Positions 1-64,000 of a stretch of DNA of 64,000 nt are shown here, piece after piece. A program made the position numbers and the translations under genes. The stretch's first letter is position 1; every line of letters starts with the position of its first letter. Under the pieces are notes generated by a model. It worked only from the letters and a program-made list of their open reading frames with translations. It was not told where the DNA came from and ran no database searches. This DNA comes from Strigamia acuminata. Taxonomy: Eukaryota. Location of the stretch: NCBI GenBank assembly GCA_949358305.1, contig OX442314.1, forward strand, positions 27,590,001 through 27,654,000. The letters are read 5' to 3'.

Positions 1-732
1 CTCATTGTGTGAACGCAAGAGACTTGATATTTCTGTTTGAAAAATGTTTAAACCTTCCTGTATGTTGTAGTTTACTGTACAGTACGTGTGTGTGGGTAAT
101 ATATATTCTTACACGCTTGTGAATATGTATATATCAACGATTATCACAACCACAATTAATGTTATTCAACAGAACTAATTCAAATTTGATTATACAGTAT
201 ATAATTTTAATAATTATACACCAGCATTTCATTTTACAAACAAATCAATTGTGCTTATACATAATTTATAAGAAAAATAAATTACAAAATTAATGTAATT
301 CAACGACAATATAATTCTTACTAGAATCCAATGTGAATGCTTGGTCTTATAAAGTCTGCACCTGATACCAAATTCAAACACTGAATCCATATTTTTGCAC
401 TTGACTGAATAGTGTCATTACCGGTACCTGTTCTTTTTTTATGAAATTTATGTATTTGTTGCATCTAAGTGTATGCAGCGCAAGAGTGTATGTATGTTCG
501 TGTATGTATGTTCGAAATAAAAATCAATTGTGGGAGAAATTATGAATTCAATTTTAAGTGTTAGGTAGCATTTGAAACTTAGTTATTTGTAGCGATAATT
601 ATGAGTTGTCTGTGTGAAGGGAATATCCAATAGCATATATTAAATTTTCTAGAAAAATTTTAAAAATGTAAATTTCTTAAAAAATAATTAAAAATGCAAC
701 TCATACAACCATATAATTTAAATTATCATATA

Positions 733-1301
733 CAGTCGAAACTCTTTATAACGAATCGCGATATAACGAATTATCGCTATAACGAATTATTGAAAATGAC
801 TTGGTTGGCCAGCCATAGAACACCATGTTAAATATATTCGTTATAACGAATTTCGATATAACGAATTATTCGTTATAACAAACAAGTTTTCAGGTACACT
901 GTAATACCAACAAGCCCTCGTTATAACGAATTTTCAAAACTGATCACATGACTCACAACATCTTATGCCCATGTTAGGAACACATTTAGAAAAAATAAAA
1001 AATTTTCTGTTTTAAAATGGCTGCCAAATGAAAAGAAATTTTGATTTAGAACAAGTTGAACATTTTTAATGCCATTAACAATGGCAAGAAGCTATCAATT
1101 GTAGCAGTTGAGTTTAATTTGTCCCGTTTTACAATTTCAACAGTTTTTAAGAATCGGGATAAAATTAACATGATTTTAAGAATAAATAATGTTGTTTATG
1201 ATAAAATTTTATTTTTTTCAGCTAATTCGTTTTAACGAATTCTCGTTATAACGAATCGATTTGTCCGGTCCCATGCGATTCGTTATAAAGAGTTTCGACT
1301 G
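733..1301 (+). mobile_element. Non-autonomous pogo/Tigger-type DNA transposon with a decayed CENP-B-type HTH N-terminus
   Basis: Terminal inverted repeats CAGTCGAAACTCTTTATAACGAATCGC / GCGATTCGTTATAAAGAGTTTCGACTG are flanked by TA (731-732, 1302-1303), with internal TATAACGAA repeats. Region ~1017-1167 reads, with breaks, ...NIFNAINNGKKLSIVAVEFNLSRFTISTVFKNRDKI, resembling the pogo/Tigger transposase N-terminal HTH. Confidence 0.85.
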
Positions 1302-1764
1302 TACTTTGTCATGGGTGTGTTCTTCTACTACCGTACTGCCTCGAATAAACGCCGGGGCGTTTATTAATTTTCCCCACCCGACCCCATGCCCAGCATAGTA
1401 TTCAAGTAGCCTTGATGCCCAGCTCCCACTGGGATCAGCAACTTAATTGCTTAGTCTCAGTGCCATTCCTAACCTTGGCTTGTTACGATATTTAATCCAT
1501 TTAGTGTTATTTCTATGGCAATTTAACTTAGAATATTTTTCTTCATTTCTCTAAATAACTTAAAATATTTTCTCCATTTGTCTAAATAACTTAGATATTA
1601 TTTACTTTATATGTTATTTACTTTATGATTTTGGATAACTTAATGTTATTTAATTTAGAGTTTTATTTTGTCTGTAATTTGAAACCAAAGGTTAACTGGG
1701 TCAAAAAAGACCCATCTTAGGAGTCTAAAGGACATAGACCCAATGCTGTGTGTTGATGAAATAT

Positions 1765-2363
1765 ATATAAAATTGATCTAAATTTATATAAAATTGATCT
1801 AAATTTATATAAAATTGATCTAAATTTATATAAAATTGATCTAAATTTATATAAAATTGATCTAAATTTATATAAAATTGATCTAAATTTATATAAAATT
1901 GATCTAAATTTATATAAAATTGATCTAAATTTATATAAAATTGATCTAAATTTATATAAAATTGATCTAAATTTATATAAAATTGATCTAAATTTATATA
2001 AAATTGATCTAAATTTATATAAAATTGATCTAAATTTATATAAAATTGATCTAAATTTATATAAAATTGATCTAAATTTATATAAAATTGATCTAAATTT
2101 ATATAAAATTGATCTAAATTTATATAAAATTGATCTAAATTTATATAAAATTGATCTATATAAAATTGATCTAAATTTATATAAAATTGATCTATATAAA
2201 ATTGATCTAAATTTATATAAAATTGATCTAAATTTATATAAAATTGATCTAAATTTATATAAAATTGATCTAAATTTATATAAAATTGATCTAAATTGTT
2301 ATAAAATTAATCTAAATGTTTATAAAATTAATTTAAATGTTTATAAAATTAATGTAAATGTTT
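1765..2363. repeat. Minisatellite, 21-bp unit (ATATAAAATTGATCTAAATTT), about 28 copies, degenerating at the right end
   Basis: Head-to-tail tandem repeat with a 21-nt period and no spacers. Confidence 0.95.
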
Positions 2364-4318
2364 AAATGCGGCAGCCATCTTTGTTGTGGTCAAAACATGT
2401 GTTTGCCAAATTTCATTGTAATCCAGTAGAGCCCGGATGTTAGGCATGCGCAGAATCTGGGCCATTTTATGCCCATCTTAAGGAGAGAGGGAAAACTAAT
2501 CCATTCGGGTTGGAAGGGTTAACCTACAGCCATTAATTTCTAGATTTCCGCTTGCCCCCAAAACCGTCAGTGATGTAAAGTAATGTGTTTATTGCAGTTG
2601 CTAGGCACCAAATGCCTACAATTGTTACTCTGCAAGGTTAATAGTTTCACGTAGTATTGTTGCATATTAGCAGCACTTAAGCCTAGCTTTAATTTAGATG
2701 TTTTTGATATATAACAGCGCTAAAGACACATTAAAGGTTCAGTATTAATCAAATTTCCCGTACATGTTGACAAAATCATTACAGGTGCTCAGTTAATGCA
2801 TGTTTGCAGCTAAACCTGTCAACACCTGCTAGTAAATCTTCTCGAATCAAACTACAGTATTCAATTTTTAAATCCAAATTTATAATTTTCAGAAGTAAAT
2901 TTTAACAGCCGAAGGTGACATTTCACATCTGCTCTTATCTCGACAGCAATTTCTACTTCGACATTTTTCTGGAAGCGGCAATCAATCCAAGGTCAGTTCT
3001 TAGGGCACGTGCCAAAAATTGCTTTACAAGTTCCTAATGCTTTTATTTCACCCCTGTGGTTGCAAAAGATATTTCATTGATAAGTTTCAAGAAAACAAAA
3101 ATAAATAAAAATACCGATAAATAAATTTTTTAAAAGAAAACTTAAAAAATTTATTTATGTTTGCTGAAACCGGAACTGTAATTTTGTACCAAAAACAAAT
3201 TAAAATCAATAAAATTATTTTATTGACAATGTGGAATTTTGAGCTATAGATGGCGCTACACTCTACTTGCGCAGTGCGCAGTCACGAAATGTGGACCAGA
3301 TTTTTTTATTTCAATATTCTTTTTAAATCATCATCTTTTTGTGTGTGTCTCAGGGTGTTTGTGTGTAGCCAGTGATGTGAAAAGACACAGGTGTCATTCG
3401 AGTGCAAGACGCCACAACAGTCACGCCAATGTGGCTGAGTAAATGATGGGACGCCGACACCTGTGGATGGAATCAAATGAGCGCCACACCGCTACAGGTT
3501 GAAAGAAATCACGATCCTTGACGTGATACACAGGTGTTGGATTACTTCATGACCCATAATTATTTCGCATTCCATCCTCAGTTTGATTCATTGGACGATG
3601 AGGATGATGAGATTGAGCTCCCTGATATACGCTTAAAAAAATATACAGAGATTGGATATAGAAACAAATATATAATATAACAACAAACTGCGAAAACATG
3701 CATTCATTCATTTAAAAACAGAAAGAAAAATGCACGTCTTTGACACGTGGTCAGTATTAAAATTTGTGCATTTGGATCACACATGAGGTGAACTTTGACA
3801 CGGCGTCTGGAAAAAAATAAACACAAAAGGGGAGTAAAAAGATACCACCCTTGTCAAGACGCAAGACACATTCTAAGATACGAGACGCATTTTCTTAAGA
3901 CTGGTTTTGGTGCGTTCTTGAGTATAGAGGATTGGGTTGAATTCTCCATTCACTTACAACAGGATTTTCGGGGGCCAGGGTCTCAGCCAATGTGTTTTTG
4001 CACCTCCCACATCCTCCTCTTTTTTGCCCTCGAAATCCGGTCAGGGCATGTTGAGACCAGCTCGTGCGAACGATGGCCATCATCAACGTTTTTTAGGCTT
4101 AAACATGTGAGCTAATCAGTTTCAAATGGCAACTTAATAGTTGCAAATTGCTGTGTGCAGTAGAATGCCGATTACCCACATGGTTTTAAAGTGTATAGAA
4201 TTTGAAGGAATTAAGTGTGTTATTTGTACAGTAAATAATGCATTTCATATCAAGATTTAAAAAATGCATTTGCAACCAATAGCATGCATTTTTGCAAAAT
4301 CCAATGCATTTCAAAATA

Positions 4319-5552
4319 CCGTATTTCACCAAATAAGAGCCGCGGCTCTTATTCAAAGCGGGCACTCTGAGCAACGGCTCTTAATCGAGGGCGGCTCTTA
4401 TTACCATAATTTGATTGGAATTTCAATTTTTTCATTGAAATTTCACTTTTTTTTAATAAAATTTCACTTTTTTCCCATTGAAATTTCACTTTTTTCATTA
4501 AAAATTCACATTTTTCCATTGAAAAATCACATTTTTCCATTGAAAAATCACATTTTTCCATTGAAAAATCACATTTTTCCATTGAAAAATCACATTTTTC
4601 CATTGAAAAATCACATTTTATCATTGAAAAATCACATTTTTCCATTGAAAAATCACATTTTTCCATTGAAAAATCACATTTTTCCATTGAAAAATCACAT
4701 TTTTCCATTGAAAAATCACATTTTTCCATTGAAAAATCACATTTTTCCATTGAAAAATCACATTTTTCCATTGAAAAATCACATTTTTCCATTGAAAAAT
4801 CACTTTTTTCCATTAAAATTTCACTTTTTTTTCATTGAAATTACACTTTTTGTCATTGAAAATTCTCTTTTTTCCCATTGAAATTCACTTTTTTTCATTG
4901 AAATTTCACTTTTTTTCTTTATAAATTTCACTTTTTTTCCATTGAAATTTCACTTTTTTCATTAAAATTTCACTTTTTTCATTAAAATTTCACTTTTTTC
5001 ATTAAAATTTCACTTTTTTCATTACAATTTTATTTTTTAGTAAAATTCTAATTTTTTCCATTGAAATTTCATTTTTTTCATTAAAATTTCACTTTTTTTC
5101 CTTTGAAATTTCACTTTTTTTCCATTGAAATTTCACTTTTTTTTCATTGAAATTACACTTTTTGTCATTGAAAATTCTCTTTTTTTCCATTGAAATTCAC
5201 TTTTTTTCATTGAAATTTCACTTTTTTTCTTTATAAATTTCACTTTTTTTCCATTGAAATTTCACTTTTTTCATTAAAATTTCACTTTTTTCATTAAAAT
5301 TTCACTTTTTTCATTAAAATTTCACTTTTTTCATTAAAATTTTACTTTTTTCATTCTACAATTTTATTTTTTAGTAAAATTCTAATTATTTTCCACTGAA
5401 ATTTTCCTTTTTTTTAAAATTTTCTATCTAAATAACCATCATCATCGACGAATTTTTCATTAACCGTTTCCTGTTTGGTTACAAATTATTTCAAACTGCC
5501 TCTCTGAGGCGCGGCTACTATTCGAGGGCGACTCTTAATTAATAAAATACGG
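4319..5552. mobile_element. CCGTA-ended MITE (pogo/Tc1-mariner superfamily) expanded by an internal minisatellite
   Basis: Ends are CCGTATTTCACCAAATAAGAGCCGCGG ... GACTCTTAATTAATAAAATACGG with TA on both sides. Same family as 11191-11423. Confidence 0.75.
4430..5410. repeat. Minisatellite, 20-22-bp unit (TTTTTCCATTGAAAAATCACA and variants)
   Basis: Tandem repeat that accounts for the repetitive ORFs 4264-4881 and 4349-4813. Confidence 0.95.
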
Positions 5553-5897
5553 TAATTTCAATGTATGTTTTAACCATATGGTACGTACTAAGCGAACGAC
5601 TGGTTATCCGAGCAGCAGTGTTCGATACTTATCTATTTTTAACGACTTTTAATTGATTTTTTTTTAATTTTTATAAACCAATTTCCGATAATATGAACAT
5701 CCATGTCTCCCAATTAGTTCAGATAATCGGCATTCTCATGTTCGTCCAACCTTCAATGATAATAAATAATAAATGATGCATTAAATAGTTTCAGCGCTTG
5801 TGATCGTCGCTTGTGTTTGTCATGTGGGCTGCAAGGTAGCATCTATCGTTCTTTCCTAATCGAGCTTCGGCCTACTCCACCCGAAATGACGTTACAC

Positions 5898-7045
5898 GCA
5901 GGTGTTCGCATGCATTACGCAGACCGTGGGAACGCGGAGAGTCAACTTGCCACGTGACCCCCCGAGAATGCGAATCATTCGCCAAAGCATGCGCAACTGG
6001 ATTAAAGAAGAGGGTGCATTGAAAAATCCCGCGCAGCTGCGCATTCAAGTATTGTTCATTTTCCCATCTTCCTAACACGGGCCAAAAGGCTAGAGGTGGC
6101 CAAACTCCACACAGCTAACACTAAATACATTACTTCCTCAATACCGAACAACTAAACAAATAAATAAACAAATATATTTACAAACGTCAATGAAAAAATC
6201 AAAATATTTCGACTTTCAACCTTGAAAACTGTCAAAATAAAACAATCTTTAGTTCTTTACAACCAAACGGCCGTCGGTAGTAAAAATAAAGACGAAATAG
6301 CCATAAGGCCACACTTAGGAGATGTGTAAAGCCCACTTCGGCACGCGCCATAATTGACCTTGAGTTTCCCCTCCAGGACAGCCACTCGTGAGACCTATCA
6401 GTTGTAACATCTCCAGTTCAATTTCGTTTCATTGTTTGTACATTTCCCCCAACCTGCCACAATAAACGAGAATAACAGCGTCCTGGATTGATAATTTGAT
6501 AACGTCGTTAGAATGTGATGGTAAATGCGTACACGATCGCTCGTGTGCCTCGCGTGGCATCTCCACGCCACGCGAAGGGCGGGAGGCGTGTGGCTCGCAC
6601 GGGCAGGTGTGTGCTGGCCGCGTGGCCGTGGGAAACGACGGCAGTTACACTTCCCAGTACATTCCACTGGTTGGCAACCGCAGATGGGGCGCGCGCGCGC
6701 CAGCGCAGCCCACTAATCGACGCCACATGTTGCAGGCAACTTCTCACACTACAGAAACTATTAAAAACTCGTAGACACTAACCAGCGTTTCATCATTTTA
6801 AAAAAAAAACACAACCGTGACTCATTTTATGTGATTTTTTCTCTGTTTGTCATCACTGAAGAGAAACCACACACCGTTTGCTCACAGTGAATATTCCAGC
6901 CCGCACAGTTGGTCAATTGCAACATGAAATGATGTTATTAGAAGTCAATCGGAGCAGCTGTTTCCTGAAAAAGGCGCCTCGATTTCTTTTTGCCCGTAAG
7001 CAAAACCAGTCACCGTGGGAAAGTGACCGGGAGCAGCTTCTTATA
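5898..7045. promoter_or_regulatory. Candidate Notch-responsive enhancer cluster downstream of the HES gene
   Basis: CSL/Su(H) sites CGTGGGAA at 5925, 6627 and 7014 and TTCTCACA at 6741; proneural GCAGGTG at 5898 and 6603; several CACGCG/CGCGTG HES class-C sites; AP-1 TGACTCA at 6818. GC-rich island in an AT-rich background. Confidence 0.65.
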
Positions 7046-7251
7046 CCAGTAAGAACTCGCGTGTCCCTGAGGCGTCCATCAACCATCGTAGTATGACAAG
7101 TGGGAGCATGTCTGTACTTGTATAGTGTGTGTGTTGTGGAAGGCTGGTGACTGAATGAAAATTTAATTGCTGTGTAGATTAATATTGTTGTTGCTGAATA
7201 AAATTTTTACAGATTATTACAAATTGTTTGAGTTATTTGTAACATGCTAAG

Positions 7252-7597
7252 TAGGGTTGTTGTTCACGAGTGCGAAATGTCGCACCGCGATTTTTTATTT
7301 CCAAAATCGCAAACCGCAAAAAACCGCAAATCTCATTTTATTTTATTTTATTTAAAAAAATAATAATTATTATTTTATTATTTTTATTATTATCTTGAAT
7401 TTGAGAGCTTTTAAGGTTTATTTTCTTGAATTTTGGAGTTTTTAGGGTTTTTTTTCTAGAAATTTGGAGTTTTTAGGTTTATTTTCTTGAATTTTGGAGT
7501 TTTTAGGGTTTATTTTCTTGCGGTATTGCGATATACCGCGTGCACTGCAGAAACCGCACCGCACTTGCTAAAAAAAAAAAGTAACCGCATAACCCTA
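7252..7597. mobile_element. hAT-like MITE
   Basis: Ends are TAGGGTT...AACCCTA, with AACCGCA subterminal repeats and an internal ~29-bp tandem repeat. The 8-bp flanks match only partly (ATGCTAAG vs ATGCGGAA). Confidence 0.5.
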
Positions 7598-7669
7598 ATG
7601 CGGAATTTATTGCTCATTTTATCATTCTTCAAAAACTTTGCGATTTGGTCAAACACTTCGAAATGCAAG

Positions 7670-8165
7670 TGCATTAAGGAAAAGTGTCCGCTCGATTTTG
7701 CGAGCCACACAAACATTCTTTACCAAACTCGAGGATTTTATTTAAAAAAGAAATTAATTCGTATATCGTACGGCTCTGACGTAGGAATGGGCACCATAAT
7801 ACGATGAGTAGAATTGAAGAGGAAACTTCTTCAACGCCTGGATATTTCTTTTGCATCGGATTAAGTGCCGTTGGAATCTCGTTCCTTGTTGTATATTCTA
7901 CGGAAATTGTTGTAAGGACGGACAACGAGGTGCACTTCGTTATCTGTCCTTACAACAATTCGCACAGAATACAACAAGGAACGAAATTCCAACGTTACTT
8001 AATCGAATGCAAAAAGATTATCCTGTCGTTGGAGAAGTTTACCCTTTCAATTGCACCCATCGTATTAAAAAAAGTCAATTTTATGAATAAATGGTTCGAG
8101 GATTTATAAACACGAAGATGTTTGTGGTGGCTCGCGAATTCGAGCGAATATTTTTCCTAAGAGCA
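7670..8165. pseudogene. Palindromic (inverted-duplicated) relic of a GTSF1/Asterix-like CHHC zinc-finger gene; candidate hairpin RNA
   Basis: 7797-7932 is the reverse complement of 7933-8067 (roughly 80% identity, centred on GTGCAC at 7930-7935), and 7670-7716 pairs with 8118-8165. The right arm encodes CPYNNSHRIQQGTKFQRYLIECKK(fs)DYP..EVYPFNCTHRI and the left arm (minus) keeps RFQRHLIRC, a U11-48K-type CHHC finger pattern. Confidence 0.75.
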
Positions 8166-9286
8166 GTTCAATTTTTAACCCGAGCCGACTTCGATCGATC
8201 GAGGTGTTGTCTTTCAGAGTGCAACCGCCAGTGTGTACTTGTTTGATGTTTTACCGTACATGTATATTTGCATCAACAATGTAACGTCTAGTAGACGCAA
8301 CATCAATGTAACACCTCGCAGACGTAACAATGAGCCCACGACTTTAAGTAGTTTCAAAACTTTGATTTTGCTTGACTGTGAATGAGTGTGAGGCTATTTT
8401 GTTTTTGGGCCAGTTTTTGGTTGACACGCTCGGTCTTCTGAATAAATTTCAATGTGAAGTAATCACTAATTTAGAAAAATGAGATTTGTTAATAACTTTA
8501 AAAATAAACCGCTCCGTGTACGAACGGATATGGTGTCATTAAACCCAGATAAATATTACAGGTTTGATTTCCAGGGTGTGAATTTTTGTTTTCGATTTTG
8601 GTTACATTTTTCATTTCATCCAGAGATAATTGAGGAATGGTGTGACTTATATATAAATATTTAAAATTATAATTGTGTTTTTAATCAGTTAAAAGAGAAG
8701 CTGCGCTCAAAAAGTCTTGTTTCGCAACCACCGCACATACGTAAACAAGTAAGTGTGATTCAAAGATTAAATCCTTTATAAAGAAATATACATAAATGAA
8801 TATGGCACTATTTTAGTCTGAAGTAAACAACTAATTAAAGAAGATGCTGTTAAATTCAGGAAATAATGGACCATGACGAAACAGACACCATCATTTTAAC
8901 TTAATTTTTTTTTTACTTTATTTCTACACATTAACTTATTTTGCAAAATTTTTGCAAAAATTGGTTTTGCCTGTAACTTGCCAAGGTTTGATGGTTTTTA
9001 AAAAGTTCTTGATTAGATTGAAATGTTTATTTATTCCGAATGAATTCTCTTTTCCAAAATTCGACCTGAAAACAAATTAAATTTAAAAATAATAATAATA
9101 ATAATAATGGCAAAAAATCATGACAAACTGAATATGAACAAAATCTCGAACGAAGAGAACATTGCCCGGGCTTGCCCGCACTTGCCCGCACTTGCGAGCA
9201 ATTACCTTGAGACAAATCAAAATGTTTAAAAAAAATCTGACAATAATTTGCGAATCAAAAACAATAAAAAAGACTGATTTTTCCAA

Positions 9287-10033
9287 TCAATTTCTATGGT
9301 AAGGATGAACCCTGCCTGCATATTTTATATTCGTTTTAATAGCACAAGGAGCCTTGCCAATTCCGGACTTTTGAGTTGTCACTTGTTGCGATTGCGTAGG
9401 AGGTCCTTGAGGTCGTTGCATTCCAGTTCCAGGTGTCATTTTAACCTGACTGTCTAGACCTTTCCCGAGATAAACAGCACTAACGAGCAAATTAGTATCC
9501 GATAAAGATGACGTTCGTGCCATACAAGAACTGGCGCCCGATTTACTGTCCCAATCATCTCTAGCGACACGAATAAGCTCCAAAATGGCGTCGCAGATTT
9601 CATTTGTTTCTGCGACTAGTTTGTAACCCGCATCCAGCGGCGTCTGATTACATTTTTGAATTAATTGCTGTTCCTCCGCTTCCACCTCTAGATCAGCTTT
9701 GGTTCGTAAATAATCCGGCACAACTTCGTGGCTAAAAATGTTTATTCGACCCTCGGTGAGATTCATTAGTTCGTCGTCTCTGTTCTGCGTAATGTGAATT
9801 GGCAATGCAGTCAAATTACGCAGGATTGGCGCTTTTTCGCTTTTCACAATTTTCATCAAGGTCTTCATTTGCCCAGAAAAAAGCATGAAATTGTTCAGTA
9901 CGGTCGGCCAACTAAGTGTTTCGTGTTCGTGTTCAAGTTTGTCGAGAAAAGCGAGGATGGAATTTTTCAAATCCGCCACACGCAGGATCAAGTTATCCAA
10001 AAAGGTGTCCAAGATTTTCTCTTCTCTCTGCAT
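9287..10033 (-). CDS. MED8: Mediator of RNA polymerase II transcription subunit 8 (248 aa, intronless CDS)
   Basis: MQREEK...VADLKNS...LTEGRINIFSHEVVPDYLRTK...IKTNIK..HPY motifs characteristic of MED8. Start placed at ATG 10033 rather than the ORF-track start at 10159. Confidence 0.93.
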   Translation of the reverse strand: MQREEKILDTFLDNLILRVADLKNSILAFLDKLEHEHETLSWPTVLNNFMLFSGQMKTLMKIVKSEKAPILRNLTALPIHITQNRDDELMNLTEGRINIFSHEVVPDYLRTKADLEVEAEEQQLIQKCNQTPLDAGYKLVAETNEICDAILELIRVARDDWDSKSGASSCMARTSSLSDTNLLVSAVYLGKGLDSQVKMTPGTGMQRPQGPPTQSQQVTTQKSGIGKAPCAIKTNIKYAGRVHPYHRN

Positions 10034-10959
10034 TTCAATTTGCACAAATAATAAACACGAAATTATAATAAAACCCTCTTTCAGTCTCTCCAGATTGAAA
10101 ATGAATGATTGTACTTTACAATATACATATATATATACGAGACAAAAAGTGGCACGCATTTAATACGGGACAAAAAGTGGCACGTATTTAATACGTGCCC
10201 GAAAATCACTAAAAACTCTTTAAACTCATAAATCGAACTTCTGATAGTTTCTCAGATTTATTTTCTATAGTAAAAACGCTTATTTAGCATTATTTCTTAA
10301 TATTTTCCTTATTTTTCTGGTTTTTCCAACCTGTTTGCATTGTCACGTGGCAACAAGTGTGTTCAATCGCATACCGGGTGTGTATTGTGTATACAGCGCC
10401 CAACCATAACGACAACAAGTGACTTTAAGAGTTAAATTGACATACGGCGAGGCAAGGGGTCAGTTTCCTCGCTAACCCCCTCCCCAGGTAACTTTCCAAC
10501 AGGTATAAAAAGAGCACATACTGGGGGTTTGAAATTCCAACTAATATATATCATCTCTCGACCCTACCCTTTCTCACTGACCTGGTTTTTACCCCTCCCT
10601 GTGGAAACCATACGGTCATCCATCGTGTGGTCACCTTTTCTTTTTCCCAAGTCCAGCGTGCTTATCAGCACGCGTGGCCGACTTCGGTTCGCGGTTGATT
10701 GCGCAGAGGACTTGACCAACGCCCAGTTGTGTTTCTCAACGGTTTTCACAGTCGCACGGACTTGTAAAGAAAAACGTTGGTGACCAATGTCCACCTTATC
10801 TCTTACAACAAGTCTATTTATCTCGATCCCTCAAACTTATGAGGCGTGGAAAGGGATTTATTCGGAAAAAGGGTGGAGAGGAAAATGCACGGACGATTAA
10901 TTTACAAATTAATGGACAAATCGCGACGGTTCGGTCTGGAATTTGGAGTGTGGTCGAGG

Positions 10960-11170
10960 CACGTGTCCGTTTGGGTGTGGCGTTCGCCTGTTCCCACGCT
11001 CCACCTGTTTTTATAATGAGGGAGGAAACACTGTTCACTTCATTCAGTCCCAGAACGTGACTCAGTGGCATCACTCACCACATGTTGCCTGTGTCCCCCC
11101 CCCCCCGTGATTGACCCATTAATGGCTCAGTGGCCACAAACAACAGGTGGGAATGACTCATCCCACTTCT
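10960..11170. promoter_or_regulatory. Candidate 3' enhancer of the HES gene (CSL, E-box and AP-1 sites)
   Basis: TTCCCACG at 10991, CACCTG at 11002, TGACTCA at 11058 and 11154. The second AP-1 site is nested in GTGGGAATGACTCATCCCAC. Confidence 0.45.
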
Positions 11171-11190
11171 TAAAAATAAATTAATAAATA

Positions 11191-11423
11191 CCGTATTTTA
11201 TCGATTAAGAGCCGCGGCTGACATTTTTGTCAGCAATTACAATTTCGGTTTGTTAAATTTGTTTAATGTAACAAACGAAGTCTGAACGTCAGGAACGAAG
11301 CGTACTATCATCGTTCGTGAGGTTAAATACGGAAACAATAGCGTACTTTTGCAAAAATACGCTATTCTTGGTGTCTGAGCCGCGGCTACCATTCGAGAGC
11401 GACTCTTAATCGGTAAAATACGG
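11191..11423. mobile_element. CCGTA-ended MITE (233 bp)
   Basis: TIRs CCGTATTTTATCGATTAAGAG / CTCTTAATCGGTAAAATACGG with TA target duplication. Confidence 0.85.
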
Positions 11424-11537
11424 TAGATTGTGTTCTATCAATTGATATTTAACGTGGTTGATATTTCTACAAGTTTTAAAAATAATTGAATAAAATATGA
11501 CGACTTTGATTCTGTTATAATTCAATAAATTTGCTTT

Positions 11538-11669
11538 TTTATTTTTCACATTTTTTTAAAGAAAATATTTCAATTTTTTGTTTTCAAATTCAAAAAATAA
11601 TCACATCGAGTATAAAAAATATCTTTGGAAAGACTTTGCAAGTCTCTTGAGAGTCTCTGTTTATCACAG
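11538..11669 (-). promoter_or_regulatory. HES 3'UTR with two K-boxes and a poly(A) signal
   Basis: Minus-strand cTGTGATa at 11662-11669, TGTGAT at 11600-11605 and AATAAA at 11538-11543. Confidence 0.7.
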
Positions 11670-11693
11670 TCGAGCTTTGAGCAGACCTGGACA

Positions 11694-12517
11694 CTACCAC
11701 GGACGCCAAACAGGTGCGCGGCTGGTCTGATGGTGAAGTGATTCCTTGTGCGACATGAGGACGGCCAAGGAGGCGTAACCGGTGGGCAGAACGTAGTCCG
11801 TCGGCCTGTGCGGCGGCGTAACGGTGCGTTGTGGTACGGGATGTGTGAGTGTGTGCTCGGGGATGGAGTCGGTATCACAAATGGGGGTCGAGCAGCTCCG
11901 CGGTGACGGAGGGGGCGTCAGGGAGGACGCGTGAATCAAGTCCAGAGACGGTCTCACGGGGTTGACACGTTTCGACAAGTGGGTGAGAAGTCGAGCGCGA
12001 ACACCCGTGTCGAGTCCGGGCATGTTGCCCAGACAGGCGGCCACTTCGCCGGCGCATTCGCTGTAGCCGGCGCAGAAGTCGGTGGCGTCGGTTCGTCGCG
12101 TGGACACGACGACGCGTCGTTGTTGGCGCAGTTCTCGCAAGTGTCGGACTGTCAGTTCGAGAATGTCGGCTTTTTCGAGCTTGGACGGCTCGCTGATGTC
12201 GTTTTTGTACGTCTCCACGAGCAAATCTTTTAATTCGGTCAGGCAGTTGTTGATACGTGCACGACGTCGTTTTTCCAACAGCGGTTTGATTACCTGGAGA
12301 AGAAAAATCAAAAATATTTAGAAACACGTTCAAAAATCATCGAAATTTAAGTTAAAAAAATTATTTTTTTGGTTTAAATTGTTTAAATTGTTTAAATTTG
12401 GAATTAAAAATTTACCTTTCTGTATTCGGAGGCTTTGGTGACTCCTCGTTCGGCGATAACGGAATTGATTTCGGCTTCGACGTCGTTGTAGACGTGCATG
12501 TTGTTGCAGGTATCCAT
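11694..12517 (-). CDS. HES/Enhancer-of-split family bHLH-Orange-WRPW transcriptional repressor (233 aa; exons 12517-12416 and 12293-11694)
   Basis: Exon 1 MDTCNN...SEYRK, a phase-0 GT-AG intron at 12415-12294, then VIKPLLEKRRRARINNCL...KLEKADILELTV (bHLH), FCAGYSECAGEV...LLTHL (Orange) and terminal WRPW*. Confidence 0.95.
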
Positions 12518-12580
12518 AGTGAGAGCTGAGCAAGAGACGTGTTGCGTGTGCTGGCAAGTATCGGAATGTCGTGAGACAGG

Positions 12581-12677
12581 CACGCGCTCCCCTTATATAG
12601 CGGTGAGCAGGTGCGAGCAGGTCTCGTGCGCTGGCGTGGGAACTGGCTGGCGCTCGCCTTCCCAACGCGTTCCCACG
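12581..12677 (-). promoter_or_regulatory. HES proximal promoter: TATA box, proneural E-box and Su(H) paired-site-like element
   Basis: TATATAA (minus) at 12593-12599; CACGCG at 12581; GCAGGTG at 12607; CGTGGGAA at 12635-12642 with inverted TTCCCAAC 16 nt away (12659) and TTCCCACG at 12670. Confidence 0.8.
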
Positions 12678-13459
12678 CAGGGTCTCAGGAAGCGCGCATT
12701 GTGCTGCAGGGTCGTTCGCGCTTGGCTGGCGATGGAATGTCGAGTCCCCTGCGCATCTGGCGCCCGATGCCCCTGGCAACTCAAGAGTCTTTGCTGTTTT
12801 TCGAGGGTGGATGGGTGTCACGTGCAACCGATTTGTGTCATCTCGGATTTCGAGAACCATTTAAGTTTTTCATAAATCGGGCCGAGTTTTACATCAAAAT
12901 AAACAACGAAAAAGTTTGTTTTTGTTTTTGTTTTCCGGGATTTGATGAAAGAATTTAAACGTTTTCCTGGAGATTGATTAATTGGTAAATGATTTTGTTT
13001 CATTTAATTGGTTTTGTTTATTTTTTTTTACTAATTTTATTTATTTTGTACTTTTTTTCACTTAATTTCAATTATTTTGTACTTTTTTTTTCACTTGATT
13101 CCATTTAGTTTGAACTTTTTTTCACTTAATTTCATTAATTATGGTAATTATAATTACTTTTCGCAGTTTTATTACTTTTGTTCATTTTTTTAAAATTTAA
13201 TTTCATAAATTTGATTAATTTTTTTCTGTATGACCATAAATCTTAAATTATTTCCCGCAATTTCATAAATTTTAAAACATTTTATTTATTAATTTAATTT
13301 TTAATTTTTAATTTTTATTTTCTTATCAATATTTTCAGATAGTCGAACACAATTGACATTTCTCCCGCTTTTCGGTCGTTTTCGGTTCCCAACGATCATT
13401 CAATTTTAATTTCCCGACATATCCCATTGACAAGCCAAGTTATGATCTCCATACGGAAC

Positions 13460-14235
13460 GTCGCGTGCCCTTTACAATGGGCACACGTTGCACATCCCCT
13501 CGCTACAGCGACCTGTTTTGTATCGCGGAGGAAGGGGGAGGACGGGGGAGGGTCGAGCGAGTGTGGCAGCAGGTAGGTGGAAATATGAGGGTCGGCGAGT
13601 CGAGCGTGGGAACTCGCAACCAACAGTCTTCCCAGTAGCGGCATGTGCGTAGCGTGTGTGGGGCAGATCGCAGATGCAGCGCCACCTAGGGCGAGGGTCG
13701 GGCGCGAGTCGACCACGCGCAAGCACGTGGCCAAGTGCAGTAGGCGGAAGAAAGGAAAGGCGCATCCATTTAGCAGCAAATCGACCCAGCCCACATTCGT
13801 ACCGTGATTTTACCCAACAAATAAAAAGACACAACCCGCCATTTTTATTTCCAATTAATTCGTCACGTTCGATGAAAATTGTATTTAAATAAATAATTCC
13901 GTAAAAAAAATCAATTTTCGATTTCGTTGCAGTTTTAATTGCGAAATAAATAAAAATCGCGGATCGATTTGTACAAACACGCTAATCGGCGATTATGTGA
14001 TGAGGAAACTGCATCTCATTCATTCATTCATTCATTGGAATGCTGCCGCGCGCATGACGTCACGTGCCAGGTGTGCGATACCCCGTGGGAACGCGGCGTT
14101 CGCGCGTTCTCATCGTCGACACGACCAGCCGATAGACAGGGGAGAAACTCACCTGCAGAGGGAAGGGTGTTGATAACGGTGTGTGCCTGCACCTTTGGGG
14201 GCTATTGAGTGGTCATGTGATCATGACTCATGGCC
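13460..14235. promoter_or_regulatory. Candidate upstream HES enhancer modules
   Basis: CGTGGGAA-N16-TTCCCAGT at 13605-13636; CAGGTG at 14068 followed by CGTGGGAA-N15-TTCTCATC at 14084-14114; TGACGTCACGTG at 14055; TGACTCA at 14224. Confidence 0.6.
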
Positions 14236-14305
14236 ACCACTGAGGTCCACCAACAAATGTCTCGTTAATTTGATTTTATCACGTTTTATTAAATTTTATA
14301 ATGTT

Positions 14306-15125
14306 TGTGGTGACCCAGTTGGATAAGTGTCCCCCCAGGGCGGATGCTTGTCCTCTGAGTCACTGTGATTGAAGAGTCGTTCCCCCCCGAGTTGGCTCCA
14401 CCTCCCCATGGCAGGTGTGTGCCCCGAGGGGGAGGAAGCGGCTGATGGTCAGCCCCCATTGGTTGATCGCCGGCCCTTCACCCCACTGCATAAAAGGCTG
14501 TGTTTCCCGCCTAAAGTCAGAACTTACACAAACGACACCAAGAACACAGCAACTACCTCACCGTCAGGCCAACTTCAACTACAAGTTAGGATTGATCGAG
14601 GATCGCTGAGTAAAGTGCAAACTGTAACTCTCACGAAGTCACTTGCGAGCTATTCCTGCGAAAGCACGAGAATAGCCCTTGTGAAATCACCCAGAATAAT
14701 CGCCCAGACGATTATTCGCCGAAGTAAGTGTCCGAGTGCTTTGTAGGGAACCCCAAAGTTCCTAGACGAGGCCTCTGCGACGCTAAACAAACCCTAGACA
14801 ACAGGCACGGATAGAAGACTCGAAAGAGCATTCCACCGCGTCCGTGAAGACGAATCCGTGACGAATTAACGACAACTCGAGACGCCGCCTTTGTTCCGCC
14901 GACCACGCGGAATCGACGACGCCATCTTGAGAAATCCTTTGTTCGACGCTGACCACGTCGACTCTAGAATTATTACTGAGTGTATTTTAAAGGCATAAAG
15001 CCTGGTGAATAAATTACCTGTTTATTTACATACATTTAGTATTCATTTGGGTATTTGCATAATTGATCACAGGTAAAGTATTACACGTTAGCGCTATTTA
15101 AACCTATACAAAGTAGGACGCGACA
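14306..15125 (+). repeat. 5' LTR of gypsy element A
   Basis: Direct repeat of 26353-27172. The ORF translations across both copies are identical. Confidence 0.97.
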
Positions 15126-15219
15126 CGTGGGGGCCTGGCCGGGATTTAGAAATAAATCTCAAATCTGAACTTGTGATCTCTCAATAAGATAACCCAAATC
15201 GTAGAATTACCGAAAGAAA

Positions 15220-18200
15220 ATGTCAGACAAAGACGAGCAATCCACGTCTGAAACCGAGCAGAGAATGCCCGAGAAGGGAAAAAGGACCTCCGACTACCAC
15301 CTGAGATCGGATGGTCCCGTCCCTGAAATGTCCGCAAAGGCGAAAGCCCGAGCGAATAAAAGGAGAGCGAAGGCGCAGAAAGAGGAGCAAGCTGCATCGC
15401 TCGCGGCCCTAGACGGGCCAGAGCGAGAGCGGGTTCCCTTGAATATGCAACCCTTCGAGGATACCGATCCGGAAGCCATAGAAAATCGAGAAGAAATTCG
15501 CGACGTATCGCCAGGACGAGTATCGATATTGATGACCGAGGAGACGAATGAAGCTCCGAAAATAACGGTCACGGTCGGCACGAACCCATCGCCACCCACG
15601 GCTCAGACGTCCGTGGAGCAAACCCCACGAAAAAACGACGGCGGGACCCCGATAACCCCCCGAGTTACGGCGAGTCCTGCGGTTGTTTCCTTCGAGGTAT
15701 CTCACCTAATTCGGTTGACACGGCAAGCTGCCCAACTGAAAGCGATGATAGACATTCCAGTAGGAACGTCAGTCTGGGAATCGATTACTCTACTCACTGA
15801 CGCTATCTGCGCGGCACAAGCCCCGACGCCGGTCGCAAGACCAGCAGCGGAGACGCCCATGCCCCAGGTAACGCCCAGTGACACCGGAGGTTTCGCGCCA
15901 GACCCCAACCGGGCACTTCACCAATCCAGAGAGAAGGCCCGCGAAGAAGCCAGACAAGAAGCGACTAATCGCCAACGAAGACTGAGCGCAGAGCGGCGAG
16001 AACTCTGGAAGGAAGAGGAAGAAAGGGAGCAACGCGAAAGAAGAACCACCGAGAGAACAGAAAAACTGGTCCAAAAAATGAGGGAGGAACGAGAAGCTAA
16101 AATTCGAAAAGAATGGAACGCCACGGTGGAAGGGCGACATCGAGAAGCTCAAGAGTACGAGGACCAATTTCAAGCGCTCGTAGCTCAAAGAAAAGCAGAA
16201 AAGCTACAAATGTTGCGAGAAGAAGCCATTTTACAACACCAAAAATGGGAAGAACAACATCGCGAGAGGTTGAGAGAAGAGGAAGCCAGAAAAGAAAAGG
16301 AACAGTTCCTGAAAGAGAAAGAGGAATGGGACCGAGTCAGATGGACCGAAGAGTACAAAGCAAAGAAACAAGCCATAATAGATGAGCAAAAAAGATGGGA
16401 AGCCGAAAACTGGGAGAAAGAAACAGAAAAGTTCCAAAAAGAGTACGAACAAGGTGTCTCGGGCAGGAAGAAAAGGGAAGAAAACCCGAAACGGAAGTCA
16501 GAACCCCCAAGCGGCTCTGATACCGACACAGGAGAAGATGCAGCAAAGCCGGCAAAAACGGCAAAAAGGGGGAAATCTCAAAAGAGAGACGGATCGGTCC
16601 CAAAAACAAAGGACCGTCACCCCTCAAAAAGATCCGAGACGGGAGCAGCCATCGACGCGTTACTCGAAAAGAAAAACGCAAATAAAAATCGGGAACGCCC
16701 CGAGAGCGAGGAAAACAGATGGCATTCTTTTTGCGAGAACAACGACGGAGGGGAGCCGCCGCCATCCGAAGGCTCGAAACAGAAGAAGGCTGGCGGAGAG
16801 ACCCCACCGAGAGGGCCGAGGTTTCACCCCCAAGGAGATCCCTCCGAGCCCTCCGATTCGTCGGACGACGACCATCCGAGTCGACCGTCTACAGGAAGGA
16901 GTCAAGAAGGCAGCGATGGGCACCGGTCGAACCGGCCGAATGCTTCAGACCGCTCTTCCCGGAGCTCCAACCCTCGTTCAGAGGAAGGGAACTTTCAGGA
17001 CTCATCTGGCCGACATTACACGATGTCTGAGCTAGGCCGAGCCCTGCTGAACTCTTTCAGAAGAGAAGGAATCGATCTAGGCCATCCAGGCGACGAACAT
17101 AATCGCGCTGGAGAGAGGGTTAAGCGCAAATATGGCGTACGAAACGAACCAAGCAGTGAAGCCACGGGTAACATCCGCTGGCAACACTATATTCAAACGC
17201 GATTTGACGGTTCGTGGAAGGCCGGAGACCGCTTCCTGGACGAAGTAATGCGTATCAAGAAAGCGACAAAAGCCACCGTCGCCGACATGCTAACCCACGG
17301 GCTAGTGGAGCTAACTACGGGGTCAGCTCGAGAATGGTACCAGGGACTGAAAAACCCAACCTGGGACGATTTTCTCGTCCGTTTCGATCTCCGATACGGC
17401 GAGACTCCAGACGAGATCAGTAACAAATTACGGGGTCTACGACAAGCCCCAGGAGAAACATTAGCCGACTACGACGCCCGAGCGAAACTCCTGTTTGCAA
17501 GAGCGCCGTACGAAATAAACCCCGCTGGTTTTACGATGATCTTTTACGGAGGATTATCGGCCCACTCGCAAAGAATTCTGCTAGACATGCGTGCACCCCG
17601 CACTGGCGATTACCAAGATGTCAGTAACTATCTTCTAACAAACACGTTAGAAATAGAACAGCGGTATTACGCCACTCTGCCCCCGGAAGAAGCTGACGCG
17701 CACGAGAAGCGGTTGCAGACGAGCGCCGAACGCCACAAGACCTCAGAAAAATTAATGAGGCCAAGTGAATATTTGAGCGGCATAATGAGTCTCACCGAAG
17801 CATCCTTCGGACGAATGCTGACGCCTAAAGCAGGCAGTATTCTTCCAGCCAACCCGATAGCTGCCCCAAAGAAAGCACCGGCAGCGACGGCGATGCAGGT
17901 GACCTCGACGGACTCCACCCAGATGGAGAAAGTCGAAGAGACAACACCTCTCGCCACGGCTAAAGAAGAGGAGCCAGCATCGAGCGACGAGGAAGCCCTA
18001 AATGAGCACCTCGAAAACTTATCGACGGGATGCGACGATCAAGGTCCCTATTTGCACCATGCACACCGGGCCTTGGCAATCACACAATTCAGAGCACACG
18101 TGCAAGCAACAAAAGCGAGAGGAGCATTGGGAGGAAAAAGACGATTCCCGACGCCCTTCGTCCCGAAAAAACCGGGATTCACTCCCACAGGGGATAAAAG

Positions 18201-18360
18201 TAACATCAAATGTTACAGCTGTGGAGAATACGGCCACTACTCAGATAAATGTGAGAAAACCGTCAAAGAAAAGGACATCATGCAAACCATGATGAAAATG
18301 ATGATGGAGTTAAGAACTGATCTGGCAAAAAACTTCCAAGCGCAGGCGTCGCCGAAATAA
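15220..18360 (+). CDS. gag: Gag polyprotein of element A (1046 aa; long coiled-coil region, capsid-like region, CCHC knuckle)
   Basis: Follows the PBS; AREWYQGL..TWDDFL..F capsid-like motif; CYSCGEYGHYSDKC zinc knuckle. Confidence 0.92.
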   Translation: MSDKDEQSTSETEQRMPEKGKRTSDYHLRSDGPVPEMSAKAKARANKRRAKAQKEEQAASLAALDGPERERVPLNMQPFEDTDPEAIENREEIRDVSPGRVSILMTEETNEAPKITVTVGTNPSPPTAQTSVEQTPRKNDGGTPITPRVTASPAVVSFEVSHLIRLTRQAAQLKAMIDIPVGTSVWESITLLTDAICAAQAPTPVARPAAETPMPQVTPSDTGGFAPDPNRALHQSREKAREEARQEATNRQRRLSAERRELWKEEEEREQRERRTTERTEKLVQKMREEREAKIRKEWNATVEGRHREAQEYEDQFQALVAQRKAEKLQMLREEAILQHQKWEEQHRERLREEEARKEKEQFLKEKEEWDRVRWTEEYKAKKQAIIDEQKRWEAENWEKETEKFQKEYEQGVSGRKKREENPKRKSEPPSGSDTDTGEDAAKPAKTAKRGKSQKRDGSVPKTKDRHPSKRSETGAAIDALLEKKNANKNRERPESEENRWHSFCENNDGGEPPPSEGSKQKKAGGETPPRGPRFHPQGDPSEPSDSSDDDHPSRPSTGRSQEGSDGHRSNRPNASDRSSRSSNPRSEEGNFQDSSGRHYTMSELGRALLNSFRREGIDLGHPGDEHNRAGERVKRKYGVRNEPSSEATGNIRWQHYIQTRFDGSWKAGDRFLDEVMRIKKATKATVADMLTHGLVELTTGSAREWYQGLKNPTWDDFLVRFDLRYGETPDEISNKLRGLRQAPGETLADYDARAKLLFARAPYEINPAGFTMIFYGGLSAHSQRILLDMRAPRTGDYQDVSNYLLTNTLEIEQRYYATLPPEEADAHEKRLQTSAERHKTSEKLMRPSEYLSGIMSLTEASFGRMLTPKAGSILPANPIAAPKKAPAATAMQVTSTDSTQMEKVEETTPLATAKEEEPASSDEEALNEHLENLSTGCDDQGPYLHHAHRALAITQFRAHVQATKARGALGGKRRFPTPFVPKKPGFTPTGDKSNIKCYSCGEYGHYSDKCEKTVKEKDIMQTMMKMMMELRTDLAKNFQAQASPK

Positions 18361-21300
18361 ATTCAGCTTCGTCTGCGCCAGCCGCGGAAATTAAAAAGAA
18401 GAAATATCACACTGGACCCGCAGGTCATGCCTTGGCAGAGGCACAGATCAAAGACCGCATACAGATCGTTCCGAAGAAGGAGGAAAAAGTGACGTTAACG
18501 AGTATGCAAGTGAGAACGAAACCGGAGGTCGACATGGATTGGACGGACCTTCCGTTCAATCTGGAGGTTGAGCCCCAGACATTACGCGTATTTCACTGCA
18601 ATGTCACGAAAGCACATTGCGAAACTCTGTGTATGCTGCCAGTGGAGATAGAAAACCAAAAATTGTTCGGTCTACTGGATTCAGGAGCGGATCGTTCATT
18701 CATATCCGAAGATATAGTAAAAGACTTGGATATTGGAAAGAAGGTGGCACAAGTGAACGCGAACGTAGAATTGCTCACCGCCAACGGCTACGTCAAGCCG
18801 AAGGGCGTAGTTCGCATCATGATCGACTGGACGGGGGGGAACCTGTCCCACCCCTTCATAGTCTTGCCATCCCACGACAAAGTATTCCTCCTAGGGATGG
18901 ACATCATGGCGAAACTGAAAATTCAGCCAAACCCGATAACCCGTTCATGGAACTGGATAAGTCCCGAGGGAGAACGGTCAGTCCCCGTAGTTCCCCAAAA
19001 ATTACTGGACGAAGCCAAGGACAAAGAGGAATACGGAAGAGGATTGCGAAAATTCGTCCAAGATTACGATTTCGCAGCCTTCACTCTGGAATTACAGAGG
19101 AGTAACGTCGTGGACACCCTGGTCGGGGAGGCAGCACTGCGTGTTAACGAGGCATCGCTACTAAGGCGAGTGCTTCGAAAGCATGAAAGAATTCTGACCA
19201 AGACACCTGGTCGAACGACGGAAGCAACACACGAAATAGTCTTAACCACAGACAAGCCGATTCGAGTGCCTTACAAGGGGATGAACCCCCAGAAAAGAGA
19301 CATCGTGACGCAAATGTGCCAAGACATGCTCGACAAGGGCATAGTAACGCAAGCCCTGGGCGAATACGCCATGCGGATCGTCCTGGTGATGCGTCCAGGC
19401 TCGGAACCTCGACTATGCATTGATTATCGCCCCCTGAACGCGATAACGGTTATTGACCCGATTCAGATGCCGTCTATAGACTCGATCCTCCGGGAACTGA
19501 GCCCGTTCAAGTGGGTAACCACCATGGACCTGTCAAAGGGGTATTGGCAAGTGGAGCTAAAACCCGAAGACAAACTGAAAACGGCTTTCTACTCCCCGAT
19601 AGGAAGACTAATGTTCAACGTGATGCCGTTCGGGCTTGTAAACGCCCCGAGCACGTTCCAGAAACTGATCGAAAGCGTGTTGGGAGATATGCTGCACGAC
19701 TTCGTGTGGGCGTATCTCGACGACATCATAATAACGTCGGACACATTCGAAGAACATATAGACCACATCGATAGAGTGGTCTCTCGCCTAGCCAAGGCAG
19801 GACTCCACATCCATCCAGGGAAGAGCAAGTTTTGCAGGAAAGAGCTTGCCTTCCTAGGATATCGAATAGGAGTCGAGGGAATCGCGATTGACCCCGAAAA
19901 AGTCAAAGCAATAAACGGATTCCCCGCCCCCGAAGATATAAAAGGTGTCCAGAGATTCATGGGCATGGTCAATTTCTTCGGCCGACTACTCTCTGGTCTG
20001 GCTGAAGTGGCCGCGCCTATAACGGATCTCTTACGAACGGATAAAGAGTTTGAGTGGACGGTCCAGTGCGAGGCCGCATTTAGCACTATCAAGCAAATGC
20101 TGGCTGACGTCGAAAAGATGCCATTGCCGGACCTAAACCGACCGTTCGTGTTGCACACCGACGCGAGTAAAATCGGACTGGGTGCAGCCCTTCTGCAGAC
20201 CCACGTGTACAACGGAATCTCGCAAGAAGTACCCTGTATGTTTATAAGCAGAAAAATACAGGGCGCGGAGAAAAATTATACGGCAACGGAACTAGAATGC
20301 CTAGCCGTAATTTGGGCAGTTCGGAAATTTCGCGACTATCTGGAGTACACGAACTTCGAGGTTCAGACAGATCACCAGGCACTAAGCTGGTTGATGAAGC
20401 TCAAGGAACCCTCCGGCCGACTCGCACGATGGCAACTGGAGTTAATGGCGTGCGATATAACAATTACGTACCGCCCCGGGAAGTACAATCATGTGGCCGA
20501 CGCCCTCTCGAGAGCCCCAGCCTCTGACCCCCAGGGACCAGACGACGACGGCGAGGACGACACCCACCTCTTGTACTGCCCGACTCCACGGAGAATATGG
20601 CGTTTGCGAAAGGCGAACGAGCTACCAGTGATGGAGCCTGAAGATAGAACGTTTTGTGGTTTTTGGACTCGAACATACCAGCCAGCTGGGACAAACAATT
20701 CAACATCCGAAATTCAATCTCCGCCCCCCGGAGAAACCCACAAAACACTACTACGCGCCTTCACAGCAAAAATTGAAGAAAAAACACAATACGCTCCACC
20801 CACGAGACGTGAGTTCGTCGAACACCAGGCAGCAGACACAAAATGTCAAATTATAACGCAATATTTGCTGAACGGCGAATTTCCGGAAGGGATGACAAAC
20901 CCACACCGCCGGAAACAGTTCGTCAAAGAAGCAACAAGCTACCTCATAGATGATGAACTCCTGGTAAAATACCACCCGACGTTTCAAGATGACCTCAGCG
21001 GAGCGGGAAACTCGGTTAAAGTGGTCGTGCCGGCATCGCTGCACACCCGACTGTTGTGGCTGATGCACGGACACCCGCTCGCCAGCCATTCTGGCGTGGC
21101 GAGGACCCTTTATCGAGTAAAACAACTTTTCTTCTGGCCGGGCGCGCGGCAAAAGATAACGAAATTTATCCGACACTGCCCCCGGTGCCAAGCGTGCAGA
21201 CCGCGAGATAAAGTGGCCAGAAACGCCATGTCTCTCGGACCCTACGCACCGTTTGACTGCTTAAGCATAGACTTGATGGGCCCCAAGCCCACAACGGGAA

Positions 21301-22463
21301 ACAAGAACATGTATATTCTCGTAATTATGGACGTGGCCACCCGATGGCCGGAGCTGTACGCCCTCGCGAAGCCCTCGGCTGAAAACATAGTCGAGTGCCT
21401 TTACGACGTGGCAATGCGATTTGGGTTTCCCAGAAAACTCATTTCGGATAACGGCCCCCAATTCCGATCGAGAATATATAAGGACTTCTGTAGAAAATTT
21501 AAAATGGATGCATCAAACACCTCCACGTATAATCCTCAGACAAACCCAGTCGAGAGATTAAATAAAGACATAAAATATGCGCTGACAGTATTCACCGATA
21601 TTCACAATCGATGGGACGAATACCTGCGAGAAATCGCTTTCAGCATTCGCTCAACCGTGTCAAGAACACGCGAATTCTCACCGGCGTACCTCAACTTCGC
21701 CCGCGAATTAAGGATGCCATGGGACCCACGCGTTGCCGAAGCTGTTAACGTATTAGACCCATCGAGCCCACACGAGTACGTGTGCCGGTTGGAACAGACT
21801 ATATCCGACACATACCAGCATATGATGGCGCATATTTTCAACATGAGAGAAAGAATCGCAGATAAAGAAGGCGATCTCGCTTTCGCGAACTTTAAAGTGA
21901 ATGATCTAGTGTGGAAGGAGGCACACACGTTGTCCAATGCAGCGAGGGGCATCGCCGCAGGTTTAGCCGACAAGAGGGACGGTCCCTATGTAATTGTGGC
22001 CGAACACGGCGGCAACGCATACCAACTACGCCGCTTAGAGGACAACAAAAATTTTCAGTCGATACATGGCCGAGATTTAAGGCCATATCTGCCAGAGTTT
22101 CCCCAAGAAATCTGGCTGGAAGGTCAGACACACAGCGGCCAAGGGGGCACCGTGGTCGACACGTTCCAAAAAACAAATGAAGCTGAAAATATAGCGGAGG
22201 ACGAGGATGAATTCTTCGACGCCGAATCTCCGGCCGACGAGGCTCCAGCACAGCCGGAGCAAGCAATTTCGGAGAGGGAGGAAGCAGAAGAAAGTACTTC
22301 TGAAATGGAAAATAAAAAAATTAGTAATGAGAAAAATGCCAACACATCGGAGATGAACGAGCAAGTAGAGTCACGATCTACGAGCACGTCGAAAATCAAC
22401 CTTCGACCACGACGAAGCAATAATCCGTTCATTCGGGACGGCAAAGTCGTGGGGAAGAACTAA
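18333..22463 (+). CDS. pol: Pol (protease-RT-RNase H-integrase) of element A, expressed by -1 frameshift from gag
   Basis: LLDSGA protease, YLDD RT, TDAS RNase H, HGHP..H..C..C and DDE integrase motifs. The -1 frame is open from the A AAA AAC site at 18327-18333. Confidence 0.95.
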   Translation, partial: LPSAGVAEINSASSAPAAEIKKKKYHTGPAGHALAEAQIKDRIQIVPKKEEKVTLTSMQVRTKPEVDMDWTDLPFNLEVEPQTLRVFHCNVTKAHCETLCMLPVEIENQKLFGLLDSGADRSFISEDIVKDLDIGKKVAQVNANVELLTANGYVKPKGVVRIMIDWTGGNLSHPFIVLPSHDKVFLLGMDIMAKLKIQPNPITRSWNWISPEGERSVPVVPQKLLDEAKDKEEYGRGLRKFVQDYDFAAFTLELQRSNVVDTLVGEAALRVNEASLLRRVLRKHERILTKTPGRTTEATHEIVLTTDKPIRVPYKGMNPQKRDIVTQMCQDMLDKGIVTQALGEYAMRIVLVMRPGSEPRLCIDYRPLNAITVIDPIQMPSIDSILRELSPFKWVTTMDLSKGYWQVELKPEDKLKTAFYSPIGRLMFNVMPFGLVNAPSTFQKLIESVLGDMLHDFVWAYLDDIIITSDTFEEHIDHIDRVVSRLAKAGLHIHPGKSKFCRKELAFLGYRIGVEGIAIDPEKVKAINGFPAPEDIKGVQRFMGMVNFFGRLLSGLAEVAAPITDLLRTDKEFEWTVQCEAAFSTIKQMLADVEKMPLPDLNRPFVLHTDASKIGLGAALLQTHVYNGISQEVPCMFISRKIQGAEKNYTATELECLAVIWAVRKFRDYLEYTNFEVQTDHQALSWLMKLKEPSGRLARWQLELMACDITITYRPGKYNHVADALSRAPASDPQGPDDDGEDDTHLLYCPTPRRIWRLRKANELPVMEPEDRTFCGFWTRTYQPAGTNNSTSEIQSPPPGETHKTLLRAFTAKIEEKTQYAPPTRREFVEHQAADTKCQIITQYLLNGEFPEGMTNPHRRKQFVKEATSYLIDDELLVKYHPTFQDDLSGAGNSVKVVVPASLHTRLLWLMHGHPLASHSGVARTLYRVKQLFFWPGARQKITKFIRHCPRCQACRPRDKVARNAMSLGPYAPFDCLSIDLMGPKPTTGNKNMYILVIMDVATRWPELYALAKPSAENIVECLYDVAMRFGFPRKLISDNGPQFRSRIYKDFCRKFKMDASNTSTYNPQTNPVERLNKDIKYALTVFTDIHNRWDEYLREIAFSIRSTVSRTREFSPAYLNFARELRMPWDPRVAEAVNVLDPSSPHEYVCRLEQTISDTYQHMMAHIFNMRERIADKEGDLAFANFKVNDLVWKEAHTLSNAARGIAAGLADKRDGPYVIVAEHGGNAYQLRRLEDNKNFQSIHGRDLRPYLPEFPQEIWLEGQTHSGQGGTVVDTFQKTNEAENIAEDEDEFFDAESPADEAPAQPEQAISEREEAEESTSEMENKKISNEKNANTSEMNEQVESRSTSTSKINLRPRRSNNPFIRDGKVVGKN

Positions 22464-22843
22464 AAATAAAAGAAAATGTGATAACATGGAGCGGAGGCCT
22501 TGTAAAATAAAAAGATTTACTTACGAGAGCTGCTGCACATGTTGAAACGCGAAAATTTGGCTAAGTCCAAACTTCGCAACGAATTGTCGCAGTCACCACT
22601 AACAGACGAGAAGTTATGACGTATCGGGCGACCACGTGACAATGAAACCACGCGGTCGACCCCGTAGCGTCATTGCCAGCACGGCGGATCTCGCAAAATA
22701 CGAGACGCGTTCGAGACCCACAATTCTCAGCGTCGATAGGCCCAGTTTCCGACTGTTTTTAACACGACGAGACGTGTTTTTGCTTCTCCCCCAAAGAGAA
22801 AGACAAAGACCTCTCAAACAAAACTTCATTTTCCTAAATTGAA

Positions 22844-25800
22844 ATGGCCGATCGACGCAACCCACGATTAGAGCCGAGCGCATCGTCGAGAGACGAGAGC
22901 GACGGCCTAATCGTAAATGCAGAAGACGATGAGAATTGGGACGAACAACCGCCGTTGCAGGTAAATTAGTGTGATTTCCCCAGAGAAATCACATAATTCT
23001 TTGAATCTGTTGCATCCAACCCAGATTGGAGCGTGACTTGTGACTGATATATTTCTTTCTGTTTTATTGTTGATTTAAGGCTGGCTAAAAACCCGAGAGT
23101 GGACCCAGATTCACCTCGGAGTCAAGGCCGCCAAAAAACTAGAACAAAGGAAGTGTTCGCGGAATGGCGTCGTGGCAAACCAAAACCAAAACTAAAGGTT
23201 TTCTTTCTTTTAAATTTAAACATCGTAATAAATTAAAATACGATTAGAGTTAAAATAAAAAAGTTTAACGTAAGAAATTAAAATTTAACGATCGGTTTTG
23301 CCTGCGACCCCTTCCAAAAAAGCGGATCACCTGAGTTCAAAAGTAGTGTTGGATCAGCGCTACGACGGCGGAGATCATCGCAGAACTGCGAAACAAGAAA
23401 ATAAGACCGACGGCCGCAACAAAAGAAAGGAGTTGCTGCCACCGTCGATCTTGAGCATATTTCTGATCCCCATCGTTAACTGGGATTTATTATATTAATC
23501 TTGTGATCTAAAATTATTCAGGTCGACCCGCTAGAATCGTGGGACGCCCTGCCTCCGACGGCGTCAACCGCCAACAACATCTTTCGCGGAGCCCTGCCGA
23601 TTTACCTGCGGCAGGCCTATCCTGCAGAGACCAGCGCCTGGAAAATCCGATTGATGTATTCCAGGACCCTCGAGGAAAAATTCGAGCGATCAAAAACGCT
23701 GGTCGAGTGCATGACGAAGGAGATGAGGGAGCGAGTGGGGCCGCGGATCCCACCCGATGCGGATCCGCCGAGCCCCGTTTACTCCGGGTACCTGGAAGAG
23801 GCTTACCCAGGCACGGTGGCCGAGCTGCACACCTCCCATAGGTGGAGCGAGGCCCCGACCTTGGCAGCCCGCCAGAGAATAGTGGACGACGAGATCAAAC
23901 GCTTAAAGCGCACCGAGACTCACGGAGTAACCCGAGTTCTCGAGAGAAACGGTTTCTCCCCCGAAGAAATCCGTAGATGGCTTCGCGACATCGAAGAAGA
24001 TCATCTGACACCCAGATGGATACCGCCGGCGAATTTTACGGCCACGCAGTCTGAGATGTGGCAGTTATACCACGCTGGTATCCTGGGAAGTCGCCGCCAT
24101 CACAGAAGATCGAAGCGTCCGGCGGAGTCCGCCCCACGCGGACCCGCACGAAGAAGACAGGCCGTCTCCCCAATAGAGGCCGGCCCGTCAACGAGCCGCG
24201 ACTACCGCAGCCGCTCGAGCAGCTCCAGTTCCCGAACTCGAGTTGTCGTGCGCTCGGAGTGTCGCCGAGTAGTAACGCTCGAGCCTGCCTCGCCAGACGA
24301 CGCGCGGGCTGAGCGAACAGTCGAATCTTCCGCCCACTGGGCTGCGAGGACCGAGACACACCAAGATCGAGGAAAGAAAAGATCCTCGTTGTTCATGGCG
24401 ATTACCACACAGTCGTCAGATCAATCCTCGTCGCGACGAACCGTCTCATCACACCAGAGACCGAATTCTCCGACGGACGTCCCCCAGAGGACGGCCCAAC
24501 GAAGATCCGTCGCAGCCAGCACCCGGAGGAATCGAAAGCGCAAAGTACGTCAGAAGTTGCGAGCACAATCCCTGATAGCTAAGGGATTAGAGAAGGAGCG
24601 AGAGATGGCCGCCGCGAAACGGTCCGAACCCCAGAGTCTCGGACCCACGGCTGGACCGTCCAGGCGCCAAGCAGAGATTGATTTGGGAGAGTTGACGGAA
24701 GAGCAAATGTCCCCAGATGAGTCGGACAAAGATGGGCCGGTTACAAAACAGGATCTGGCCGTAGCATTGAAGAACGCCTTCCGAGGATACGCGGCCAACC
24801 GGCCGTCGGGCTCAACACCGGCTGTGCCCACCGCGCTTGTGCCCCCACAAGTGCAATCGCGATGGCCGCCACTCCTCGAGGGTACAAACCCAGCCGTGAC
24901 CGCTTGGACTCCTCCCCGGATGATTCCGGTGGGGGATCCAGCTCCGAAGCGGGTCAGATACGATAATCTACCCGGGCTGGGCCGTCCACCGTCACCCCCA
25001 ACGCCACGAGTGTGTCGACCTTATCGCAACGCCGAATGGTACGCCCAGCGAGAGATGGACGCTCGATGCCGGCGTGAAGCGGCCTATCCCCCACTCAGCG
25101 AGCTACAAGAATATCTGGCCGAATACGAGAACCCCGCGATTGCCGAGTTGGCCATACGACAGGCCGACGCCGCCCAAACCCACCACATCAATTGGGCGAT
25201 CGAACAGATGCGGACGCTGTCACAACAATTCAGTGGCAATCCGGACCGCGCTCACCCCTGCCATCGGAGCAGTTTGAATTTGGCAGTGACGAACGTCATG
25301 GCCCAGCTGCTGTCCCTGGGCGTCTTCTTGGACAGTCGGCAGGCTATGGCGGCCTGGACAATCGTCGACCGTGAGGGAGTTCACCTTCCTCGGGCGTTGT
25401 ACCAGGTATGGGCCGGATGGACTCCTGAGCCCGCCTCGCTGCGCTTCGACCTGGCCAGGAATACGGAGAACCCAGGCCTGCAGTTTTCGAAGATGCGTTC
25501 GTTGGCATTCCGCTACCGGAACCCCGGAGTCCACCCTTCCTTGTTGCGAACAATTCGGGAGGCTCCGGAGATACCGGGAACGACAGCGAGCCTCCCACAG
25601 GCCATCGAGACCGCCCCCCCAGAGGCGGCGGTCCAACCATACATACCGACCCCAAAGCCGGTATTCCCAAAGGAGAAGCGGTATGCGAATCGACCCAAAT
25701 TGATTCCGAAGCGCTCCAACCGAGGACCGCGAACTCCTCCGCTGCCCTCTCCTTCGCCACCAGCGGCAGAGCTGGCCGCTCTTACAACAGAGCCGGCTAC

Positions 25801-26308
25801 GCCACCGTTGGAGAGTCCAATGGAGATTCCACTTCCTCCATCGCCTCCGCCGCCCCCAGCAGCGCAGCTTTATTTGAGGCTGGGAGTGGAATACCCCTTC
25901 CTTCAGATGTCGGAGTTCACGCGACAACGCATCATTGACTCCGATGATCACGGCGAGTCGGTCCTCAAATGGCTGAACAGAGAGGCCCGATCTACCATGG
26001 ACGCCGTCTTCCATCGCCGAATCTTGCGAGCCCACCGGAAACCCGGATCGAGCGCCGAGTCGCGAAGGATCCGGCTCGTTCCCGACCGATTCCCGGCATC
26101 CACCCGGATTTGGATCCACGAACGTACGGGACTGATTGGCGAGCCGGTCGGCGGTCACCCGCAGTACTTCATCAACGAGCGACAGAATCCTGCGGATCTG
26201 ACAACCTCTCTGCCCCCGGATTTACCACCGCCGCCCCCGGCAGTGCCACCAGTGATCCTCCGCCCATGCAGAGGAGTGCTGCCGGCTCTTCGCAGAGGAG
26301 AGCGATAA
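22844..26308 (+). CDS. Spliced accessory ORF3 of element A, unknown function, not Env (predicted exons 22844-22960 and 23522-26308; ~967 aa)
   Basis: ATG exon of 39 codons ending CAG|GTAAAT (phase 0); acceptor TTATTCAG| at 23521 is in frame with the 885-aa ORF; homologous to ORF3 of element C. Confidence 0.75.
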
Positions 26309-26352
26309 AATTGAGATCGCTCCGATCCGAGATCGAAGCTGGAGGAGGGACG

Positions 26353-27172
26353 TGTGGTGACCCAGTTGGATAAGTGTCCCCCCAGGGCGGATGCTTGTCC
26401 TCTGAGTCACTGTGATTGAAGAGTCGTTCCCCCCCGAGTTGGCTCCACCTCCCCATGGCAGGTGTGTGCCCCGAGGGGGAGGAAGCGGCTGATGGTCAGC
26501 CCCCATTGGTTGATCGCCGGCCCTTCACCCCACTGCATAAAAGGCTGTGTTTCCCGCCTAAAGTCAGAACTTACACAAACGACACCAAGAACACAGCAAC
26601 TACCTCACCGTCAGGCCAACTTCAACTACAAGTTAGGATTGATCGAGGATCGCTGAGTAAAGTGCAAACTGTAACTCTCACGAAGTCACTTGCGAGCTAT
26701 TCCTGCGAAAGCACGAGAATAGCCCTTGTGAAATCACCCAGAATAATCGCCCAGACGATTATTCGCCGAAGTAAGTGTCCGAGTGCTTTGTAGGGAACCC
26801 CAAAGTTCCTAGACGAGGCCTCTGCGACGCTAAACAAACCCTAGACAACAGGCACGGATAGAAGACTCGAAAGAGCATTCCACCGCGTCCGTGAAGACGA
26901 ATCCGTGACGAATTAACGACAACTCGAGACGCCGCCTTTGTTCCGCCGACCACGCGGAATCGACGACGCCATCTTGAGAAATCCTTTGTTCGACGCTGAC
27001 CACGTCGACTCTAGAATTATTACTGAGTGTATTTTAAAGGCATAAAGCCTGGTGAATAAATTACCTGTTTATTTACATACATTTAGTATTCATTTGGGTA
27101 TTTGCATAATTGATCACAGGTAAAGTATTACACGTTAGCGCTATTTAAACCTATACAAAGTAGGACGCGACA
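26353..27172 (+). repeat. 3' LTR of gypsy element A
   Basis: Direct repeat of 14306-15125, preceded by the PPT and followed by the TSD. Confidence 0.97.
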
Positions 27173-28949
27173 TGTTTTATTACATTTTATTGATTTTTAT
27201 TATATTTTATTGATTTTTATTATATTTTATTGATTTTTATTGCTTTTAATTACGTTTTATGAAGTTTTGTTGAGTTTTGTTAGATTTTATTAATTTTTGT
27301 TATTTGTTTTGCTTTCATCTCATCTGATTGCATCAATTGATTAAAAACGTTTACTCCGAGCTCCCAGGCATGTCCTTGGTCGACCAATTAAGTGACCCTC
27401 TGGTTCGGTGACGCGTGAAACCACTGCGAGGAAATTGTAGCAAAGCGAGAAAAAGAACGCGACATGTTTTTTAGCATTGGCGTCCTCCACTCTATAAAAT
27501 GCAAATCTAAAGAAGTGTGAGAACTTTGTTTGTTGTTTCCATTCTTTTTTATTTATTTACTTTTTTTTGGGTTTCGAGGTCGTCATTTTAGGTGATATTA
27601 TAATTGCGTTTTTCTTGCCGGTCTGATCCTTGATCTTAAAGTTAATATTTTGTTAATACGCGAATTTAGTGTTTTATAAAAGCAAAAAATGTGAGAAAAA
27701 TATTTTTAAAACATGATAAGTTTTCTCTCGGAAGGATGAGTCAGATGGGGCGCCTTTTTTTAGACGTTGTGTCAACTCGTCACCCAATAATCGGATCACA
27801 GATACATGCTCGTGACTCATCCAGGTGTGCTAATAATATCAAAGTATTTGTGTATGCATTGCGATGCGACGAAAGGTAAATATTAAAAAAGGGAACAAAA
27901 AGTGGACATAAAATAAGTTTAATGTGGTTTTTGGTGTATCTTGGGTTCTTCGGGGACCCAGTTAGAGTATTTATGACAAAGGGGCCCATAAATATTTAGA
28001 AAATAACAATTTTACACCTTTTTCAAGAAAAAAAATGAATTTGCAGGCAAAAACAATTTATAGAGGACCCAGAACTACATTCCTGCAGGAGTTGTTGTCG
28101 TTTATTGGTGTGTTTGCAATCAGTATTGGTCTGTGGTGAGAGAAGTAAGAAATGTGTCTGTGCGCATTGGGTTTTGTTGTATACATTGTTGATTCCCAGG
28201 GTTGTTTAAGCGCCGTGTCTTGATGGGAAATGTTTCCCATCGTGGCATTGTGAAGTTTAATTGTGAGCTTGTGGTTAGGTCGAGGGTTAGGCTAAGGTTT
28301 GCCAACAATCGAAGTTGGCACTTTAGTTGGGTAAAACAACCATAAAAATCTGTAGATGGAATACAAAGAAATGTATATGGCGGGGTAGCAACAATTGTTG
28401 GTTAAAAGAAGATGGAATTTGACACTTTTGTACTCTGTTCCTTGCTAACAACTACGATGAATTACAGTTTTGAAATATCAATATTTCATTAAAGTTTAAT
28501 GTCTTTAGTACGTTTCACTGCTGTTGAAAAATTGAAAAGAAACATTGCCTTGGAAACAAATTAATTTTTGAAGTTTTACAGCCTATAATCGTACTCAGTT
28601 CGTGTGAAAACAAGTTAAATTAAATTTAAAATTACGTTGCAAACATAAAAGTTAATTGAAAATATAATTTGTTTTCATCATCAGTATCATCGACGTTAAA
28701 AGTTACTTAGTTTTTTTATTTTTTAAAATTGATTTGTAGACAAAATGACCACTCCTAAGCCTTTGCGTATCCTCTGGACCTGTATCCGTCATTTCATGCG
28801 ACAATAAATACAAACTTCACTGTCAGGCAGAGAAAGTTTTCAATTTGTAAACAAAGTAATGAAAAAATACTGGAATCTTTCGTGTCGTTTATTTGGTGCG
28901 ACAACTTGGGAAGAATGATGCAGATGTTCGATTTAGAATGTCCCAGACA

Positions 28950-29670
28950 TTAGTTATTTATGAACTTTTGGTTGCAGTGCGCATATTCACATCCCAAAAG
29001 AAAAACGCAAAAAATTTGGGCGCAAAGAGCGACAGATTAACTTTTGTGGGATATTGCAATTGCAACACGACAAAATGTTCTCAGATGTTCTCAGATAAAT
29101 GGAGTGGACTACGAACGAGACTTTATTTTCTGTAGTCAGATACACTACATTACAACTGCTCTTGGTGATGGCAGTTGCAAATGACTGGGAAATTGACTAA
29201 ATGGACGCGGTCACCGCCTTTCTCCATGGACATGTAAAGAAAGAAATATTTTAGAAGCAGCCTGAAGGACTCGAGCTGACGACCAACTACTGGACCAACT
29301 ATATTGTCATTTGAAAAAGGTGCTTTATGAGTTGAAGCAAACAGGACTAGCGTGGTATGGACTTCTCGACAAAGGCCTGTTGGACGTAGGACTTACACGT
29401 TCCGATTTTGTCTGCTGTGTTTATTTCCTACGAGAAAAAGGAGGACTGATCATCGGAGCACTTTACGTTGACGATTTGCTTATCTTCTCTAGCGTTTAGG
29501 AGTTAAAAATTCGAATTAAAAATGCGCTTTCATCAAAGTTTCAGATGAAAGATTTCGAAGAAGTGCATTACTGTCTTGGAATTAAATTTTTGCGAGACCG
29601 GACCAAGAGGACCATCATTTTGGTTCAGTCAGGAAACATTAAGAAAATGCTGCAACGGTTTGGAAACACA
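28950..29670 (+). pseudogene. Decayed Ty1/copia pol fragment (post-integrase region and reverse transcriptase)
   Basis: LGAKSDRLTFVGY, *MDAVTAFLHG, LKKVLYELKQ...LYVDDLLI and MKDFEEVHYCLGI motifs interrupted by stops and deletions. Confidence 0.85.
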
Positions 29671-30975
29671 ATTGGTGTAGTAGTAAAATGGGATTGTTCA
29701 TTTTATAATGTTTTTATGTACACCTTTTAAAACCATTTTATTGCGTTTTTGTGTGTATCATCAGAGAGTTGGAGTGTTGTGATGTGATATTTCATGATGA
29801 TACTTTTGTAATAGCGCCACCTTATGCTCAGCAACTTTAACGTTAAATAAAATTGTAACGGCCTAACGGGACTTTTGTAGTAACCCTTACACGGCATGGT
29901 TTGATTTCGAGTCCCTCCCTACTTCATCCTACAATCTATGAAACTACATCAATTACGCTTCTACTAGTATATGCCTGGACCTTTTAAAATTGACATTGAA
30001 TATGTTCCATACGAGAAAGTGGACATCCTGAAGTAATGCCAATGACCCTATAGATTGATGTCAAAATACTAGGACAAAACACCAGTCCTAATACGCTTTT
30101 TATGATGCACAAGAGAAAATGTGAATTTGCCGATAATTTGCCAATAATTTTTTTAGGGCAAAACTGTATTACTTGAGATTAGGATGAAAATTGGCAATTA
30201 TACAAATACAAGAAGAGTTAATCTTTTTTGCTATATGTTTTTATATTTTTTAGATTTAAAGTCCGTCCAAAAAAGAAATATTCACACCCTCTTTCAACAC
30301 GAGCGAATCTAGAAAATGTTCAGGGGAAGAAGAGCCATTGCTGGAACCAAAATCGGGTGGAACTCCGGTGGAAAAACCAATATTGTTTTCAGTTTAAGCT
30401 TGTTGCCATTAACATTCCTATCTGTTTAGATGGCACAGGTGACCGGATAAAAGGTGCGGCAGGAAATATTATTTCGAAATTGAGCCCGAAATTGTGTTTT
30501 GCAAGCTGGAAATGAGTTAATAGTTTTTTAAATTCTTCACTTCTTTTCTGCGTGTGCTTTTTGCAACTTCCAATTAGTTGCCGAAATTTCATGAAAAATT
30601 GTTTACCATTCTCTTAAATTCTTCCTATAATCTTAAACTAAAAAAACTGAATAAATTTTTCAAAATCTATTCATCTATTCTACTTAAAACGAAAATTATT
30701 GCCCATTTTTTTGTACCGTTTTCCAAATTGCGTTTAAATTTTTTATTTTGATTTTCAGTCGACATTGAAAGTCAAATCTAATTAAATGTTTATTTATTGC
30801 GGTGCAAACATTTAAAAAAAATATTTATCCATCGTTTTAATTTCCTCTTTAATATCCTGTCTCGTTTTTTTGTAAGTGATTTCATCTCCTCCTTAACAAT
30901 TATTAATTCATTTCGAAGCCTCTGGCTTACTCCTCACAGAAATCTTAAATAGTTTCCCACACTCGCTAGTCAGTG

Positions 30976-32563
30976 TGTGACGGTTACACTGTCATACACT
31001 TGTTAGTTAGGACGTTTATTTTGTCAATAGATGGCGCTGATACGTTTTAGCGGCAATTTCAAATTTCGACAATTTTTGAGTGAATAAAATATAAATTACT
31101 ATTTATATTTTATTCCACTGCAACTTTATACACTTTTAAATACTTTTGGATGTTTAAATACTAGTTGATTTATTTGTCACATAATTCTATTGAATTATGT
31201 GCAAACTCTACACCTGGTGAAGTCACCCCCCATCACCCACTGTGAGTTGGACTCCTTTTGGATTATAGTCAAAGGGACTTAATCCAAAATGTGTCCTGCG
31301 TATCCAGTTCCTGTAGTGGACCTAGTAGAAGACTATGTCCTGAGTATCCACTTCCTATGATCTGGGATTGGATGGATTTGACTGCCCAGTGATCCCATTG
31401 GATCACTGAACAGCTATTCTCCTCACCGAGTATATATCCCCCTGCAAAACGGATATAGCTCGCTCTTGTTCTGTTTTTGTTTGATACTGATATTACTTGA
31501 GCACATATTATACTTCTCTGCGTTCCGACAATCCGTTGTAGAAATACCTTGTATTTAGTGTAAGTATCTAGAGTGGGTAGAAGACTCACAGACACACTGC
31601 CCGCCTCTTCATGCCAACATTCCGTTGTAGAAATGTAGTAACTAGAGTGAGTAATTCACAGACACATTTAAGTGTAGTATCTAGAGTGGGGTACAACCCA
31701 CAGACGCACTCCCTCCAGCTTCATGCCAACATTCCGTTGTAGAGTGCAGAATCTAGAGTGGAGTAAAATTCACAGACGCATTGGTAATGTAGAATCTAGA
31801 GTGGAGTATTTATATTTCACAGACGCATTATCAGAGTGATCGACGCGGAGTAATTTCCCGGTTACTCTCCCGCCAGCCAGGACCGAGTGGAGTAATTTCC
31901 CGGCGATGGATAACCTTTCCTGCGAGATATTTCGATTCAATTCGTTATTGGTTTGACGGAACATTTAAGTCTAACTTAGATGTTGATTGCACTCGGGGCA
32001 AAAAATAGCTCGGCGCTATTTTAATATATTTTACTTATTTTCATAGTTTTAGTTAAGTTTGTGACTCTAAAATATCATGATTAATTCCATAGAATTAATA
32101 TGAATATTTATTCTCACATTGTTACATCTCGCGGTAATTATTGATTACAACAATTATCTGCGATGCGATGTGTGTGACGATACAGAAAAGTCAACCGCAC
32201 CTCTCGGATATAACCCACCCAGCCTAACCATTTACACGCCTTTTAGAACCAAACCCCGGACCATTTAGAAGCCAAAGCCATTCATAGATGACATCTTTTA
32301 CGTCACAGCAATAAGACCGTTACAAATTCTTATTGCATGACTGAAGCCTTCAAATGATATTATTTCAGGGCTTTTGCCAAATAACTGTATAGTTTAACTT
32401 ATCGTCATTTTAGCCACTTGTAGGCATAGTATTTATATAAGGTTCAAACCGGAATAAATGTTATATGTTTTGAGAAAACATCAGGTTTGCATATTTTACA
32501 CTTTCACACAGATAGTTCACACTTTAGTTTAGCAATTGCTATCTCCAGAAGGTAATCGTCACA
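30976..32563 (+). repeat. 5' LTR of gypsy element B (internal TCTAGAGTG..CACAGAC tandem repeats at ~31525-31835)
   Basis: Direct repeat of 38673-40260. Confidence 0.96.
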
Positions 32564-33433
32564 CGTGGAGGTTCCACCGAGATAGGTTGCATTTTATTGA
32601 AGTGAACTCTGTGATCAAGTGTAAAATTGAAAAATGAATTTTCTTGATTATTTTATATAGATATTATAATTAGAAAATTTCCGATTTTTCTCTATAAATT
32701 TACTGTGAAATATTCATTTGTTTTCAAAAAATTCTCATTATCTTTTGGAAATATTTGAAGTCGAATTTTTGGATTATTTTGAAAACTCATTATAATTCCG
32801 AATTTCGTACAAAAAATCTATTTTGATTTTGTTGAGTTTCCCAGAATATTCGGCTATATTCTGGAAAATTTTGAAACCCTAAATTTCGATCAAAAAACGA
32901 TTTTGACCAGAATTTCTGCTAACGAAGGATAAAAAGTTAAAATATTTTATTTTACTGGTTGAAAACTTGACTAGTTTTCTATTGTTCTGTCAATGTTAGG
33001 AATTATGATTTTTAATCCCTGACAAGGTAAAGAATGTGCCAAAGAGAGCCACTCACGATGCAGCTCGGAGTAGGTCATCCAGATGTGACATTGTTGAGAA
33101 TTTCGGATTAGAAATTATCAGAAATTTTTCAACATCGCCAATCACAGCAGACTGTCTTGACAAAGGAGATTTTCCGGAAGCTAGTTTGACAACCAATATT
33201 CAGCCACACTTGCTTTTCGACAGTGCGACCATCCAGTTGTGCCTTTGTGACCAGTGCCCGTTTGGACCATTCTTGACCACGCAATAGGACAGTTTTTCCG
33301 AAGCCACTTCAGTTTCAGCAGCTAAGGTTGTATTTTTTCAAATTATTTCTTAGTTTAATATTAAGCGTGTTACATTTACGCTAGTTCAGTTAAAGTTTAT
33401 TTTTTCTTTTGTACGTGTATTTCTTTGAGTATT

Positions 33434-35482
33434 ATGGCCCGTAGACCTGTAAGAGTTCGTGGAACACGAGGAAATCGTGGAGCACGACGACGTGGTGGTA
33501 TGTGTGAAACACCAAGAGGAATTGTGGAGTCTGATTTAGAAAGCCAGGGGGAAGAAAATGTTCCTAGAGACGTTTCCAACCCAGGTAGTTCTCAAACGGA
33601 TCCACTATCCGTCCCGCATGATTTAGAGGTTTACTGTCGCCATTACCAATTGGAAGTGACGCAGTTTTCCTCTTTGTGTGAAGCTCAACAATACACGGCG
33701 AATAATCATCACGAGAGAAATCGTGCAATTACTCCCGATGTAGTTGTAACCAACGAACAAAGTGTTTCTGTAGATCGAACTGGCCCTCGTTCACCGGCCA
33801 CATATCGCTACCAGCAATTACCTGGATGGCGAATGAATGTTGCTCGTGACGGCCATGGACAGTTAAATTCTTCACTATCTGTTCAACCTTCGATTCAGTT
33901 ACCAGCTAGTTCTTGGCGATCGAATTCGGCCGAAAGAATGGGAAATTCCGGACAAGGAAATATTTCTGCGCCAATTTCCCGAAATTTGCCAAGTGCGACG
34001 GCAGTAAATAATAATTTACCCGCTCCCACTGGGAATTTGAATGATTCTTTCCGAGTTCCACAGCCTCGAACTAATCTGTCGGTCCTACCAAGGGGGAGAA
34101 ATGAAAATTATCAAAATTTTCAATCTCACACCCAAGCTGATGGAGATTTTAGGAATTATAGAAATTCCCGCTCTCAAGGTGGACGAGCTCCGCCGAGAAA
34201 TCAACGATTTCCCGGAGCTCCTGGTGACCCTCGTGACTCCGATCCTAACTCGAGTAGTGACGAATCTCACGCTGGTGGAGGGGGAAATTATAACAATAAT
34301 TTCCACCGACGTAATAATTCTCGTTCTCCTCCGCCACCTGATAGACGCCAAAATTTTCAAGGAGAGCCAAATCCGCCACCCAGAGACCAAGAAAGTCGGT
34401 CTATACCCAATTCGAACTCTGCTTCTAGTTTGTCAGACGAAAATGTAAAACAAATTATTCAGGGTTTAGTTGGTCAAATCCGAAGCCCGAGTAATCCCAG
34501 TCAGAATTTTGGAAAAGGAATCGAGATTCCTATTTTTGACGGGAAACAGACAGAGGTTGCGCGATTCCTTGAAATCGTCAAAGCTGTCGCACTCGGGAAA
34601 GGCATCCCTTTAGACGACATGGTACACACTGCTGTACCTGGACGACTATTAGGCCATGCACAACGTTGGTTCCATAAGCAACGCCATACTTTTAACAGTT
34701 GGCGAACTTTCGAAGCCTCTTTTCTCGATTGTTTCGACCTCGTTCCACTTACAAGAGAAAGGCGACTTCTTAATGTAAAACAACGAGCCGACGAGTCACT
34801 TTATAGTTTTCTTCTGCGTTATACGCAAGAACAAGGTGAAGTGCCGCCAGGTGATAAAACTGGACGCGCGCAATTATTCGACAATCTAACTCAAGAAAGT
34901 TTCACGGCGTTATGTACACAAGGAATGTATGGTAACTTTACAGTAGATGACATTCTACAATATGTAGGAGCAAATCGCTCTAAGTTTGAAAGTTCTCAAC
35001 TTGCAGCCAAATTGGAGTACGATAATCGAGAGAATCATCCTACTCCCAAGCTTCACGAAAAATCTAAGATTTTTCCATCCAAAACTTCACTACGTTTAAC
35101 GCAAACACAAGATGAAGTTGAAGATGAAGACGAGTCGGAAAATGACGACTCAACTGACGATGGTTCAATGGAGCGATTATTTGCCGCCCAGTATGAAAAG
35201 ACTACTGGAAAATGCTTTTTCTGTCACGAGCCTGGACATTTTAAAAGAGAATGTCCCGCTCTTGCCAAAAAATTAGCAGGGAAATCAGACTCGTTAAATA
35301 CAAATAAAAGATTTAACCACTCTGCTCCCAACCCCGAGTTTAAACGACCCAAACAAAATTGGGTTACGTCAGAAACTTTAGACTCCAAATTTACTGACTT
35401 CCAGAAAAACATGGTTGACCTGTTAATTAAGCATTTACCAGCAGCCACTGAGTCAGTCACTCCCGACGAGACAAAAAACTGA
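33434..35482 (+). CDS. gag: Gag of element B
   Basis: AQRWFHKQ..FNSWRTFEASFL capsid-like motif; CFFCHEPGHFKREC knuckle; first ATG at 33434. Confidence 0.9.
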   Translation: MARRPVRVRGTRGNRGARRRGGMCETPRGIVESDLESQGEENVPRDVSNPGSSQTDPLSVPHDLEVYCRHYQLEVTQFSSLCEAQQYTANNHHERNRAITPDVVVTNEQSVSVDRTGPRSPATYRYQQLPGWRMNVARDGHGQLNSSLSVQPSIQLPASSWRSNSAERMGNSGQGNISAPISRNLPSATAVNNNLPAPTGNLNDSFRVPQPRTNLSVLPRGRNENYQNFQSHTQADGDFRNYRNSRSQGGRAPPRNQRFPGAPGDPRDSDPNSSSDESHAGGGGNYNNNFHRRNNSRSPPPPDRRQNFQGEPNPPPRDQESRSIPNSNSASSLSDENVKQIIQGLVGQIRSPSNPSQNFGKGIEIPIFDGKQTEVARFLEIVKAVALGKGIPLDDMVHTAVPGRLLGHAQRWFHKQRHTFNSWRTFEASFLDCFDLVPLTRERRLLNVKQRADESLYSFLLRYTQEQGEVPPGDKTGRAQLFDNLTQESFTALCTQGMYGNFTVDDILQYVGANRSKFESSQLAAKLEYDNRENHPTPKLHEKSKIFPSKTSLRLTQTQDEVEDEDESENDDSTDDGSMERLFAAQYEKTTGKCFFCHEPGHFKRECPALAKKLAGKSDSLNTNKRFNHSAPNPEFKRPKQNWVTSETLDSKFTDFQKNMVDLLIKHLPAATESVTPDETKN

Positions 35483-38139
35483 TTCAGGGGGTTGTTCAAG
35501 TTGCCCAACCCCCGCTTAAAGAGTTGTTTCCTCTCTCGGAATTGTCAAATGATTTATTTTCACGAAAAGATGAATTTAAATTAAGACATAAGCCTAGTCA
35601 TCTCACAGTACCTTATGTCGATGATTCAAAGAATAAACCACCATCGTTGGTCATTTCTTACGAAGCAGTACCTGTCTGTCGAAAGTCTAGCAGCTCTACT
35701 GGCGGTGTCGATGAAAATTTAAAAGTCATGACAGACCAACTAGAAAATTTGAGTATTTTCAGTGGACGCTGGAATGCACCGAAAAAACCGCTTGTACCCA
35801 AAGTTTTCAAGTTAAGGAAAATCCTTAAACTTGAAAAATGGAACAATAAAGATCGAAAAGAGTTTCTTGGCAAACTTTGCAATAGCAAATTAATTAATGG
35901 TGGCAAAGATGATCCGCGTATGAATGTCCAAATTGGAGGTTTAGATTACAACGCACTAATGGACTCTGGAGCCACCCAATGTTTTATTGGAGTACAACTC
36001 CTTTCAAACACCGAAATTCCGGTGGAATTCATACAAGAATGTCCCCGCGGAATGCGTGTCTGCGCAGTCGGAATAGATCACCGACCTATCGGTCAAGTTT
36101 GTCTTTGTGTCAAATGGGCCGATAAAAAGAGAGTTACACCTATGACCTTCATAATTCTACACAAGAATGTATGTGGGTTGATTTTGGGTCACAATTTTAT
36201 GCGTAGAACGGGGATAAACCCTAATCCCCGACGGGCTGTGTTCACCTGTGATGACATGCCCGGATGGACAGCACCATACGAGACCACTGAACTTAACTGT
36301 TGTTTAGCAAGCATTAGGACTTTGGGTCTCCAAGGTGAAGGAACTCCCACTTCACCTGACTGGGCAGAAAAACTCGTCGAAGGCTGCAACAGCTCGGCGG
36401 AAGAAAAACAGTTACTCGTAAACGTTCTTTTGCAATTAAAAAACGTATTTCGAGATCAATTGGGCTGTACGAAGGTGGCCAAGCACAGCATCAAGTTTAA
36501 ACCTGGTGCTACTTGGAAACACCAGCCGTATAGAATGTACAATCCGGCCAAGAAGGCGATTATGACGGAATTGGTCGAGGAACTAGAGGCCGATGGGTTA
36601 ATCGAACCTGCCACTGGCCCTTATATAAGTCACCCCGTCATAGTGGCTAAACCCGGCGGGAAGTATCGATTATGTATCGACTACCGCTGGTTGAATGCGA
36701 TCACAGAAGTTGATGCAATTCAAATGCCAAGTATTGACCTATTAATTCACCATACTAATCAGGCCAAGTACTTTACATCCATTGATTTAACTAAAGGTTA
36801 TCATCAAATGGAAATGGAGGAGGAGGATAAGAGCAAAACTGCTTTTTACACTCCAAAAGGCAAATTTCAATTCAAGAGATTGCCATTTGGTCTTTGTAAT
36901 GCACCTAGTTCTTTTCAACACCTCATGACTACCGTATTGGGTGACTCTCTATATAAACATGCTCTAGTTTATTTAGACGATATAATTATTTTTTCCGACA
37001 CTTGGGAAAATCATTTATTACATATTAAAGACGTACTTGAGAAGTTAGATGCCGCAAATCTAACTATCAATAAAGACAAGTCAAAATTTGGTCGAACATC
37101 ATTACGATTTTTAGGCCATTTAATTTCCGAGGGATCTCTTCTTCCAGACCCGGACAAAGTCTCGGCTGTAAGGAATTTTCCCAAACCGACTTGTTCTAAA
37201 GACATTCAGAGATTTGTAGGACTTGCGAATTTTTTCCGAAAATTCATTCCTAACATCGCAAATATTGCTCGTCCATTGACCAATATTATGCATGATCAAG
37301 CAAAGTTTGTGTGGGATGATCCACAAACAACTGCATTCGAAACTATCAAAGATATTTTGTGTGACAAGGACCAAGCCCTTCTCCACATGCCAGATATGAA
37401 TAAGCCTTTTGTCATTTTGACAGATGCTTCTCATTCAGGCTTAGGTGCAGTACTCTGCCAAGATGTCGAGTTATTCTGTGAAAAGAAACAGAAATTAATT
37501 ATGGTCCCAAAAGCAGTCGCGTACGCCAGTCGAGTGTTACACGGGGCCGAAGTAAGGTATTCTACGCCGGAATTGGAGTGTTTGGCCGTTGTATGGGCAA
37601 TCGAGAGATTTCGCCCATATATAGAATACACGACTTTCACTCTCGAGTCCGATGCTAAGGCCCTTAGCTGGTTGATGAGTACGCCGGAACCTTCGGGAAG
37701 GTTTGGTCGTTGGGCCGTCAAAATACAATGTGGCGCGTTTAAAATTATTTTTAGACGCGGTGCAATGAACCAAGTAGCGGACGCATTATCACGCGCTCCA
37801 CTGTCTGCACTAGACACTCCGGATTACGATTATATCGAACCAGAGGAAATCACCCATTTCTATCCAACTTGGAATGGAAACAGGTGTGCATCTTTACAAG
37901 TGACGGAAACTGAGCACAAACATTTTCTTACAAATGTTGGCCTTAGTTTAGACTTTTTCTCAGAATCATATAATCCAGTTAGATTTCATGATTCTGGAGA
38001 AAAGGGGGAGGAAGAAGGATGTACAAGAGAAAATTGCAGACATATAGATGTCCACAATTGTAATCACGAAAATGTACACACGGCACTAACAGATATCCTA
38101 AAAGTAGTTCCGCCGACGCGAGATGAAATTAAGAGTTAG
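35479..38139 (+). CDS. pol: Pol of element B: protease-RT-RNase H only, ending before integrase
   Basis: LMDSGA, YLDD and TDAS motifs; ends at PPTRDEIKS*; -1 frame from A AAA AAC at 35473-35479. Confidence 0.92.
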   Translation: MIQGVVQVAQPPLKELFPLSELSNDLFSRKDEFKLRHKPSHLTVPYVDDSKNKPPSLVISYEAVPVCRKSSSSTGGVDENLKVMTDQLENLSIFSGRWNAPKKPLVPKVFKLRKILKLEKWNNKDRKEFLGKLCNSKLINGGKDDPRMNVQIGGLDYNALMDSGATQCFIGVQLLSNTEIPVEFIQECPRGMRVCAVGIDHRPIGQVCLCVKWADKKRVTPMTFIILHKNVCGLILGHNFMRRTGINPNPRRAVFTCDDMPGWTAPYETTELNCCLASIRTLGLQGEGTPTSPDWAEKLVEGCNSSAEEKQLLVNVLLQLKNVFRDQLGCTKVAKHSIKFKPGATWKHQPYRMYNPAKKAIMTELVEELEADGLIEPATGPYISHPVIVAKPGGKYRLCIDYRWLNAITEVDAIQMPSIDLLIHHTNQAKYFTSIDLTKGYHQMEMEEEDKSKTAFYTPKGKFQFKRLPFGLCNAPSSFQHLMTTVLGDSLYKHALVYLDDIIIFSDTWENHLLHIKDVLEKLDAANLTINKDKSKFGRTSLRFLGHLISEGSLLPDPDKVSAVRNFPKPTCSKDIQRFVGLANFFRKFIPNIANIARPLTNIMHDQAKFVWDDPQTTAFETIKDILCDKDQALLHMPDMNKPFVILTDASHSGLGAVLCQDVELFCEKKQKLIMVPKAVAYASRVLHGAEVRYSTPELECLAVVWAIERFRPYIEYTTFTLESDAKALSWLMSTPEPSGRFGRWAVKIQCGAFKIIFRRGAMNQVADALSRAPLSALDTPDYDYIEPEEITHFYPTWNGNRCASLQVTETEHKHFLTNVGLSLDFFSESYNPVRFHDSGEKGEEEGCTRENCRHIDVHNCNHENVHTALTDILKVVPPTRDEIKS

Positions 38140-38672
38140 TCAGGTTCAGGTGTATTTTATGCCGTTTTTGTGAATAATTCAAAGATCTTTAATAGTTAAT
38201 TTAACAATTCTGTTAAAATTTGATTACGAGTCAATGTGAGTTTGTTTATATGAATACTAATTTTAATACTTGAATTTTAACGTGTAAAGTGTTATTTTGC
38301 AAATCATTATATTTCCAGTGAGAAGTTAAGTTTTGTGAAAATAATTGTTAAATTTTATTAATCATTTGTTTGGTACAAGAGTTTGATGTTAGTTTAAGTT
38401 ATCGCCTTTTCTTGATGCAGTTGTAAGTCCACCTGTAAAGAGAGATGGAAGTTATTATTGATAATTGAAAGTTTTATAACCCTAATAAATATTTTTTGAA
38501 GCATTTGATTAAGAAATACTCTTTATTTATACTATTAAGATATAAAATAAAGGTTTTTACTTACCAAGGATTACAGCTCCAGTTCCATAGATGACAGTGT
38601 GGTCTTGATCCTCAAGATATTCGGAATAAATAGTATGTTAATACAGGTATTAACATATATTTAAGGGGGACT

Positions 38673-40260
38673 TGTGACGGTTACACTGTCATACACTTGT
38701 TAGTTAGGACGTTTATTTTGTCAATAGATGGCGCTGATACGTTTTAGCGGCAATTTCAAATTTCGACAATTTTTGAGTGAATAAAATATAAATTACTATT
38801 TATATTTTATTCCACTGCAACTTTATACACTTTTAAATACTTTTGGATGTTTAAATACTAGTTGATTTATTTGTCACATAATTCTATTGAATTATGTGCA
38901 AACTCTACACCTGGTGAAGTCACCCCCCATCACCCACTGTGAGTTGGACTCCTTTTGGATTATAGTCAAAGGGACTTAATCCAAAATGTGTCCTGCGTAT
39001 CCAGTTCCTGTAGTGGACCTAGTAGAAGACTATGTCCTGAGTATCCACTTCCTATGATCTGGGATTGGATGGATTTGACTGCCCAGTGATCCCATTGGAT
39101 CACTGAACAGCTATTCTCCTCACCGAGTATATATCCCCCTGCAAAACGGATATAGCTCGCTCTTGTTCTGTTTTTGTTTGATACTGATATTACTTGAGCA
39201 CATATTATACTTCTCTGCGTTCCGACAATCCGTTGTAGAAATACCTTGTATTTAGTGTAAGTATCTAGAGTGGGTAGAAGACTCACAGACACACTGCCCG
39301 CCTCTTCATGCCAACATTCCGTTGTAGAAATGTAGTAACTAGAGTGAGTAATTCACAGACACATTTAAGTGTAGTATCTAGAGTGGGGTACAACCCACAG
39401 ACGCACTCCCTCCAGCTTCATGCCAACATTCCGTTGTAGAGTGCAGAATCTAGAGTGGAGTAAAATTCACAGACGCATTGGTAATGTAGAATCTAGAGTG
39501 GAGTATTTATATTTCACAGACGCATTATCAGAGTGATCGACGCGGAGTAATTTCCCGGTTACTCTCCCGCCAGCCAGGACCGAGTGGAGTAATTTCCCGG
39601 CGATGGATAACCTTTCCTGCGAGATATTTCGATTCAATTCGTTATTGGTTTGACGGAACATTTAAGTCTAACTTAGATGTTGATTGCACTCGGGGCAAAA
39701 AATAGCTCGGCGCTATTTTAATATATTTTACTTATTTTCATAGTTTTAGTTAAGTTTGTGACTCTAAAATATCATGATTAATTCCATAGAATTAATATGA
39801 ATATTTATTCTCACATTGTTACATCTCGCGGTAATTATTGATTACAACAATTATCTGCGATGCGATGTGTGTGACGATACAGAAAAGTCAACCGCACCTC
39901 TCGGATATAACCCACCCAGCCTAACCATTTACACGCCTTTTAGAACCAAACCCCGGACCATTTAGAAGCCAAAGCCATTCATAGATGACATCTTTTACGT
40001 CACAGCAATAAGACCGTTACAAATTCTTATTGCATGACTGAAGCCTTCAAATGATATTATTTCAGGGCTTTTGCCAAATAACTGTATAGTTTAACTTATC
40101 GTCATTTTAGCCACTTGTAGGCATAGTATTTATATAAGGTTCAAACCGGAATAAATGTTATATGTTTTGAGAAAACATCAGGTTTGCATATTTTACACTT
40201 TCACACAGATAGTTCACACTTTAGTTTAGCAATTGCTATCTCCAGAAGGTAATCGTCACA
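38673..40260 (+). repeat. 3' LTR of gypsy element B
   Basis: Direct repeat of 30976-32563. Confidence 0.96.
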
Positions 40261-41307
40261 AGTGAAATGTCAAACACTAGTTGCATTCGAAAGTTTTGTT
40301 TCACTGCAATAAATTTATAAATGACTAGAAAGAGAATTTTTCAGTTTGATTTTGGCATCAGGCGACAGAGCGCAGCAAATTTATAAACAATAATAGTTAC
40401 CGTATGCAGACTGTACTTTAATAATTTAGTTTTTATTTAAAATGTTTTTGAAGAATTTGTAATAATTAAATTTTCAGGGTTTTCATCAATTCAGTGAAGC
40501 AGGTAAAATGCACATTCTAGATGATAGCGCCATCTAGTGTTTAAAAACGCAGTTAGTTACGAGATGTCCTGCAATTTTCAAATCCCTACCGTAGTTTTTC
40601 AAAACCCTTTGTGGTGATGTACCATGTTTGTCAGTGGTGATTTCTGGCTGTGATGTAGCAAAGGTCGGTGGCTGAAGACAAACTGAATGATTGATGATTG
40701 TAAGTTCAAAAATAGGAGTACCATATTTAATTTACCGGTATATTGAATTTTTATTTTATGGCGGGAGTCGAAAGAAGAAAAACACCATCGTCGGGATCTT
40801 GAAAAACTAATTAATTATGCGCAAAACTGCTGAAAACAAAGACTCGCTAATTATAATGCAAGTAGAGTATTAAACACAAATAATTTCCAATTTGGCGAAT
40901 GAAATATGAGATAGTTGTTGATATCCATTTTATTTCGTGCAGCCACAGCATCAGATTGCAAACCAGCCATGTTTTCGTGTTCTTCGTTGGCTCACCCAAT
41001 GGGCAGAGTCACTTGCATGCACAACGGACATGTTTTGTCATCATCAACAGATTCCGCGCCACGTGTGGCCATTTGGAATGAATGTAGAGAAGGAGGATCG
41101 GGGTATGTATCAAGGAAAATTCAGAGGAAATGATTCAAGGAACTGCACCAACGGCTGAGAGGTAAACGCCGATAATGGGTTTTCTTTTCTTCTTTTTCTT
41201 TCTTCATTTTTTTCCAGTTTCCAGTTTCCATTTTCCATTTCATTTTTTAGCTCATCTCATTTCTCGGGTCATCAGAAGTGCTTGCACGAATGTGAGGTAA
41301 TACGGTA

Positions 41308-41397
41308 GTGACAAATTGACATTTAAACGATGTCACTCAATCACCTTTACATTGTTTTAGATGATTGTATGACGTCATTTAAATGTCAATTTGTCAC
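41308..41397. repeat. 90-nt near-perfect inverted repeat (hairpin)
   Basis: GTGACAAATTGACATTTAAACGATGTCA pairs with TGACGTCATTTAAATGTCAATTTGTCAC (26/28), with further inner pairing. Confidence 0.8.
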
Positions 41398-41793
41398 AAC
41401 GTATCAGTGAGTTTTTGCACTACCTGGTAGATTCAGCAGAAAATTCTCATTCTGTGAAGTGTTTCTGCTAATGGTTTTCTTGATGTAGATGGATGTAGAA
41501 ATAAGTGGACTACGAAACGACCATTCTATTCGAGCTTATTTGCATAAGTATTTATTCATCAGTTTTACATAGGTAGCGCTGCAATCGTGCGGCGTCAAAA
41601 ATTAACTTAAGTGCGGTTATACGAAATTGGAATGTGGAACACTCCATTCATAAGTGTAGCTACAGTATATTTATCTATGGATTGTTTTAATCAATGCAAC
41701 TAGACCAATACAGTAATGTGCACATAATTGAAAATTAATAATTAGAGGGCTAGACATTTTAAGCGATTTCAGATTTGATGCTTTTGCTTTGAA

Positions 41794-44700
41794 TTAATAT
41801 CTGGCATTTTTAACTCGAGCATATAATGAAAGGTTTGCACGAATGGTTATAAACTGATGAAGTATCTTTTGCAATAGTTCTGGAATTGCAAGAATAGAAA
41901 GGCCAAGCATTAGTGCGAAAGAATTTCCAATATCACAGCACAATGCAACTGTAGTGTAGGATAAAATTTGGGTAATCTCTTCAATTATGTTATTCGTTGG
42001 AAATATACCAAGAATTCTGACTGGGAGTGCGTCTGGATGTTGAAAGAAAACGTAAGTGTCAAATATTTGTTCTTCGCAAGGTGGATCACAACCACAATCT
42101 TTCGTCACATCAACTTTTAAAGAATTCTTCATAAATAGTTGTACCGAAGAAATTGCTTCTTCAGCATTTGCACAGGTGTTATTTGTTACATTGGGCAGAA
42201 ATGGTAACCTAAAATTATAAACTTTCATAATGACCTACTTGTATGTTGAATTATTACTGTTCAATAGTATCTCTAGAAATGATGTCACCCCCTTCGATTT
42301 CCCCCGTGGACCTCTTTCAAGTGCTCTTGTACCAAACCACACAGAATCCTTAGTAGTGTTTGTAAATTTAGACAAATTTAGATTCTAAATTTACAAAAAA
42401 CAATCTTATTTTTTGTGGTAGTTTTGTTCAGTTTTTTTGTTTCTAACTCTTCTGAATTTTGAAGGACCAAGCAGTAACATGCTCACATTAAATTTTATGA
42501 AAAATTACTACTCACTTGCATTGAACAAAATTATAAACCTTTTTTTCATAGCAATCATCTTGGCATCGTTTGTATTTGTTAGGGGCAAGGCAATGTTGAG
42601 CTCGCAAGTTTAATCGAATGGTCTAAATTAGAGCAATCGTTAGAAGAGGTTGTATTGTATGTAATCATCTGATATATTACTTTGAGCATTTTAAATGTAA
42701 TAATGATGAAAGTGTTATCTAAAACAGTTCTTCTACTTCTGAGAATTGATGGTATTGGAGCTTTATTTTGTTGAAAGTATACCTAAATTGTAAGAATTAC
42801 GATTTACCACAATTTCTACTTTTCTGCTTATACCTAAACTTGTAAGTTTACCATATGAATGACTTCTACAAAAAATTACATTACTTTACCTATTCCAAAT
42901 ACTCAGGGATTAAGACTTGGAATTCCAGATTTTAGCAGTTACTTCTCCACTAAACTGTGTGTTAGTACAGTACCTACAGGGTGGGCCAAAAGTCACGAAT
43001 CGGTATGAAGGCTAAATAACTTTTTTTTAAAATAATTTTTATAAAATTGCGGCGATCCGGGTTTTTACTTATTAAATTATATAAATTTAATAAGCAATCG
43101 TCGGTGAGATGCCGTACAGGACTTCTACTCTGTGGCCAAATGGTTGTCTAGGGGAATGATTTTACACAGAGTAAAGGAAAAATTAGATTGTTTTAATCGT
43201 TTTAAATACACCCGAATATAATGCGAAATAATAAGTGTAATGACTGGGTCGATCTGGTTTCTCTTCGTACTTGGACACTCACAGTTGACCGTTGGCTCCA
43301 AAATGGCGTCGATGGCGTCGTGTGAGCGCGGGATTTTAGCGGAGTAAACTCGACGCTAAAATACTTTGCTAAAATATACTAAAAATCCTCGCGGAGCAAG
43401 CTCAACACGAGAATACGTCTTGCACACAGCGATTTGATTATTACGGAGCAAGCTCGACGTAACAATCCGTCTTAACACAATTCGCCTTGTGGAGTTAAAC
43501 TCGACACAAAGCCTTCAAACTAACAGAGTAAACTCGATGTTAGTTTCACACACAGAAATGGCTTAAATTACTCGTAGTAATTCAAGCTAGAAAGTTGCTA
43601 TTCCGTACAGTGGGTACAGACCAGCGATGAAACTCAATTCGTCCAAGAATCACAGATCACACTTTGCAGTTTTGGCAGAAGTTTGACACGGTTGTGAACA
43701 GTTTGGAGGTGGAATCAAGAGTGCGGGAAGAGTGGGCCAAAACCGTTTGGCTCACTTCTAAATCTGCTCAGAAAAGCTGCGCAGATGACGAGTTGCATGA
43801 AGATCACACACGGCCGCCTTCGGGTCGTGTGCAACAATCGAGCCGGGCACGCGCGAGGGGAAGGGATGCTCCGCCCAGGCACACGCCTAGCAGCATCATC
43901 AAAGCAATGCACGCTGCAGCGCGATTGGTTGACGCTGTTGCTGGGCCAAAACTTGCTGCAAAACACAATATTATTTGGGTAATATTGTGTCTTGTTTTAT
44001 ATTTTATTAATGTATGTTTTATTTCAATTTACATTGAAACAAAACATATAAGTTTGTTGAATATGTTTATAAGACAATTTGGAAATATGGTGCGCACTCA
44101 AATAGGAATATTTGAGGTCACCACACTTCCCCCCCCTTTTAAGAAAGAATCTTATTCTTTTCCAAAAAGAGACAGGTAAGTATAGGAATAAATACACAAG
44201 GTTTCAAAGTAAAATGGAACAGGATATATATTTATTCTTTTTTATTACAATATAAAAATAAAAAAGGAATCATTTTTAATAAACGGGCGTGTTCCCTAAT
44301 TATTTCGGCAACATGTCCGTCGAATGATCGTTTGGATCTTTGTGCTCGGTGACGGTGCACAAAGGTCGGCCGGCGTTTGGTCCTGACCGGAAGCCAGGGT
44401 TGATGTGGAGCCACACTTGCTTGATGCGGTCCACACCATCCCTTCGTCCAAAACCCATCTCGAAGTACTCCTGCGGGTCTTGAGGCGTAATTCGAGCGAA
44501 CACCAGGCGTTGATGCAGGATCCACGGCTGCTGTTCCTTGATGTGGTTTTCCAGCCACGCGAGGACTCGGTTGCATAAATCCTCGCTGTTCTGGAGAATC
44601 GTTTTCGTTGCGCTCGTTATGTAGCAAAAGGCGTATAATGAGCGCAAACGTTGATAGGCGGTGAGGTGGGTGGCCATACTCGATCCCCTATCTCTTGGCG

Positions 44701-47700
44701 GCGAATCCTTTGGAGGAGGCGGCGGTGGCGGCGACTTCTTGCAGATCGAGAGGGATCTGGATCTGCGTAAAGCCGGGGTGCGCGTCTTTGGTCTGGCACC
44801 GCAGGCCACAGGCACGACGAACTCGCGATCGTCGCTGTCGAGCCATTCCATCGGAGACGAGATGTTGCAACTCGGTGCCTCGGTCGCACGGGAAACACTC
44901 GACGTTGCCGTGATGGCAGCGTGGAGTGGAGCTGCGGATGACGGTGGTGCGCCAGCGGGACGGGCGGTGGCTCGTTCTGCTGTGCGTCGCTGCTTCAGCG
45001 CAGCCCATTCCTGCCGTAGTCGAATGGCGGATCCAGCCGGAGTTTCGCCAGTCGCCTCGGCTTGTTGCGTCAATTCGGCGAGCATCGTTGGAGGATCGGG
45101 GCGAACTGACTCCCAATCGTCCAGCAAGGCTCGTGGAAGCCCTAGCGGCACGGTCCACAATCGAGTGGCGGCGGCCAGAGCAATCTGTGGGTCGGGAAAG
45201 ACTCCTTGGAACAGGATTCGAAGAAGTCCCTCCGACAACTTCCTGTTCATCTTCTGCAGCGTCCGTTGCAGTTGCTTGTCGGACTTGCACGACGTAAGCT
45301 CTCGCGCAAGCCATTGCCATTCCTTCTCACCTTCGCGGATCTGAGCGAGTTGGTATTCGTCCAGATGCGCGAGGTACATCGTTTGGGCTGTCTCGGGAAA
45401 CGATGAGAATCGCCTCCAGAGATCAGCGCACTCCTGTGCGGGAAATGGTTCGTGAGAGACGTATCCCTCAAAACGGATGACCGATGTCACTTGTGGCACG
45501 GGCACCGATGGATCTGGTCGCATGTCGCTGGTGACTGGACGGCAAGCGAACGGCAAAGAGGTGTTAACGTCTCCCTGACCGGCTTGCAATGCGGCGATGC
45601 GTTGATCTTCCTTCGCTATCTCGTCCGACCAGTCAATCCGGCCGGAGGAGGAAGCGGTAAGCTGTGAAGCGTTGGATCGTTCTTCACGCGACGAGAGTGA
45701 ACTCCTCGTGGAAGATTGACGCGATTGCACTCGAGGTCGGCTTCGGGATGTGGGTCTCGATACGGACTTCGAATGTCTTTTCGGCGGCGTCGGCTCGCGT
45801 CGGTGATGTGAGCGATGACGAGCCTTCTGGAGTGGAGGTAACCCTCCAATGGCGCCTTCCCCCGACGACTGTGTTGGGGAGGAGCGACGGCCACTGTAGG
45901 GCGACCTCGATGATCGTGACCTCGACGTGGAGCGCGGTGGCACCACGTGGATGGTGGAAGCGACCTGTACCCGGGGCTCAGGCTCTGGATACGGGTTCGG
46001 CACGAAATCTGCATGGAAACATCCGCCCATGGCTAGTTGATGCATCTCCGACTGGCATGTCGGCACCCAACGTTTCTTTCCGTCCGTTGTTACACGGAAA
46101 GATTCGTTGTAGAGGCGTACAACCTCGGCCTTGGTTTGATCCAAGCGTTGGAAAATGTCCTCCAAAATCTGTCGACGCTCCCACGCAGGAGCGTTGAAGT
46201 AACGGCGATGGTCTCGCGTTTCTTGTGCGATCACTGTGAAGGCGAAGTCGAGCAACACGTTTCGCAGTGGTCCGAAGGTGTCGCGCTTCATTGCCCACTC
46301 GAGGGCGTCGCGATGACCGAATCCATCGATTAAATAGGCGATCCGAAACTTCGTTCCCCATCGCTTGTTTAAGACCTTGGAGAATTTGTGTCGGGCCGCC
46401 CAAAACGTCAGTCGTCCTTTCGACTTTATGATTTCTGGCGGCAATGCGTGTCGCCAGACACCAGGAGCGGTCGGAACATCGGGGTGTAGTTCGAGATGCG
46501 TCTCCCGAAGCTGGATAATCTGTAAAAATATTCGAAGAAATAATTAAAATCCATTTTTTCGTGTAAAATAATTATTTCCGAATTTTCAGTGAATAAAATC
46601 ACGGGTGAGATTTCATTCGACAGTTTAGATTCATTAAATTTTTTCAAAATATTTGAAAAATCGTAAAAAACGTTGTTTCCGACGGCTATGTTTCAGTGTT
46701 TGGAGCGTTACCCTAGCAACGCCTCAAAAATGAGACACAGCGCCATCTGATGATAATAATGGCGGCGTCTTCTTGCGAAGGCGTTACCAACGAACTTTTT
46801 GCTTTTTCGGAGTGAAAATGCACTTTTAATTACTTTTCATGACTGAAAGGTAATTTTATTTTAAATTATTTACCCGGTCGTGTCTCTGTGCACGAGTTTC
46901 GCCGTTTGGATCGGCGAATAGGCCTCCTCGAAGTCGGGGCTGAGACGGCGTGACTGGCAAACGGGCAGCAGCGTCGGCTAGAGCGGCTTGAGCTTCAGCG
47001 GACGCTTCGGCGGACTCTTCGGTGACATCCACGGATGCATTCGAAGTGTTTGCGGAACCAAGCAGCGTCGAATTTGTTTCTAATTCGAGGCTGTTGGCGC
47101 CGGCTTCGCTTCCTTCTTTCGGTTCCTCTCCTTCCATTTGAACGACTAATCCAAATGGAAAAGAAAAACGAAAATTAATTTATTAGTTTTTCCTTGGAAA
47201 ATTCCAAAGAAAAAACTACTTACAATTGAAGAATCCCGTTGAAATAATCCAGTTGTTTCGCTTTTGGTTTTTTGGGGATGAGCACTTAGCACACGTGTGA
47301 GATCGAAGTGAACTCAGACGCGAAGTGATCAGTTCAAATACCGGAAGTTACGTTTGGGTAACGTCGCTGTTAGTGACGTCATCCAATCTTACTGTTTGAT
47401 TGGTTTGAGTATGGCTTGAGGAATTGCTCCTTACGTCATACGGCTGATCCCTGGATCTCGAGGTTATCGAGGGGAGAAGACACATGTTGTTTTTTCCTCT
47501 CGGTTTACGAGTCCGAAGATTATATCTCTTTGTCGGCGAGGGATTTATTGTATTTAAATCGCCGTCTTCATTGTCATCGGAGACTGAGTCAGATGAGTCT
47601 TTTATTTCAGATGTTTTTTGTTTCTTTTCTAAAAACACCTTTTTATTTATTTTTTTAGCAATTTCAAGCTTTTTGAAACTGTCACGAAGTTCAACGTCGT

Positions 47701-50700
47701 TATTCACGAGGTCTGACTCCATTTGTGGTTTGGATGAATTATCGACAGGTATTTTCTTTAATTCATCGTCATCTAACGTATTAATTATATTTTCAGTCTT
47801 TTGACCGACTTCTTCGCCTTCTAACCATACTTCCTGGTCGAAACTCGGGAAATACGGAGTTAATTCAGACGAATGGACAGCTGGAAATATTTCGTTATTT
47901 TCTAGCTTTCTCAATTCTACTGAACCTCCCTGTAATACTTTGGTTATTACATAAGGTCCTGTTCTTTTATCAGCGATGCCAGCTGCAATGCCGCGGGCAG
48001 CGCTCGACAAAACATGAGAATCTCTCCAAACTAAATCGTTTAATTTAAAATTGGAGAACTTCTCACCTTCTTTTTTAAGATTAACTCGTCTACGCAAATC
48101 TAACACGTGCGACATCATGTGCTGATATGTTTCGGCGATAACGGCTTCTAATTTTTGCACGTATAAATGTGGGTTTTTTGGATCTACGACCAAAATTCCT
48201 TCAGGTATTCTTGGATCCCAAGGTACTCTGAGTTCGCGAAAAAAGTTAAGAAATGCGGGAGAGAAGTCTCTTCCTCTCGTCACCGTAGTTCTCAAACTAA
48301 ATGCAAATTCACGCAAATATTCGTCCCATTTGGAATGAACAGATGAATAAATTGCAACCAAATATTTGATGTCACGGTTAACCCTTTCAACCGGGTTAGC
48401 TTGTGGGTGATACGTTGAAGTTGGTGTTGGAACCATCTTGAACTTTTCACAAAATTTTTTAAAGACTTGGGCACGAAATTGCGGGCCGTTGTCAGAAATA
48501 ATTTTACGAGGGAATCCCATGCTCATGGAAAGGTGATAAATGCAATTTGCTACTTTTCCAGCAGTGGGGTTACACATTGGATATAATTCTGGCCAATGAG
48601 TTGCCACATCAAGTATGACTAAAATATGTGTGTTGTTTTTGCGCGTCCGAGGTTTTGGGCCGGTCAAATCAACACTTAGACAGTCAAATGGGCTGTAAGG
48701 ACCCATTTGCGCTGCTTCAATTTGTCCTTTCGTTCGAGGTTTGCAAGCTTGACAACGCTCACAATGTCGAATGAATCTCGTAATGTCCGATTTCATGCCT
48801 TTCCAGGTATAAATTCGGCGTGCTCGATAAAGAGTCCTTGCAATTCCTGGGTGGCCAGAAAGTGGGTGGCCATGCATCAGCCAAATAATTTTATACTTCA
48901 ATGTCTGAGGTACAAAAACTTTGAGTGCTCTCCCATCCTCCCCCAATTCATCAGACATTGTGGGATGAAATTGCATTAATAAGTCATCTTCAATTAAGAA
49001 GGTGGTTGCGTGTTTTCTATATTGTTTCCTCTGGAGTCGCGTTGTGACGTCAGGCGGAAATTGATTACAATTTAAAAAATTACGCATCAATTGGCAAACT
49101 TTATCTTCTTTTTGGGCCTTGATTATGTCTTCCCTTGTGGGAGGTTCACAATCAAGACGTTCTACAATTTTGGCGACAAATGCTTTTATTAAAACATTTG
49201 ACGAAGGAACTTGGAATTTCCTTGAAATTTGCGCTCTTATGACGTCATCTGATTCCTCAGAGGAGTCATAAATTTTAGTCCAATAGTTGACGAATTCATG
49301 ATCTTCCTTTTCCTCTAATGTGGAGACAGGAAGCTCATGGAATTTTCCCATTTTCCATTTTCGTTGTGGTGATGGACAGTAAGATAATAATTCGTCATTA
49401 TCTCCATCATCTTCAGGATTTTCTGGTTTATCAATCGGTGATCTGGATAAAGCATCCGCTAAAACATTTAGTGGACCTTTAATATATTGTATTTCGAAAG
49501 AGTAGCGCATTAGCTCCATTTGCCAACGCGCTAACCTTCCAGCAGGTTCGTCCAACTGCATCAACCATTTTAATGCTTGATGGTCAGTCCTTACTATGAA
49601 TGTTGTAAATTCCAAATAATGTCGAAATTTACGTAATGCCCAGATTACCGCTAGGCACTCCAATTCTGTGGCGCTGTAATTTATCTCAGCAGGTTGTAAA
49701 CTTCTGCTGGCATAAACACAAGGCACTTCGATATTTTGATCATCGATTTCTCTCATTTGCATAAGCGCGGCGCCTAGTCCTTTTCTGCTGGCGTCGGTAT
49801 GCACAATAAATGGTTCTGTCAAATCAGGCATGGCCATTGTTTCTGCATTCGTTAAAGCATCTTTTATTTGATCAAAAGCTTCTTGATGAATTTCTGACCA
49901 AATAAATTCCACATCCTTTTTGAGTAAAGGACGTAGAGGTTCTGTCATTACTGCCAGATTTTTAAGTAATCGGTGAAAAAAGTTCACCATTCCCAAAAAC
50001 CTTTGCAACTCTTTCAAATTTGAAGGAGCTGGCATTTCTTTAATGGCGGCGACTTTTTTAGGGTCGACACTAACTCCTTGAACACTTAACTTGTAACCAA
50101 GAAAAGTTAATTCTTTTCTGCCAAATTTCGATTTTTCTGGATGAACATGAAGATTTGCATTTTCAAGTTTACTCAGAATTTCTTCCAGATGAATCATGTG
50201 TTCTTCAAAATTTTTAGATATAATGATTATATCATCGAGGTATGCCCATGCAAATTTTCGATAGGCGTCCCCCAAAATTTTTTCTATTAACTTCTGGAAA
50301 GTTGACGGCGCATTTACGAGACCAAAGGGCATGACTCGAAATTGTAGTCGACCCAAAGGGCTCCAAAATGCAGTTTTAGCACGGTCGTTCGGATGAACCT
50401 CTATCTGCCAATAGCCTTTTGACAAATCTATTGTTGTGATCCATTCAAACCTTCCGAGTTCTCGCAAGATTTCCTCAATGCTGGGCATTTGAGGAGGGTC
50501 GTATAATGTATGTGCATTGAGTGGTCTAAAATCAATGCAGAGTCTTGGATCACAATCCGGACGCATCACTAGAACTATTCGCATCCCATAGTCTCCAGTG
50601 GCTTGTTCAACGTATCCATTATCCAACATATCTTGACAGATTTGACGGATAATTTCACGTTTCTGTGGATTTACGCTTTTAAACGGAACTCTAATCGGAA

Positions 50701-53700
50701 CTTTAGTGTCCAGTTTAATTTCATGCCTAACGAGGTGTGTTCTACCTGGTCGGCGTGATAAAATCTTTTCATGTTTCTTTAATACTTTTTCAAGCATTAA
50801 ATTATTTTCCATTGACAAATTAGCATCGCTAACAAGTCTTTGTACTATATTTTCTTCATCGGCAACTTTAGCTTGACATGCAGTGGCGGAACCAGCTTTC
50901 ATGTGATTTGCTTTAATAAAGTCGCGTTTCATGATTTCTTCGGGTGGATCAAGAAACTCTTGATAACGATCAAGAATCGCTTGAGGAACAAAAGGTAAAT
51001 CTTCTTTCAAAGACTTGACAAAATTCCAAGACATGGTCTTAGGATTTGGTTGAATATTGAGTCGATTCATGAAATCACATCCTAATAAAATAATAGGATA
51101 TTTATTTCTTAAAATTATGAATGGATGACTTAACATCCCGTGTGTCCATGCAAAAGAAAGTAGGAGAGTCCCTTCAGGGACTACATCTTCTGAAGCAGTC
51201 GTAACTCTCACATCCGGTCCTATTGGTCGAATTTCATCTTCCAGTTTCAGCGAAATTACTACGGAGTAGGCCATGAAGCTTCGATTAGCTCCAGAGTCTA
51301 ACATCCCTGTTATCATACCGTTTGCCGTCTGCAATCGAATCGTCGGCAAATCATTGCTGTTTGGTATGTCCGCGTACTTGCATTTAAAACGTCGCGGTGG
51401 CTTAATTTCTATTGGCGGATCCAATGGTAATTCGTCCAATAAATCATTAGTGACTAGCGTTGTAGCCATTAATTTTTCAATGCATTCATCAAGACCAGGT
51501 AAATCAATTTTACCTGACCTTTCAACAATTTCAGGTGTGGGCCTAGCTTTTCCATCTAGTAAAGTAACAGCATCTTTTATTTTAGATTCCCAATCAACTT
51601 TTATTTGTTGAACTTTTTCTTTAAAAAATTCTTCAGTGATGTTTTCATTTTGCAGCACAAGCCTTAAACTGGAAACATCAATTTTTGGAAATACTAAATT
51701 ATTTTCTAATTCTAATTTAATCTGGGTATTTAAAAATTCATCTAAAATCTGAGATGGTGTTAGTTCATTTTCCGAGGCGGTAGGCGTCGCATCCACTAGA
51801 CCGTCTGGATGCGCGCTTACAAGTTTTTTAGAAGCTCGCCGATTGATTTCATCGATTTTTCGAACTCCTCAATGATCTTGTCTTTGCTCGATTTCCTATC
51901 AGGACATTCTTTAGCCCAATGTCCCAATTTTTTACAAATATTACACGGGTCAGTAGCAGGCGATTTCGCGACTTTTGGCGAAGGCGAACTTGAACGTTTG
52001 GCTTCGTCCTTTTTAGGGGTCGGCGACTTCGATCTACTGAGCGCGTCTGTCTTTGGTGAACCAAAAGTAACGTTTTTAGGCGCCATCTTTGGTCCAAATT
52101 TTCGAGCTACTGCGTTATTACGGGCTAATAAAGCAGCTGCAGCCTCGCTTTCTGGTTCCGAGTCAGATTTCTCTGGTTCAGAAGCAGTTTCCATTTCAGT
52201 CACTTCGGCTAAGTGAGCTTTAGGGGTTGGATGTGGATTTTTCCCATCCGATCCCTTTTTAGATTCCTTAGCAGTCTCTGCCAAAAAATCTCCTCGTTTT
52301 GGGGGTTGCAAAAGAGGGGTGTTAGCAAAACGTGTGTCTTTTGCTAATTCCTTTCTCCGTTGCTGTCGCTTAGCGTACGCAACTTTTTCATCAGCTGGTA
52401 GATAAGCTTTATAATTTTCGTCAATCCTTATTTGATTGGCTCGCATAAATTTGGCTAATTCAGCGAAACCACCCGGATAAGGTGCTCGTACTGAAAGTAG
52501 AACATTTTTTGAATAATCTGTCAATCCACGTCGGAATTGACGATCAATGGCTGCATCTCCCATTGTATAAGGGAGAGTGACCAATAAATCCTCAGTCCTT
52601 CTTAAATAAGAGCGAAGACTTTCGCCTTTATTTTGAGAAAGATTATCCCACATTTGTAGTAAGTCTTCACTTGACTCCCCATATTCAGTCATGAATTCCT
52701 CTACAAAGTGATTCCAGTTTTGAAATTGTTTAGAATAAAACCATTTCTCAGCTCGATCTATAAGAGCTTTTGGTACTACTCTTTTCAAAGCAGTGTGACA
52801 TGCAATGCCATTCAACCTTGAAATTCGTAACACTTCATCTAAAAGAGTGGATCCAGCTTCCCATTCTCCATCGAATAAAGCGGGTTTGATGTGATCCCAT
52901 CTAATAGTTCTTTCATCAACTAGATCGTGAGTCCAGTTGTTGGCAGTATATTGTGCAATTTTTTGTCGTAATGCAATATCAGCATTATCGGCAGTAGCGT
53001 CAGATCGATCGGAAGATCGACGATCAGCTAATAATCGATCAATTTCTTCAGCAGTGTAATAATGTGTATTACGCCGAGAAGAATGGCCTCGATGTCGACG
53101 TCGATGAGATCGATGTCGATTATCGCGTTCTTGTTGCGCATTCACATCAGAATCCGACCTTGAATCAGATTGTGAATTTGAAGGCGTGTTAAAATGTGGT
53201 GTTTCAGGTGGGTCGGGTGGGTCGCCGTCATCGTCGGGCGGTCGACGTCCACCTCCAGGTGGTCCATCTCCATGTCCATCTGGATTTCCTCCATCTGGTG
53301 GATTTCTTCTATACTGACCCCCACCTGGCGGGCTTTCATGTCCGTCCGGCGGTTCGCGTGTTGGATTGGTGTCTCGTCGACTTCTTTTTGACGAGTCTTG
53401 CTGTTGAGTCAGTGGTATCGTTCGAGTAACATGAATACCAGTTTCATGCCGTCTATTTCGATCGTCTACTATCCCCAACAGTCGGTCACTGTTGTGAAAA
53501 ATAGGGTTTCGATTACCAGGGAGCGGATTGCGATCAGCTCTCCGTTCCTCAGAATCTGAAGGACGTTTTCTTTTTGAGCGATGGCGACGACGCGAACGTT
53601 GGTCGTCATCACTCGATAATCCAGATTGGCTACTTAACTCTGAAACAACAGAAATTGTTATTGTTTCGGGAGTCAAAATAGGGACAGTTGGCGCAGCCAT

Positions 53701-56700
53701 TTCTGGTTGCACCAATTGGTCAGTATAATTTCTTGCTTGCAAACGGTCTTTCATTTCTGCAAGCTCTTCTTGAGCGCGTAACAAGTCAGCTCGGAGAATT
53801 TCATTCTCGTTTATTTGATTTTGCGATTCTGGTTGTAATCGCTTAGCAGGGCCGCTAGACTTGACTTGTCCGCTCGTACTGGGTTGATCCAGCGAGTGGA
53901 AAATCTCGTCTTCACGCTTAGCTATTTTGCTTTCGCGAGTACGCTGTGTTTTAGCACGTGTGTCTAATTCAGCAGCATATCTCACTAGTTGATTATGATT
54001 GCGTTGGTAGTGGTCTGCCAAATCAATCAATTCTTTATTTTTCTGCTCCAGCTTACTTTTGGTAAGCTCGAGCTGTCTTCGCGCCTCTTGGTGTGAGCGA
54101 ATTGAAAGTTCATTTCTAGTATTCATTTTAGAAAGATCTTCCACTTCACCTTTTAATCTGTATTCTCTAGCTTTTTGGGCTAGAAATTCCTCATTTTGTC
54201 GATTGAGTTCCATGTGTTGAAGCTCAACCTCCGCTTTTTGTTGTTGAAGCTCAGCTTCTTTTCGTTCCATTTCAAATTGTAAATTTGAAACGGCTCGGTC
54301 AGTGTGAAGTCGTATCATGGCGCGATGAATCTCTTCCACCGTCATGTCGTCCGTTATTTGGGCGCCATCTTGGCGTGCTTGATTTCTCAAAGCATCCAAC
54401 ATGGTCATGCGAGGAGGTGATTCGTGAGACGATTCACTTTCCATTTCACGTAACGTATTTTCCACTTCCTCCAGTGGAAGTGGCGGGAGTTCTTGGTCGT
54501 TAGAACTCGCACTTGAAGCGCTTAATGCTCTAGCAACTTCATTTTCAGCATCCTTAAGTTGTTTCGGATCTGGAACTGGTGTTATTTCTTCAGAAATAAT
54601 TTTCTCCATAAGCATTTCAGGCTCGAGAGCCGGCAAAACCGTCGCTGCTCGTTTCTGAGTGCTTGGTCGACCTCGTTGTCGTTTTACAATTTGCATTGGC
54701 GTCGCCATTTTGTCAAATTGAAAAAGAACAATGGAAATAAAGGATTTTTTCGCAAAAATCGGATTTTAATAATCAAAACAATCCCGGACGGGCCCCCAAG
54801 TGCGGCGATCCGGGTTTTTACTTATTAAATTATATAAATTTAATAAGCAATCGTCGGTGAGATGCCGTACAGGACTTCTACTCTGTGGCCAAATGGTTGT
54901 CTAGGGGAATGATTTTACACAGAGTAAAGGAAAAATTAGATTGTTTTAATCGTTTTAAATACACCCGAATATAATGCGAAATAATAAGTGTAATGACTGG
55001 GTCGATCTGGTTTCTCTTCGTACTTGGACACTCACAGTTGACCGTTGGCTCCAAAATGGCGTCGATGGCGTCGTGTGAGCGCGGGATTTTAGCGGAGTAA
55101 ACTCGACGCTAAAATACTTTGCTAAAATATACTAAAAATCCTCGCGGAGCAAGCTCAACACGAGAATACGTCTTGCACACAGCGATTTGATTATTACGGA
55201 GCAAGCTCGACGTAACAATCCGTCTTAACACAATTCGCCTTGTGGAGTTAAACTCGACACAAAGCCTTCAAACTAACAGAGTAAACTCGATGTTAGTTTC
55301 ACACACAGAAATGGCTTAAATTACTCGTAGTAATTCAAGCTAGAAAGTTGCTATTCCGTACAGTGGGTACAGACCAGCGATGAAACTCAATTCGTCCAAG
55401 AATCACAGATCACACTTTGCAGTTTTGGCAGAAGTTTGACACGGTTGTGAACAGTTTGGAGGTGGAATCAAGAGTGCGGGAAGAGTGGGCCAAAACCGTT
55501 TGGCTCACTTCTAAATCTGCTCAGAAAAGCTGCGCAGATGACGAGTTGCATGAAGATCACACACGGCCGCCTTCGGGTCGTGTGCAACAATCGAGCCGGG
55601 CACGCGCGAGGGGAAGGGATGCTCCGCCCAGGCACACGCCTAGCAGCATCATCAAAGCAATGCACGCTGCAGCGCGATTGGTTGACGCTGTTGCTGGGCC
55701 AAAACTTGCTGCAAAACACAATATTATTTGGGTAATATTGTGTCTTGTTTTATATTTTATTAATGTATGTTTTATTTCAATTTACATTGAAACAAAACAT
55801 ATAAGTTTGTTGAATATGTTTATAAGACAATTTGGAAATATGGTGCGCACTCAAATAGGAATATTTGAGGTCACCACAAAATGTTTCTTTAATTATTTTG
55901 TAAAGACGACCAAATTGGGAATTTTACTATCAAAAGCGAGGGTCAATTTTGACCCAATGAGCAAATCAATTATTAGACATTTGATTGTTAGACGCTTGAT
56001 TGTTGGATGTTAAGTTAGAATCATTGATCCTCGAGTTTGTGAGTAAACTTTAACAATTTGCGTTCTCTGTTTGGTCGTGAATTTTTCCATGATTAATCTT
56101 CAAAATCTTCTTAACAAAATAGTCAAAGTTCGTGATTTTTGACCCACCCTGTACTATTCTACTAAACTAACTGTAAGTGAATCTTGATGTGCAATAATTG
56201 ACGTGTACGTTTAAACAAATTCTACATTACTTCAAGCTCATGCTGATTACATTGACTTCTCAATTGTCGTAAACTAAAAAATATCACTGAGGCAGCTCCT
56301 GCGTATTTCAATGGACCTGCAACAAGATAATGCTCGTATAAATATTTTTTATATAATTTTTGTAAAATGTCTAGTTAAGTACCGATGTCAGATTGATAGC
56401 ACGTTCCAGTGGGCATAGCTATTTTCCTCCACAACACATTAGCTTTTACTCCAGCCTGCTGAAAAAACATTTATGATCAACTTTCAGTTAAATTGCCATC
56501 ATGACATACATTTGCATATATTCTCTAGATAAAAAATTGAAGAGTTCTCATTGTTTGAATACAGTACTTGTATGTGCAACATTTGAGCTATGCGATTATT
56601 TTAAAGAAAGAGCTCGACTATATTTTGAACGTCCGTAAGTCGAATTTATGAACATTTATAGTTTAAAAATCTTCCGGCTTTGCAAAATATTTTATTTCGA

Positions 56701-59700
56701 AAAGCCTGAAGGTCGATAAAATAAGAACAAGTTTATTGTAACTTTTTTGGGGTTCTCAAACACAAATTTGAGGAAACAAGGGGTTATTTCTAGGGGGCGC
56801 CGTACTGGGCACAACATGCCTAAGAGCAACTTTGCGCTTAGGCATGTGATTTCACTAGCTGCATTCAAAAACTAAAATATTTTGTGTTTTACTTAAATTA
56901 TAAACCAAAAATGACATCATTTCCTGTTTAAACCCATGTTAAAACTTAAAATACACTTAAACTAAAATTGTTATTTTAATTTTTGAATGCAGCTACTGAT
57001 TTGTATGTGTACCGTATATCTTTGATTTGTACGCGGGCCTTTAATAACCCGCGGACCTTATTTAACACGCGGGGCCGAACTTTTTTTTACAAATAAGGCG
57101 CGGGCCTTGTTTAGCACGCGGGGCCAATTGTTACGTTTCCGAAACGTACCATAATTGTTGTTATGTCTCGGAAACGTTCCAATTGTAGGCAGAAAATTTT
57201 TGAAATGTGCCGAAAAAGGATGATAAATGGAACGTTTTGCATATGTTTCAGTAGAAATTAGACCGAAACACATGCAAAACGTTTCATTTATCACACTGTT
57301 TTCGTGATTTTCGTCGCAAATTGGCCGATCTTTTTTTCCAATTCGGAATAAACCGCGGGCCTTAAATAGCGCGCGGATCAAAATATTTTTTTGCAAATAG
57401 CGCACCCGAATCCAACACCCACTTCCCGTTATTTTCACTGCATTGTCCCGCGCGTTTGTTCCTTGCTGCGAGGCTTCGTTCTCCGATTTATTCTCCGATT
57501 TCCTCTTGTGGTTGGTCGTTTTCGTTGAGTTCAAGTGCTTCAAAAGCTTGCAGCGTCTTTTGTGGTTTCTTCAGACTGTTTCTTTGGTTCGGCTTCTTCG
57601 CATTTAGTCTGCCATTTTTGCCCTCTTTCTTCGGTTGTGTGCATTCGCGCAATGTCCTGTCCCACGACAGTTGAAGCATAACGTCATACCTACCCGTATA
57701 TCTTCCATTTGTCCGCGGGCCTCTATTTGCCCGCGGACCTCAATTAACGCGCGGGGAAAAAATTGGCGGTGTAAATAGCACGCGGACCTCGAACAACGTT
57801 TTGCATACGTTTCGGCAGAAAAGTACCGAAATGTATGAAAACGTTTCATTTGCCAAACGTTTTGCATATGTTTCGGCAGAAAAGTACCGAAACATATGGA
57901 AAACGTTTCATTTGTCACCCTTTTTTGCTGTTTTTTTCCAGCATCGGCCAATTAGCCAATGCTGCGTTTTTTGAACGTGTAAATAACCCGCCCCCTCAAT
58001 TACCGCGCGGGCCTCGATTAGCGCGCGAATTTTTTTGCAAATAGCGCACGGGGGCGCTATTGGAAGATATACGGTATATTGGCAGTCTCCCGTCACATGT
58101 CCCAGCATGTCATAATTGTACAATTCGTAGGATGGTGCTTTTCTCAAAACGTTTGTTTTTGGTCTCGTAGGTCGCATCTGGTGCTCGTGCTTCGGTGACT
58201 TTCTTCTCTTCCTGTATTTTGGTCTGCTTCAGCATTGTTCGAACTTCTCATTTGGTCAGCGATTTATTTGCTCTAATCGCTAAAACGGCTGGCTCGAATT
58301 CTTGTCGTAATCCGAATAGGGTATAAAAATGTCACTTCTTAATTTTTATCTCCTTTCCCAACTGGAGGCTTTTAGTCTTCAACACCTCGATCCGATTGTG
58401 GTAGTGGTCAACTGTCTCTGCTTTCTCCAGTTTGCAATGTGTAAGTTGTTGTATTTCGAATGTCCAAATCAAATGAAAGACCACACGTTAACGGAACAGA
58501 AAATAACACGTCTTTACTCTTCAAAAACAGTTTTTACAATAATGGAATGACACGCGCATAACGTGTCGTGAACGTTACAAAATCAGATAAAACGTCAAAC
58601 CAATGATAATTTACAACAATTAAATCTAACAAACCCTGCTTATAAATTATCATGAGTTTCAAAACAAACTTAAAATTAACATTCAACAATATCAAAAACA
58701 CGAAAAATGAATAAATTATTATTTGTCTTCACTCTTCTCTTTCTCCTCGACCTCGTTCATCTTCTCCTCGTCCTTCAAGTTTACGCCCTTTCGCCCCTTT
58801 GTGAATTTATCTTTTGCCACAGCTTTGGTTAAAAAGTCCGCGATCATTTCTGTTGAAGGTAAATGAATTAGTTTGATATTGCCGAGCTTCAGCTCGTCTT
58901 TAATAAACATTAAATGTCTATTAATGTGTTTTGTGCGGCCAAATTGGTTCGCCCCACACAAAACTTGAATCGCTGGTGAACTGTCGGTGTAGATTGGCAC
59001 ACTTCTTTGGACACTGCTCCCTTCTCCGACTTCACTTAGAAAATCACGTGCCCACTTTACGGATTTGAGCAGTTCGCAGATGGCCAAAATTTCGCTCTCT
59101 GTCGACGACATCGCAACGAGACGTTGTTTTTTCGTTTTCCAACTTATTGTTGAAAGTCCAATTTTTAAAATCATTCCCGTGTATGATTTCGCTTCTTGGG
59201 TTGAGCACCAGCTCGCATCAGCAAAACCTTGTAGATTTCCATCTTCGCTTGGGAAAAATAGTCGCGTTTCACTCGTCTTTTTCAGGTAACGCAGGACACG
59301 TTTAGCTGCCCTGAAATGCACTTGACGTGGGTCCCTTGCATACGTCGACAATGCGCTTATCGCAAATGATAGATCCGGTCGAGTGACCACCATCACGTGC
59401 ATCAGTGATCCCAATATTTGTTGGTATAATTGCTGATCAATTTTCTTCGAATTTTCAAAATCATTCAGGTCCTGACCGGTCGCCATCGGCGTGTTCGCGA
59501 CGATCCCGTCAAATAAGTCGTACTTCACCAAAATTTCGCTAATGTATTTCTGTTGACCAATAAAGACTCCTGCTTCCGTAATTGAAATTTCCATCCCAAG
59601 TAGGAAATGCACTTCACCCATGTCGATCACTTCAAAAACTCTTTTTAAACGTCTCATTATTCGGTCCAAAATTTTTGGTCGGGTGAACGCTGCTAAAATA

Positions 59701-62700
59701 TCGTCCACATACACTCCCAAAATAAGATAGTCTTTCTTCCTTTTGTAAATATAAACACACCTGTCGTTTACTAGCGGTATCAGGCCTATTTTCGTCAGTT
59801 CTTCGTCCAGTCGTTGATTCCAACATCTGCCCGATTGGCGCAGGCCATACAGGCTGCGTTCGAGCTTGCAAACGAAATCCTCTTGCTCATACCCCTCTGG
59901 CTGTTCCATGAAGATTGTTTCGTCAAGCAGACCGTAAAGGTAAGCTGTCTTGATATCAAATTGTCTTGTGAATAATTTGTGCTTCGCGACCATGGACAAG
60001 ATGATTCGAAGCGACTCCAGTCTGACCACTGGTGAGAAGGTTTCTGTAAAATCTATTCCGGCTCGCTGTGAATATCCCACCGCCACCAACCTCGCCTTGT
60101 ATTTGTTCACGCTTCGATCGGCGTTCAGCTTAATGCGAAATATCCACTTACTCTTGATTGTTGTCATTTTCTTCTCCCTCTTGACCAGGGTCCACATGTT
60201 GTTTACGTGTAACGAATCAATTTCGCTGTTCATTGCCTCTTTCCATCTTTCCTTGTCGGCACAGTTCATTGCTTGGTCAAAGGTTTCCGGTGTAAAAAAC
60301 TCATCTACTAATAGTTCATCTACAGCTTCGACCGCTGCATTGACCGCTTCATGCTGCGCTGCAATTCTCTGTGAGCGGCGTACTCCCTCTTGTTGCAATT
60401 GTTGTTCACGCAGTTCGAGTTGCTCTGCGTGGCGCTGTTCGAGTACGGCCTTCGTCGATCCCACTGGCCTCCCAACTCGTGCTGGTTGATCCAATTGTTG
60501 CTCCGCCTGTTGCTCTGGTTGTGGTTCGTCTTCGACTGCAACCGCTGGCTGTTGGTTGTTGTCATCCACGTTCGGCTCTGCAACAATGATTTCATCCTCG
60601 ATTTCTTGGCAAAATCGTCGTTTTTCATTTTTCTCGTTTAAACTAAAAATGTCCGCTCCCCGAATTTTCTCGTTAAATATAACTGTTCTTCCTTCTTGTA
60701 CCTTCTTGTCATCCGGAACGTAGACTCTGTACGCTTTTCTATCAACCGAATAGCCAATAAAAATCCCATGTTTCGCCTTTTGGTCGAGTTTTTGTCGTTT
60801 TTCTGCTGGGACGTGCAGGAAAGCCTCGCATCCAAAATTTCTCAAAAAATTTATTGCTTGCTTGCGTTTCGTCCACATCTCCTCCGGTACTAGATCCCCG
60901 TTTGGTTTGGTCAAAGAGCGATTCTTCACGTACACCGACGTGGCTAAAGCCTCTGCCCAAAAACTCAATGGTAATCCTGATTCCAACAGTAATGTCCGCG
61001 TCGCCTCCACGAGCGTTCGATTCGTCCGTTCCGAAATTCCGTTGCCGGACGGATTAAATGGCACCGTCAGTTCGTGGATTATGCCCTCTTCATCGCAAAA
61101 ACGTTTAAAATTCGCGTTCACAAACTCGCCTCCATTGTCACTTCTGAATTTTTTCAATTTTTGTCCAGTTTGTTTCTCCGTCATCGCCTTAAACGTTTTA
61201 AAAAACTCAAATGTCTGCGATTTTTCCTTTAAGAAATAAACGAATTTCTTGCGTGTGAAATCTTCCGTCATTATTAATGCGTATTTGCTTCCCGCCAAAG
61301 ATGAAACCTGAATCGGTCCTATTAGATCTGCATGCACCAATTGTAAAATCTCGTTTGATTGTTTTTCCTTGATTTTCTTGTAGGGACTTCTGGTCATCTT
61401 GCCCAAAATGCATGCCGTGCATTTTTCCAATTGTGCATCTACGTACTCCAAACCGTGAACCATTTCCTTTTTGGTCATTTTATCCATCGTCTGCTCGCTC
61501 ATATGACACAAGCGTTTATGCCATAATTCCTTCGATTCCTTGGTTGTCGTGGTTACTGCATTCACCTGTTCTTCTTTTGTTAACTGCAACAGGTACATGT
61601 TCCCATCTCTTATTCCTTTAGCAATTGTTTCTCCATTTGGGCTCTTTATGTCTGCCCAATTTCCTTTGAAGAAAATTCCGTAATTTTTCGCCGTCAAACG
61701 TGGAACCGACATCAAATTCCCCTTTAGTTCTGGAATAAACAGCACATCCATCAACAAAATCTTCATTGTCTGTCCTCCATCCAATTGGCAATTTAAAATC
61801 ACGTTGCCCTTTCCTGTAGAAATGAGCTTCACTCCTTTCTTTGCTGTCGTGACTATTGTTTCCATTTCAACAAATGAACTGAACAATCCACGTTTACTTG
61901 ACATGTGTGCAGAAGCGCCCGAATCCAAAATCCAATCATCAATGTGGTCCTCGTTCTCCAAATCAACAATGAGCGCATGCTGTATTGTTGCTTCTTCCAC
62001 TTGCGCAATTTTTGCCGTTTCTTTGGTTCGTTGCGCTGCCTGTGCAGGTCGCTTCTCAGGATAGCGCTGCCAACAATTTTTGGCAATATGGCCGCTTTTG
62101 CCACACTCGTAACATACTATTTTAGTCCCACCTTTCAACTTTTTGCCGCCAGAGTTCTTGCCAACTTGCGCCCGAAATGCCATTGTTGTGTTTTCCATTG
62201 CTGGTCCCCTCGTTCGGAATATTGAGTGTTGCTCTTCTAGTTTCAACGCCCGCCGCAACTCTTCAATTGTCGCCGTCACATTTGTTCGGGAATTCCTCGC
62301 GATATGCTCGTGTTTTTGCAAAAGTCCGCGTGTAACAAATAACATCAACTCACGATTTTTCACGTCTCGACCAACTGCTTTAGACCTGGCTTGAATGGAC
62401 TTGGCTCTGTTCAAGTAGCTGTCCACGTTTTCGTCATTTTTCATACGCAATTCCGCCAGTTCAGTTGCCGCGTCGATTTGCTGTTCCTCGGTCGCACCGG
62501 CATATAATGCTTTTAAAGCATCCCAGACCACTTTTGCCTCAGTCATTTCCATGCAGTTTGCTGCCTCCTCGTCCGACATTGTTAAAACGATGATGCCGAG
62601 CGCCTCGTTGTTCTTTTTCGCCCAATCGTCGTACGTGACGAGTTTATTCGCATAGTCTGCATCACCTTGGATGGGCTCCACCACCGCTGGTTCGGTTATC

Positions 62701-64000
62701 ATTTTTGTCAAGTTCTTTGCAGCCAATAAAGTCTTTACCTTGAACTGCCAGATGAAGTAGTTGTTTGGTTTCAAAAGTTCAATTCGATTTAACGAACCGC
62801 CCGGAACCACCCTCTGCTACCACTTGTTGTATTTCGAATGTCCAAATCAAATGAAAGACCACACGTTAACGGAACAGAAAATAACACGTCTTTACTCTTC
62901 AAAAACAGTTTTTACAATAATGGAATGACACGCGCATAACGTGTCGTGAACGTTACAAAATCAGATAAAACGTCAAACCAATGATAATTTACAACAATTA
63001 AATCTAACAAAAGTTGCATATTGCATTCGAGTTGCAGTTTTACGTTATCAGTCGCCATGTTGTCCTCGATTTTATTCCAGAGCTTTTTTGCATTTCTTGG
63101 TGCTTGATATTGAAGCACTTGGTCACCCGTTAGTGTGTCGACGATTATCTCAATCGCGCTTCGGCTTTCTTGATATTGCAGGTTTTCCATACTTGCTCCT
63201 TGGCTTCGCAATTTTACACTCCGGGGTTGCCACGTGGTGGTTCGACTGCAGTAATGGCCGTACGGCAAAGAATTATTTTGAGTAAAATTACTATGATTTA
63301 TTATGAGGAAATATCTGATTTGTATATCTATTAAAAAACATATACTGTATGTGCTACAGTATTTGGTCGCATAAAAACTTCTGGGGCGCGAGGGAAAAAG
63401 GATTGAGAAGCCCTGGGCTAGTTGACGAAGTAGATACAATACTTACAGAAATAGCAGTGTTCATTGTTGCTTTATCCATATAAGGCGTTTGGTATCGCCA
63501 CACTTCTTCTATTGACAGTTTTTTGTTCTTTTTAGTCATATTCATTAAATTGATAAAATGAACCTTGCATTCATGCACGCCAATTTCTTTTGCATATGTC
63601 TGCCTGTATTTAGTCATTATTGATCCATCCCCACATGCAATTAAATTGGGCAAATATAATGTGTTATTTTCTTGAATAATTACTACATATCTTGTTGGCT
63701 CACTCAGATATAATGTGATTCTTTCTTTGCTCACATAAACTGCCAATACTGCAGAAGTAAATATAAGAAATAAATTCAGTGCAGATTGCAGCAGAAGTCG
63801 TATTGGAGGCTGCTGTATCATAACCCGTGAAACACCTTTCTTTTTCTCAATGGCCAAATGTATTTGCTTAGTAATATTCTTTTTTATGCCGGCTTTAAGT
63901 TGAACAGGTCTGACAAATTTAGACAAAATGAGAAGAAACATTTGTCCAATTTCAATCAAAGATAGAAGAGAAAATCCCAAAGAGAATCCCAAATTGCCCC
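41794..64000 (-). CDS. DEG/ENaC (pickpocket/ASIC-like) channel gene, 5'-truncated by the window edge; exons >64000-63447, 56458-56383, 56316-56231, 42782-42681, 42622-42516, 42208-41794
   Basis: All predicted introns are GT-AG and phase-compatible (0,1,0,0,2). The protein shows TM1-YLSEPT...LPNLIAC, WRKIAMPTGTCY, YKRCQDDC...QCK, CGCDPPCEE and TM2 DIGNSFALMLGLSILAIPE, preceded in frame by another TM2 (GNLGFSLGFSLLSLIEI). Confidence 0.82.
43048..44125 (-). repeat. 3' LTR of gypsy element C
   Basis: Direct repeat of 54801-55878. Confidence 0.96.
44300..47137 (-). CDS. Spliced accessory ORF3 of element C, unknown function, not Env (predicted exons 47137-46874 and 46519-44300; ~827 aa)
   Basis: Acidic 88-codon ATG exon ending CGG|GTAAAT (phase 0); acceptor TTTTTACAG| at 46520 is in frame with the 714-aa ORF; homologous to ORF3 of element A. 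Confidence 0.75.
47348..51823 (-). CDS. pol: Pol (protease-RT-RNase H-integrase) of element C, -1 frameshift from gag
   Basis: MLDSGA, YLDD, TDAS, HHCC and DDE motifs; slippery A AAA AAC at 51829-51823. Confidence 0.95.
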   Translation of the reverse strand, partial: LVSAHPDGLVDATPTASENELTPSQILDEFLNTQIKLELENNLVFPKIDVSSLRLVLQNENITEEFFKEKVQQIKVDWESKIKDAVTLLDGKARPTPEIVERSGKIDLPGLDECIEKLMATTLVTNDLLDELPLDPPIEIKPPRRFKCKYADIPNSNDLPTIRLQTANGMITGMLDSGANRSFMAYSVVISLKLEDEIRPIGPDVRVTTASEDVVPEGTLLLSFAWTHGMLSHPFIILRNKYPIILLGCDFMNRLNIQPNPKTMSWNFVKSLKEDLPFVPQAILDRYQEFLDPPEEIMKRDFIKANHMKAGSATACQAKVADEENIVQRLVSDANLSMENNLMLEKVLKKHEKILSRRPGRTHLVRHEIKLDTKVPIRVPFKSVNPQKREIIRQICQDMLDNGYVEQATGDYGMRIVLVMRPDCDPRLCIDFRPLNAHTLYDPPQMPSIEEILRELGRFEWITTIDLSKGYWQIEVHPNDRAKTAFWSPLGRLQFRVMPFGLVNAPSTFQKLIEKILGDAYRKFAWAYLDDIIIISKNFEEHMIHLEEILSKLENANLHVHPEKSKFGRKELTFLGYKLSVQGVSVDPKKVAAIKEMPAPSNLKELQRFLGMVNFFHRLLKNLAVMTEPLRPLLKKDVEFIWSEIHQEAFDQIKDALTNAETMAMPDLTEPFIVHTDASRKGLGAALMQMREIDDQNIEVPCVYASRSLQPAEINYSATELECLAVIWALRKFRHYLEFTTFIVRTDHQALKWLMQLDEPAGRLARWQMELMRYSFEIQYIKGPLNVLADALSRSPIDKPENPEDDGDNDELLSYCPSPQRKWKMGKFHELPVSTLEEKEDHEFVNYWTKIYDSSEESDDVIRAQISRKFQVPSSNVLIKAFVAKIVERLDCEPPTREDIIKAQKEDKVCQLMRNFLNCNQFPPDVTTRLQRKQYRKHATTFLIEDDLLMQFHPTMSDELGEDGRALKVFVPQTLKYKIIWLMHGHPLSGHPGIARTLYRARRIYTWKGMKSDITRFIRHCERCQACKPRTKGQIEAAQMGPYSPFDCLSVDLTGPKPRTRKNNTHILVILDVATHWPELYPMCNPTAGKVANCIYHLSMSMGFPRKIISDNGPQFRAQVFKKFCEKFKMVPTPTSTYHPQANPVERVNRDIKYLVAIYSSVHSKWDEYLREFAFSLRTTVTRGRDFSPAFLNFFRELRVPWDPRIPEGILVVDPKNPHLYVQKLEAVIAETYQHMMSHVLDLRRRVNLKKEGEKFSNFKLNDLVWRDSHVLSSAARGIAAGIADKRTGPYVITKVLQGGSVELRKLENNEIFPAVHSSELTPYFPSFDQEVWLEGEEVGQKTENIINTLDDDELKKIPVDNSSKPQMESDLVNNDVELRDSFKKLEIAKKINKKVFLEKKQKTSEIKDSSDSVSDDNEDGDLNTINPSPTKRYNLRTRKPRGKNNMCLLPSITSRSRDQPYDVRSNSSSHTQTNQTVRLDDVTNSDVTQT
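51817..54708 (-). CDS. gag: Gag of element C (963 aa; coiled coil, capsid-like region, CCHC knuckle)
   Basis: AEKWFYSK..NWNHFVEEF motif; CNICKKLGHWAKEC knuckle. Confidence 0.92.
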   Translation of the reverse strand: MATPMQIVKRQRGRPSTQKRAATVLPALEPEMLMEKIISEEITPVPDPKQLKDAENEVARALSASSASSNDQELPPLPLEEVENTLREMESESSHESPPRMTMLDALRNQARQDGAQITDDMTVEEIHRAMIRLHTDRAVSNLQFEMERKEAELQQQKAEVELQHMELNRQNEEFLAQKAREYRLKGEVEDLSKMNTRNELSIRSHQEARRQLELTKSKLEQKNKELIDLADHYQRNHNQLVRYAAELDTRAKTQRTRESKIAKREDEIFHSLDQPSTSGQVKSSGPAKRLQPESQNQINENEILRADLLRAQEELAEMKDRLQARNYTDQLVQPEMAAPTVPILTPETITISVVSELSSQSGLSSDDDQRSRRRHRSKRKRPSDSEERRADRNPLPGNRNPIFHNSDRLLGIVDDRNRRHETGIHVTRTIPLTQQQDSSKRSRRDTNPTREPPDGHESPPGGGQYRRNPPDGGNPDGHGDGPPGGGRRPPDDDGDPPDPPETPHFNTPSNSQSDSRSDSDVNAQQERDNRHRSHRRRHRGHSSRRNTHYYTAEEIDRLLADRRSSDRSDATADNADIALRQKIAQYTANNWTHDLVDERTIRWDHIKPALFDGEWEAGSTLLDEVLRISRLNGIACHTALKRVVPKALIDRAEKWFYSKQFQNWNHFVEEFMTEYGESSEDLLQMWDNLSQNKGESLRSYLRRTEDLLVTLPYTMGDAAIDRQFRRGLTDYSKNVLLSVRAPYPGGFAELAKFMRANQIRIDENYKAYLPADEKVAYAKRQQRRKELAKDTRFANTPLLQPPKRGDFLAETAKESKKGSDGKNPHPTPKAHLAEVTEMETASEPEKSDSEPESEAAAALLARNNAVARKFGPKMAPKNVTFGSPKTDALSRSKSPTPKKDEAKRSSSPSPKVAKSPATDPCNICKKLGHWAKECPDRKSSKDKIIEEFEKSMKSIGELLKNL
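54801..55878 (-). repeat. 5' LTR of gypsy element C
   Basis: Direct repeat of 43048-44125, adjacent to the PBS. Confidence 0.96.
56857..56994. mobile_element. Small MITE, PIF/Harbinger-like
   Basis: TIRs AGCTGCATTCAAAAACTAAAATA / TATTTTAATTTTTGAATGCAGCT flanked by a 3-bp duplication ACT. Confidence 0.65.
57012..58074. mobile_element. CCGTA-ended non-autonomous DNA transposon (pogo-like)
   Basis: TIRs CCGTATATCTT / AAGATATACGG with TA flanks; many CGCGGGCC subterminal repeats and internal palindromic blocks. Confidence 0.8.
58447..63009 (-). mobile_element. Full-length Ty1/copia LTR retrotransposon
   Basis: 185-bp LTRs at 58447-58631 and 62825-63009; tRNA-iMet PBS TGGTAGCAGAGGGTGGTT (62822-62805); 5-bp flanks TAAGT/AAAGT (4/5 match). 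Confidence 0.95.
58719..62810 (-). CDS. Copia Gag-Pol polyprotein (Gag, CCHC, protease, integrase, RT, RNase H; 1363 aa)
   Basis: CYECGKSGHIAKNC, WILDSGASAHM, LWHKRLCH..CTAC, RSDNGGEF, YVDD and ADFLTKA motifs in copia order. Confidence 0.95.
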   Translation of the reverse strand: MVPGGSLNRIELLKPNNYFIWQFKVKTLLAAKNLTKMITEPAVVEPIQGDADYANKLVTYDDWAKKNNEALGIIVLTMSDEEAANCMEMTEAKVVWDALKALYAGATEEQQIDAATELAELRMKNDENVDSYLNRAKSIQARSKAVGRDVKNRELMLFVTRGLLQKHEHIARNSRTNVTATIEELRRALKLEEQHSIFRTRGPAMENTTMAFRAQVGKNSGGKKLKGGTKIVCYECGKSGHIAKNCWQRYPEKRPAQAAQRTKETAKIAQVEEATIQHALIVDLENEDHIDDWILDSGASAHMSSKRGLFSSFVEMETIVTTAKKGVKLISTGKGNVILNCQLDGGQTMKILLMDVLFIPELKGNLMSVPRLTAKNYGIFFKGNWADIKSPNGETIAKGIRDGNMYLLQLTKEEQVNAVTTTTKESKELWHKRLCHMSEQTMDKMTKKEMVHGLEYVDAQLEKCTACILGKMTRSPYKKIKEKQSNEILQLVHADLIGPIQVSSLAGSKYALIMTEDFTRKKFVYFLKEKSQTFEFFKTFKAMTEKQTGQKLKKFRSDNGGEFVNANFKRFCDEEGIIHELTVPFNPSGNGISERTNRTLVEATRTLLLESGLPLSFWAEALATSVYVKNRSLTKPNGDLVPEEMWTKRKQAINFLRNFGCEAFLHVPAEKRQKLDQKAKHGIFIGYSVDRKAYRVYVPDDKKVQEGRTVIFNEKIRGADIFSLNEKNEKRRFCQEIEDEIIVAEPNVDDNNQQPAVAVEDEPQPEQQAEQQLDQPARVGRPVGSTKAVLEQRHAEQLELREQQLQQEGVRRSQRIAAQHEAVNAAVEAVDELLVDEFFTPETFDQAMNCADKERWKEAMNSEIDSLHVNNMWTLVKREKKMTTIKSKWIFRIKLNADRSVNKYKARLVAVGYSQRAGIDFTETFSPVVRLESLRIILSMVAKHKLFTRQFDIKTAYLYGLLDETIFMEQPEGYEQEDFVCKLERSLYGLRQSGRCWNQRLDEELTKIGLIPLVNDRCVYIYKRKKDYLILGVYVDDILAAFTRPKILDRIMRRLKRVFEVIDMGEVHFLLGMEISITEAGVFIGQQKYISEILVKYDLFDGIVANTPMATGQDLNDFENSKKIDQQLYQQILGSLMHVMVVTRPDLSFAISALSTYARDPRQVHFRAAKRVLRYLKKTSETRLFFPSEDGNLQGFADASWCSTQEAKSYTGMILKIGLSTISWKTKKQRLVAMSSTESEILAICELLKSVKWARDFLSEVGEGSSVQRSVPIYTDSSPAIQVLCGANQFGRTKHINRHLMFIKDELKLGNIKLIHLPSTEMIADFLTKAVAKDKFTKGRKGVNLKDEEKMNEVEEKEKSEDK

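Follow-up and report, generated by a model that had tools for sequence, protein, structure and literature searches.

A non-Env third gene, predicted to be spliced, in two sister Ty3/gypsy elements of Strigamia acuminata and its possible role in handling element RNA

Two Ty3/gypsy elements in a 64,000-nucleotide stretch of Strigamia acuminata DNA (the window) carry a long third gene, here called ORF3, at the position where errantiviruses encode Env. What does this gene encode, and what might it do for the elements? The window is animal DNA, with a Med8 gene, a bHLH-Orange gene with a WRPW end and an ASC/pickpocket-type exon, and it holds four LTR elements: A and B on the forward strand, C on the reverse strand and the copia element D (Table 1). 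In both A and C the gag and pol frames are open, RVT_1 is found and the domains follow the gypsy order. TG...CA LTRs, a primer-binding site, a polypurine tract and a short target duplication (TGTT in A, AAAT in C, 4 bp each) are further Ty3/gypsy traits of both. We take their primer-binding sites to be tRNA-Pro-like. In A, pol overlaps gag in the -1 frame with a site A AAA AAC, which also occurs in the gag/pol overlap of C. Element A is present at high depth in a pair of contig sets (kind unrecorded) from a single study. We conclude that A and C are recent insertions of recently active, high-copy elements. About 100 bp from C lies a short remnant (56155-55990, -) that resembles the end of a mariner-type transposon and the start of its transposase.

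Table 1. Coordinates of host genes, repeats and element features along the window.
Feature	Position	Strand	Remarks
AT-rich minisatellite arrays	1654-2200 and 4363-5424		20-21 bp unit
Med8 host gene	9287-10159	-	apparently intronless
HES/Enhancer-of-split-like host gene	11694-12317	-	bHLH-Orange, WRPW end
Element A	14306-27172	+	Ty3/gypsy, intact
A 5' LTR	14306-15125	+	820 bp, TG...CA; same sequence as 3' LTR
A primer-binding site	15127-15144	+	
A gag	15220-18360	+	long charged N-terminus, capsid region, zinc knuckle
A pol	18321-22463	+	PR-RT-RNaseH-integrase-SH3
A pol-ORF3 spacer	22464-22843	+	
A ORF3 predicted exon 1	22844-22960	+	39 codons, acidic (11 D/E)
A ORF3 predicted intron	22961-23521	+	phase-0 GT-AG, 561 nt
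A ORF3 main exon	23522-26308	+	928 codons + stop
A ORF3 N block	23564-24076	+	helical prediction, low confidence
A ORF3 middle block	24989-25477	+	helical prediction, low confidence
A ORF3 C block	25871-26188	+	C model: helices, then two strands
A 3' LTR	26353-27172	+	polypurine tract just before
Element B	30976-40260	+	gypsy; LTRs identical (1588 bp); target duplication
ASC/pickpocket channel-type exon	41794-42234	-	host; between elements B and C
Element C	55878-43048	-	Ty3/gypsy, intact
C 5' LTR	54801-55878	-	1078 bp; primer-binding site next
C gag	51817-54708	-	
C pol	47348-51868	-	PR-RT-RNaseH-integrase
C ORF3 predicted exon 1	46874-47137	-	88 codons, acidic (16 D/E)
C ORF3 predicted intron	46520-46873	-	phase-0 GT-AG, 354 nt
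C ORF3 main exon	44300-46519	-	739 codons + stop
C ORF3 blocks	46474-46016, 45511-45047, 44656-44318	-	
C 3' LTR	43048-44125	-	same sequence as C 5' LTR
Copia element D	58446-63021	-	one 1365-codon ORF; 198-bp LTRs near-identical

An initial annotation had described a long intact frame between integrase and the 3' LTR in both elements, and we find the same. The frames are free of stops over 23507-26308 in A (933 aa stop-to-stop) and 46543-44300 in C (747 aa), beyond the longest ORFs in 2000 base shuffles (433 and 307 codons). Three blocks occur in the same order in both proteins, with 27% identity overall (45/166, 41/150 and 27/101 residues), and all of the block motifs quoted earlier are present in the translations. 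The three-block alignment, which had been set as a test, is significant: the blocks score 76, 98 and 102 against shuffle means of 30, 31 and 26, and none of 2000 shuffles reaches any of these scores. Aligned over their whole length, the proteins score 211 (0/300 shuffles), and the result was the same when they were shuffled locally, over 20 residues, so as to preserve where low-complexity stretches lie (0/300, maximum 105). BLASTP detects the middle and N blocks (3e-05 and 4e-05) and misses the C block, which tblastn finds at 1e-06. The linkers and first exons show no likeness between A and C beyond composition (255, 258 and 781 of 1000 shuffles), and the ORF3 DNA of the two elements gives no blastn match. 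An antisense open frame of 333 codons (25220-26221, -) runs across the 3' half of A ORF3 and is likely a by-product of high GC.

The first conserved motif occupies main-exon codons 24-27 and the first in-frame ATG comes after it, at codon 45 in A and 77 in C, so that translation would have to begin in an upstream exon or at a codon other than ATG. In each element we predict a spliced two-exon mRNA, encoding 967 aa in A and 827 aa in C. Both predicted first exons begin with ATG and end at a GTAAAT donor. The introns are AT-rich, contain in-frame stops, finish with a CAG acceptor and end 23 (A) and 24 (C) codons ahead of the same conserved motif. In A no other path than this join stays in frame, and in C it is the better of two such paths. 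Scored with a crude, self-made splice matrix, the A donor is tied for the top of 522 GT sites and its acceptor is first of 949 AG sites; in C the donor is 8th of 572 and the acceptor 9th of 729. The A intron also contains two GC-richer, coding-looking stretches (23080-23200 and 23300-23480, +), with splice-like signals (acceptor at 23079, donor at 23270). These are possibly alternative exons, and no in-frame path reaches them from the ATG at 22844.

Several features suggest that ORF3 is maintained as a protein. At 66 of the 116 identical block residues, A and C use different codons. Comparing element A with its other copies, in tallies that cover 40 of 478 variant rows and 12 of 21 indels, synonymous changes made up 4/5 of the variants in the ORF3 main exon, 0/1 in exon 1, 12/18 in gag and 5/5 in pol. 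The 12 indels include four of 1 nt, in the spacer and intron, and one of 3 nt at the ORF3 stop; none is a frameshift in an ORF3 exon. Contig pieces about 82-86% alike span the middle and C blocks, so the gene, in whatever state of its frame, occurs in one further family or more. Because the blocks are conserved between free linkers, the frames are open, third codon positions have diverged and the 1-nt indels fall outside the exons, the view that ORF3 is a selected protein-coding gene is supported, by good evidence from a small sample.

Selection had originally been argued from retention across divergent elements with dissimilar LTRs and diverged Pol, and here the argument needs revision. A and C are 49% identical in Pol, 57% in integrase and 31% in the Gag capsid region, and they form a 100/100 clade in both the RT and the integrase tree (49 RT rows and 53 of 56 integrase rows kept after short-match rows were left out). 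A selected coding gene stands, but one in sister elements rather than distant ones: since A and C belong to one lineage, ORF3 was inherited from their common ancestor. Their LTRs do lack a blastn match, yet begin with the same 10 nt and have a few words in common (7-16/500 shuffles). The best integrase identity of A or C to 54 database matches is at most 36%. Moths, beetles, spiders and an ant supply the named nearest Pol matches, a range that makes an arthropod source likely. The matches include no named reference element of a clade such as Osvaldo/Woot, and the RT and integrase trees place A+C differently and on a long branch. Judged by these comparisons, the A/C lineage is isolated. Its sister in the RT tree is element B (100/99), whose pol stops cleanly at 38139, ahead of integrase, and which has no ORF3. 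By its sequence, B is a recently inserted, integrase-less element, and as such it must borrow integrase and other functions.

To what family does ORF3 belong? The protein has no Pfam match at E 0.1; searched block by block, it returned a Bcl-2 row alone, sub-threshold at E 0.081. There was no NCBIfam or PDB sequence match, profiles of the middle and C blocks found no relative among 1.84 billion proteins, and word searches found none either. Profile searches recognized no RNA-binding, DNA-binding or chromatin domain, and the A-C pairwise alignment shows no clear cluster of conserved catalytic residues. With mean pLDDT of 35 and 42, the fold models are too weak for fold assignment. A word search of the literature, a scope distinct from curated transposon libraries, found no description of the family, in agreement with the initial annotation, which had not recognized it. 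We regard ORF3 as a real orphan family of accessory genes, apparently one that is undescribed. Gypsy-type elements with non-Env third genes are already known, and this family adds a further one.

Hydropathy bears out the earlier statement that no signal peptide or transmembrane helix is evident, save for one borderline internal window in A (KD19 1.65; best in C, 1.09). Exon 1 reaches only -0.57 in A and 0.52 in C, so there is no N-terminal hydrophobic stretch, and a C-terminal anchor is likewise missing. None of the six cysteines in A ORF3 aligns with a cysteine in C. The proteins resemble errantivirus F-type and HSV/gB-type Env in lying between integrase and the 3' LTR and in their predicted spliced expression, and differ in lacking a signal-peptide-like or clear transmembrane stretch, conserved cysteines and a Pfam Env match (PMC13524379). 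An F- or gB-type Env was rejected on these sequence features, which upholds the view that ORF3 is not the Env known at the errantivirus position. A fusogen of the sORF2/FAST type was also rejected. Such proteins are described as small and single-pass, with an MGxxxS/T start and fewer than 150 cytoplasmic residues (bioRxiv 10.1101/2025.03.14.642691), whereas ORF3 has 827-967 aa and starts with MAD or MEG.

Other accessory genes provide closer or more distant parallels. The sORF1 and sORF2 genes of the Drosophila MDG1 group are, like ORF3, selected accessory genes in env-less gypsy elements; sORF1 stains in nuclei, sORF2 is a membrane protein, and both differ from ORF3 in being about 70-110 aa long, mostly 5' of gag and unspliced (bioRxiv 10.1101/2025.03.14.642691). 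LTR elements of bdelloid rotifers also retain a non-Env ORF3 within a lineage, but these are recognizable enzymes, a GDSL esterase and a DEDDy exonuclease, whereas the A and C proteins match no family (PMC5408684). The Cer1 element of C. elegans, also Ty3/gypsy, encodes CERV, a nuclear protein of 517 aa needed for export of unspliced genomic RNA. Gag-region exons supply its N-terminal half, and its three predicted domains, joined by flexible linkers, include a ring-forming middle domain with an essential invariant cysteine loop and a G-protein-like C domain (PMC10309623). ORF3 resembles CERV in being a fast-evolving, lineage-restricted, non-Env ORF in the env slot, with a spliced mRNA (predicted for ORF3) and three domains or blocks between flexible linkers. 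It differs in its size, in an exon 1 that in the simplest model lies downstream of pol, in having no cysteine common to A and C, and in showing no detected homology; CERV's function has been shown, that of ORF3 is a proposal.

Complex retroviruses make regulators such as Rev/Rex and Tax from spliced 3' genes with basic segments. ORF3, with its predicted splicing and basic segments, looks similar to these and to foamy Tas, but it is far larger, sits in a Ty3/gypsy element and has no sequence link to them. By analogy, ORF3 may work like CERV or Rev; we do not class it as a member of either group.

Among the functions proposed by the initial annotation, RNA export or splicing control is the one we rank first, tentatively and on weak evidence. 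ORF3 would be a soluble nuclear regulator that promotes export, or limits splicing, of the element's own RNA, a reading we hold to be plausible while stopping short of calling it probable. Here we infer that ORF3 is spliced and translated, locates to the nucleus, binds RNA and acts in export. The spliced mRNA would be exported in the usual way, and the protein, once back in the nucleus, would bind the element's intron-containing genomic RNA and license full-length RNA that retains the strong intron. Because the intron is kept in the DNA of both lineages, the RNA that was reverse transcribed presumably had to retain it. We count the layout match with CERV in favor, since both have the Env slot, three blocks with flexible linkers and splicing, predicted in ORF3. 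Base composition counts too: GC3 (A/C) is 0.65/0.61 in ORF3, 0.57/0.32 in pol and 0.53/0.31 in gag, a split that is sharp in C. Rev-dependent and Rev-independent messages of HIV differ in composition, and the likeness to that split is why we weigh it. The proteins carry basic clusters, and R+S make up 38% (A) and 47% (C) of the linker stretch tested; RS/SR dipeptides are enriched in C only, and C lacks a K[KR]x[KR] nuclear signal.

The folding of the RNA is harder to read. Sense RNA folds stably throughout the elements (mean z against shuffles -2.8 for A over 15200-26350, -3.5 for C over 44130-54700 and -2.7 for B over 32600-38600), whereas the copia element and host DNA stay between -0.5 and -1.2. 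In favor of the export reading, some of the strongest folding is seen at the pol end and in the spacer (360-nt z of -7.0 and -6.1 in A, -4.4 and -5.1 in C). The strongest hairpin of A lies directly 3' of its pol stop. The A intron is unstructured at the 120-nt scale (mean z -0.6). With structure so widespread and the A intron lacking it, no specific response element stands out. We also count against the export reading the missing RNA-binding domain, the lack of a conserved cysteine or of a sequence link to CERV or Rev, and the recent insertion of B without ORF3, though B is without integrase as well. In many gypsy elements, env is spliced although they have no such export protein.

A doubtful alternative makes ORF3 a transactivator of transcription or an anti-silencing factor that acts on the LTR, analogous to plant VANC or HTLV Tax; an internal promoter in the spacer might drive its expression. 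The acidic first exons of A and C cannot be aligned with each other, and both traits are common in activation regions. The LTRs of A and C have one GTRAGT donor each (GTAAGT at 14724 in the A 5' LTR), and the acceptors that would join it to exon 1 score poorly (215 of 949 in A, 94 of 729 in C). Both spacers contain TATGACGTA, CACTAACAG and CACGTG, 160-303 nt 5' of the ORF3 ATG, words that we take to be CRE-like and E-box-like. In A they may mark an internal promoter, at marginal strength, for the shared words were found post hoc (133/2000 shuffles, 159/3937 window pairs). The C LTR holds five spaced copies of a GAGYTTRCTC-like word (55288-55095 and 43535-43342, -), and the B LTR has related GGAGTAA words on the opposite strand, but the A LTR has none, and a DNA-binding or chromatin domain was not detected. 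Foamy viruses, with an internal promoter and Tas, offer a precedent (PMC7828637). As a separate observation, CGCCAT(C/T)TT occurs at 14920 in the A LTR and at 55061 in the C LTR, each exactly 7924 nt 5' of the ORF3 ATG. The word is presumably YY1/Pho-like, and the equal spacing is probably a coincidence.

It is unlikely that ORF3 is instead a cytoplasmic accessory factor, be it a suppressor of piRNA/siRNA defense, a scaffold for particle assembly or RNA condensates, or a non-membrane helper of cell-to-cell movement. A large, basic, partly disordered, multi-block protein could serve in this way, and the blocks, at 27% identity, diverge faster than Pol, at 49%, as host-conflict genes presumably do. 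However, the Gag capsid regions diverge at about an equal pace, so the rate is not diagnostic, and basic clusters with an Arg/Ser-rich linker better suit a nuclear protein. We consider capture of an enzyme or host domain, since diverged beyond recognition, an improbable origin for ORF3; rotifer elements set a precedent (PMC5408684), ORF3 base composition is unlike that of gag and pol, and fold models this weak leave room for a known fold, but neither a family match nor an obvious catalytic cluster was found and the prediction is mostly helical. That ORF3 is a degenerate Env or non-functional passenger is very improbable: the Env position and the borderline window in A favor the former, but the Env features listed above are absent, and both frames stay open with protein blocks kept despite the loss of DNA similarity and the codon differences.

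There is also a broader scenario that we regard as rather unlikely in its entirety: an invertebrate gypsy lineage would have independently evolved the layout of a complex retrovirus, with a large three-domain regulator of a new family, its own internal promoter, a conserved intron, control of RNA export or of the LTR, and action in trans on B. In the literature searched, Cer1 is the sole gypsy-type element found with a trans-acting RNA-export protein that has been shown to act. ORF3, if the export reading is true, would be a second, unrelated and larger regulator that might supply up to three new domains, and it would show that animal retrotransposons have invented retrovirus-like regulation more than once.
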